A DNA stretch of 64,000 nucleotides from Escherichia coli. Lineage in GTDB: Bacteria > Pseudomonadota > Gammaproteobacteria > Enterobacterales > Enterobacteriaceae. The DNA lies in NCBI RefSeq assembly GCF_046105845.1, contig NZ_CP151004.1, one strand, 5' to 3'. Shown piece after piece: positions 1 to 64,000 of this stretch. Within the stretch, counting starts at the first letter, position 1. Each line of letters begins with the position of its first letter. The position numbers and the translations under genes were made by a program. Below the pieces are notes generated by a model. That model saw only the letters and a program-made list of their open reading frames with translations. It had not been told where the DNA came from and ran no database searches.

Positions 1-1565
1 AAAACGAGCTGGAAGAAGCGGTAATGAGCGACCGTGACACGGGTGCAGCGGCTGAACCGCGCGCGCCGGTTGTGACCATCATGGGTCACGTTGACCACGG
101 TAAAACCTCTCTACTGGACTACATTCGTTCAACGAAAGTGGCCTCTGGCGAAGCGGGCGGCATTACCCAGCACATTGGTGCATACCACGTTGAAACTGAA
201 AACGGCATGATCACCTTCCTGGACACCCCGGGGCACGCCGCGTTTACTTCAATGCGTGCTCGTGGTGCGCAGGCAACGGACATCGTAGTCCTGGTTGTTG
301 CTGCCGACGACGGCGTAATGCCGCAGACCATCGAAGCAATCCAGCACGCGAAAGCGGCGCAGGTTCCGGTGGTCGTTGCAGTGAACAAGATCGATAAACC
401 AGAAGCCGATCCGGATCGCGTTAAGAACGAACTCTCCCAGTACGGCATCCTGCCGGAAGAGTGGGGCGGTGAAAGCCAGTTCGTACATGTGTCTGCGAAA
501 GCGGGTACTGGTATCGATGAGCTGCTGGACGCTATCCTGCTGCAGGCGGAAGTTCTGGAACTGAAAGCGGTACGTAAAGGCATGGCGAGCGGTGCGGTTA
601 TCGAATCCTTCCTCGATAAAGGTCGTGGTCCGGTTGCTACCGTTCTGGTACGTGAAGGTACTCTGCACAAGGGCGATATCGTTCTGTGTGGCTTCGAATA
701 CGGTCGTGTTCGTGCGATGCGTAACGAACTGGGTCAGGAAGTGCTGGAAGCGGGTCCGTCCATTCCGGTGGAAATCCTCGGCCTGTCCGGCGTTCCGGCT
801 GCGGGTGATGAAGTTACCGTTGTACGTGACGAGAAGAAAGCGCGTGAAGTTGCACTCTATCGTCAGGGTAAATTCCGCGAAGTTAAACTGGCGCGTCAGC
901 AGAAATCTAAACTCGAGAACATGTTCGCCAACATGACCGAAGGCGAAGTTCACGAAGTGAATATCGTCCTGAAGGCAGACGTACAGGGTTCCGTGGAAGC
1001 TATCTCCGACTCCTTGCTGAAACTGTCTACTGACGAAGTTAAAGTGAAGATCATCGGTTCTGGCGTAGGTGGTATCACCGAAACCGACGCTACCCTGGCT
1101 GCGGCGTCCAACGCCATCCTGGTTGGCTTCAACGTACGTGCTGATGCCTCTGCACGTAAAGTAATTGAAGCGGAAAGCCTGGATCTGCGTTACTACTCCG
1201 TCATCTATAACCTGATCGACGAAGTGAAAGCGGCAATGAGCGGTATGCTGTCTCCGGAACTGAAACAACAGATTATCGGTCTGGCGGAAGTTCGTGACGT
1301 ATTCAAATCACCGAAATTTGGTGCCATCGCAGGTTGTATGGTTACCGAAGGTGTGGTTAAACGTCACAACCCGATCCGCGTTCTGCGCGACAACGTGGTT
1401 ATCTACGAAGGCGAGCTGGAGTCCCTGCGCCGCTTCAAAGATGACGTTAACGAAGTCCGTAACGGTATGGAATGTGGTATCGGCGTTAAGAACTACAACG
1501 ACGTCCGCACTGGTGATGTGATCGAAGTATTCGAAATCATCGAAATCCAACGTACCATCGCTTAA
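1..1565 (+). CDS. infB: Translation initiation factor IF-2, C-terminal part (5' end lies outside the window)
   Basis: Reading frame is open from the window edge; translation contains the GTP-binding motifs ([17 protein letters not shown]) and the IF-2 C-terminal domain sequence; stop at 1563-1565. Confidence 0.97.
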
Positions 1566-1578
1566 GGTTGTCTGGGTT

Positions 1579-1656
1579 GTAGGCCGGATAAGGCTTTTAC
1601 GCCGCATCCGGCAGCCGTTGCCTGATGCGACGCTCGCGCGTCTTATCAGGCCTACA
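1579..1656. repeat. Two REP (repetitive extragenic palindromic) units forming a BIME-like element in the infB-rbfA spacer
   Basis: gtaggccggataaggc...gccgcatccggca followed by gcctgatgcgacgc...gcgtcttatcaggcctaca; classic REP palindromes. Confidence 0.8.
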
Positions 1657-1683
1657 CAGCCCTTTCCACCTGAGATTAATTTT

Positions 1684-1707
1684 AAAAGGGGCTATGGCCC
1701 CTTTTTT
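1684..1707 (+). terminator. Terminator-like hairpin with T-run immediately upstream of the rbfA ribosome-binding site (possible attenuator)
   Basis: aaaaggggc-tatg-gcccctttttt; SD aggag at 1711-1715 and rbfA ATG at 1724 follow directly. Confidence 0.5.
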
Positions 1708-1723
1708 GTCAGGAGAATTTATT

Positions 1724-2125
1724 ATGGCGAAAGAATTTGGTCGCCCGCAGCGCGTAGCGCAGGAAATGCAAAAAGAGATCGCTCTCATCCTGCAGCGTGA
1801 AATTAAAGATCCTCGTCTGGGCATGATGACCACCGTTTCCGGTGTCGAAATGTCTCGCGACCTGGCGTATGCCAAAGTATATGTAACGTTCCTCAACGAC
1901 AAAGATGAAGACGCGGTTAAAGCGGGCATCAAAGCGCTGCAGGAAGCTTCTGGTTTCATCCGCAGCCTGCTGGGGAAAGCGATGCGCCTGCGTATCGTGC
2001 CGGAACTGACCTTCTTCTACGACAACTCGCTGGTTGAAGGGATGCGCATGTCAAACCTGGTGACCAGCGTGGTCAAACATGACGAAGAACGTCGTGTTAA
2101 CCCGGACGACAGCAAGGAGGACTAA
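1724..2125 (+). CDS. rbfA: Ribosome-binding factor A (30S maturation, cold-shock)
   Basis: 133-aa product [20 protein letters not shown]...; SD aggag 9 nt upstream; the larger ORF 1625..2125 starts inside the REP spacer, so the internal ATG is preferred. Confidence 0.93.
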
Positions 2126-3069
2126 TGAGTCGTCCTCGTCGTCGCGGTCGCGACATTAACGGTGTTTTGTTGCTGGATAAACCGCAGGGTATGTCCAGCA
2201 ACGATGCGCTGCAAAAAGTGAAACGTATATATAACGCCAACCGTGCCGGGCATACCGGTGCGCTGGACCCGCTGGCGACCGGCATGTTGCCGATTTGCCT
2301 CGGGGAAGCGACGAAGTTTTCCCAGTATCTGTTGGACTCCGACAAACGCTATCGGGTCATTGCGCGTCTTGGACAGCGTACCGATACTTCTGATGCCGAC
2401 GGACAAATCGTTGAAGAACGTCCGGTAACCTTTAGCGCAGAGCAACTGGCGGCGGCACTGGATACTTTCCGTGGCGATATCGAACAGATCCCATCGATGT
2501 ATTCAGCACTGAAATACCAGGGCAAAAAACTGTACGAATATGCACGTCAGGGCATTGAAGTTCCGCGTGAAGCGCGTCCGATTACCGTTTATGAACTGCT
2601 GTTTATTCGCCATGAAGGCAATGAGCTGGAGCTGGAAATTCACTGCTCAAAAGGCACTTATATCCGCACCATCATTGATGACCTGGGTGAAAAACTCGGT
2701 TGTGGCGCGCATGTTATTTACCTGCGTCGTCTGGCGGTAAGTAAATATCCGGTTGAACGGATGGTGACCCTGGAACATCTGCGTGAACTGGTTGAGCAAG
2801 CCGAACAGCAGGATATTCCGGCTGCGGAGTTACTTGATCCATTACTGATGCCAATGGACAGTCCAGCTTCGGACTACCCGGTGGTGAATCTTCCGTTAAC
2901 GTCTTCTGTTTACTTCAAAAATGGTAACCCGGTTCGTACATCCGGTGCGCCGCTGGAAGGACTGGTTCGCGTTACAGAAGGTGAGAACGGCAAGTTTATC
3001 GGTATGGGCGAAATTGACGATGAAGGCCGCGTCGCGCCTCGTCGGCTGGTGGTTGAATACCCGGCGTAA
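2125..3069 (+). CDS. truB: tRNA pseudouridine-55 synthase
   Basis: 314-aa ORF; start ATG overlaps the rbfA stop (TAATG); TruB family sequence with the HTGALD catalytic region. Confidence 0.96.
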
Positions 3070-3121
3070 TGTTAACCGTCTTGCGATAACAGGTCGCTAC
3101 GAGTAGAATACTGCCGCTTAA

Positions 3122-3487
<366 letters not shown>

Positions 3488-3499
3488 TTCTTGCGAGTT

Positions 3500-3715
3500 T
3501 CAGAAAAGGGGGCCTGAGTGGCCCCTTTTTTCAAGCTGACGGCAGCAATTCACTGGAAACTAATGTATTGTTGCTATGAATGATCTTCCGTTGCAGAGGT
3601 TCGCGCGGCTAATGAGAGGCTTTACCCACATTGGGCTGGGTTAGGGTTGTCATTAGTCGCGAGGATGCGCAGAAGATCGGGTATTAACACCAGTGCCGTA
3701 AGGTACTGTCTAAGA
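3500..3715 (-). ncRNA. sraG: Candidate antisense small RNA in the rpsO-pnp intergenic region (SraG/PsrO-like); boundaries approximate
   Basis: From memory, a small RNA is transcribed antisense to the pnp leader in this spacer. On the minus strand a TTACGA-N19-TAATAT promoter-like element lies near 3735-3765 and the rpsO hairpin could serve as terminator. Ends are not determined from sequence. Confidence 0.3.
3505..3532. terminator. rpsO intrinsic terminator (symmetrical hairpin, probably bidirectional)
   Basis: aaaagggggcc-tgagt-ggccccttttttc; A-run on one side and T-run on the other so it can terminate either strand. Confidence 0.85.
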
Positions 3716-3733
3716 AAGAGAAAGGATATTACA

Positions 3734-5869
3734 TTGCTTAATCCGATCGTTCGTAAATTCCAGTACGGCCAACACACCGTGACTCTGGAAACCGGCATGA
3801 TGGCTCGTCAGGCTACTGCCGCTGTTATGGTTAGCATGGATGACACCGCGGTATTCGTTACCGTTGTTGGCCAGAAAAAAGCCAAACCAGGTCAGGACTT
3901 CTTCCCACTGACCGTTAACTATCAGGAGCGTACCTACGCTGCTGGTCGTATCCCGGGTAGCTTCTTCCGTCGTGAAGGCCGCCCAAGCGAAGGCGAAACC
4001 CTGATCGCGCGTCTGATTGACCGCCCGATTCGCCCGCTGTTCCCGGAAGGCTTCGTCAACGAAGTTCAGGTTATCGCCACCGTGGTTTCTGTTAACCCGC
4101 AGGTTAACCCGGATATCGTCGCGATGATTGGTGCTTCCGCAGCACTGTCTCTGTCTGGTATTCCGTTCAATGGTCCGATTGGTGCTGCCCGCGTAGGTTA
4201 CATCAATGACCAGTACGTACTGAACCCGACTCAGGACGAACTGAAAGAGAGCAAACTGGATCTGGTTGTTGCGGGTACTGAAGCCGCTGTACTGATGGTT
4301 GAATCTGAAGCTGAACTGCTGAGCGAAGACCAGATGCTGGGCGCAGTAGTGTTCGGTCATGAACAACAGCAGGTTGTTATTCAGAACATCAATGAACTGG
4401 TGAAAGAAGCCGGTAAACCGCGTTGGGACTGGCAGCCGGAGCCGGTAAACGAAGCGCTGAACGCGCGCGTTGCTGCACTGGCTGAAGCTCGTCTGAGCGA
4501 TGCTTACCGTATCACCGACAAACAAGAGCGTTATGCGCAGGTTGATGTCATCAAATCTGAAACCATCGCGACGCTGCTTGCTGAAGACGAAACCCTGGAC
4601 GAAAACGAACTGGGTGAAATTCTGCACGCTATCGAGAAAAACGTTGTTCGTAGCCGCGTACTGGCAGGCGAACCGCGTATCGACGGTCGTGAAAAAGATA
4701 TGATCCGTGGTCTGGATGTGCGTACTGGCGTGCTGCCGCGTACTCACGGTTCTGCGCTGTTCACCCGTGGTGAAACGCAGGCACTGGTTACTGCAACGCT
4801 GGGTACCGCTCGTGACGCACAGGTTCTTGATGAACTGATGGGCGAACGTACCGACACCTTCCTGTTCCACTACAACTTCCCTCCGTACTCCGTAGGCGAA
4901 ACCGGCATGGTCGGTTCTCCGAAGCGTCGTGAAATTGGTCACGGTCGTCTGGCGAAGCGCGGCGTGCTGGCAGTAATGCCGGATATGGACAAATTCCCGT
5001 ATACCGTACGTGTGGTGTCTGAAATCACTGAATCCAACGGTTCTTCTTCTATGGCTTCCGTGTGCGGCGCGTCTCTGGCGCTGATGGACGCAGGTGTGCC
5101 AATCAAAGCTGCCGTTGCGGGTATCGCAATGGGTCTGGTGAAAGAAGGCGACAACTACGTTGTACTGTCTGACATTTTGGGTGACGAAGATCACCTGGGC
5201 GATATGGACTTCAAAGTTGCGGGTTCCCGCGACGGTATCTCTGCATTGCAGATGGATATCAAAATTGAAGGTATCACCAAAGAGATCATGCAGGTTGCGC
5301 TGAACCAGGCTAAAGGTGCGCGTCTGCATATCCTGGGCGTAATGGAACAGGCGATCAACGCGCCGCGTGGCGATATCTCTGAGTTCGCACCGCGTATCCA
5401 TACCATCAAGATCAACCCGGACAAGATCAAAGATGTTATCGGTAAAGGCGGTTCTGTAATCCGTGCTCTGACCGAAGAAACTGGCACCACCATCGAAATC
5501 GAAGATGACGGTACTGTGAAGATCGCAGCGACCGACGGCGAGAAAGCGAAACATGCTATTCGTCGTATCGAAGAGATCACTGCAGAAATCGAAGTGGGCC
5601 GCGTCTACAATGGTAAAGTGACCCGTATCGTTGACTTTGGCGCATTTGTTGCCATCGGTGGCGGTAAAGAAGGTTTGGTACACATCTCTCAGATCGCTGA
5701 CAAACGCGTTGAGAAAGTGACCGATTACCTGCAGATGGGTCAGGAAGTACCGGTGAAAGTTCTGGAAGTTGATCGCCAGGGCCGTATCCGTCTGAGCATT
5801 AAAGAAGCGACTGAGCAGTCTCAACCTGCTGCAGCACCGGAAGCTCCGGCTGCTGAACAGGGCGAGTAA
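3734..5869 (+). CDS. pnp: Polynucleotide phosphorylase (PNPase), with non-canonical UUG start
   Basis: 711-aa product beginning (M)[20 protein letters not shown] at a TTG codon; the 740-aa ORF 3647..5869 is a 5' over-extension into the leader; RNase PH domains, KH and S1 domains recognisable. Confidence 0.95.
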
Positions 5870-5977
5870 GGTTGCCATTTGCCCTCCGCTGCGGCGGGGG
5901 GCTTTTAACCGGGCAGGACGCCTTGTTAGCAACCGGGAACAGGACGTTCATTCAACCGTGGTCTTCGGGAGTGGGAA

Positions 5978-6862
5978 ATGAAGCCTTTTTTGCGCTGGTG
6001 TTTCGTTGCGACAGCACTTACGCTTGCAGGATGCAGTAATACTTCCTGGCGTAAAAGTGAAGTCCTCGCGGTACCATTGCAACCGACTTTACAGCAGGAA
6101 GTGATTCTGGCACGTATGGAACAAATCCTTGCCAGTCGGGCTTTAACCGATGACGAACGCGCACAGCTTTTATATGAGCGCGGAGTGTTGTATGATAGTC
6201 TCGGTCTGAGGGCATTAGCGCGTAACGATTTTTCGCAAGCGCTGGCAATCCGACCGGATATGCCTGAAGTATTCAATTACTTAGGCATATATTTAACGCA
6301 GGCAGGCAATTTTGATGCTGCCTATGAAGCGTTTGATTCTGTACTTGAGCTTGATCCAACTTACAACTACGCGCACTTGAATCGCGGGATCGCATTATAT
6401 TACGGCGGTCGTGACAAGTTAGCGCAAGATGATCTGCTGGCGTTTTATCAAGACGATCCCAATGATCCTTTCCGTAGTCTGTGGCTTTATCTCGCCGAGC
6501 AGAAGCTCGATGAGAAGCAGGCTAAAGAAGTGTTGAAACAGCACTTCGAAAAATCGGATAAGGAACAGTGGGGATGGAACATTGTCGAGTTCTACCTGGG
6601 CAACATTAGCGAACAAACGTTAATGGAAAGGCTCAAGGCGGACGCAACGGATAACACCTCGCTCGCTGAGCATCTCAGTGAAACCAACTTCTATTTAGGT
6701 AAGTACTACCTAAGTCTGGGGGATTTGGACAGCGCCACGGCACTGTTCAAACTGGCGGTTGCCAACAACGTTCATAACTTTGTTGAGCACCGATACGCAT
6801 TGTTGGAATTATCGCTCCTGGGCCAGGACCAAGATGACCTGGCAGAATCGGACCAGCAATAG
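5978..6862 (+). CDS. nlpI: Lipoprotein NlpI (TPR-repeat outer-membrane lipoprotein)
   Basis: 294-aa ORF with lipoprotein signal peptide and lipobox LAGC at residues 16-19. Confidence 0.96.
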
Positions 6863-7041
6863 CTGACGTACACATCAGCCCGTAATCTTTTTTGATTGCC
6901 ATCACCTTAACGGGTGAGGGCGTTGTTGTTCGTTAATACACCTACTTTGAGCCGGTTCACACTTTTCAATGAAAATTGCTGATCAATTTCATGATGAGTT
7001 ATGTAGACTGGCCGCCATTAATTTTGAGGCACACGTACTAC

Positions 7042-8943
7042 ATGGCTGAATTCGAAACCACTTTTGCAGATCTGGGCCTGAAGGCTCCTATCCTTGAAGC
7101 CCTTAACGATCTGGGTTACGAAAAACCATCTCCAATTCAGGCAGAGTGTATTCCACATCTGCTGAATGGCCGCGACGTCCTGGGTATGGCCCAGACGGGG
7201 AGCGGAAAAACTGCAGCATTCTCTTTACCTCTGCTGCAGAATCTTGATCCTGAGCTGAAAGCACCACAGATTCTGGTGCTGGCACCGACCCGCGAACTGG
7301 CGGTACAGGTTGCTGAGGCAATGACGGATTTCTCTAAACACATGCGCGGCGTAAACGTGGTTGCCCTGTACGGCGGCCAGCGTTATGACGTGCAATTACG
7401 CGCCCTGCGTCAGGGGCCGCAGATCGTTGTCGGTACTCCGGGCCGTCTGCTGGATCACCTGAAACGTGGCACTCTGGACCTTTCTAAACTGAGCGGTCTG
7501 GTTCTGGATGAAGCTGACGAAATGCTGCGCATGGGCTTCATCGAAGACGTTGAAACCATTATGGCGCAGATCCCGGAAGGTCATCAGACCGCTCTGTTCT
7601 CTGCAACCATGCCGGAAGCGATTCGTCGCATTACCCGCCGCTTTATGAAAGAGCCGCAGGAAGTGCGCATTCAGTCCAGCGTGACTACCCGTCCTGACAT
7701 CAGCCAGAGCTACTGGACTGTCTGGGGTATGCGTAAAAACGAAGCACTGGTACGTTTCCTGGAAGCGGAAGATTTTGATGCGGCGATTATCTTCGTTCGT
7801 ACCAAAAATGCGACTCTGGAAGTGGCTGAAGCTCTTGAGCGTAACGGCTACAACAGCGCCGCGCTAAACGGTGACATGAACCAGGCGCTGCGTGAGCAGA
7901 CACTGGAACGCCTGAAAGATGGTCGTCTGGACATCCTGATTGCGACCGACGTTGCGGCCCGTGGCCTGGACGTTGAGCGTATCAGCCTGGTAGTTAACTA
8001 CGATATCCCGATGGATTCTGAGTCTTACGTTCACCGTATCGGTCGTACTGGTCGTGCGGGCCGTGCTGGCCGTGCGCTGCTGTTCGTTGAGAACCGTGAG
8101 CGTCGTCTGCTGCGCAACATTGAACGCACCATGAAGCTGACCATTCCGGAAGTTGAACTGCCGAACGCAGAACTGCTGGGCAAACGTCGTCTGGAAAAAT
8201 TCGCCGCTAAAGTACAGCAGCAGCTGGAAAGCAGCGATCTGGATCAATACCGTGCACTGCTGAGCAAAATTCAGCCGACTGCCGAAGGCGAAGAGCTGGA
8301 TCTCGAAACTCTGGCCGCCGCACTGCTGAAAATGGCACAGGGTGAACGTACTCTGATTGTTCCGCCAGATGCGCCGATGCGTCCGAAACGTGAATTCCGT
8401 GACCGTGATGACCGTGGTCCGCGCGATCGTAACGACCGTGGCCCGCGTGGTGACCGTGAAGATCGTCCGCGTCGTGAACGTCGTGATGTTGGCGATATGC
8501 AGCTGTACCGCATTGAAGTGGGCCGCGATGATGGTGTTGAAGTTCGTCATATCGTTGGCGCGATTGCTAACGAAGGTGACATCAGCAGCCGTTACATTGG
8601 TAACATCAAGCTGTTTGCTTCTCACTCCACCATCGAACTGCCAAAAGGTATGCCGGGTGAAGTGCTGCAACACTTTACGCGTACTCGCATTCTCAACAAG
8701 CCGATGAACATGCAGTTACTGGGCGATGCACAGCCGCATACTGGCGGTGAGCGTCGTGGCGGTGGTCGTGGTTTCGGTGGCGAACGTCGTGAAGGTGGTC
8801 GTGAAGGCGGTCGTAACTTCAGCGGTGAACGCCGTGAAGGTGGTCGTGGTGATGGTCGTCGTTTTAGCGGCGAACGTCGTGAAGGCCGCGCTCCGCGTCG
8901 TGATGACTCTACCGGTCGTCGTCGTTTCGGTGGTGATGCGTAA
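7042..8943 (+). CDS. deaD: Cold-shock DEAD-box ATP-dependent RNA helicase DeaD/CsdA
   Basis: Start at [13 protein letters not shown]; motifs GSGKTAAF (Walker A), [18 protein letters not shown]; Arg/Gly-rich repetitive C-terminal tail; ORF 6976..8943 is a 5' over-extension. Confidence 0.94.
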
Positions 8944-8985
8944 TCATCGCTGAACAGCGAACACAATCTGTAAAATAATATATAC

Positions 8986-9017
8986 AGCCCCGATTTTTAC
9001 CATCGGGGCTTTTTTTC
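8986..9017 (+). terminator. deaD intrinsic terminator
   Basis: agccccgat-ttttacc-atcggggct followed by ttttttt. Confidence 0.85.
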
Positions 9018-9025
9018 TGTCTTTT

Positions 9026-9044
9026 GTACTCGTGTACTGGTACA
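9026..9044. promoter_or_regulatory. TrpR operator-like GTAC repeats in the mtr promoter
   Basis: gtactcgtgtactggtaca, about 55 nt upstream of the mtr ATG; resembles the TrpR operator core. Confidence 0.6.
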
Positions 9045-9096
9045 GTGCAATGCATAACAACGCAGTCGCACTATTTTTCACTGGAGAAAAGCCCTC

Positions 9097-10341
9097 ATGG
9101 CAACACTAACCACCACCCAAACGTCACCGTCGCTGCTTGGCGGCGTGGTGATCATCGGCGGCACCATTATTGGCGCAGGGATGTTTTCTCTGCCAGTGGT
9201 TATGTCCGGGGCGTGGTTCTTCTGGTCAATGGCGGCGCTGATCTTTACCTGGTTCTGTATGCTGCATTCCGGCTTGATGATTCTGGAAGCTAACCTGAAT
9301 TATCGAATCGGTTCTAGCTTTGACACCATCACCAAAGATTTGCTGGGCAAAGGCTGGAACGTAGTCAACGGCATTTCCATTGCCTTTGTGCTCTATATCC
9401 TGACTTACGCCTATATTTCTGCCAGCGGTTCGATTCTGCATCACACCTTCGCGGAGATGTCGCTGAACGTCCCTGCACGGGCAGCTGGATTTGGTTTTGC
9501 ACTGCTGGTAGCGTTCGTGGTGTGGTTGAGTACGAAAGCTGTCAGCCGGATGACAGCAATTGTGCTGGGGGCGAAAGTCATTACTTTCTTCCTCACCTTC
9601 GGCAGCCTGCTGGGGCATGTACAGCCAACGACCTTGTTCAACGTTGCCGAAAGCAATGCGTCTTATGCGCCGTATCTGCTGATGACACTGCCATTCTGTC
9701 TGGCATCGTTTGGTTATCACGGTAACGTGCCGAGCCTGATGAAGTATTACGGCAAAGATCCGAAAACCATCGTGAAATGCCTGGTGTACGGTACGCTGAT
9801 GGCGCTGGCGCTGTATACCATCTGGTTGCTGGCGACGATGGGCAACATCCCTCGTCCGGAGTTTATCGGCATTGCCGAGAAGGGCGGTAACATTGATGTG
9901 CTGGTACAGGCATTAAGCGGCGTGCTGAACAGCCGTAGCCTGGATCTGCTGCTGGTCGTGTTCTCAAACTTTGCGGTAGCGAGTTCGTTCCTCGGCGTTA
10001 CGCTGGGTTTGTTTGACTATCTGGCAGATCTGTTTGGTTTCGATGACTCGGCTATGGGCCGCTTGAAAACAGCATTGTTGACCTTTGCACCGCCTGTTGT
10101 GGGTGGTCTGCTGTTCCCGAATGGATTCCTGTACGCCATTGGCTATGCTGGCTTAGCAGCTACCATCTGGGCGGCAATTGTACCGGCGCTGTTGGCCCGC
10201 GCATCGCGTAAACGCTTTGGCAGCCCGAAATTCCGCGTCTGGGGCGGTAAGCCGATGATTGCGCTGATTCTGGTGTTTGGCGTCGGCAACGCACTGGTGC
10301 ATATTTTATCGAGCTTTAATTTGCTGCCGGTGTATCAGTAA
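9097..10341 (+). CDS. mtr: Tryptophan-specific permease Mtr (aromatic amino acid HAAAP family)
   Basis: 414-aa polytopic membrane protein [33 protein letters not shown]... Confidence 0.96.
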
Positions 10342-10401
10342 TTGAACGAGCCGGATGAGCAGTTTTCATCCGGCAATAATTCACAAGTACACGAGATGGT
10401 A

Positions 10402-10932
10402 TCAAATAAACCCCTGTTTATTATAAAGTTCTTCAGCGAGAGCTTCCCCGTGCTCATCGAAAAAAGCATCGGCGATAGTTAAATTTTCTGCCTTAGGATT
10501 TGCCGTTATTTTGCTACCATTGGCATCAAATTCGAGCGCGATAGCGGTCTCCGAACCCCACCAGTAATAATAAATTAGCGCAAAATTATTTTCCCCTGGC
10601 GTAATAAACTTCTCGATTCCCCGCACACAGGCCATGAGTGGCATGAAGATTTCATAGCTCTCTGAGAGAAATATGTGATCCATCGTGACTATCTGTGTTT
10701 CTTTATTAAAGTTGATATGTTCGGCATAAATATTCTTTTCACTTTCACCAGAATTACAAGCTGCAAGATTGTTAAGCATTTTTGCAGGATCGCCGTACAA
10801 CCGCTGCTTCTCGATAAACCATGGCAACCAGTCGTCATGGTCTTTGATATTTGTTGCTGGTGAATGGAAAAACTTCTCGAGGTTACTCTCGGTAATATGT
10901 GCATGAAGAAAAAAGGAAGCCGGTTCACTCAT
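10402..10932 (-). CDS. Hypothetical 176-aa acidic cytoplasmic protein; no recognisable family; accessory relative to K-12
   Basis: Intact ORF in a visibly AT-rich segment, divergent from the neighbouring YafK-like gene; no signal peptide; aromatic-rich patch IYYYWWGSE; no catalytic motif recognised. Confidence 0.6.
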   Translation of the reverse strand: MSEPASFFLHAHITESNLEKFFHSPATNIKDHDDWLPWFIEKQRLYGDPAKMLNNLAACNSGESEKNIYAEHINFNKETQIVTMDHIFLSESYEIFMPLMACVRGIEKFITPGENNFALIYYYWWGSETAIALEFDANGSKITANPKAENLTIADAFFDEHGEALAEELYNKQGFI

Positions 10933-11089
10933 AATGATTTTCTCTGGTAATAAGTCGATTTGTTCATTTCTCTGTTTGGCGATGATAAAACGATGACTAT
11001 TTTATAAAAGTACAGAACTGGACCTTTTATCTATTTCATATCATAAGAAAATATATACAAGAACTGGCTCAGAATAAGCGGAATACGAA

Positions 11090-11809
11090 ATGGGGCGTAA
11101 AGGACTACTTGCTATTGTATTGTTGAGCCTGTTTATCGCCATGATTTTTCAATTTTTCTGGCCTGCCCCACACGATGAACACGTTTTCCTGCCAGTTGAA
11201 AAACCTGTCGCACCGTCTTTAAAAATCATTCATCCTGGTGACCAGTTATTTATCCGCATTCTGAAAGCGGAAGATAAGCTGGAACTGTGGGCAAGCACCA
11301 ACAACAAGCCTTACGAACTCTATAAAACCTGGACTATATGCGCGTGGTCTGGTGGCTTAGGGCCAAAACACAAACAGGGGGATGGTAAAAGCCCGGAAGG
11401 TTTTTATGCCACCAACAAAGGGTTGCTTAACCCAAACAGCCGCTATCATCTGGCATTTAATATTGGTTACCCGAATGCTTACGATCGGGCAAACGGCTAC
11501 ACCGGTGATTTCATTATGGTTCACGGGAACTGCGTTTCAGCGGGCTGCTATGCCATGACCGATGCTGGTATTGAAGAGATTTATCAACTGGTGGCGCAGG
11601 CGCTGAATAGCGGGCAGAAGAGCGTGCCGGTGCATATCTTCCCGTTTGCGATGAACGAAGAAAATATGCGCCAGGCGCAGGTATGGCCGGAATATAATTT
11701 CTGGCGTATGTTGAAGCCCGGCTATGATTACTTTGAAAAAAATCGCCGATTGCCAACCATCACCGTTGAAAACCGGCGTTATAAAATCAGCCCAACAATT
11801 CTTCCTTAA
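11090..11809 (+). CDS. YafK/DpaA-like L,D-transpeptidase-fold protein (paralog of the Lpp-peptidoglycan amidase family); accessory relative to K-12
   Basis: 239 aa with N-terminal hydrophobic segment [19 protein letters not shown]; motifs [39 protein letters not shown] (His/Cys of the YkuD-type active site), FPF and KPGYDYFE match my recollection of YafK. Confidence 0.7.
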
Positions 11810-12794
11810 CATCCATCGCCAGTTCAAACGAATGCAGGCGCGCCTGGTGATCGAAAATCTGCCCGTTAACCATAATCTCATCGGCGTCGGTTTCGCGCAG
11901 GATCGACTGCAAGCCATGACGCACTTTCGCTTTATCACCCACCAGCGACATACTCAGCGCCTGCTGCACGCCATACTGCTCGGACGGTGACCAGAACTGA
12001 TCCATATTTTGAATCGGCGGCGGTAGTTGCCCGGTTTCGCCACGGCGCAGCTTCACAAAGGCTTGCTGCATTGAGGTAAAGAGAAATTCAGCGTCGCGGT
12101 TGCTGTCGGCGGCGATAATATTGATGCACACCATCGCATACGGTTTTTCCAGCCGTGCCGACGGTTTGAAGTTGCTGCGATAAAGATGCAGCGCCTGGAA
12201 CAACATATCCGGCGCGAAGTGTGAGGCAAACGCAAACGGCAGACCAAGCTGCGCCGCCAGTTGCGCGCTGTAAAGGCTGGAGCCTAACAACCACACGGGG
12301 ATTTTCTCGCCATAGCCCGGTACCGGGCGCACATGCGGATTGGGATCGCGGGCGTCAAACCAGTCCACCAGCTCCGCGACATCGCGGGGGAAATTATCAA
12401 TATCGCCGCTCATATGACGACGTAGAGCCATCATGGTTCGCTGGTCACTACCCGGAGCACGGCCCAGCCCCAAATCGATTCGCCCCGGATAGAGCGTATT
12501 AAGCGTGCCGAACTGTTCGGCGATCACCAATGGTGAGTGATTAGGCAACATCACGCCGCCAGACCCCAGATGCAGCGTAGTGGTATTCGCCGCCAGATAG
12601 CCAATCAAAACTGATGTTGCAGCACTGGCAATGCCGGTCATATTGTGGTGTTCTGCCAGCCAGTAGCGATGATAGCCGCGCTTTTCAGCCAGACGGGCGA
12701 GCTCGAGAGAGTGGGAGAACGCTTCCCGCGCTGAAGAGCCTTCGGGAATGGGGGCCAGATCGAGTAGCGAAAACGCAATGGTTTTATCAGTCAT
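11787..12794 (-). CDS. yhbW: Luciferase-like flavin-dependent monooxygenase family protein YhbW
   Basis: 335-aa ORF; sequence and position match YhbW; stop overlaps the 3' end of the convergent YafK-like ORF by 23 nt. Confidence 0.93.
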
Positions 12795-12874
12795 AACAGC
12801 TCACTTTGTTACCGATTAATCTTTAATACTGCATTAAAGAGTAGTTAAAGTTGTTAACAAAGTGAGCTATTTAC

Positions 12875-13753
12875 TTAGGCTTGCAGCTCCAGCCCAGCCA
12901 GCCGCCGCCAGTAGCCGTTACAGTCGCTGTTTGCCGTCAACGGCAGTGGCGCAGCGCCATTTTCATTGGCGCGGAAGGCGTCGAGCATAGCGAAAGTGTC
13001 AGTCCCCTGCGGTGACAGACGAACCACATCAACCAGTCCCTGCATGGATGCCAGCTCGTTACCGAGGTTGTAAACGTAGCCGCTCATGGTCTGAATGCCG
13101 TTGAGTACAAACACTTGTTGGTTTTCCTGCGACAGCACGTTGCGCCCGTTCGGATACTTAATGCAGCAGGTTTCGCACTCATCTTTCGGGCGGTCTTCCG
13201 AACGCGCGGTAAAGCAGCGGGCGGAGTAGGCCAGCGGCAGATGACCGTAGCTCAGGACTTCCACTTCAAACTGGTTGCGAATGCCCAGCTCATCGCACTG
13301 ATTAAGCAGATTCACCAGCCAGTCGCGGGAAAGCTCCACCGGCATACACCAGCGCATCATGCCCTGTTTGAGCAATATTTTCAGCGTCACCGCGTTGTAG
13401 CAGTTCAGCGCGTGTCCGGCGACGAACGGTAGTTTGCGCTCAGCGCACATATTCACCACGCCGAGATCGCTGGCTTCAATCAGAAACTCACCGTTCTCAA
13501 CATAGCGTTTCAGTTCGCCCAGTTCAGAGGATGCCTGCACCAGCGCCAGCGTGGAGAGCACAATCTGCTTACCACTTCCGGCGAGTGATTTTGCCATCTC
13601 CAGCCAGTCGCCAACTTTGGTTGCCCGGCGCTTGCTGCATACCGCTTCACCAAGATAAATCACGTCGGCGCTGCTGGCGGCGGCCTGCTGATAAAATTCT
13701 TCCAGCGTCTCTTTTGGCCAGTACCACAGCACTGGCCCTAAGGAATATTTCAT
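12875..13753 (-). CDS. ubiV: U32-family protein UbiV (O2-independent ubiquinone biosynthesis)
   Basis: Start chosen at MKYSLGPVLWYWPKETLEEF (292 aa); the ORF track's 298-aa version begins 6 codons earlier; conserved Cys cluster present. Confidence 0.9.
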   Translation of the reverse strand: MKYSLGPVLWYWPKETLEEFYQQAAASSADVIYLGEAVCSKRRATKVGDWLEMAKSLAGSGKQIVLSTLALVQASSELGELKRYVENGEFLIEASDLGVVNMCAERKLPFVAGHALNCYNAVTLKILLKQGMMRWCMPVELSRDWLVNLLNQCDELGIRNQFEVEVLSYGHLPLAYSARCFTARSEDRPKDECETCCIKYPNGRNVLSQENQQVFVLNGIQTMSGYVYNLGNELASMQGLVDVVRLSPQGTDTFAMLDAFRANENGAAPLPLTANSDCNGYWRRLAGLELQA

Positions 13754-13761
13754 TGCTTTTC

Positions 13762-14757
13762 TCACTGCCATTTACGGTGATACGCGCCAAGGGTGGTCTG
13801 CGTGCCTTCGGACATCGACCCGAGCGTCTCCATCCACGCGCTTTGCGGTATGAAGTTTTGCGGATCGGCCTTACAACGGTCGATAGCCTGACGCCAGACT
13901 TTCGCCACCTGGCTGACATACGCCGGGCTACGCTGGCGGCCTTCAATTTTCACCGAAGCAATATTCGCTGCCATTAACTCCGGCAGCAGTTCCAGGGTAT
14001 TGAGACTGGTGGGTTCTTCCAGCGCGTGATAGCGCTCGCCGTCCACCAGATAACGCCCTTTACACAGCGTCGGATAACCTGCGTTTTCGCCATCCTGATA
14101 ACGGTCGATCAGCACTTCGTTCAGGCGAGATTCCAGCCCCTGCGGCGTTTGCTGCCAGCGCACGAAACGGGCCGGAGAACACGCACCCACAGTGTTGGGC
14201 GACTCACCCGTCAGATACGACGACAGATAGCAACGCCCTTCCGACATAATGCACAGGCTGCCGAAAGCAAACACTTCCAGCGGGACAGGTGTGACCCGTG
14301 CCAGTTGTTTCACCTGATGAATCGACAACACGCGCGGCAGCACCACGCGGGCAACGTCAAAATGGCGATGATAAAAGTTAATCGCCTCTTCATTGGTCGC
14401 CGAAGCCTGCACTGACACATGACGCTCAATATGCGGGTAACGCTCGGCGGCGTACTCCAGCATGGCGAGGTCGGCGAGGATCAGCGCGTCGGCACCCAGC
14501 TGCGCCGCCATATCCACGGCGCGCTGCCAGCGGGCGTAACCGTCCGGGTGCGCAAAAGTGTTAATCGCGATGTGAAGTTTGCGGCGATGTTGATGGACAA
14601 AACTCACCGCTTCCTGCAATTTTTTCTCGGTAAAGTTAAGGCCGGCGAAGTGACGGGCATTGGTATCATCTTTTAGCCCGATATAAACAGCATCTGCGCC
14701 GTTTTCGATGGCCGCCTTAAGCGCCGGGAGATTTCCGGCAGGGCAGAGCAGCTCCAT
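13762..14757 (-). CDS. ubiU: U32-family protein UbiU (O2-independent ubiquinone biosynthesis)
   Basis: Start chosen at MELLCPAGNLPALKAAIENGADAVYIGLKDD (331 aa); 3' end overlaps the ubiV start by 10 nt. Confidence 0.9.
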   Translation of the reverse strand: MELLCPAGNLPALKAAIENGADAVYIGLKDDTNARHFAGLNFTEKKLQEAVSFVHQHRRKLHIAINTFAHPDGYARWQRAVDMAAQLGADALILADLAMLEYAAERYPHIERHVSVQASATNEEAINFYHRHFDVARVVLPRVLSIHQVKQLARVTPVPLEVFAFGSLCIMSEGRCYLSSYLTGESPNTVGACSPARFVRWQQTPQGLESRLNEVLIDRYQDGENAGYPTLCKGRYLVDGERYHALEEPTSLNTLELLPELMAANIASVKIEGRQRSPAYVSQVAKVWRQAIDRCKADPQNFIPQSAWMETLGSMSEGTQTTLGAYHRKWQ

Positions 14758-14965
14758 AATTTTTCCTGAAGGTTGCGCTATCAAAACGCAAAAATGTTAA
14801 CGAACTGGGATTTTAGTTAACCTTGCTGCGACAATTTTTGATTTAAGGCAGTTAAAGTTGTATTGGTGGTAGCAGCAATTTCATATGGAATTGTTGATTT
14901 ATACCGCTATGTTATTTTTCTGATATGGCAAAATAGGATGATTGTTGAAACAGGGAGTAAAACTC

Positions 14966-15490
14966 GTGTTGGATAAACTGCGTTCCCGTATTGTGCATTT
15001 GGGGCCATCTCTGTTGAGTGTACCGGTAAAACTGACGCCATTTGCGCTAAAACGTCAGGTTCTTGAGCAGGTCCTAAGCTGGCAATTCCGTCAGGCGCTG
15101 GATGATGGCGAGCTGGAGTTTCTTGAAGGCCGCTGGTTAAGTATTCATGTGCGTGATATTGACCTGCAATGGTTTACCTCGGTGGTGAATGGCAAACTGG
15201 TCGTTAGCCAGAACGCGCAAGCTGATGTGAGTTTTAGTGCCGACGCCAGCGATCTGCTGATGATTGCGGCGCGTAAACAAGATCCGGATACGCTCTTCTT
15301 CCAGCGTCGGCTGGTGATTGAAGGCGATACGGAGCTGGGGCTGTATGTGAAAAACCTGATGGACGCCATTGAACTGGAGCAAATGCCGAAAGCCTTACGC
15401 ATGATGCTGCTGCAACTGGCGGATTTTGTTGAGGCGGGAATGAAAACCGCGCCTGAAACCAAACAGACATCGGTAGGTGAACCATGCTAA
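14966..15490 (+). CDS. ubiT: SCP2-domain lipid-binding protein UbiT (YhbT)
   Basis: 174-aa product if the GTG at 14966 is used (VLDKLRSRIVHLGPSLLSVPVKL...); the ORF track's ATG at 14942 is an alternative; divergent from ubiUV. Confidence 0.85.
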   Translation: MLDKLRSRIVHLGPSLLSVPVKLTPFALKRQVLEQVLSWQFRQALDDGELEFLEGRWLSIHVRDIDLQWFTSVVNGKLVVSQNAQADVSFSADASDLLMIAARKQDPDTLFFQRRLVIEGDTELGLYVKNLMDAIELEQMPKALRMMLLQLADFVEAGMKTAPETKQTSVGEPC

Positions 15491-15987
15491 TTCGAGTAGA
15501 AATTCCCATTGATGCGCCGGGTATTGATGCCCTGCTGCGTCGTTCATTCGAAAGTGATGCGGAAGCGAAGCTGGTTCACGATCTGCGTGAAGATGGCTTT
15601 CTGACGTTGGGGCTGGTGGCGACAGATGACGAAGGTCAGGTCATTGGCTATGTGGCATTTAGTCCGGTTGATGTGCAGGGCGAAGACCTGCAATGGGTCG
15701 GCATGGCACCGCTGGCGGTAGATGAAAAATACCGTGGACAGGGGCTGGCACGCCAACTGGTCTATGAAGGACTCGATTCGCTCAATGAGTTCGGCTATGC
15801 CGCAGTGGTGACGCTGGGCGATCCGGCGCTGTACAGTCGTTTCGGCTTTGAACTGGCGGCGCATCACGATCTGCGTTGCCGCTGGCCGGGCACTGAAAGC
15901 GCCTTCCAGGTACATCGTTTAGCGGATGACGCGCTGAACGGCGTAACCGGTCTGGTTGAGTATCACGAGCATTTCAATCGCTTTTAA
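15484..15987 (+). CDS. yhbS: GNAT-family N-acetyltransferase YhbS
   Basis: 167-aa ORF; start overlaps the ubiT stop (ATGCTAA). Confidence 0.92.
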
Positions 15988-16276
15988 TCTCCGGGGGTTG
16001 CAGGCTGCTCAACAGCTCTGCAAACCCTGCGCCTTCCGCTACCAGACGCTCTTTTTGCCGTTTGGTCAGTTGCTTAACGCGATATTCCGCCCGTAGTGCC
16101 AGCGAACGATCGCCCACTGGCGCGGAAAACGCCAGCGTTAGTTCTCCTTTCCCGCGCAGTGCTTTCGCCCCTTTGCCGCTTTGGTGCTGCTGATAGCGGC
16201 GTTCGACATCTGTGGTGATCCCGGTATAAAGCTTATTGTCGGCGGTACGGATCAAGTAAAGAAACCAGGGTGTCAT
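15974..16276 (-). CDS. yhbQ: GIY-YIG domain protein YhbQ (UPF0213)
   Basis: 100-aa [34 protein letters not shown]... (GIY-YIG motif); convergent 14-nt overlap with yhbS. Confidence 0.92.
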
Positions 16277-16326
16277 CGTCTGCGTCGCATGTTAAGGTCA
16301 GGCCCACAGTATAAAAGAGAACAGCA

Positions 16327-16749
16327 ATGGAAACACTCACCGCCATCAGCCGTTGGCTGGCAAAACAACATGTTGTCACCTGGTGTGTGCAGCAGGAAGG
16401 GGAACTCTGGTGCGCTAATGCCTTTTATCTTTTTGATGCGCAGAAAGTCGCCTTCTACATTTTGACGGAAGAAAAAACGCGCCACGCGCAGATGAGTGGG
16501 CCGCAGGCGGCAGTTGCCGGAACGGTAAACGGTCAGCCGAAAACGGTAGCGTTAATTCGCGGCGTGCAATTTAAAGGCGAGATCCGCAGGCTTGAAGGTG
16601 AGGAAAGCGACCTCGCACGCAAGGCGTACAACTGTCGCTTTCCGGTTGCCAGAATGCTGTCGGCCCCGGTATGGGAAATCCGGCTCGATGAAATCAAATT
16701 CACCGACAACACGCTGGGCTTTGGTAAAAAAATGATTTGGCTACGTAAC

Positions 16750-16770
<21 letters not shown>
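16327..16770 (+). CDS. yhbP: UPF0306 protein YhbP (PNPOx-like FMN-binding fold)
   Basis: 147-aa ORF matching YhbP. Confidence 0.92.
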
Positions 16771-17280
<510 letters not shown>

Positions 17281-17281
17281 A

Positions 17282-18031
<750 letters not shown>

Positions 18032-18103
18032 TTATTCCCAAGAATTGATAGTGAGCGTAATATTCACGCGCTCAATTATCATAACTTATTCCTGGGGAAT
18101 GCT

Positions 18104-19144
18104 ATGACTGGTCAGTCTTCATCTCAGGCGGCAACGCCCATTCAGTGGTGGAAACCCGCGCTTTTCTTTCTCGTTGTCATTGCTGGTCTCTGGTATGTGA
18201 AATGGCAACCTTACTACGGCAAAGCGTTTACTGCTGCCGAAACCCACAGTATCGGTAAATCTATCCTTGCGCAGGCGGATGCTAATCCGTGGCAGGCGGC
18301 GTTGGATTACGCGATGATCTATTTCCTCGCGGTATGGAAAGCGGCGGTGCTGGGCGTACTGCTCGGGTCGTTGATTCAGGTGCTGATTCCGCGTGACTGG
18401 TTGCTGCGTACGCTTGGGCAATCGCGCTTTCGCGGCACGCTGCTGGGAACGCTGTTTTCGCTGCCGGGCATGATGTGTACCTGCTGTGCGGCTCCGGTCG
18501 CGGCGGGAATGCGTCGCCAACAGGTATCGATGGGCGGGGCGCTGGCATTCTGGATGGGGAATCCGTTGTTAAACCCGGCGACGCTGGTGTTTATGGGGTT
18601 TGTCCTCGGCTGGGGGTTTGCGGCGATTCGTCTGGTGGCGGGGCTGGTGATGGTGTTGCTGATTGCGACGCTGGTGCAAAAATGGGTACGTGAAACACCG
18701 CTAACGCAGGCACCGGTCGAAATTGACATACCGGAAGCGCAGGGCGGATTTTTTAGCCGCTGGGGCAGGGCGCTATGGACGCTTTTCTGGAGTACGATCC
18801 CGGTTTATATCCTTGCCGTACTGGTGTTGGGTGCCGCTCGCGTCTGGTTATTCCCCCATGCTGATGGTGCTGTCGATAACAGCCTGATGTGGGTGATTGC
18901 GATGGCGGTAGCGGGATGCTTGTTTGTCATTCCAACGGCAGCAGAAATTCCAATTGTACAAACGATGATGCTGGCAGGCATGGGAACCGCTCCGGCGCTG
19001 GCATTGTTGATGACGCTCCCGGCGGTGAGTTTGCCGTCACTGATTATGCTGCGCAAAGCGTTCCCGGCGAAAGCCTTATGGCTGACGGGGGCGATGGTGG
19101 CAGTGTCAGGTGTGATTGTCGGCGGGTTGGCGCTGTTGGCCTAA
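18104..19144 (+). CDS. yraQ: Inner-membrane permease YraQ (UPF0718)
   Basis: 346-aa polytopic membrane protein with CxxC motifs. Confidence 0.92.
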   Translation: MTGQSSSQAATPIQWWKPALFFLVVIAGLWYVKWQPYYGKAFTAAETHSIGKSILAQADANPWQAALDYAMIYFLAVWKAAVLGVLLGSLIQVLIPRDWLLRTLGQSRFRGTLLGTLFSLPGMMCTCCAAPVAAGMRRQQVSMGGALAFWMGNPLLNPATLVFMGFVLGWGFAAIRLVAGLVMVLLIATLVQKWVRETPLTQAPVEIDIPEAQGGFFSRWGRALWTLFWSTIPVYILAVLVLGAARVWLFPHADGAVDNSLMWVIAMAVAGCLFVIPTAAEIPIVQTMMLAGMGTAPALALLMTLPAVSLPSLIMLRKAFPAKALWLTGAMVAVSGVIVGGLALLA

Positions 19145-19178
19145 GATGTTGGATGCTCCTGAATACAGCACTGGACGG

Positions 19179-19217
19179 TCCCCTCTCCCCTTTGGGGAGA
19201 GGGTTAGGGTGAGGGGA
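19179..19217. repeat. GC-rich palindromic element between convergent yraQ and dolP (probable bidirectional terminator / dispersed intergenic repeat)
   Basis: ccctctcccc-ttt-ggggagaggg followed by ttagggtgagggg; perfect 10-bp stem. Confidence 0.5.
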
Positions 19218-19265
19218 ACAGGTCGGCTAAGGTGTGAATATTTACTTCAACGACCGATCAATGGC

Positions 19266-19841
19266 TTATTTAATAAACGTAAACGCCGTGGTTACCCGCT
19301 TCACGCCGCTTACCCGGCTGGCAATATCTGCCGCCGCTTTCGCTTCACGTTCAGTCACTAGCCCCATCAGGAACACTTCACCGTTTTCGGTGGTCACTTT
19401 CACGTTGGACGATTTCACCAGGTCGCTGGTTAAGAGCTGCGAACGCACTTTGGTGGTGATCCACGTATCGTTAGACGCTTCGCCCAGACCAATCGGCTGG
19501 CCCTGACGAATCTCGTTATACACTTCGTTGGCACCGTCTACGCCCATAGCAATCTGTTTGGCGCGAGCCGAAAGTTCAGCGTTTGGTGACTGCCCAACCA
19601 GCAGCACTTTGCCCTGATACGCCGTGACATTAATACGGGTTTCTTTCTTAATCTGTTCGTCTTTCGACAATGCGCTGTTTACGCGCACTTCCAGGGTACC
19701 ATCGTCCACCTGGGTGCCGACACTGCGTGGGTCAGTTGCGGCTTTGGTACCTACAGCAGCGGTACCCACTACGGCAGCGGCAACACAACCTTGCAACAGC
19801 AGCGCGGAAAGAAGGACTGCGATTGGCGATAATGCCTTCAT
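19266..19841 (-). CDS. dolP: Dual BON-domain outer-membrane lipoprotein DolP (YraP)
   Basis: 191-aa ORF with lipoprotein signal and lipobox LLQGC. Confidence 0.94.
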   Translation of the reverse strand: MKALSPIAVLLSALLLQGCVAAAVVGTAAVGTKAATDPRSVGTQVDDGTLEVRVNSALSKDEQIKKETRINVTAYQGKVLLVGQSPNAELSARAKQIAMGVDGANEVYNEIRQGQPIGLGEASNDTWITTKVRSQLLTSDLVKSSNVKVTTENGEVFLMGLVTEREAKAAADIASRVSGVKRVTTAFTFIK

Positions 19842-19850
19842 GTATTCTCC

Positions 19851-20441
19851 TTAAACATCCTGGTGAGGGAAAAGCGTGTTATCGATCAGATCGCACAGGC
19901 AATTTACCGTCAGCATATGCATTTCCTGAATGCGAGCACTACGATGCGAAGGAATGCGGATCTCCACATCCTGTGGCCCTAACAAACCTGCAAGTTCACC
20001 GCCGTCATAGCCGGTTAATGCCACAATGGTCATATCACGCGTAACGGCAGCTTCTACCGCTTTTACAATATCGCGGCTGTTGCCACGGGTGGAAATGGCT
20101 AACAATACATCCCCCGCATGACCCAGCGCCCGCACCTGTTTTGCATACACTTCATCATGTAAGCGATCGTTGGCAATCGCCGTTAAGACAACATTATCAG
20201 TATTTAGTGCAATGGCAGGTAAGCTGGGCCGCTCCGTTTCGAAACGGTTGATCATGCTGGCAGCAAAATGCTGTGCATTGGCAGCGGAAGTTCCATTACC
20301 ACAACAGAGGATTTTGTTGCCATTGAGCAGAGACTGAACCAGCGTCATGGCTGCACGGGAGATGGCATCCGGAAGCGCCTCTGCCGCCGCAATTTGAGTT
20401 TGAATGCTTTCAGTGAAGCAAGCTTTAATTCTTTCTTGCAC
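19851..20441 (-). CDS. diaA: DnaA initiator-associating protein DiaA (SIS domain)
   Basis: 196-aa [24 protein letters not shown]... Confidence 0.95.
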
Positions 20442-20460
20442 GCTAATCCTTAAACCTTAA

Positions 20461-20856
20461 TTATGAGTGGTCATTAAAGGCATCCTTAATCCACTCAACC
20501 TCATTCCCGGTGAAGGCTACCACATCGAACCGGCAATCCACAGTATCAAAACTCCCATTATGACGCGCGAGCCACAAGCGGGCAGTCTGTAATAATTTGT
20601 GTTGTTTGCTGCGGGTCACACTGGCTGCCGCGCCGCCATAAAGCGCAGAGCGGCGGTAACGCACCTCAACAAAAACGGTGGTCCGGCCTTCACGCATTAT
20701 CAGATCGATCTCGCCGCCACGCTCGTTCACGTTAGCGGCGATAAACCGCAGTCCTTTGCCTTCCAGCCAGCGACGCGCTTGTGCTTCCCACGCATCGCCG
20801 GTCTGTTTGGTGGTTAACTGGCGGGGACTACCTGACCTTGTTGGTACTGTAGCCAT
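20461..20856 (-). CDS. yraN: UPF0102 protein YraN
   Basis: 131-aa ORF; start region overlaps the lpoA 3' end. Confidence 0.92.
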
Positions 20857-22850
20857 GATAACTTCCTGTTAATCACGCAATCCGGGTTAGCCGTCAGACT
20901 TCCGGTATTACCGTTGATTTCAAAACCCTGAACCTGGCGCATTTGTGAGAAATGATTTGTCAACGACCAGGCATCGACGCCCATCGCATACATGCGAGCC
21001 AGCGAATAATCGTTGTTCACCGCGCTGAGCGCCTGCTGCATTAACGGCAGATTACCGCCTGCCAGCATCGGGATTTCGCTGTACTGCAAGCCTTCCATCT
21101 CCAGACGGAAATCCGGGCCTGCGGTGCCTTGTGCGCTGCGGGAACTGGCGTACAGCGTTGCACCGCTCTGGCTACCGTTACGCATGGCGATCATCGGTTT
21201 GATAAAAGCGATTTCACCCGGCGTTGCCACAATGTAGACCGCATCGACACGACCGCCATTATTGGTGAACTGGTCATCGGTTGGCGTGGTTTGCAGCGTT
21301 GGATTGTTGGTCGTCATGCCGGAGTCGGTTGTCGCTCTGGGAGTAATCGGGCTACCCGTTAAAGCAATACCAGAACCGCCGTTAACACCCGCGCGTAATT
21401 CGCTGGTGGAACCAAATTTTTGTTGCAGAACGGTGCCGCCACCCAGTTTCTGCCACTCTTGCGCAAACGCATTGGCTACGCGATCGCCCAATGAACTACG
21501 TGGGATCAGCACCAGCGGCGCTTGTTTACCCTGGTCACGAATATGACGCGCAGCATCGCGCGCTTCGTCTTCTGGTGAAAGCGCGAAGTAACAAATATTG
21601 ACGCGGTTTTCGATATTCTCCGGCTGGTTCAGTGCCAGCACGTTCAGCGGGGTGTTGCTCTTCAGCAACTCTTCAACGTTATTTTTCAGCAACGGGCCGA
21701 CCACAATACTCGCGCCATCCTGTTGAACCTGGTTGAGGATCTGGCTAAGTGGTTGTGATGATGTATCGTAGATTTTCAGCTCTGCGGATGGATTCGCAGG
21801 TGCGCTTACCGCTGCGGTGGTTGCCGCCGGGGCGTTTACAGGCACCGGCTGGGCCGCAGGTTGTTCACCGGTCAGATCGCTAACCGAGGCTTGTGCCGGG
21901 CTGGCAACGCCATCCACGGTTTGCGGCTGAGGTTGTTCTGCTACGTCTGCGGCAGGTGCGGCAGCTACCTGAGTCGCCACTGGCTGAGTGCCGATATTTT
22001 TCGCCGCTTCAAAGCCTTGCTGAATAGTGCGACCAAATACCGCTGCCTGGCCATTCAGTGGCAACAGCAGGGCGATTTTGTTGGTCGATGCGGGTTTAAA
22101 CGCTTTTACGTTAACCAACTGCGTTGGCAGCATTTTCGCGCCCGGGTTGTTCGGATAACGTTTCTGCCAGTCGGCGATCCCGGCTTTCATCATGTCGGGA
22201 TCGTTACGGTTATCAAACCAGATGCGCTGCAGATCCAGCCAGCCTTGCAGAATATTTTCGTCGGCATTGATCACCAGCGTATTCGCCTGTTCCTGAGTCA
22301 TGGAGGAGAGCGCCTGCCAGGTGGCGTCAATATTCTGCTGCTTTTCTTTCGCGCCGAGCAGCGGTTCCTGAGCAATTAACGCGCGCAGTAAATCAATGGA
22401 AGGACGCCCCTGGCTGGCATCGATTTTTGCCTGCCAGTAACGCGCTTGCTGGTTTTGTTCTAAATCTGCAGGTGTGATTTTCGCCAGCAAGTTTTGCGCG
22501 CCAGCAAAATCTTTCTGCGCCAGTTTAATCTCTGCCGCCAGCAGTGTTTTCTCGCGACGCTGAGAATCGTTCAGTTCTTGCGGTAGTTGGTTAAACAACT
22601 CCACCGCCTGTCCGGTTTTACCTTCTTTCACCAGTGCACGAATGGCGAGTAATTGCCAGTTGATCCTGGTATCATCAGAACTTTGCTGCATCTGTTGCAG
22701 GTAAAAGGCAGAATCAGCCTGCGCCGTGCCCTGCATATAGGCAGTGGACTGATCGGGAGTATGGGTGCCACAACCGGCGAAAATCAGGGCTGCCAGAACA
22801 ACAGGCAGACAACGCGCGGCTTTCAAACGAGAAAATGTTGAGGGTACCAT
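20814..22850 (-). CDS. lpoA: Outer-membrane lipoprotein LpoA, activator of PBP1A
   Basis: 678-aa product from [27 protein letters not shown] (lipobox); the ORF track's version has 10 extra N-terminal codons. Confidence 0.94.
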
Positions 22851-22914
22851 AATGTATCCAGTGATATTTTTTTTACGCAATGCTCAATATTAAATCGGCA
22901 ATACGGACGACACA

Positions 22915-23775
22915 ATGAAACAACACCAATCGGCGGATAATTCTCAGGGCCAGCTTTACATTGTACCGACGCCAATCGGCAATCTGGCGGATATCACCCA
23001 GCGTGCGTTGGAGGTATTACAGGCCGTTGATCTGATTGCCGCCGAGGATACGCGTCACACCGGTTTATTGCTGCAACATTTTGGGATTAATGCTCGGTTG
23101 TTTGCGCTGCACGACCATAACGAACAACAAAAAGCCGAAACGCTGCTGGCGAAGCTGCAAGAGGGGCAAAACATTGCGCTGGTTTCCGATGCCGGAACGC
23201 CGCTAATTAACGATCCTGGCTACCATCTGGTGCGTACCTGCCGTGAAGCGGGGATTCGCGTGGTGCCGCTACCCGGGCCGTGTGCTGCTATCACTGCGTT
23301 AAGCGCCGCGGGTTTACCATCCGATCGTTTTTGTTATGAAGGCTTTTTACCTGCCAAATCAAAAGGCCGCCGTGATGCGCTAAAAGCCATTGAAGCGGAG
23401 CCGCGCACGCTGATTTTTTATGAATCTACCCACCGTCTGTTAGATAGCCTGGAAGATATCGTTGCGGTATTAGGCGAATCCCGCTACGTGGTTCTGGCGC
23501 GTGAGCTGACCAAAACCTGGGAAACCATTCACGGCGCGCCCGTTGGCGAGCTGCTGGCGTGGGTCAAAGAAGATGAAAACCGTCGCAAAGGCGAAATGGT
23601 ACTGATTGTCGAAGGCCATAAAGCACAGGAAGAAGACTTACCCGCCGATGCCCTGCGCACGCTGGCGCTGCTACAGGCAGAACTGCCGCTGAAAAAAGCG
23701 GCGGCGCTGGCGGCAGAAATTCACGGCGTGAAGAAAAATGCGCTATATAAGTATGCGCTGGAGCAGCAGGGGTAA
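22915..23775 (+). CDS. rsmI: 16S rRNA C1402 2'-O-ribose methyltransferase RsmI
   Basis: 286-aa ORF; divergent from lpoA. Confidence 0.95.
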
Positions 23776-23790
23776 GCCTGCTGCTGGAAA

Positions 23791-24885
23791 TTACCTGACA
23801 ATAACCGTAATGGTAGCTGATGCTTTAAAAGGTCCGGTCGACAATACTCCACCGACCAGATTTACAGGATAAGCCTGAAAGTGTGTTGTTCCTGCTCCGG
23901 TTTTATCTAGCAGAATGATGCCTGGATTAAATGGAACATCTACTTGCCCTTTAGTCACATCCATAAGGCGGATACCAACATCAGGGACATCATCACTTTC
24001 ACGGCGTCTTGCGACTAAATTATATTGATTAACATAATCTGAACCTTCAATTTTCATATACAAGCTATTGTTAATTTGGGACATATCACCGCAATCATAG
24101 GTAATATCAAAGCTTACTGGAGTGTAACCTGTTGGCATCTGATTTTGTAGGGTGAAACGTTGAGCGCTAATAAATCCAAGATTTACATTAATGGTATCAC
24201 CTTGATTTATTTTGCAACTTTGAGGTACCGTAATTCGGCCTTGAATATAGATTTTAGCAATATCCTTAATGGGACGTGGTGCAGCAGAAGTACTTGTCCA
24301 CGCAGCCTGGACTGAAGCAATATGTGTTTCAGGGATATTCAGTTCACCCAAAAATGGCGTAGTGACGTATAGTGTAATCGTTGTATTTTTACCAATAGAA
24401 AAGTCTGATCCCCGAACATTGGCTGGGTCGGCCATGCACACACTATTGTTTTTGTTAGCATGGTAAGTACCAGTACCGTCTCTAAGCGGTGTATATGAAT
24501 TGCTTGGAACCATAACAGATGGATTACCAGGAATGTCGTTTATTTGGGTTTTAATATCCAGATTAGAATTCAGTCGATAGAAATCTCGTTCTTTACCTTG
24601 AGTTATTAATGCAGATGTTACTGTATAATACAGGTTAACTTTACTACCTGCCGGACAAGAGCAGTTTAAGGTGTAATTGCTCCCAATAGCTGAATTCTTT
24701 ACCACATAATCTTTGCCGGCAACATTATTATCTTGTGTCCAGTCCTCAGAAGCATCTGTCCGAAATTCACCTGTTCCTTCACAATCACCTGTTGCTGCCT
24801 TTACCGATGGGCTAAGTAACAGGGGGGAGACCACGGCAGCAATAGACAATAGTTGTTTAATCATTTTGAAACTCCCTAAAGACAC
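23791..24885 (-). CDS. yraK: Fimbrial adhesin-like protein YraK (chaperone-usher fimbriae)
   Basis: 364-aa ORF with signal peptide; last gene of the yraHIJK operon. Confidence 0.9.
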   Translation of the reverse strand: MSLGSFKMIKQLLSIAAVVSPLLLSPSVKAATGDCEGTGEFRTDASEDWTQDNNVAGKDYVVKNSAIGSNYTLNCSCPAGSKVNLYYTVTSALITQGKERDFYRLNSNLDIKTQINDIPGNPSVMVPSNSYTPLRDGTGTYHANKNNSVCMADPANVRGSDFSIGKNTTITLYVTTPFLGELNIPETHIASVQAAWTSTSAAPRPIKDIAKIYIQGRITVPQSCKINQGDTINVNLGFISAQRFTLQNQMPTGYTPVSFDITYDCGDMSQINNSLYMKIEGSDYVNQYNLVARRRESDDVPDVGIRLMDVTKGQVDVPFNPGIILLDKTGAGTTHFQAYPVNLVGGVLSTGPFKASATITVIVR

Positions 24886-27398
24886 TTTGCCGAATCACGA
24901 ATAATGGGGGTAGTGATGTTCGCGCTATCGTTCAGACTAAACGTAAACTGGCATTGTTGGTTTATTCCACTTCCCCAGCGAACCTTCCAGGTTTGTGGTT
25001 TTTTATTAATGCCGGAGAGATAAATAACTCCAGCTTCATCGACAATACTTTGTTGGAATTGGCCTTCATTACTGGCAACAGCACCAAAAGGAATGGGCTT
25101 ACCTTGGACGTCAGTTAGTGCTAATAGCACTCTGTGACCGGTTTGGGCATTAAAATTTGCAACGACAGCGGCGCCCTGTCCTGGCACGACAATCTTTGCA
25201 GTCTCCTGGACATCTACATTATCCGGCATTGTAGTAGTGTCTAAGGCAATACGATTTTCCTGATAAGCCGTTAAATAAGGGATGACGGCGTAACCAAAGT
25301 AATCGGTGGCAATACCAGGGTAATTTTTAACCCGAATATTAGATGCACCCTGGGTATCAATTACGGCAAATGTATTACCCAGCGGTTGTGAGAGAGTCAC
25401 CCCATGGGGGTGTGCGACAATTCCACCTGAAAGACCATAGCTGAACTGGCGACTGTTTGACGTGTAATCATAGTTGGCGTTAACAGTGCCATAAGCAGAG
25501 CGGTAACTACCAGAAAGCGTACTGCCGTTATTATTATTTTCCTGGTCCATTCGTTGTTTAAAGCTGTAACTTAATCGGTTGTCATCAAGGAAAGAACCGG
25601 TAATGCCAGTCTCATATTGAGTTGAACGGTATTTTTCATCAGTGACACGAAACGTAGCTTGTGCATTAGGTAACCAACGATCCAGAGGCAGACTAATACT
25701 AAAAAAGATTGCCCTATCACTATCGCGATCGGAATAATCTGTGAATTGTCCACTCACGCTGTAGCTGATGCCGGCAAGATAGCCGTTCAGTCCGGCAGAA
25801 TAATTGCGATCATTTTGTTCTGCTCCCCAGTATTCTCGTTGTGCACCTGAAATATAAAAACTGAGATTATCAGTCAGCGTTTGGTTAACGTTGAAAATCG
25901 CTTCGCTGCGTTGGCGATTGTTTACATTAATATCACGTTGGTTTGCGTCGGCAAAGGTAAAAAAAACTGAGTTGGAATAGCGCGAGTAACTAAGAGAAAG
26001 GCTTGTTCCTGTTTCGGGTATATCTTTAATATATTGAAAACGTAAACCTTCCCCGGTAAATTTTTCTTTATTTTCTAACTTCGTTTTGGCATAAGTTAAA
26101 TCAACGGAAAGTGCGCCCAAAATACTCAATGTGCTACCGATGCCTAATGCTGCTGCTTGATAATCCTTGGATCCAGTTACCCCACCATAAAGAGTGAAAA
26201 TATTAGTAAGGCCGTAAAATGCTGTGCCTTCGATGAACTCTGGTTCTTTACTATTAGATGACGGGTCTGCACGAAATCGCCCTGCTGTCATGCTATATAA
26301 AAGATGGCCTGGCCGTTGCATAACAGGAAGTGCTGAAAACGGCTGAGTAAATTGGCGAACGGTACCATCGGCTTCTTCAATTGTAACGTCTAAATCACCG
26401 CTAAATGAGGATGGATAGAGATCGTTGATTTCGAATGCTCCCGCCGGGACATTGCTTTGATAAATTGTATAGCCATTCTGGCGGATGGTGACTATTGCGC
26501 TGGTATTGGCAATCCCACGGATAATCGGTGCAAAACCTCGTAAGCTATTCGGTAACATGTTCTCGTCAGAATAAATTCTGGCACCCGTAAACTGAACGCT
26601 GGAAAAAATTGTGCCATCAGTGGCGCTTTCACCAAGCACTAATTGCGACTTTAAACTCTTAATATCACGCTGCAACCAACTATTAATACTATCCCAGCGA
26701 GTCTCATTACTGCTATGTGTCCACGTGGAGTAATTACGCAACCGCCATGGGCCGATATTGACTCCATTTTGCATATTGAGATAAAACCTTTCATTCTTTT
26801 CGCTGTTACTATAATAACTGTTCGAGCCACTAAAACTGTAATTGGTAAACAATACTGGAATACCATGATCCCACCTGGCGGGATCAACATAACCAGAAGG
26901 GTCACGCCGCAGGGCAATTTGTGGAATGTCCAGGATGAGAGTGCTATGGTTGAGGTCTATCTTTGTTTTGCTTCCAGGTACGGTTTTGGATAAATCTGTT
27001 ATCAGGGCGTTGTCATCAAGAGTATTTAGTGAATTTATTTCGTCAACTTTAAAACCCAATTCGCGTAAAAGACCAACGGTAAGCTGTGGGCGAATTTCTC
27101 CATTATCATCTATAGCAAAAGTGATTTTTCTCTGAGTCACCTTTTTTTTATTGATAACGATCTCAACATCATAATCACCGGGACTATGAGTATTTTTACC
27201 GGAGAAAGCAGATAAATCGCTTGCCTTTTGACCACTCTTTGTTGTTTCCAGCAATGAGGGATCAAAATAGTAATTGTCAGCAATGGCATGAAGAGGGGAC
27301 AGAACTCCACCAGTAATAAGAACAGGTAATACTGTTTTTAACCAGCAGGAAAGTGGTTTCATAACAGGTAAAGAGATGCATTTTATTTTGGTTTTCAT
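24876..27398 (-). CDS. yraJ: Fimbrial outer-membrane usher YraJ
   Basis: 840-aa usher-family protein. Confidence 0.93.
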   Translation of the reverse strand: MKTKIKCISLPVMKPLSCWLKTVLPVLITGGVLSPLHAIADNYYFDPSLLETTKSGQKASDLSAFSGKNTHSPGDYDVEIVINKKKVTQRKITFAIDDNGEIRPQLTVGLLRELGFKVDEINSLNTLDDNALITDLSKTVPGSKTKIDLNHSTLILDIPQIALRRDPSGYVDPARWDHGIPVLFTNYSFSGSNSYYSNSEKNERFYLNMQNGVNIGPWRLRNYSTWTHSSNETRWDSINSWLQRDIKSLKSQLVLGESATDGTIFSSVQFTGARIYSDENMLPNSLRGFAPIIRGIANTSAIVTIRQNGYTIYQSNVPAGAFEINDLYPSSFSGDLDVTIEEADGTVRQFTQPFSALPVMQRPGHLLYSMTAGRFRADPSSNSKEPEFIEGTAFYGLTNIFTLYGGVTGSKDYQAAALGIGSTLSILGALSVDLTYAKTKLENKEKFTGEGLRFQYIKDIPETGTSLSLSYSRYSNSVFFTFADANQRDINVNNRQRSEAIFNVNQTLTDNLSFYISGAQREYWGAEQNDRNYSAGLNGYLAGISYSVSGQFTDYSDRDSDRAIFFSISLPLDRWLPNAQATFRVTDEKYRSTQYETGITGSFLDDNRLSYSFKQRMDQENNNNGSTLSGSYRSAYGTVNANYDYTSNSRQFSYGLSGGIVAHPHGVTLSQPLGNTFAVIDTQGASNIRVKNYPGIATDYFGYAVIPYLTAYQENRIALDTTTMPDNVDVQETAKIVVPGQGAAVVANFNAQTGHRVLLALTDVQGKPIPFGAVASNEGQFQQSIVDEAGVIYLSGINKKPQTWKVRWGSGINQQCQFTFSLNDSANITTPIIRDSAKCL

Positions 27399-27450
27399 TA
27401 TTCCCTTATTTCCTTATTCCCTGTCATATGTATAAGTTTTGTATAAATAA

Positions 27451-28143
27451 TTATGGCAAAGTAGATGTATATGTATCCGTATTACCGCCATAGTCATTAA
27501 TGGCTGCCCATTTCACGATGTTTTCTGAAACTAATGGCAATGGTAATTGCTTATGTTCACCCGGTGCAATAAATTCTATTTTATCGGTAAAGTCGGTTTT
27601 TCCTACAGCCAGTCCTGAAAAAACAACGTAATATGCCGAAGGATTATATATCTCCAGTTGGTTGTTCTTCCTTGAGAATTTTAGGCCTTTATAGGCATCT
27701 GAAGGTCTACCGTCCATTTCTGATGGTCTGTAAAAGAGTTTAATGCGTGTTTTAAATACTAAAGTAAGTAGGTTCTTATCTTGCGTTTCTTTTTTATCGA
27801 CAGCAGGAATTGCACGGACGTTAATATAAAAAAGTGATTCTTTATCTCTCGGTAGATTGCCATCGGTTTTAATGATACGCAATGAAGAGTTGTCTCCGGC
27901 ATCAAGACGAAATAGCGGAGGGGTAATAATAAAAGGGCCGCGAGAAGAGTCATAGATATTTTCAACCCACGATTGTAATAAATATGGTGGTTTATCACTT
28001 CGATTAGTGACCGGCAATGCAGCTTCTTTTTTACTACCATCATAAACTACACGCGTTCTTTCCAGAAGGATTCCACCAGCCAGACTCTGGTTCACCCAGC
28101 CAGCTAATAGAAAAAGTATTGCAAACGATTTTTTAATCTTCAT
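27451..28143 (-). CDS. yraI: Periplasmic fimbrial chaperone YraI (PapD-like)
   Basis: 230-aa ORF with signal peptide. Confidence 0.92.
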
Positions 28144-28232
28144 CTTCTGTTACCGCTACGAAATAAAATTGTCTCTTTAACAGCAGACCGCTAAAGAGAC
28201 AAAATAAAGGATTATGAACTAATGACTAGTTA

Positions 28233-28805
28233 TCAACGATAATCAAGAGTTACATCCACAGTAGCATTAGCTTCACCGGGTTTGATTTTATCGGCTGTTG
28301 TGGTTGACACATAGTAAGCCGCTAAATCTAAATTCATCGTGGAACCAGTAATTGGGAAAGATATCTTTGGAACACTAAGTTTGTTAATTGCCATAGGTGT
28401 TTGAGCATCTTTTTCAATCCGAATACCAACACCTGTAGCCGCGGTATCTGGGTCCATACTTGTAACAGCAACTAACTCATTGTTATCACCGGTAGTTGCT
28501 CCGTTACGCGTTTCCAGCCATAACTGGAAAGACGCATCTTTAGTACCATCAATGTGATCCCAGGCTACCGTTGGGCAGTTTTTCAACGGAATAGTGAAAG
28601 GGATCGTAGGGGATTTATCCCCTTTAAACTTAAACTGATTAGCGGCATAGTGACCTAATTCAACATAAACTGTATCACCATTCGCAAATTCACAGACAGT
28701 GCCAAGAATTTCACCCGTGAATTCAATTTTTCCATCGGTTGCGGAGGCGCTACCGGCAAAAAGCGCCAGCAGGCCAGCGGCAACTGTCTTAGCTACTTTA
28801 CTCAT
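28233..28805 (-). CDS. yraH: Major fimbrial subunit YraH
   Basis: 190-aa fimbrial subunit with signal peptide; preceded by about 1 kb of AT-rich DNA. Confidence 0.9.
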   Translation of the reverse strand: MSKVAKTVAAGLLALFAGSASATDGKIEFTGEILGTVCEFANGDTVYVELGHYAANQFKFKGDKSPTIPFTIPLKNCPTVAWDHIDGTKDASFQLWLETRNGATTGDNNELVAVTSMDPDTAATGVGIRIEKDAQTPMAINKLSVPKISFPITGSTMNLDLAAYYVSTTTADKIKPGEANATVDVTLDYR

Positions 28806-29286
28806 AAGATAACCTTAGTCCTTGTAACTAGTACTTCGAATAAATATGAAATGTAAGATTCTTTTCAACAACAGAAACGATTATACCTACTGAAGCATGG
28901 AGTGGATAAAAAATAGTCATTTTTAAGAATATATTTATATTTCCTGAAGCTATTTAAAAACCATATATATTAGTATTGATTATGTTATGATGTGAATGTA
29001 GTAAGACTAAAAGGGTAATTATAAGTATAATTCAATGGGTTGATAGCAGTTATTGTAATGATAATCACTAATATTGACTTTTGTAGTTATGAGTTGTGAA
29101 CTGTAAGAATAAAATGTAATATGTTATGACGTTTAATAGTTGATGTTGTTAAATATAAGCTTAATTAAACTATATGATATTGAAAAAGTGGGGATGGATA
29201 ACTAAAACTATTTTGCCTGTATATACGAGCAGTGGAAGGGGTTTGCACAGGAAGCCCTTTCTTCTGTTGAACAGGCCTCCCCTACG

Positions 29287-29401
29287 ATGGTTGCAGAACG
29301 GGCGTTCTTCTGCGAGTGCTCTGACACGTTATCGATAGCCTTCACTGGCCGTGAATCAGACGATTATCAATACGAGTTAAGAGAATATTTGACAATGTCA
29401 T
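29287..29401 (-). pseudogene. Relic of a paralogous mannose-family PTS operon: 19-codon IIB-like start followed by a stop and an IID-like internal fragment
   Basis: Minus strand reads ATG ACA TTG TCA AAT ATT CTC TTA ACT CGT ATT GAT AAT CGT CTG ATT CAC GGC CAG TGA (MTLSNILLTRIDNRLIHGQ*), close to the agaB N-terminus; the next ~55 nt resemble agaD sequence near 30867-30945. Confidence 0.6.
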
Positions 29402-29454
29402 GTTTTTATTTCCTATCATCCATTTCACCTTTATTTGGTTTATCAGAGGGCAAT

Positions 29455-29482
29455 AAAAAAGGCAGATAATTAATTATCTGCC
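29455..29482 (-). terminator. Perfect-palindrome hairpin with flanking A/T runs (probable terminator for minus-strand transcripts)
   Basis: aaaaaa-ggcagataatt/aattatctgcc. Confidence 0.45.
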
Positions 29483-29852
29483 TGATGTGTCATGCTTTTT
29501 TTGCATCCGTTCTCATGTTTTTACCAGAAAATATCTTTGTGTGCCGAAGTTAAAACGTAAGTAATTTCACCGTTTTGCACATAGTGGCAGCAACCTTCAA
29601 TAATGATTCTGGCATTGCAAGCAAAATGATTGACCCATTCGGTCGCTGTGTGTCCGCTTTTTTCGTTGGCGGGTTTTGTTCTGATTACTGAACAACGTAA
29701 CGTGTTTATCTATAAATTAAACAGTGAACATAATTTCATTTTTAAGTGAAATTATGTTCAAGTTGATTACAGATTACTTAACTTAAAATATAGTTAATGA
29801 AGTTAAAGTATTGGTTTTGGCGTATTAGTCGTATTTCTGATAAAGAAAGTGG

Positions 29853-30617
29853 TTATGCTTTGCTTCTCTCTATTAAACAAATAAAGTTACTGTGCAGCCA
29901 TAAAAACGAAGCCGGGATAGCGGTGGAGACTTTAGCCGTGAGAAAACGTTCTGTCGCATCCTGCTTTCCTTCGCCAGTCACCAGTAACAAAACTTCGCGG
30001 GCACTGAGAATATCCTTCAGGCCTAAGGTGATCCCACGAATCACGGGACGGCCCGCGGTTTTTAACATCTCATGTTGCTGTGTTCTGGCATCAAGTTGAC
30101 TGATATGGCAGGCCGGTTGCAGGCTTTCTCCCGGTTCGTTCAGCCCAAGATGACCGTTTTTCCCCAACCCGAGAACGCATAAATCCAGACCGCCTTTGCG
30201 CGCAATCAGGTTCGTTACCCGTTCGCACTCTGTCTCATTTATCTCTTCGGAGCGAAAGCTGATGAGCTGGTCTTCACGCAGCCCCAGCGGCTGCACGATA
30301 TGCTGTTGTAGGAAAGTTTCGCAGGTGCCAGGCATCGTTAATGGCAGATCCACCCATTCGTCGAGCTTCACGAAGGTGAGCTGGCTGACATCAACCTGCT
30401 GCTGGTGGATTTTTTCTACCAGATAATGATACGTCAGTAATGGCGTGGCTCCGGTCGCCAGGCAAATCACGGCATCCGGTTTGCTACGGATCACGGCCAA
30501 TAAATATTCGCTGGCACGTTCACTTAACGCCGTATAGTTTTCAACTTGTTGAAGGGTTTGCACAGGATGAAATTCCTTAAGTAAAGAGGCACCGCCAGAC
30601 GCGGTGCCTCGTTCCAT
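29853..30617 (-). CDS. agaI: Galactosamine-6-phosphate deaminase/isomerase AgaI
   Basis: 254-aa ORF of the NagB/AgaI family; last gene of agaS-kbaY-agaBCDI. Confidence 0.92.
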   Translation of the reverse strand: MERGTASGGASLLKEFHPVQTLQQVENYTALSERASEYLLAVIRSKPDAVICLATGATPLLTYHYLVEKIHQQQVDVSQLTFVKLDEWVDLPLTMPGTCETFLQQHIVQPLGLREDQLISFRSEEINETECERVTNLIARKGGLDLCVLGLGKNGHLGLNEPGESLQPACHISQLDARTQQHEMLKTAGRPVIRGITLGLKDILSAREVLLLVTGEGKQDATERFLTAKVSTAIPASFLWLHSNFICLIERSKA

Positions 30618-31409
30618 TTACAAAATGCCGAATGCGGAACAAACAATAGAGAGCACAAAAGTCACGCCGATTAACAGCACCGGATGCGCTTTTTTCACCC
30701 GCAGGAAGTAATACATCAGCAGGGTGTAGGCCATCGGTAAAATGTTCGGGAAGACTTTATCGAAGAAATCCTGTTGCAGCGCGACGCTGTGGGTACTGTC
30801 GATGGCAAACGATGTCACCACGTTAATATGCACATACGAAGCGATCAGCCCGCCGATTACCGTGATCCCGAGGATGGTTGCCGAACGAGCAATCATCTGC
30901 GAGTTCTCTCGCACTTTATCGATCGCCTTCACGCCGACTGAATAACCGACGTGGGTCCAGCCGACGCGCAGGAAGAAGATAAGCAGGTAAACGGCGAAAA
31001 ATAGAATCGGCCCCAGCAAGTTTCCCTGGCTGGCAAATGATGAGCAAATTCCCGCCATAATCGGCAATAAGGTAAACCAGAAAATCGCATCGCCAATCCC
31101 GGCGATTGGGCCAAACAGTGCCACTTTGAGGCCTTTAATGGTGTCGCGGTTTTCTCCTTTTTCTTCCATCGAAATTAATAACCCCATCAGGAATCCGACC
31201 AGATTCGGGTGGGTATTAATAAATTCGAGGTTATCTTTCATCGCCGCGCTTAGGCCCGGTTTGTCGTCCTTATAAATCTTTTTCAGGATCGGCAACATCG
31301 CCCAGGTAAAACCGCCCGCCTGCATCCTTTCGTAGTTAAAGCTTGCTTGTAGCAGTGACGAACGAAAGCCCAGACGGGTGATATCTTTTTTACTGATTTC
31401 AGATCCCAT
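30618..31409 (-). CDS. agaD: PTS galactosamine-specific EIID component AgaD
   Basis: 263-aa product from MGSEISKKDITRLGFRSSLL; the 317-aa ORF in the track over-extends into agaC. Confidence 0.93.
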   Translation of the reverse strand: MGSEISKKDITRLGFRSSLLQASFNYERMQAGGFTWAMLPILKKIYKDDKPGLSAAMKDNLEFINTHPNLVGFLMGLLISMEEKGENRDTIKGLKVALFGPIAGIGDAIFWFTLLPIMAGICSSFASQGNLLGPILFFAVYLLIFFLRVGWTHVGYSVGVKAIDKVRENSQMIARSATILGITVIGGLIASYVHINVVTSFAIDSTHSVALQQDFFDKVFPNILPMAYTLLMYYFLRVKKAHPVLLIGVTFVLSIVCSAFGIL

Positions 31410-32202
31410 TGCTGTAGTCCTCTTCTTCATTTTTACTGGCAACGGGCTGCGGTTGCGCTTGCTGCCGGGATTTCGCATTGAAAAACTCATACACCGCAAA
31501 GCCTGCGCCCAGTACGGCAACCGGCAACAGGTTGCTGACCTGGATGTAGCAAACAAACAGGAAGCCGGCAATCAGGTAAGGGATATATTGCGCTTTGAAC
31601 ATCACGCGCAGCAGCAAGCCAAAACCAACGGCAGGCAGAATACCGCCAGCCACTTCAAAGCCGTGGGTCAGCCAGGCGGGCATCGCTTTCACCAGCGCCT
31701 GCATCGCCCCTTGTGCCAGGTAAGTACAGAGGAAAGCAATCACCGCATACGCTGAAGCAACGATGAGCATCGTTGTCCAGTTAAGTCGGGAAAACGCTGC
31801 CGTATCCGCTTCTTTCGCGCATTTATCGGCTTTGGTCATAAATAATGAGAAAGCAGAATAGAAGAACAGAATGACATACTGCATTAACAAACTAAACGGC
31901 AGGCCAAGACCAATTGCTGTTTTGGCATCAACGCCCGTAGACCATGCAATGACGGTGGTCATCAGACCCGCCATAATCGGGTTGGGCGGCTGAACACCAC
32001 CTGCAGGGGTTAATCCGGCGAAAGCCAACTCTGTCAGACCACCGGTAATTAAGCCAGTCTGAATATCACCGAGAATAGCGCCAGTTAGGGTACAAACGAT
32101 TATCGGGCGGAATAAAAATAAGGCTTCCAGCCAAAAATCAATCCCCAGAACGAAAACTAACGCCGCCAGGGATAATCCCTGAAGTAGGGTTATTTCATGC
32201 AT
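31399..32202 (-). CDS. agaC: PTS galactosamine-specific EIIC component AgaC
   Basis: 267-aa membrane protein. Confidence 0.93.
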   Translation of the reverse strand: MHEITLLQGLSLAALVFVLGIDFWLEALFLFRPIIVCTLTGAILGDIQTGLITGGLTELAFAGLTPAGGVQPPNPIMAGLMTTVIAWSTGVDAKTAIGLGLPFSLLMQYVILFFYSAFSLFMTKADKCAKEADTAAFSRLNWTTMLIVASAYAVIAFLCTYLAQGAMQALVKAMPAWLTHGFEVAGGILPAVGFGLLLRVMFKAQYIPYLIAGFLFVCYIQVSNLLPVAVLGAGFAVYEFFNAKSRQQAQPQPVASKNEEEDYSNGI

Positions 32203-32240
32203 TTTTATTACCTCAAACCAATATTAAGGCGATTTTAGAT

Positions 32241-32717
32241 TTAGTCAGGGATTTGTTCTTTTTGATCGCCAGGGACGTCCTGAATGAAAACATTCACGCC
32301 ACGTTGTTTAATAAAACGTAAGTCCGTGAGATCCTGGTCATCGACATAAACTTTACTGCTGATTTGCTTTTTCCCTTCCGAGAAATGCATATTGCCGACG
32401 TTGACATCTTTCAGGTCAATACCACCTTCTACCAATTTACGTACCGTTTGTGGCGTACGGCAAATCAGGAAGATCTTTTGATGCGGTGCAGCTTTGCCGA
32501 TGACGTTAATGGTTTTTTCGATAGTAAAGAAACGAATGCCAAAGCCGTAGGTTTCCGCGGTAATACCCATTAATTTCTGTTGAATATCATCGTTAGCGAC
32601 AACATCATCCACGACTACCAGCAGATTTGCACCGATGGTGGATGTCCAGGTCACGCCAACCTGACCGTGAACCAGACGGTTATCAATACGGGTTAAGAGA
32701 ATATTTGGACTGCTCAT
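32241..32717 (-). CDS. agaB: PTS galactosamine-specific EIIB component AgaB
   Basis: 158-aa ORF MSSPNILLTRIDNRLVHGQVGVTW (phospho-His region). Confidence 0.94.
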   Translation of the reverse strand: MSSPNILLTRIDNRLVHGQVGVTWTSTIGANLLVVVDDVVANDDIQQKLMGITAETYGFGIRFFTIEKTINVIGKAAPHQKIFLICRTPQTVRKLVEGGIDLKDVNVGNMHFSEGKKQISSKVYVDDQDLTDLRFIKQRGVNVFIQDVPGDQKEQIPD

Positions 32718-32883
32718 TGTGTAATCCTCACCATAAAGTTGAATAATATAATTTTTTTAAATATATTATTATTGCGATATTTTACTGATGTATTTATTAA
32801 GGTTTAGTTATCTCCTTTACCATTAAGGCACTCCCCGATATTAATCGGGAAGTACATTGGGATAAATCATAAAAAAATAATGA

Positions 32884-33756
<873 letters not shown>

Positions 33757-34911
33757 TTATGCCTGCCACGGATGAATGATTACGCCTTGCACCACGCGGT
33801 TAACGGTGCCACTGGCTGATGGGGTATCCGGCGTATTGCCCATGTGCAGCGACTGCATCAGTGCAAACGTCTGGGCGTACATCAGGAAGCAAAATGCCTG
33901 CTCAACGTCGATAAAGTGACGTGACGGCGGCAGGATAATATGTGGACCGGCAGCAACGATGTCTGTGCTTTCCGCGGCGATGGCGATTACGCGCATTGCC
34001 TGGTTGTCACGACGAAGTTCAGCCAGCAGATCAAGATCATACTGACGGGTGTAAGGGTGGCTGGAGACAAATACCACCACCAGCGTTTCGTTATCGACCA
34101 GCGATTTCGGGCCATGACGGAATCCGGTCGGGGAATCATAAAAGGCCGCCAGTTTACCCGCCGTCAGTTCCAGTACTTTCAGCGCCGACTCGCGTGCTGC
34201 GCCCTGTAAGCCACCGCTGCCGAGATAAACGATCCGTTTCCACGGTGCGTAACCAAACACACCTTCGCTGAAATCGCCCAGTGAGGTCAGGATCGCCTGG
34301 CAACGATCCGCCACGTCGCGGAAGCTCTGGCTATTGATCGTCTCAGGTGCGAAAACCGCGAGGCAGCTGGCCATCATGGTGGTAATGCTGCTGGTCATCG
34401 CAAAGCCGCGATCGTGCGTTTCTGCGGGCATCAGCAGGGCAAACGCGTTATCGCTGTTGATCGCGTTTTGGTAAAGAGCGCCCGCTTCGTTGCAAGTGAT
34501 CGGCAGGTGATAGCATTCTGGTACAAATTGATTTGCCAGTTCCACGGCAGCGACGCTTTCTGGGCTGTTGCCGGATCGACCGAAGGAGATCAACAGCAGC
34601 GGATGAGCTGGATTCAGGTAGTCCATCGGATTAGTGACCAGATCGGTGGTCGGTACGGCGCTGAAGTTTTTACCGGTATGGCTGGCGAGCCACGGCGCGA
34701 TGATGTCACCGATAAATGCCGAGGTTCCGGCTCCGGTCAGGATTACCCGCAGATTCTCTTTGCGCAGTAACGGTTCAAGGAAGTTATTGAGCGCGGAACG
34801 TAGCGCGTCGATGTTGGTGAGTGAACGGATCCATGCGCGAGGCTGATGGCGGATCTCTTCTTCAGTCCATGTACCGGTTGCGGCAGCAGCAGGGGTGTAA
34901 TTTTCTGGCAT
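33757..34911 (-). CDS. agaS: SIS-domain sugar-phosphate isomerase/deaminase AgaS
   Basis: 384-aa ORF with two SIS domains. Confidence 0.94.
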   Translation of the reverse strand: MPENYTPAAAATGTWTEEEIRHQPRAWIRSLTNIDALRSALNNFLEPLLRKENLRVILTGAGTSAFIGDIIAPWLASHTGKNFSAVPTTDLVTNPMDYLNPAHPLLLISFGRSGNSPESVAAVELANQFVPECYHLPITCNEAGALYQNAINSDNAFALLMPAETHDRGFAMTSSITTMMASCLAVFAPETINSQSFRDVADRCQAILTSLGDFSEGVFGYAPWKRIVYLGSGGLQGAARESALKVLELTAGKLAAFYDSPTGFRHGPKSLVDNETLVVVFVSSHPYTRQYDLDLLAELRRDNQAMRVIAIAAESTDIVAAGPHIILPPSRHFIDVEQAFCFLMYAQTFALMQSLHMGNTPDTPSASGTVNRVVQGVIIHPWQA

Positions 34912-35130
34912 AACTCAATCCTTAGTCTGATGAACTTGACGTCGGGCGTTGTCGCTTTCGCTTACCTTTCGTTTCATTTCACTTGGTGATGTCTTTCGTT
35001 GATTAAAATCTATAGAAAAGAAACTGAAAGTTCAATGGAGAAAAAAGAAATAAAACGAAATTTGTGATCGTTGAAAGAAAAGACAAGGGAAGATTAAAGG
35101 ATTGCGTGATAACGTCGCTATGTTCACCGA
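34912..35130. promoter_or_regulatory. agaS promoter region with repeated CTTTC/GAAAG AgaR-operator-like motifs
   Basis: cgctttcgcttacctttcgtttcatttcac, tctttcgttg, aaagaaactgaaagttc, aaaacgaaatttg, gttgaaagaaaag. Confidence 0.6.
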
Positions 35131-35132
35131 TT

Positions 35133-35186
35133 GCCGGATGCGGCGTACCGTAGGTCGAAGAAGACGCGTCAGCGTCGCATCCGACA
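35133..35186. repeat. Pair of REP-like palindromes in the agaS-agaA spacer
   Basis: gccggatgcggcgtaccgtaggtcg and gacgcgtcagcgtcgcatccgaca resemble REP units. Confidence 0.6.
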
Positions 35187-35211
35187 CCCTGCACAGAGCA
35201 CAACGAAAGAA

Positions 35212-35246
35212 AAAGAAAGGCCTTACGGGGGAAGTGAAGGCCCAAT
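35212..35246 (-). terminator. Candidate intrinsic terminator downstream of agaA (end of the kbaZ-agaVWEFA operon)
   Basis: Minus strand: ggcctt-cacttcccccgt-aaggcc followed by tttcttttt. Confidence 0.4.
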
Positions 35247-35260
35247 AAAGGAGCAAACCA

Positions 35261-36394
35261 TCAAAACGAAGCTAATTGACCCTGAATCCAGATTTGTTGC
35301 ACATGCAGCCCGCTATCCAGCGCAACGACGCTGGCGCGTTTGCCCGGTTTAAGCGATCCCAGAACATCATCAACACCCAGCATACGCGCCGGATGCAGCG
35401 ACGCCATATGGATGGCTTCCGCAGGCGTTACGTCCGTCAACTCGACCATGTTGCGCACTGCCGCATCGACAGACAGCGTACTGCCCGCCAGCCCACCGGA
35501 CGCGGTACGGACAACGCCACCGTGCATCTGCACTTCTTCACCACATAACGTATAGCGACCATCCGGCATCCCTGCTGCCTGCATCGCGTCGGTGATGAGC
35601 ACGATTCTCTCTTTCGCACAGCAACAACACAGCGACATCGCCGCCGGATGCACATGATTACCATCGGCTATCAGTTCCAGCCAGGCGCGCTTGTCCGTTA
35701 ATCCCGCGCCAACCATTCCCGGTTCGCGGTGATGTAAACCTGTCATCCCGTTATAGCAATGCACCAAGCCGTCGGCACCAGCGTCAAACGCGGCACGGGT
35801 TTGTTGCCAGGTCGCCGCGCTATGCCCCAGCATCACCCGTACGTTTTGCTGTTTAAGATGGCGGATGGCCTGCAATGCCCCTTCTTTTTCCGGTGCCAGC
35901 GCTACCACGCGCAAGGTGTGCTGAGAAACGGCAATCAACTGATCCAGCTCGGCAATTTCCAGCTCGCGAAACAGCTCCGGCGGATGCGCGCCTTTATTCT
36001 GCGGCGTGAAGTATGGTCCTTCGAGATAACTCCCCAGCACTTGCGCACCAGGTCCGCCGCGTTGGCAACGTTGAGCAATACGTTTCAGCGCCGCATGAAT
36101 GGTATTAAGCGGAGCGGTTACGGTGGTCGGTAACCAACTGCCGACACCTTCGCGTGCTTTGTGCATTGCCAGCTTGTCGAGCACATCCGGCGCGTCATCC
36201 ATTACATCAACGCCCGCACCACCGTGTACATGGGTGTCGATGTAAGCGGGGCAGAGCAGTTCCGCATCGCGTTCAGTCACGCCCACTGGAATCGGTTCGA
36301 TTGCTGCGATGACACCGTCAGCAATACGCAACTGATGGTCATCGAGCCATCCCTCTTCAGTCAGCAGCCTTCTGGCGCGCAGAACGTGTGTCAT
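35261..36394 (-). CDS. agaA: N-acetylgalactosamine-6-phosphate deacetylase AgaA, full length
   Basis: 377-aa product from MTHVLRARRLL; start ATG overlaps the agaF stop (ATGA); metal-binding HxH motif (DTHVHGG) present; intact, unlike the truncated K-12 allele. Confidence 0.92.
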   Translation of the reverse strand: MTHVLRARRLLTEEGWLDDHQLRIADGVIAAIEPIPVGVTERDAELLCPAYIDTHVHGGAGVDVMDDAPDVLDKLAMHKAREGVGSWLPTTVTAPLNTIHAALKRIAQRCQRGGPGAQVLGSYLEGPYFTPQNKGAHPPELFRELEIAELDQLIAVSQHTLRVVALAPEKEGALQAIRHLKQQNVRVMLGHSAATWQQTRAAFDAGADGLVHCYNGMTGLHHREPGMVGAGLTDKRAWLELIADGNHVHPAAMSLCCCCAKERIVLITDAMQAAGMPDGRYTLCGEEVQMHGGVVRTASGGLAGSTLSVDAAVRNMVELTDVTPAEAIHMASLHPARMLGVDDVLGSLKPGKRASVVALDSGLHVQQIWIQGQLASF

Positions 36395-36825
36395 ATTCCT
36401 TCCTCGACCGGACATTCTTCATGGCAGCGGCCTAACTCGTCCACCAAACTGGTCAGCCCACGGTGTCCACACTCCAGCGCCTGCACACGGAACTCTTCAC
36501 CGCTTAACCCTTCGCGCTCCAGCACCATCTCCAGTAGCAGTTGCAAATTGGTGCCGGTGATCACTTCACAGCCCGGTTTTTGTATCGCCAGCGTTGAAGC
36601 TACGCGAAACGGCGTGCCGCCCAGCAAATCCGTCAGAAAAACAATGCCGTCTTCACAATCCAGTTGGGCGAAGGCCTCTTCAAGCTGCGATGTAAGCAGC
36701 GCGGTGCTTGAGGTTTCCGGAAAATCGATGGCGATAAACTGCGATTGCTCGCCGAGGATTTGCTTCATTGCTTTTTCCATGCCGCTGGCAAATCCGCCAT
36801 GCCCTGTCAAAATAATACTTAACAT
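36391..36825 (-). CDS. agaF: PTS N-acetylgalactosamine-specific EIIA component AgaF
   Basis: 144-aa ORF MLSIILTGHGGFASGM...; absent from K-12. Confidence 0.93.
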   Translation of the reverse strand: MLSIILTGHGGFASGMEKAMKQILGEQSQFIAIDFPETSSTALLTSQLEEAFAQLDCEDGIVFLTDLLGGTPFRVASTLAIQKPGCEVITGTNLQLLLEMVLEREGLSGEEFRVQALECGHRGLTSLVDELGRCHEECPVEEGI

Positions 36826-36842
36826 CTAATACCTCATTGTAT

Positions 36843-37727
36843 TTAAAGGAAATGACAGAATTTACCGACGATGCCGAGAACCACGGTCACTGCAATCAGG
36901 CGCAGCGGACTCCAGCCGCGGCGTACCAGCCAGAACATGGTCAGGGTGTAGACCAGCGGTAAGAAGGCAGGCATCAGTTTGTCGATAACATCAGCCTGTA
37001 ACTTAACCACTGCGTCGCCCGCTGTGATTTCCAGCGTGGTGCTTAAACGAACATAGGTTGCCACCAGCGCGCCGATTACCGTCATCCCAACGATAGACGC
37101 AGCATGGCCGACTTTTTTGGTATTCGCTTTAATGAGTGGAATCGCCGCCACGCCCATGCGGTAAGCATAATGCGCCAGACCAAAACGCAGCCCCAGGTGT
37201 ACCACGTTGAACAGCACAATAAAGACGACTGCGCCAAGAATGGAGCCTTGCAATGCCAGACTGGCTCCAATCCCGCCACAAATCGGCAGTAGCGTTAGCC
37301 AGAACATTGCATCGCCAATCCCGCCAAGCGGCGCACCGACGGCAATTTTGGTGCTCTGAATACTGTTAACGTCCTGCTTAGAACGCTCCATCGCAAGGAT
37401 AATGCCGATAACAAACGTCACCAGAAACGGATGGGTATTGAAGAAACCCATATGCCCCTTCATGGCGCGCGCCAGGTCGCGTTTATTAGTGTGGATCTTT
37501 TTCAGAGCAGGCAGCAGACCGTACAACCAGCCAGAAGCCTGCATACGTTCGTAGTTAAAAGACGCTTGTAACAGCATGGAACGCCAGGCGACGCGGTTGA
37601 TATCTTTTTTCGTCAGCTCCGCGCCAATGCTCTGATCTTCATACACGTTTTCATTGACGCCAGTCAGCAATGTTTCTTCGTTTTCACTGACGTTCGGCAG
37701 GGTGGTTTGATTAGATGCCATCTTCAA
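36843..37727 (-). CDS. agaE: PTS N-acetylgalactosamine-specific EIID component AgaE
   Basis: 294-aa ORF paralogous to AgaD; absent from K-12. Confidence 0.92.
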   Translation of the reverse strand: MKMASNQTTLPNVSENEETLLTGVNENVYEDQSIGAELTKKDINRVAWRSMLLQASFNYERMQASGWLYGLLPALKKIHTNKRDLARAMKGHMGFFNTHPFLVTFVIGIILAMERSKQDVNSIQSTKIAVGAPLGGIGDAMFWLTLLPICGGIGASLALQGSILGAVVFIVLFNVVHLGLRFGLAHYAYRMGVAAIPLIKANTKKVGHAASIVGMTVIGALVATYVRLSTTLEITAGDAVVKLQADVIDKLMPAFLPLVYTLTMFWLVRRGWSPLRLIAVTVVLGIVGKFCHFL

Positions 37728-38490
37728 ATTCCTCTTTCTGTGCCGCAGGTTGAGTCGGTTCAGGAGATTTACGCAGCAGATCGATCAGCGCCATCGCCAG
37801 CGCGGCGGCAGCAATAGCCAGCACCGGTAACTTGAGCCAGGCGGCGGCAACAAAGCCCAGGATGAAGTAGGGGATGTAGACGTTTTTCATCATGATTTTC
37901 AGCAGCACGGCAAAACCGATTGCTGGCATGATGCCGCCCGCGACGCCGAGGCCGTCGATTAATCGTTGCGGCAGGACATCAATGATGGTTTTGGCATGTT
38001 CTGCGCCGAAGTAGATAGGCAGGAAAGCGCAGAGAAAATAGAAAGTGCCGAGTGCCAGCAATGCCAGATAGTTCACGCGTTCAATGCCGCGTGTATCGGC
38101 GTTCTCCGCCATCCGGTCGCAGCGAGACATCACGCCAGACATCACCGAGAACAGGAAGGTAATCCCCATCTGTACTGCAACAGCGAAAGGTACGGCGACA
38201 CCGACCGCGACATCGGGTTTCACGCCAGTAGTAATGGCAAACGCCGTGCCGACGATAGTACCGATAATCACGTTAGGCGGTTGTGCGCCTGCCAGCGGGG
38301 CCAGCCCCATCCACACCAGTTCCAGCGTACCGCCGGTTAAAATACCGGTATGCAGATCGCCAAGTACCAGCCCGACCAACGGGCCGAGGACCACCGGGCG
38401 GTGCATATGGGTTAGGCCGTTAAACATATCCAGGCCAGCGATAAAGGCGATAATGCCCAACGCGAATGCCTGCAACAGACTGATTTCCAT
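37711..38490 (-). CDS. agaW: PTS N-acetylgalactosamine-specific EIIC component AgaW, full length
   Basis: 259-aa ORF paralogous to AgaC; intact here, truncated in K-12. Confidence 0.92.
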   Translation of the reverse strand: MEISLLQAFALGIIAFIAGLDMFNGLTHMHRPVVLGPLVGLVLGDLHTGILTGGTLELVWMGLAPLAGAQPPNVIIGTIVGTAFAITTGVKPDVAVGVAVPFAVAVQMGITFLFSVMSGVMSRCDRMAENADTRGIERVNYLALLALGTFYFLCAFLPIYFGAEHAKTIIDVLPQRLIDGLGVAGGIMPAIGFAVLLKIMMKNVYIPYFILGFVAAAWLKLPVLAIAAAALAMALIDLLRKSPEPTQPAAQKEEFEDGI

Positions 38491-38500
38491 GATGAATCCC

Positions 38501-38974
38501 TCAAAGTAATTTAAAGAGGTCCACAGCAGGCTCTGTCGGGACGCCCTGAACGAAGCATTCCACCCCAGCGGCTTTCAGGTCGTTAAATGCTGCGATATCG
38601 CCCGCATCTACAGAAACCGTTTTGGCGATTTGTTGCTTGCCATTGGCGTAGTGCATATTGCCAACGTTAATGCGATTCACCGGAACGCCACCTTTCACCA
38701 GCGTCAGGAAATCGGCAGGTGTTTTACAAACCAGCAGGATTTTCTGTCGATCGGCGGCGCGATGAATGTTGTCGATGACTTTTTGCAGCGTCCAGAAACG
38801 TACGGCGATCCCTTCTGCCAGTACCATTTCCATCAGGTTTTGTTGTACCGGATCTTCGGCAACCTCATCGTTGGCTACCAGCACCAGATTTGCCCCCGCA
38901 AATCCGACCCACTGAACGCCGACCTGACCGTGAATCAAGCGTTCATCAATCCGGCTTAAAACAATATTTGGCAT
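38501..38974 (-). CDS. agaV: PTS N-acetylgalactosamine-specific EIIB component AgaV
   Basis: 157-aa product from MPNIVLSRIDERLIHGQVGV; the track's ORF has 12 extra N-terminal codons overlapping kbaZ. Confidence 0.93.
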   Translation of the reverse strand: MPNIVLSRIDERLIHGQVGVQWVGFAGANLVLVANDEVAEDPVQQNLMEMVLAEGIAVRFWTLQKVIDNIHRAADRQKILLVCKTPADFLTLVKGGVPVNRINVGNMHYANGKQQIAKTVSVDAGDIAAFNDLKAAGVECFVQGVPTEPAVDLFKLL

Positions 38975-38996
38975 AGCGTGTTCCTCTTTGTTTTGC

Positions 38997-40277
38997 TTAT
39001 TGGCCTTCACAGGCTGTGTGGTACTGCGCCAGGATGTCCTGAATATGGTTGATAATGAGTTCCCGTGGCGTTGGCTGCAGCTCGCCGGAGCGAACTTTCA
39101 CGTATTGCAGCGGCAGATACTGGCTGATGAGCGGTAGCGGAATTGGTGAATCCGCCAGATTACGAACCAGATGAGCGAAAGCGTCATCAATCTGGCTGTC
39201 CGGCCAGTAATAGCGCACGCGATCCGAGTAGCTATAACCACGCGCCAGGCGACGTGCGTTGCCGTCACCGTGGTAGTGGCTTTGCCAGTATTCCGGGCGG
39301 TCGAGCATCACGTTTTCCAGCACCTGACGCAGACCAGAACAGGCTTTTGCTGGTACCAGTTCTTCTTCAATCGCCGCCAGAGAGAACAGAGCTTCACGCA
39401 GGGCGAAGGTCAGCGCCGGGCCAACTTTCAGAATGGCAAAGTGGTCAATCACCAGCTGGCGCAGCGATTGCGGCGTTTGATAATCGGTAGAGTGCGCTTC
39501 GAAAATCAGCGTTTCGTAGTTTTCGACCATCTGGCTTAAGGCGGTCGCTTTAGCTGGCTGATAATCAATAACGTTGGTGTGATCGAATTCGACGCCGGGT
39601 TGTACCACCAGAGCAATGATGCGTGGCCAGATGGCACTCAGACCCTGCTTTTCAAAGGCGTGACGATGGGCTTCCAGCGTGGCGCGGGCGGCATCCGGCG
39701 TGGTGACCGCCAGCTCGCTTAAGGTTTCATGCGCGCCGCCAGGTACCGGTACTTCGGTACCAATGACATACTCCAGATCGGCTTCGCCAAAGTGTTCAAG
39801 ACAGGTTTCTTCCGCCACTTTCGCCAGACGGGCGGCGCGTTCAGCCACGATGTCATCAGTTAAGGGAATTGGATCGTCCTGACAGGACATACTGCAATCA
39901 AGGTGAATTTTTTTGAATCCTGCCGCCACGTAGCTTTTAATCAAATCATCGGCATTGGCCATTGCCTGAGCGGCTGGCAGGTTTTGCCAGCGGTTTGGCC
40001 CCAGATGGTCGCCTCCCAAAATCAACGCATCCTGTGGGAAATTCAACGAGTCGGCGAGCTGACAAACAAAGCCGCGAAAATCGGCGGGCGTCATTCCGGT
40101 ATAACCGCCGAACTGGTCCACCTGATTGGAGGTTGCTTCAATCAGTAACGGCGTTTGGTTTGCACTGGCGTAGCGGATTGCAGCTTCCAGCACCAGCGGA
40201 TGTGCGGAACAAACGGCATAAATCCCATTTGTTTTACCCTCTTTGTGCTGTCTCACCATTTCTGTCAGATGTTTCAC
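38997..40277 (-). CDS. kbaZ: Tagatose-bisphosphate aldolase non-catalytic subunit KbaZ (AgaZ)
   Basis: 426-aa [36 protein letters not shown]... Confidence 0.94.
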
Positions 40278-40525
40278 TTTCCTCTCCAGTTCAGATTACT
40301 GCGATATTAATCTTTCGTTTTGTTTCAGTTGATACTGCGCCATGGTGAGATAAAAATAAAACGAAAGATAATAGTTTTCTGATCTGATTCACAAAAGAAA
40401 CATAATGAAAGCCACTGAAACGAGAGTAGCTTGCGCCAATGGGTAAGGTGGGCTTGCATTTGCTTAATAGAAAGGCGTTAATAGGCAAAACGAAATGAAA
40501 CGAAAGTTTTACGAAAGGACTTACT
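40278..40525. promoter_or_regulatory. Divergent kbaZ/agaR promoter region with multiple AACGAAAG/GAAAC AgaR-operator-like repeats
   Basis: atctttcgttttgtttcag, aaacgaaagata, aagaaacataatgaaagcc, gaaacgagag, aaacgaaatgaaacgaaagttttacgaaagg. Confidence 0.65.
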
Positions 40526-41335
40526 ATGAGTAATACCGACGCTTCAGGTGAGAAGCGAATGACAGGCACCAGCGAGCGACGAGAACAGATCATTCAGCGT
40601 CTGCGACAGCAAGGGAGTGTGCAGGTTAACGATCTGTCGGCATTGTATGGCGTATCTACTGTGACGATCCGCAACGATCTGGCGTTTCTGGAAAAGCAGG
40701 GGATCGCTGTGCGTGCCTATGGCGGCGCGTTGATCTGCGATAGCACGACGCCGTCAGTCGAGCCATCAGTGGAAGATAAAAGCGCGCTGAACACCGCAAT
40801 GAAACGCAGCGTTGCGAAAGCTGCCGTTGAGTTGATTCAGCCAGGTCATCGGGTGATTCTCGATTCCGGGACCACCACTTTTGAGATTGCTCGTCTGATG
40901 CGCAAGCACACTGACGTAATTGCGATGACCAACGGTATGAACGTGGCTAATGCGTTGCTGGAAGCTGAAGGCGTTGAGCTGCTGATGACCGGGGGGCATT
41001 TGCGCCGTCAGTCGCAATCTTTTTACGGCGATCAGGCTGAGCAATCGCTGCAAAATTACCACTTCGATATGCTGTTTCTTGGTGTAGATGCGATCGATCT
41101 GGAGCGCGGCGTCAGTACGCATAATGAAGATGAAGCCCGTTTAAACCGCCGGATGTGCGAAGTTGCGGAACGGATCATCGTGGTCACCGATTCCAGTAAA
41201 TTCAATCGTTCCAGTTTACATAAGATCATTGATACTCAACGTATCGACATGATCATTGTTGATGAAGGCATTCCTGCGGATAGCCTGGAAGGGCTGCGAA
41301 AGGCTGGGGTTGAAGTGATTCTGGTCGGGGAGTGA
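40526..41335 (+). CDS. agaR: DeoR-family transcriptional repressor AgaR
   Basis: 269-aa ORF with N-terminal HTH ([23 protein letters not shown]) and DeoR C-terminal domain. Confidence 0.95.
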
Positions 41336-41389
41336 GAAAGTGTGCCCGCTGGTCAACACGAATGCGTTCGGCGGGCATTGTGAACACCA

Positions 41390-41854
41390 TCAATGGGGTT
41401 CTTCTGTCTCTCGGGTGAGGGTTTCCCAGTCGGCAGGAGGATGTCCTCTTTTTAACATTTTGCTGAATACGGTATAGGCATCTGTTTTTTTACCGTAGGT
41501 GCGCAGAGTGTTTTCATCGTTCATCCATCCCAGAATGATGACTTTCTCTTTTTCACTATAACGAAAGAAGAGACGATAACGACCAGCACCAAATTTTACC
41601 CGTGACCAGTCTTTATTTTTCCCAGAGCCTAACGACTTGCCATGACGGAATGCCGGTGATGATGGATTGACCGTGATATGCTCCTCAATCACTTTATGGA
41701 CTACCGCCAATAACTTTGTGGCGGCTTTTCTCTGATAATTTTCAGGATCTTTTCCCTTTAATGTCTCGACTTCGGCAACTAAAGCGTCGTAGGTTTCCTG
41801 AAAACAGGGATGAGCATATAGCGCCCAACCATTAACCCTTTGTGGAAAATCCAT
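41390..41854 (-). CDS. yhaV: Type II toxin YhaV (ribosome-dependent mRNA endoribonuclease, RelE/ParE superfamily)
   Basis: 154-aa ORF; gene order antitoxin then toxin; stop of prlF overlaps the yhaV start. Confidence 0.93.
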   Translation of the reverse strand: MDFPQRVNGWALYAHPCFQETYDALVAEVETLKGKDPENYQRKAATKLLAVVHKVIEEHITVNPSSPAFRHGKSLGSGKNKDWSRVKFGAGRYRLFFRYSEKEKVIILGWMNDENTLRTYGKKTDAYTVFSKMLKRGHPPADWETLTRETEEPH

Positions 41855-42189
41855 TATTCGTCGTCGCCAATCTCATCATCAATGTTGACGTCCATGCCAG
41901 CGACAAGTTTCTTTCCTTGTTGAATGTTGAATGGACGAGTTTTTTGCGGGTTGTTCTGGATATCTGCATCCAGAAAACGCAAAAATGCATTCATAGTATG
42001 ATCCTCCTGTTCATCTCCCAGTCGGCACATAAATACTTGCCCACCAGGCAGAATTTCGTAATGAATGCTGTCCTGGCCTGGCTTCAGTTTTAAGGCCTCA
42101 CGCACTGGCGCGGGGATAGTTGTTTGTCCGCGTATCGTGACCTTTGATTCAGTGGTCAGTACAGCGTGAGAGCGAGCATTAGCGGGCAT
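41854..42189 (-). CDS. prlF: Type II antitoxin PrlF/SohA (AbrB/SpoVT-type DNA-binding domain)
   Basis: 111-aa ORF MPANARSHAVLTTESKVTIRGQTTIPAPVREALKLKPGQD... with acidic C-terminus. Confidence 0.93.
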   Translation of the reverse strand: MPANARSHAVLTTESKVTIRGQTTIPAPVREALKLKPGQDSIHYEILPGGQVFMCRLGDEQEDHTMNAFLRFLDADIQNNPQKTRPFNIQQGKKLVAGMDVNIDDEIGDDE

Positions 42190-42245
42190 GATTCACTGTC
42201 CTTTTACAGCCTGTTTTCTGCTCAAATTATAAGCTTGAACTAAGG

Positions 42246-42270
42246 TAATGCAAATGCATTATTAATGTAC
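42246..42270. promoter_or_regulatory. Palindromic element upstream of prlF (candidate PrlF-YhaV autoregulatory operator)
   Basis: gtaatgcaaatgcattattaatgtac contains the self-complementary core aatgcatt, 57-81 nt upstream of the prlF ATG. Confidence 0.4.
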
Positions 42271-42283
42271 GTGGGGGCTTTAA

Positions 42284-42313
42284 ACAATAAAAACATGGCA
42301 CTAAGGCCATGTT
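42284..42313 (-). terminator. garD intrinsic terminator
   Basis: Minus strand: aacatggcc-ttagt-gccatgtt followed by tttttatt, 25 nt after the garD stop. Confidence 0.7.
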
Positions 42314-42337
42314 TTGCGAGGGACGTTCCAAAAGAAA

Positions 42338-43909
42338 TCAGGTCACCGGTGCCGGGTTAAACACCGCCAGCTGGTTATGCAGTCCCCATTGATCTGAGAA
42401 GGTTTTCTTCTTCCCGCTGGCGACGTCGAGAATAAAGTGGAACAACTTCCAGCCCACCTCTTCAATAGTTTCTTCGCCGGTAGCGATGGTGCCCGCATTA
42501 ATATCCATTAAATCAAACCAGCGGTTCGCCAGCTCGGTGCGGGTCGCCATTTTAATGACGGGTACCGCCATCAGGCCGTACGGCGTACCGCGACCGGTCG
42601 TAAACACTTGCACGGTAATCCCTGAAGCCACCTGTTGTGTGCCACAGACAAAATCACTGGCTGGCGTCGCGGCGTAAATTAATCCGCGTTTAGTCGGGCG
42701 TTGGCCGGGCGACAGCACTTCAACAATTGCACTTTTACCCGATTTAGCAATGGAGCCGAGCGCTTTCTCCACCACGTTTGCCAGACCGCCTTTCTTGTTG
42801 CCCGGCGAAGGGTTGGCGCTGCGGTCGGTTTTTCCCATATTGAGATAGTTATCGTACCACTCCATCTCCTCCAGCAGCCGTTTGCCGACCTCTTCGTTCA
42901 CTGCGCGTGGTGTCAGCAGATGGATCGCGTCACGCACTTCCGTGACTTCTGAAAACATCACCGTTGCGCCGCAGCGCACCAGTAGATCAGACGCATACCC
43001 AACCGCCGGGTTTGCCGTTACGCCAGAAAACGCATCGCTACCGCCGCACTGCATGCCGACAACCAGTTCTGAAGCCGGACAGGTTTCTCGCTGCCGTTGA
43101 TTCAGTTTGTGCAAATGGCGTTCGGCGACCTGCAAAATATCCTCGACCATGGACTGAAAACCGACATGCTTTTCATCCTGCAAACTGACAATGCTGGCGC
43201 TTTCTACTGGAATAGCTTGCACATCATCCGTTCCAGTCAGCAGGCGTTCAGGCTGCAACTTTTCACAACCCAGACCAATCACCATTACTTCGCCGCCAAA
43301 GTTAGGGTTCAGCGAAATATTGTGAATGGTACGAATAGGCACAACTGCCGCCGGTGCGTTAATCGCCACGCCACAACCGTACAAATGATTCAGCCCCACC
43401 ACGCCATCGACGTTCGGGTATTTCGGTAGCAGATCGCGTTCAATGATTTTTACTACATAGTCCACCACGCCTGCCACACAGTGGACGCTGGTGGTGATGC
43501 CGAGCAGGTTTTTGGTGCCCACGCTGCCATCGGCATTGCGATAGCCCTCAAAGGTGTATCCTTCCAGTGGCGGTAAGGGTGCCGGGACTTTGGTTGCCAG
43601 TGGCAGCGTGTGTAACGGTGGCGCTTCCGGTAGTACAACCATTGATTCGTCGATCCAGCTTCCGCGTGGGATTGCGCGCACGGCGTAACCAATCACTTCG
43701 CCATAACGAATAATTTCACCATTAGCCGGAATGTCCAGCAATGCGACTTTATGCCCCTGGGGAATATGTTCAATTAATTCCAGCCCATCCGGAAAACGCG
43801 TTCCTGCTTTCAGGCCATTATCATTAACAATAATTGCCACATTATCTGTGTCGTGAACTTTTATATAAAACGCAGTTGGCGTTTCTTGTCTGATTTCGAT
43901 GTTGGCCAT
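42338..43909 (-). CDS. garD: Galactarate dehydratase (L-threo-forming)
   Basis: 523-aa [30 protein letters not shown]... Confidence 0.95.
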
Positions 43910-44283
43910 TGTGCAATATTCTCCAGCCAGGGGCTATTAAAATGAGGACCTGGTCTCATTTAAAAATAAATGACTTCATTGGGTGAAATAAGAATGTCAG
44001 GAGTTTAAACGCAGAAATGTGATCAATGTCAATCATTTCAGGGATTGCAGTGCCGCCCGGTAAGGTAAAGCGCAAATCTGTGCTTTAGCGCGCAACCTTA
44101 TGTGCATATGCTCAAAATAATATTTAAATAGTACTGATTAAATTAGCATTTGCACAATGATTATTATTCTCCCGCTGCTTATACTAATTCCCGAGTTCAT
44201 TGTCGTAACGGCATAAATAAAACTCATAAATAACACCTTCCCCATAATAATAAAAATCAGCATAAGTACCCGAGGTAAATAAA

Positions 44284-45618
44284 ATGATTCTGGACACCGT
44301 TGACGTAAAAAAGAAAGGCGTGCATACCCGCTATTTAATATTACTGATTATTTTTATTGTTACCGCCGTTAACTACGCCGATCGTGCAACGCTGTCTATT
44401 GCTGGTACCGAAGTGGCAAAAGAGTTGCAGTTAAGTGCGGTTTCGATGGGTTACATCTTCTCTGCTTTTGGCTGGGCCTACTTGCTGATGCAAATCCCCG
44501 GCGGCTGGCTGCTTGATAAGTTTGGTTCGAAAAAAGTTTACACCTACAGCCTCTTTTTCTGGTCGCTATTCACCTTCCTGCAAGGCTTTGTTGATATGTT
44601 CCCGCTGGCCTGGGCAGGGATCTCCATGTTCTTTATGCGCTTTATGCTGGGGTTCTCGGAAGCGCCATCATTCCCGGCGAACGCCCGTATTGTCGCCGCC
44701 TGGTTCCCAACGAAAGAACGTGGTACTGCCTCCGCCATCTTTAACTCGGCGCAATATTTCTCGCTGGCGCTCTTTTCGCCGCTGCTTGGCTGGCTGACTT
44801 TCGCCTGGGGCTGGGAGCACGTCTTTACCGTTATGGGGGTAATTGGTTTTGTGCTGACGGCGCTGTGGATCAAGTTGATTCATAACCCGACAGATCACCC
44901 ACGTATGTCTGCGGAAGAGCTGAAGTTTATCTCAGAAAATGGCGCGGTGGTCGATATGGACCACAAAAAGCCGGGCAGTGTGGCAGCAAGCGGTCCCAAA
45001 CTGCATTACATCAAGCAATTGCTCTCTAACCGCATGATGCTGGGCGTATTTTTCGGACAATATTTTATCAACACCATCACCTGGTTCTTCCTCACCTGGT
45101 TCCCAATTTATCTGGTGCAGGAAAAAGGCATGTCGATTCTGAAAGTGGGTCTGGTCGCCTCGATTCCGGCACTGTGTGGCTTTGCTGGCGGCGTGCTGGG
45201 AGGTGTCTTCTCGGATTATCTGATCAAACGCGGTTTGTCCCTGACCCTGGCACGTAAGCTACCGATTGTGCTGGGAATGTTGCTGGCTTCCACCATCATC
45301 TTATGTAACTACACCAACAACACCACGCTGGTGGTCATGCTGATGGCGCTGGCTTTCTTTGGCAAAGGATTTGGTGCGCTGGGCTGGCCAGTGATTTCTG
45401 ACATCGCGCCGAAAGAGATTGTTGGTCTCTGCGGCGGCGTCTTTAACGTCTTTGGCAATGTTGCCTCCATTGTCACTCCACTGGTGATTGGCTACCTGGT
45501 AAGTGAATTGCACTCCTTCAATGCAGCACTGGTTTTCGTGGGATGTTCAGCGCTGATGGCGATGGTCTGCTACCTCTTCGTAGTTGGCGACATTAAACGT
45601 ATGGAATTGCAGAAATAA
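44284..45618 (+). CDS. garP: Galactarate/glucarate/glycerate MFS transporter GarP
   Basis: 444-aa 12-TM MFS protein; divergent from garD. Confidence 0.94.
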   Translation: MILDTVDVKKKGVHTRYLILLIIFIVTAVNYADRATLSIAGTEVAKELQLSAVSMGYIFSAFGWAYLLMQIPGGWLLDKFGSKKVYTYSLFFWSLFTFLQGFVDMFPLAWAGISMFFMRFMLGFSEAPSFPANARIVAAWFPTKERGTASAIFNSAQYFSLALFSPLLGWLTFAWGWEHVFTVMGVIGFVLTALWIKLIHNPTDHPRMSAEELKFISENGAVVDMDHKKPGSVAASGPKLHYIKQLLSNRMMLGVFFGQYFINTITWFFLTWFPIYLVQEKGMSILKVGLVASIPALCGFAGGVLGGVFSDYLIKRGLSLTLARKLPIVLGMLLASTIILCNYTNNTTLVVMLMALAFFGKGFGALGWPVISDIAPKEIVGLCGGVFNVFGNVASIVTPLVIGYLVSELHSFNAALVFVGCSALMAMVCYLFVVGDIKRMELQK

Positions 45619-45633
45619 GCAAAGGTATAAGCG

Positions 45634-46404
45634 ATGAATAACGATGTTTTCCCGAATAAATTCAAAGCCGCACTGGCTGCGAAACAGGTACAAATTGGTT
45701 GCTGGTCAGCACTCTCTAACCCGATTAGCACTGAAGTTCTTGGTTTGGCTGGGTTTGACTGGCTGGTGCTGGATGGCGAACATGCGCCAAACGATATCTC
45801 CACGTTTATTCCGCAGTTAATGGCCCTGAAAGGCAGCGCCAGCGCGCCAGTAGTGCGAGTGCCGACCAACGAGCCGGTAATTATTAAGCGTCTTCTGGAT
45901 ATCGGTTTCTATAACTTCCTGATTCCTTTTGTAGAAACAAAAGAGGAAGCAGAGCAGGCGGTGGCATCAACTCGTTACCCGCCGGAAGGCATTCGCGGCG
46001 TCTCCGTTTCTCACCGCGCCAATATGTTTGGCACCGTGGCGGATTATTTCGCTCAGTCGAACAAGAACATCACTATTCTGGTCCAGATAGAAAGTCAGCA
46101 GGGCGTAGATAACGTCGATGCCATTGCCGCTACCGAAGGTGTAGACGGCATCTTCGTCGGCCCCAGCGATCTGGCTGCGGCATTAGGCCATCTCGGCAAT
46201 GCCTCGCACCCGGATGTACAAAAAGCAATCCAGCATATTTTTAACCGTGCCAGTGCGCACGGCAAACCCAGCGGTATCCTCGCACCGGTCGAAGCCGATG
46301 CGCGTCGTTATCTGGAATGGGGGGCGACGTTTGTGGCTGTCGGCAGCGATCTCGGCGTCTTCCGCTCTGCCACTCAGAAACTGGCTGATACCTTTAAAAA
46401 ATAA
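45634..46404 (+). CDS. garL: 5-keto-4-deoxy-D-glucarate (2-dehydro-3-deoxyglucarate) aldolase
   Basis: 256-aa HpcH/HpaI-family aldolase. Confidence 0.95.

Positions 46405-64000: not shown

Follow-up and report, generated by a model that had tools for sequence, protein, structure and literature searches.

Analysis of the 64,000-nt stretch of DNA examined here (the window) identified, with a very high degree of confidence, a complete wild-type E. coli aga/gam regulon of the 13-gene E. coli C type. Each of its genes is present, in order, and open (agaR; kbaZ-agaV-agaW-agaE-agaF-agaA; agaS-kbaY-agaB-agaC-agaD-agaI), and their order is syntenic with the annotated RefSeq loci of VCSW7, MG1655, and ATCC 8739. 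Compared with their counterparts in ATCC 8739 and VCSW7, the 13 genes contain no internal stop and have the same lengths, AgaI excepted. For every gene there is an annotated counterpart that matches exactly or nearly so. The minus strand between positions 35261 and 38490 is filled without interruption by four open frames, as seen in the list of open reading frames and their translations:

37711..38490, minus strand: agaW, PTS EIIC for N-acetylgalactosamine, 259 aa, ATG start
36843..37721, minus strand: agaE, PTS EIID for N-acetylgalactosamine, 292 aa from ATG
36391..36825, minus strand: agaF, PTS EIIA common to the Aga and Gam transporters, 144 aa, ATG start
35261..36394, minus strand: agaA, N-acetylgalactosamine-6-phosphate deacetylase, 377 aa, NagA-family amidohydrolase

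Re-translation and gene-by-gene comparison with ATCC 8739 and VCSW7 revealed no frameshift or internal stop in any of these four genes, the kind of lesion that the first-pass annotation of this DNA had proposed to look for. That annotation had described agaW (259 aa), agaF (144 aa), and agaA (377 aa, with its ATG overlapping the agaF stop) as full length, and all three descriptions hold: the agaW and agaF frames are open and match their family models over the full length, and the agaA ATG (36394-36392) and the agaF stop (36393-36391) overlap as ATGA. It was also right that agaE is intact, but the length of 294 aa that it gave has to be corrected to 292 aa. The longer form, which starts from a TTG at 37727, was rejected in favor of the ATG at 37721, which has a GAGGA Shine-Dalgarno sequence 8 nt upstream, agrees with the end of the NCBIfam model, and is the start used by RefSeq; the 5′ end of agaE then overlaps the 3′ end of agaW by 11 nt. 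A mechanical open reading frame of 384 aa for agaA, from an ATG seven codons upstream (36415), was likewise rejected, and 377 aa was preferred because of the Shine-Dalgarno spacing, the ends of the NCBIfam model, and the RefSeq annotation. Base composition is unremarkable (51 to 58% GC), Rfam searches at the gathering threshold found no match between 29 and 45 kb, and neither promoter-like (3 versus 4.7) nor terminator-like (12 versus 7.4 ± 2.3) consensus matches were enriched over shuffled sequences.

Family models support the assignment of each gene. AgaW scored 410.8 bits against the NCBIfam AgaW equivalog (cutoff, 300) and aligned with Pfam EII-Sor over positions 1 to 233 of 233, AgaE scored 617.6 bits (cutoff, 500; aligned 1 to 292 of 292), AgaF scored 216.6 bits (cutoff, 130; aligned 1 to 144 of 144), and AgaV scored 319.9 bits against NCBIfam PRK11425 (cutoff, 180; aligned 1 to 157 of 157). 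The IIA, IIB, IIC, and IID components are thus all present, each above the cutoff of its own Aga equivalog and with full-length Pfam domains. Four intact frames (agaW, agaE, agaF, and agaA), all above equivalog cutoffs, are no chance pattern. The AgaF translation contains LTGH9GG at the place of the N-terminal histidine motif (T-H-G) of IIA proteins, and that of AgaV contains RIDERLIH15GQ, which fits the IIB motif R-x-D-x-R-L-I-H-G; from established family knowledge, H9 of AgaF and H15 of AgaV are presumably the phosphorylation sites.

The identity of the 377-aa gene deserves comment, since RefSeq labels it "nagA". AgaA passes the TIGR00221 nagA model (290.1 bits; cutoff, 225.65; aligned 3 to 372), has a Pfam Amidohydro_1 match, and aligns over residues 3 to 374 with solved NagA-family structures (PDB 7nut, 2vhl, and 1ymy; E values from 4e-59 to 1e-48), and agaA and nagA are genetically interchangeable (PMC3668189). 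A second nagA encoding a GlcNAc-6-P deacetylase, rather than an Aga-6-P deacetylase, is nevertheless very improbable: the protein reaches only 225.1 bits against PRK11170, the model of the E. coli-type NagA (cutoff, 483), and so is not a NagA orthologue, and the gene is translationally coupled to agaF through the ATGA inside an Aga-inducible operon (PMC3668189). By its sequence, then, we assign the gene as the AgaA paralogue and not NagA, despite the PGAP name. The question is one of naming and leaves the mechanism unchanged.

Alignment of the E. coli K-12 MG1655 record by BLAST recovered both flanks of this region (window positions 29872 to 35819 and 38115 to 44700; 97.7 to 98.1% identity) and, together with base-by-base inspection of the junction, defined the segment that K-12 lacks:

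35816..38120: segment absent from K-12, 2,305 bp
35810..35815: left GGTCGC copy of the junction microhomology, within agaA
38115..38120: right GGTCGC copy of the junction microhomology, within agaW

The alignment of the agaW-agaA regions that had been suggested in the first-pass annotation therefore shows that the two are not identical, and the microhomology allows the deletion endpoints to slide by 6 bp. The deletion takes out agaE and agaF entirely, together with the 3′ half of agaW and the 5′ half of agaA. In the RefSeq annotation of K-12, what is left is an IIC pseudogene lacking its C terminus and a deacetylase pseudogene lacking its N terminus, and agaE and agaF are absent, which bears out the earlier claim that K-12 lacks these two genes and carries truncated agaW and agaA. 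The deletion between the two hexamers fuses the truncated agaW to the truncated agaA. According to the literature, K-12 is Aga− Gam− because of this 2.3-kb deletion (PMC3668189 and PMC9628945), in agreement with the statement in the same annotation that it stops the use of N-acetylgalactosamine by K-12. The further claim that the source is not a K-12 derivative is supported because the flanks diverge by roughly 2% from MG1655 (248 mismatches over about 12.5 kb).

Formally, an indel is symmetrical, and that symmetry is all that speaks for the opposite polarity, in which the K-12 arrangement would be ancestral and the window would carry a 2.3-kb insertion. The probability of this reading is close to nil. 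The K-12 junction truncates two open reading frames whose full-length forms match family models end to end, the 2.3-kb segment is devoid of mobile-element features, and the 6-bp junction microhomology is typical of deletion. In addition, the full agaWEFA segment was found in 4,930 of 5,426 complete E. coli genomes (about 91%), in identity bands from 96% to 99%, while the K-12 junction was found in 371 of the 5,426 (about 7%, mostly laboratory strains), and among the matches listed this short form was seen in laboratory genomes. The insertion was thus rejected and is refuted for practical purposes. Deletion in K-12 being the preferred reading, the intact cluster is the norm in E. coli and K-12 is the exception; as the intact state is common, it says little about the source beyond "not K-12".

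The remaining nine genes and the putative control regions of the regulon are as follows:

40526..41335, plus strand: agaR, DeoR-type repressor of the aga regulon, 269 aa, intact, RefSeq-annotated in the syntenic loci
40309..40509: kbaZ-agaR divergent promoter region (Pz/Pr), with AgaR-operator-like sites at 40309-40332, 40391-40414, and 40486-40509
38997..40277, minus strand: kbaZ (agaZ), tagatose-bisphosphate aldolase subunit, 426 aa, GTG start, intact
38501..38974, minus strand: agaV, PTS EIIB for N-acetylgalactosamine, 157 aa, protein identical to that of E. coli C
35125..35190: REP-like GC-rich palindrome in the agaA-agaS spacer, just downstream of agaA, found by sequence inspection
34963..35064: agaS promoter region (Ps), with AgaR-operator-like sites at 34963-34986 (plus strand, 0 mismatches) and 35041-35064 (minus strand, 1 mismatch)
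33757..34911, minus strand: agaS, Gam-6-P deaminase/isomerase, 384 aa, intact
32884..33744, minus strand: kbaY (agaY), tagatose-1,6-bisphosphate aldolase, 286 aa, intact
32241..32717, minus strand: agaB, EIIB for galactosamine, 158 aa, intact
31399..32202, minus strand: agaC, EIIC for galactosamine, 267 aa, identical to E. coli C
30618..31409, minus strand: agaD, EIID for galactosamine, 263 aa, identical to E. coli C
29853..30617, minus strand: agaI, annotated galactosamine-6-P isomerase, 254 aa, intact, with a variant C terminus

The kbaZ gene is the first of the kbaZ-agaVWEFA operon, and agaW, agaE, agaF, and agaA are its distal four. The AgaR operator consensus, reportedly WRMMTTTCRTTTYRTTTYNYTTKK (Ray & Larson 2004), has five matches in the window versus 0.17 expected, and all five lie inside the two aga promoter regions; the predicted sites rest on that consensus and on its strong enrichment at the expected places. 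The agaA-agaS spacer also holds a terminator-like stem at 35187-35166, and its REP-like palindrome has a 42-nt match at an unrelated place in another genome.

In the proposed pathway, AgaV (IIB), AgaW (IIC), AgaE (IID), and AgaF (IIA) would form a mannose-family PTS permease that imports N-acetylgalactosamine as Aga-6-phosphate, and AgaF would also serve the galactosamine transporter AgaBCD. AgaA would deacetylate Aga-6-phosphate to galactosamine-6-phosphate, AgaS would deaminate and isomerize this to tagatose-6-phosphate, a phosphofructokinase whose gene is not part of the cluster would yield tagatose-1,6-bisphosphate, and the KbaY/KbaZ aldolase would cleave it. AgaR would repress the operons through the operators in Pz/Pr and Ps. 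The functions required from outside the window are ptsH/ptsI and pfkA. These biochemical roles are inferred from genetic work published on E. coli C and O157:H7; they are described together with the Aga− Gam− phenotype of K-12 (PMC3668189 and PMC9628945), the role of AgaS as a Gam-6-P deaminase/isomerase having been proposed in PMC3668189.

Growth of the source strain on both sugars (Aga+ Gam+), as the first-pass annotation had expected, is a reasonable prediction because none of the 13 genes is disrupted, the null alleles on record do not occur, and the proteins come very close to those of the Aga+ Gam+ strain E. coli C. Relative to the latter, AgaR (which also differs from K-12 at one position), KbaY, and AgaB each differ at one residue, KbaZ at six, AgaS at five, AgaE at one (I224V), AgaF at two (I52F and M81I), and AgaA at five (H246N, G321D, G343D, I356V, and S372G). 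Single substitutions can inactivate the system; AgaF G91S, found in some outbreak O157:H7 strains (spinach outbreak), abolishes Aga use by itself (PMC3668189), and the substitutions in AgaF and AgaA might be read as leaving the strain Aga− and/or Gam− through a missense or regulatory lesion in spite of intact genes. We consider this unlikely. Codon 91 of agaF is GGC (Gly), and codon 8 of agaC and codon 72 of agaI are both CAG, so that neither G91S nor the amber codons that O157:H7 carries at these two positions, a strain that is Gam− (PMC3668189), occur here. AgaW, AgaE, AgaF, and AgaA are 100% identical to the RefSeq proteins of VCSW7, an independent natural isolate (AgaW is WP_000406214.1), which suggests that these are alleles under selection, and the promoter regions and predicted operators are present. 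Furthermore, agaA is dispensable anyway because nagA substitutes for it (PMC3668189).

A separate observation concerns the rsmI-agaI interval, which is occupied by a rare and highly divergent allele of a yra-type chaperone-usher fimbrial operon, with only 65 to 69% identity to the usual yraHIJK; its usher is encoded at 24876-27398. This allele was found in 1 of the 5,426 complete RefSeq E. coli genomes, and the window itself has at most about 99% identity to any of them. The boundary of a fimbrial allele replacement would fall within the last codons of agaI. AgaI has 254 aa here, three more than in ATCC 8739 and K-12 (251 aa) and one fewer than in VCSW7 (255 aa), and its final five residues are unlike those of K-12 and E. 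coli C; its C terminus differs from that of E. coli C because the adjacent operon is a different allele. Knockouts have shown agaI to be dispensable. Tentatively, the window may derive from an under-sampled Escherichia lineage with a rare yra-type operon at rsmI-agaI and a replacement boundary in the end of agaI, a possibility that we regard as doubtful. If true, the rsmI-agaI junction would be a hot spot of fimbrial allele exchange, possibly involving DNA of another Escherichia species.

The source genome is wild type, E. coli-like, and distinct from K-12, and it is predicted to have the usual capacity to use N-acetylgalactosamine and galactosamine, mucin-derived amino sugars whose use is linked to gut colonization. 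Publications have described the K-12 deletion and the resulting phenotype since 2000, and both are textbook knowledge. The aga cluster itself is nothing new, since both the intact cluster and the K-12 deletion have been reported before (Brinkkötter 2000; Hu 2013), and the additions made here are the base-level endpoints of the deletion, the 6-bp microhomology, and the frequency estimate, with no others.

The closest characterized system is that of E. coli C (ATCC 8739), whose aga/gam regulon is, as related by the papers citing the original work, experimentally characterized and Aga+ Gam+ (Brinkkötter et al. 2000, cited in PMC3668189 and PMC9628945). It shares all 13 genes with the window, with order and orientation conserved; its agaWEFA region aligns gap-free with 97.8% identity across 3,230 bp (about 2% nucleotide divergence), and AgaV, AgaW, AgaC, and AgaD are identical, while the other nine proteins differ at 1 to 8 residues. 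O157:H7 strains EDL933 and Sakai carry the full agaWEFA segment as in the window, at about 97% identity. In K-12 MG1655, agaR, kbaZ, agaV, agaS, kbaY, agaBCD, and agaI are collinear with the window, whereas positions 35816 to 38120, and with them agaE and agaF, are missing, leaving agaW and agaA as truncated pseudogenes. More broadly, AgaV/W/E/F share the four-component IIA/IIB/IIC/IID build and the Pfam domains EIIA-man, PTSIIB_sorb, EII-Sor, and EIID-AGA with the mannose-family PTS permeases (ManXYZ; sorbose, fructose/levan). The Aga proteins nevertheless fall below the curated cutoffs of the ManYZ/sorbose subfamily models (e.g., TIGR00822, 206.5 versus 339.85 bits), and whereas IIA is fused to IIB in ManX, here it is a separate 144-aa protein common to two permeases.

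The interval 35261-38490, for which the first-pass annotation had claimed intact agaW, agaE, agaF and agaA, is filled by four successive and uninterrupted minus-strand open reading frames in the mechanical ORF list:

37711-38490, minus strand, agaW, 259 aa, ATG start
36843-37727, minus strand, agaE as listed mechanically, 294 aa from a TTG
36391-36825, minus strand, agaF, 144 aa, ATG start
35261-36415, minus strand, agaA as listed mechanically, 384 aa from the first ATG

This confirms the observation, apart from a single correction of two codons: agaE is intact, but its product is 292 aa and not the 294 aa given earlier, because the ATG at 37721 lies 8 nt past a GAGGA while the TTG lies only 2 nt past it, the 292-aa product aligns with the full NCBIfam AgaE equivalog (1-292/292), and the RefSeq start is the ATG giving 292 aa. 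The 377-aa form of AgaA corresponds to a start at the ATG at 36394, which forms an ATGA overlap with the agaF stop and comes after GAGGAAGGA.

AgaW, AgaE, AgaF and AgaA, together with the upstream AgaV, are full-length and score above the curated cut-offs of specific NCBIfam equivalogs (AgaW, 410.8 versus 300 bits; AgaE, 617.6 versus 500; AgaF, 216.6 versus 130; AgaV, 319.9 versus 180; AgaA on TIGR00221, 290.1 versus 225.65). The Pfam domains of the set are those expected (EII-Sor, EIID-AGA, EIIA-man, PTSIIB_sorb, and Amidohydro_1), and solved NagA-family deacetylases match AgaA residues 3 to 374 with E values down to 4e-59. PGAP names this gene nagA. A reading as NagA proper was rejected since AgaA scores 225.1 bits on the E. 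coli-type NagA model, under the cut-off of 483; the product is therefore the AgaA paralogue, the PGAP name notwithstanding. The translations contain the expected histidines, H9 of AgaF (in TGHG) and H15 of AgaV (in LIHG), which would carry the phosphoryl group as in other members of the family.

N-acetylgalactosamine (Aga) is taken up as Aga-6-P by AgaV (IIB), AgaW (IIC), AgaE (IID), and the shared IIA protein AgaF, while galactosamine (Gam) enters through AgaBCD with AgaF (PMC3668189). Aga-6-P is deacetylated by AgaA, Gam-6-P is deaminated and isomerised to tagatose-6-P by AgaS, and, after phosphorylation, tagatose-1,6-bisphosphate is cleaved by KbaY/KbaZ; the operons are repressed by AgaR (PMC3668189). 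Knockouts have shown that agaI is dispensable and agaS essential, and that agaA is dispensable as nagA substitutes for it (PMC3668189); thus, the loss that decides the K-12 phenotype is that of agaW, agaE, and agaF, not of agaA.

Alignment of the MG1655 locus with the window gives two blocks, 29872-35819 at 97.7% and 38115-44700 at 98.1%, with 10 K-12 bases common to both. Read base by base, the K-12 sequence matches the agaA side as far as GGTCGC and, from that hexamer on, the agaW side; the two copies of GGTCGC lie at 35810-35815 and 38115-38120. The endpoints are thereby located: the K-12 deletion is 2,305 bp, equal to window positions 35816-38120, and can slide by up to 6 bp. As had been claimed, K-12 is without agaE and agaF, and agaW and agaA are truncated (to the first ∼123 to 125 and last 184 codons, respectively), which fits the RefSeq pseudogene annotation. 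The 6-bp microhomology at the junction is the trace expected of a deletion and suggests illegitimate recombination. The lesion itself has long been known, and its mapped size agrees with the "2.3 kb deletion" published as rendering K-12 Aga- Gam-, that is, unable to use either sugar (PMC3668189; PMC9628945, both citing Brinkkötter et al. 2000).

An intact cluster is the norm of the species, with K-12 as the exception. Window positions 35000-38700 are found in one place, to at least 80%, in 4,930 of the 5,426 complete RefSeq E. coli genomes, while a 300-bp probe spanning the K-12 junction has a full match in 371. Among the matches listed, every junction carrier is either a laboratory strain of K-12 type or a genome of K-12 size (ER1709, JM83, the AML and DCM200 lines, MG1655 derivatives, and CY34). 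The remaining ∼125 genomes (5,426 minus 4,930 minus 371) lack both the full agaWEFA segment and the junction; therefore, other lesions of the aga cluster exist in the species.

The AgaR operator consensus, which we take to be that of Ray and Larson 2004, has five matches in the window versus 0.17 expected by chance:

34963-34986 and 35041-35064, two matches, agaA-agaS spacer
40309-40509, three matches, between kbaZ and agaR

The agaS (Ps) and kbaZ-agaR (Pz/Pr) promoters have been reported where these matches fall (PMC3668189). No Rfam family reached threshold in the aga region, its promoter-like and terminator-like consensus counts show no excess over shuffled expectation, and its composition is unremarkable. 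A REP-like GC-rich palindrome follows agaA in the agaA-agaS spacer (∼35125-35190) and includes a terminator-like stem (35187-35166); a 42-nt piece of it (35148-35189) has a match at an unrelated site of another genome.

Between rsmI and agaI (segment 23777-29871), at the yraHIJK position, lies a four-gene chaperone-usher operon (23791-28805) with Fimbrial, PapD, and Usher Pfam domains:

28233-28805, minus strand, major subunit
27451-28143, minus strand, PapD chaperone
24876-27398, minus strand, usher
23791-24885, minus strand, adhesin-like subunit

The yraHIJK genes of E. coli C (ATCC 8739) are only 65 to 69% identical to it in nucleotides, and the soil isolate VCSW7 is without any operon at this position. 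The usher occurs at high identity in 1 of the 5,426 complete genomes (the ivory-gull isolate MEW, 99.8%), and ∼4,590 match it at 60 to 80% only. By these identities, the operon is a rare, highly divergent allele. High-identity alignment to E. coli C starts again at 29872, 19 nt before the agaI end, so that the boundary of the divergent segment lies within the final 19 nt of agaI (29853-29872), which explains a variant AgaI C terminus: ...LIERSKA (254 aa) in the window, ...LINT (251 aa) in K-12 and E. coli C, and a third ending in VCSW7 (255 aa).

The best identity of the window to any of these complete genomes is 98.5 to 99.1% (98.8% for 1-20000, 98.9 to 99.1% for 20000-45000, and 99.0% for 45000-64000). 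With none above ∼99.1%, the source seems to represent a sparsely sampled E. coli-like lineage. The best matches include isolates from soil, drain sediment, and wild birds. An intact 395-aa ORF occupies the yhaC position (49203-50390, minus strand), whereas yhaC of E. coli C is annotated as a frameshifted pseudogene. Four RNAs have gathering-level Rfam matches at their expected E. coli positions:

48599-48975, RNase P RNA (rnpB)
3504-3675, SraG sRNA
3160-3274, S15 leader
1582-1652, naRNA4

All 13 aga genes have open reading frames in the window. E. coli C ATCC 8739, the strain used to establish the pathway, is Aga+ Gam+, growing on both sugars (PMC3668189). Its AgaV, AgaW, AgaC, and AgaD are identical to the window proteins; AgaE, AgaR, KbaY, and AgaB each differ at 1 residue, AgaF at 2, AgaA and AgaS at 5 each, and KbaZ at 6. 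In AgaI, 8 alignment positions differ, made up of 5 substitutions and an insertion of 3 residues; five of the 8 are at the C-terminal end. Region 35261-38490 (3,230 bp) aligns with E. coli C gap-free and is 97.8% identical to it. The three inactivating alleles defined in PMC3668189 are absent from the window, which has GGC (Gly) at agaF codon 91, CAG at agaC codon 8, and CAG at agaI codon 72. Given the intact genes, the near-identity to E. coli C, the absence of these alleles, and the AgaR sites, the predicted Aga+ Gam+ phenotype of the source strain is well founded, and the results support the earlier interpretation. What the window carries is the ordinary wild-type state, and the RefSeq AgaW, AgaE, AgaF, and AgaA of VCSW7 are 100% identical to those of the window.

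Follow-up and report, generated by a model that had tools for sequence, protein, structure and literature searches.

The 64,000-nucleotide stretch of Escherichia coli DNA analysed here (the window) carries the prlF-yhaV type II toxin-antitoxin module of E. coli as an intact allele. The module is published and already known, and its promoter contains a perfect 16-bp palindrome, TAATGCA-AA-TGCATTA at 42246-42261, which is proposed as the operator of PrlF or of the PrlF-YhaV complex. It is very likely that a chromosomal prlF-yhaV operon, autorepressed through binding of PrlF-YhaV to this palindrome, accounts for the locus as a whole. What decides the case for an operator is the conservation of the palindrome across homologues, and not its strength as a palindrome.

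Identity and layout of the module

The open reading frames of the window place prlF (sohA), the gene of the antitoxin and autorepressor (111 aa), at 41854-42189 and yhaV, the gene of the toxin (154 aa), at 41390-41854, both on the minus strand. Base 41854 is common to the two genes, belonging as an A both to the prlF TAA stop codon and to the yhaV ATG, and the junction on the minus strand reads TAATG, a 1-nt overlap with the antitoxin gene first; homologous loci likewise have the antitoxin-first order. A promoter-like match at this junction (41882-41853, 9/12) was considered as a yhaV promoter and rejected, as its -10 and the yhaV start codon overlap. On one side lies agaR (40526-41335, plus strand), which encodes a 269-aa DeoR-type regulator named AgaR by NCBIfam, and on the other garD (42338-43909, minus strand), whose 523-aa dehydratase product NCBIfam names galactarate dehydratase GarD. 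The earlier note had described a 111-aa PrlF that precedes and overlaps a 154-aa YhaV, wedged between the aga and gar clusters, and both its coordinates and its placement agree with this layout. The garD-prlF spacer is 148 bp and the yhaV-agaR spacer 54 bp, the same lengths as tabulated for K-12 (PMC5120126). The latter, at 41336-41389 between convergent genes, contains a GC-rich hairpin (TGCCCGC...GCGGGCA) that lacks a clear U-tract, and its role as a terminator is weak or uncertain; it was not among the calls of the terminator scan and its fold z-scores reach only -1.3 and -1.8, for which reasons it was dropped as a clear terminator.

The window locus is the same as E. coli K-12 prlF(sohA)-yhaV (b3129-b3130; Schmidt et al. 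2007, J Mol Biol 372:894), with which it shares an identical PrlF, the agaR and garD neighbours, both spacer lengths and the promoter palindrome, the RefSeq record of MG1655 giving the gene order agaV, kbaZ, agaR / yhaV, prlF / garD, garP. The two differ only as alleles do, namely by T153P in YhaV, two synonymous or intergenic changes, and a T for G at 42268. Of 5426 complete E. coli genomes, 5167 contain the 1-kb prlF-yhaV region (90-100% identity), and all of these annotate the two genes as prlF and yhaV. Some E. coli genomes are without the module.

The gene identities given in the earlier note find agreement in Pfam, in the PrlF equivalog of NCBIfam and in the RefSeq annotation of K-12. 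PrlF, 100% identical to its MG1655 counterpart, matches PF15937 (PrlF_antitoxin) with 142.2 bits (cut-off 32, 6.2e-42) and the equivalog NF007429 with 170 bits (cut-off 125, 1.4e-50), and retains the DNA-binding loop T-x-R-G-Q-T-T-I-P. Residues 15-39 fall just under the cut-offs of PF04014 (MazE; 19.5 against 24.7 bits) and TIGR01439 (27.1 against 28.3), and archaeal AbrB-domain proteins were among the loci retrieved with the PrlF N-terminus; PrlF has been described as AbrB-like (PMC7781912). YhaV covers 137 of the 138 profile positions of PF11663 (Toxin_YhaV) with 181.9 bits (cut-off 35, 7.8e-54) and is identical to the MG1655 protein at 153 of 154 positions. The NCBIfam search gave no match for YhaV, although the RefSeq product name is nevertheless YhaV. 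Residues invariant in 15 YhaV homologues include W83, R85, K87, R94, R98, R118 and D125, all of which are kept in the window copy, and two conserved arginines of YhaV, probed by mutation, have been reported as required for activity (PMC5408214). The protein belongs to the RelE superfamily and cleaves mRNA on the ribosome (PMC7781912); it is toxic, and PrlF neutralises this toxicity (PMC7781912, PMC5408214).

A 16-bp dyad in the prlF promoter

The repeat finder resolves the palindrome as a 7+2+7 inverted repeat with arms TAATGCA at 42246-42252 and TGCATTA at 42255-42261, a 2-nt gap, a dyad axis between 42253 and 42254 and a conserved core AATGCA-NN-TGCATT. The earlier note had pointed to a 26-nt string, gtaatgcaaatgcattattaatgtac, at 42245-42270 and, within it, to the self-complementary core AATGCATT at 42253-42260 as the possible autoregulatory operator. 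The location holds, but the symmetric unit does not: the 16-bp dyad, which is larger than AATGCATT and centred 3 bp from it, is what is conserved in place of the 8-nt core. The AATGCATT 8-mer is present in E. coli because the central two bases are AA/TT, and among homologues the central dinucleotide may be AA, TT, AT, AG, TC or CT; copies with a central AT, AG, TC or CT lose the 8-mer and keep the 16-bp dyad, so that AATGCATT is ruled out as the functional core. The internal TGCA self-palindromes are likewise ruled out as the unit, since a second class of homologues (class II, described below) has arms (GGAA/TTCC) that are not self-symmetric and yet keeps the dyad. Taken together, the asymmetry of the class II arms and the variability of the central dinucleotide leave the 16-bp dyad as the relevant symmetry.

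The GTAC end of gtaatgcaaatgcattattaatgtac hinges on the T at 42268, a minority allele where K-12 has G; the exact 65-mer with this T occurs in 147 complete genomes. The same polymorphic base falls within a degenerate extra half-site, TaCATTA (TcCATTA in K-12), on the minus strand at 42263-42269, 1 nt upstream of the palindrome and with one mismatch to the right arm TGCATTA. Its spacing departs from the 18-bp period at which tandem operators recur on plasmids, and it is doubtful that it has a function.

The exact pattern of 14 specified bases occurs once in the window, and a single inverted repeat of the intergenic region exceeds the palindrome in length, the intrinsic terminator hairpin of garD (42290-42315, minus strand), called by the terminator scan, with a 10-bp stem, a U-tract and a folding energy of -12.4 kcal/mol (z = -3.97; 0 of 200 shuffles equally stable). 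This terminator marks the upstream bound of the prlF promoter region. Taken alone, the palindrome is statistically within chance: dinucleotide shuffling of the 96-nt promoter segment yields a perfect inverted repeat (arms 7 nt or longer, gap 6 nt or shorter) in 5.7% of cases, and the density of such repeats, averaged over the window, is 0.075 per 96 nt.

Conservation within the enterobacteria and across the PrlF family

Thirteen promoters were aligned, comprising seven E. coli alleles from across the identity range, Escherichia sp. E1V33, E. albertii, the divergent E. coli E69, an Escherichia copy in a second context, Pseudocitrobacter and an Enterobacter species. Only two blocks are invariant in all thirteen, ATGCA-n-TTGCATTA in the palindrome and TATAATT at the -10, and the polymorphisms fall within the stretch separating the palindrome from the garD terminator, within the spacer that joins -35 and -10, or close to the start codon. 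The 30-mer at 42238-42267 is 100% identical across 4979 E. coli genomes.

Searching genome contigs with E. coli PrlF returned 13 loci, exact peptide seeds missing Salmonella and Klebsiella. Two of the loci, from MAGs of Deinococcota and Rhizobium, encode PrlF proteins of 35% and 30% identity, respectively, followed by a YhaV homologue of 45-47% identity, and in each a perfect TAATGCA-NN-TGCATTA stands 25-26 nt ahead of the start codon. A tblastn search of plasmids with the Rhizobium PrlF yielded 318 records, from which 18 taxonomically spread loci were taken. The module is mobile, with homologues on plasmids and in varied genetic contexts. When 22 non-Escherichia PrlF loci, picked by protein similarity alone, were searched over 250 nt upstream for the palindrome with at most two mismatches, it was present ahead of prlF in 17, and these palindrome-bearing loci span cyanobacterial, Deinococcota, alpha-, beta- and gammaproteobacterial copies (the Synechocystis plasmid copy with two mismatches). 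The 22 matches all fall in the 5.5 kb of upstream sequence, where uniform chance predicts 0.018; the remaining 49.9 kb of these loci contains none. In a reverse test, 240 metagenome and viral loci were retrieved by the exact motif only; nine contained a PrlF-like gene, which in all nine begins 29-64 nt from the motif, and the 231 without such a gene correspond to the chance background expected of a 14-base pattern at this collection size. Chance matches thus make up most of the motif-selected sample, and its support for the association comes from the nine positives. Scanning viral contigs with the profile brought up no relative of PrlF.

The phylogenetic breadth of this association bears on the proposal that a host regulator other than PrlF, such as a global or envelope-stress factor like CpxR, binds the palindrome. 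Palindromes are generic transcription factor sites, and prlF has been reported to be repressed by CpxR (PMC9600279). However, the motif accompanies prlF-yhaV, whether plasmid-borne or chromosomal, in phyla that are unrelated and have no host regulators in common, and it is unlike the CpxR box GTAAA-N5-GTAAA; CpxR-like pentamer repeats are found instead at 42192-42218. An operator of the module's own product is hence favoured here, and a host regulator site is extremely improbable.

Architecture of the proposed operator and covariation with the PrlF loop

When the homologous promoters are anchored on the palindrome, most read TTGACA-N3-[YAATGCA-NN-TGCATTA], with a -10 composed of the last TA of the palindrome and four further bases (TACCTA, TACTAT, TACCAT). 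As read from these alignments, the operator in most homologues fills the promoter spacer and enters the -10, which is the classic position of a repressor acting by occlusion. Several plasmid copies carry tandem operators with an 18-bp period, three in Citrobacter and two each on an E. coli IncF plasmid, in Pantoea and in Fukatsuia. Four loci, in Thioalkalivibrio, Novosphingobium, Acetobacter and Thalassospira, have in place of the common motif a second palindrome, TAAGGAA-NN-TTCCTTA, of equal length, gap and register.

The two palindromes are matched by two forms of the PrlF loop. Class I, which includes E. coli with R20, combines the loop T-x-R-[G/Y/S/A]-Q-T-T-[I/V/L]-P with AATGCA-NN-TGCATT, and class II, made up of the four loci above, combines T-[A/S]-K-G-Q-x-T-[I/L]-P-K with TAAGGAA-NN-TTCCTTA. 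The replacement of Arg by Lys in the loop (R20), together with a Lys after the loop proline (A27 in E. coli), occurs in exactly the four class II proteins. An orphan PrlF on a Klebsiella plasmid, without yhaV, has the loop deleted and is preceded by no palindrome. Such covariation of loop and motif is what a protein-operator pair would predict.

The covariation also weighs on a structural reading, in which the palindrome would be an RNA or DNA structure (hairpin or cruciform) or a recombination or mobility site at the edge of a cassette. Mobility of the module, as attested by homologues on 318 plasmids, by the differing contexts and by those E. coli genomes that are without it, would be compatible with such a site. 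However, with 2 nt between the arms an RNA hairpin could not close a stable loop, transcription is predicted to start downstream of the motif, and the fixed -35/-10 register, the tandem 18-bp repeats in promoters and the loop covariation all fit a protein operator, so that a structural or mobility element has next to no probability beside binding by PrlF.

The predicted promoter of the module and its proposed rewiring in the E. coli clade

Within the region, the highest-scoring sigma-70 match (10/12) consists of TTTGCA at 42249-42254, inside the palindrome, a 17-nt spacer and TATAAT at 42226-42231, all on the minus strand, and from this match to consensus we infer the prlF-yhaV promoter. A Shine-Dalgarno-like AAGGA at 42199-42203, 9 nt upstream of the prlF ATG on the same strand, is read as the putative ribosome-binding site. 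A weaker alternative -10, TACCTT, is possible where the distant homologues have theirs. The TTGACA 3 bases upstream of the palindrome is missing from E. coli, Pseudocitrobacter and the Enterobacter species, which have GTACAT or GTCCAT there; in these three, a perfect TATAAT follows at 17 nt beyond the TTTGCA or TTGCAT in the right half of the palindrome. Palindrome and start codon are 56-57 nt apart in E. coli and Pseudocitrobacter, 66 nt in the Enterobacter species and 25-44 nt in most other homologues. These differences suggest that the E. coli clade kept the operator while the promoter moved, such that the repressor in the window would cover the -35.

It is possible to view the palindrome as mere promoter sequence, a -35 within an AT-rich context, with the PrlF operator located elsewhere, for example in the -10 or 5'UTR. 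To this view speak the position of TTTGCA, the best -35 candidate, within the palindrome, the occurrence of the palindrome alone within chance, and the conservation of the -10 and 5'UTR in Escherichia as well. However, in distant homologues the 16-mer comes after a TTGACA that is distinct from it and occupies the spacer and -10; with the 16-mer thus at differing promoter positions, its conservation is independent of a -35 role. Further, the palindrome covaries with the DNA-binding loop of PrlF, and neither the homologue alignment nor the enterobacterial one contains another element shared family-wide. A promoter-only explanation is therefore highly unlikely, and the palindrome is taken in what follows as the operator.

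The palindrome and the published operator

A 'conserved sequence' in the promoter was reportedly described by Schmidt and colleagues in 2007, and this wording suggests that at least a part of the family-wide picture had already been noticed. The 16-bp palindrome is very probably the published operator, because it is the only sizeable palindrome of the promoter (the garD terminator aside), because it is conserved in the family and because of the wording of the review literature. Given this assignment, the DNA fragment of the 2007 study should contain TAATGCATTTGCATTA. In a full-text search in both orientations, the 16-mer was printed in no searchable paper; the Reg-Seq preprint has prlF and yhaV in its gene table only, and a PNAS 2025 amplification paper does not mention the operator.

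A model of autorepression

The available data allow a model of the locus to be assembled. Transcription would most likely start from the sigma-70 promoter formed by TTTGCA and TATAAT, yielding a single mRNA for prlF and yhaV whose translation is probably coupled through the TAATG overlap. PrlF, as an antitoxin of the AbrB/MazE type, would dimerise through its N-terminal domain and neutralise YhaV through its acidic C-terminal part. The PrlF-YhaV complex, as taken from the literature, may then bind TAATGCA-NN-TGCATTA at 42246-42261. The complex has been reported as a PrlF2-YhaV4 hexamer that pairs up on DNA, and it has been reported, in a summary of Schmidt et al. (2007), to bind a promoter sequence and repress transcription (PMC7781912); PrlF controls its own operon (PMC5408214), the prlF1 allele loses DNA binding and thereby derepresses prlF (PMC7781912), and the toxin may serve as co-repressor (PMC8138530). 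As the palindrome covers the predicted -35, a bound complex would exclude RNA polymerase and so autorepress the operon. Loss of PrlF, for example by proteolysis (Lon being named in the literature), would be expected both to derepress the promoter and to leave YhaV free for mRNA cleavage.

Relation to known systems and implications

Several well-studied modules resemble prlF-yhaV in part. The E. coli mazEF system combines an antitoxin of the AbrB/MazE swapped-hairpin type, a type also ascribed to PrlF, with toxin-enhanced autorepression via palindromic promoter DNA (PMC5408214); in contrast, PrlF matches the MazE Pfam model only below its cut-off, MazF is a toxin of another fold that acts independently of the ribosome, and the mazEF operator is an 'alternating palindrome' spread over two promoters. 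E. coli relBE shares with prlF-yhaV a ribosome-dependent mRNA endonuclease of the RelE superfamily, an antitoxin-first gene order and autorepression by the complex (PMC7781912), whereas RelB is a ribbon-helix-helix protein, and conditional cooperativity has been shown for relBE but is not known for prlF-yhaV. A review groups vapBC and fitAB with prlF-yhaV as systems in which the toxin is needed for stronger operator binding (PMC8138530), but their toxins are PIN-domain proteins of unrelated fold and their operators are different.

The comparison across the family goes further than the locus itself. In the picture that it suggests, modules only 30-45% identical in their proteins, from Proteobacteria, Cyanobacteria and Deinococcota, would be accompanied by the dyad AATGCA-NN-TGCATT, and the enterobacterial chromosomal clade would have lost the ancestral TTGACA and gained a new promoter in which the operator lies on the -35 and not on the spacer and -10. 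Cross-phylum conservation of the operator, two operator classes covarying with the loop, and the enterobacterial promoter rewiring were all absent from the literature searched. That deep operator conservation, an Arg/Lys recognition code, tandem operators and promoter rewiring are jointly both correct and undescribed is put forward tentatively, as somewhat short of an even prospect.

For the window, the locus is a textbook toxin-antitoxin module, whose annotation is confirmed and whose operator coordinates are sharpened to 42246-42261. The family comparison has a modest wider value in that it provides a precise and testable operator consensus and a candidate specificity determinant, the Arg/Lys position in the T-x-R-G-Q-T-T-I-P loop, and it also points to rewiring of the promoter around a fixed operator. 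A PDB sequence search returned no PrlF or YhaV sequence and no sequence relative of YhaV, and with the PDB holding no structure of the system, the consensus and the candidate determinant could serve to guide EMSA and structural work on how PrlF and its relatives recognise their operators.

Genomic context and alleles of prlF-yhaV

Gathering-level Rfam matches scored across the window comprise RNase P RNA (rnpB, 48599-48975, plus strand), the SraG sRNA (3504-3675, minus strand), the ribosomal S15 leader (3160-3274, plus strand) and naRNA4 (1582-1652, plus strand), while no tRNA gene was found in the window; this set is consistent with the E. coli chromosomal segment running from rpsO-pnp to rnpB. 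Over 1002 positions, the window and MG1655 disagree at 5. TaCATTA, a degenerate half-site situated 1 nt upstream of the operator, includes one of these, 42268, where the window has T and MG1655 has G; the exact 65-mer carrying this T is common to 147 complete genomes. Another difference, at 41398, results in the substitution T153P close to the C-terminus of YhaV. The agaR and yhaV genes converge on a 54-bp spacer (41336-41389) that holds a GC-rich hairpin, TGCCCGC...GCGGGCA, with a U-tract on neither strand. With fold z-scores of just -1.3 and -1.8, this hairpin is not convincing as an intrinsic terminator.

Possession of the module is not universal, as about 259 of 5426 complete genomes gave no match to it. 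E. coli EC23HZZ201 (locus 1788-2564) is devoid of both prlF-yhaV and the entire aga cluster, and there an IS1A element, beside yraI/yraJ, directly adjoins the final 64 bp of the intergenic region on the garD side. A 750-bp contig of Escherichia sp. MOD1-EC7003 carries a prlF copy with the E. coli-type operator, -10 element and 5'UTR; the DNA upstream of its palindrome is wholly unlike that of the window and the garD terminator is absent, and the module therefore occupies a second genomic context within Escherichia. On a Klebsiella pneumoniae IncQ1/IncU plasmid, an orphan “PrlF family antitoxin” (608-1000) flanked by a HicA toxin gene on one side and a RelE/ParE-Phd pair on the other is extended at its N-terminus and has its R-G-Q-T-T loop deleted; it is accompanied by neither yhaV nor an upstream operator, and is probably a decayed copy.

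Proposed operators and a candidate DNA-recognition code of PrlF

Whereas the E. coli chromosome has one palindrome upstream of prlF, several plasmid copies have tandem operators, three on a Citrobacter plasmid and two each on an E. coli IncF-type plasmid and in the Pantoea and Fukatsuia copies, with a start-to-start period of exactly 18 bp. This arrangement may be connected to the dimer of hexamers that is reported to form on DNA. In the Citrobacter and IncF-type plasmids the operators precede the annotated start of prlF by 180-220 nt, as opposed to 25-90 nt elsewhere, which implies that the leader is long, that the start is mis-annotated or that a small gene in between has escaped annotation. 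CpxR has been reported to repress prlF (PMC9600279), and the prlF 5'UTR contains three minus-strand pentamers, GAAAA-N6-GTAAA-N6-GTGAA (42192-42218), which overlap the ribosome-binding site and resemble CpxR half-sites, but whose 11-bp spacing is other than the canonical N5.

Neither PrlF nor YhaV has a sequence relative among solved PDB chains, the sole match, the designed “ThreeFoil”, being at chance level, and the PDB holds no structure of the PrlF2-YhaV4 complex or of the way it recognises DNA. A second palindrome class, GTAAGGAA-NN-TTCCTTAC, lies upstream of prlF at four loci (L265, about 647-662, L267, L270 and L273), which come from Thioalkalivibrio, Novosphingobium, Acetobacter and Thalassospira, with the geometry and promoter register of the first. 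It was seen only where the PrlF DNA-binding loop T-x-R-G-Q-T-T-I-P has K for R, plus P-K. This pairing of loop residue and operator class provides a candidate DNA-recognition code for PrlF.
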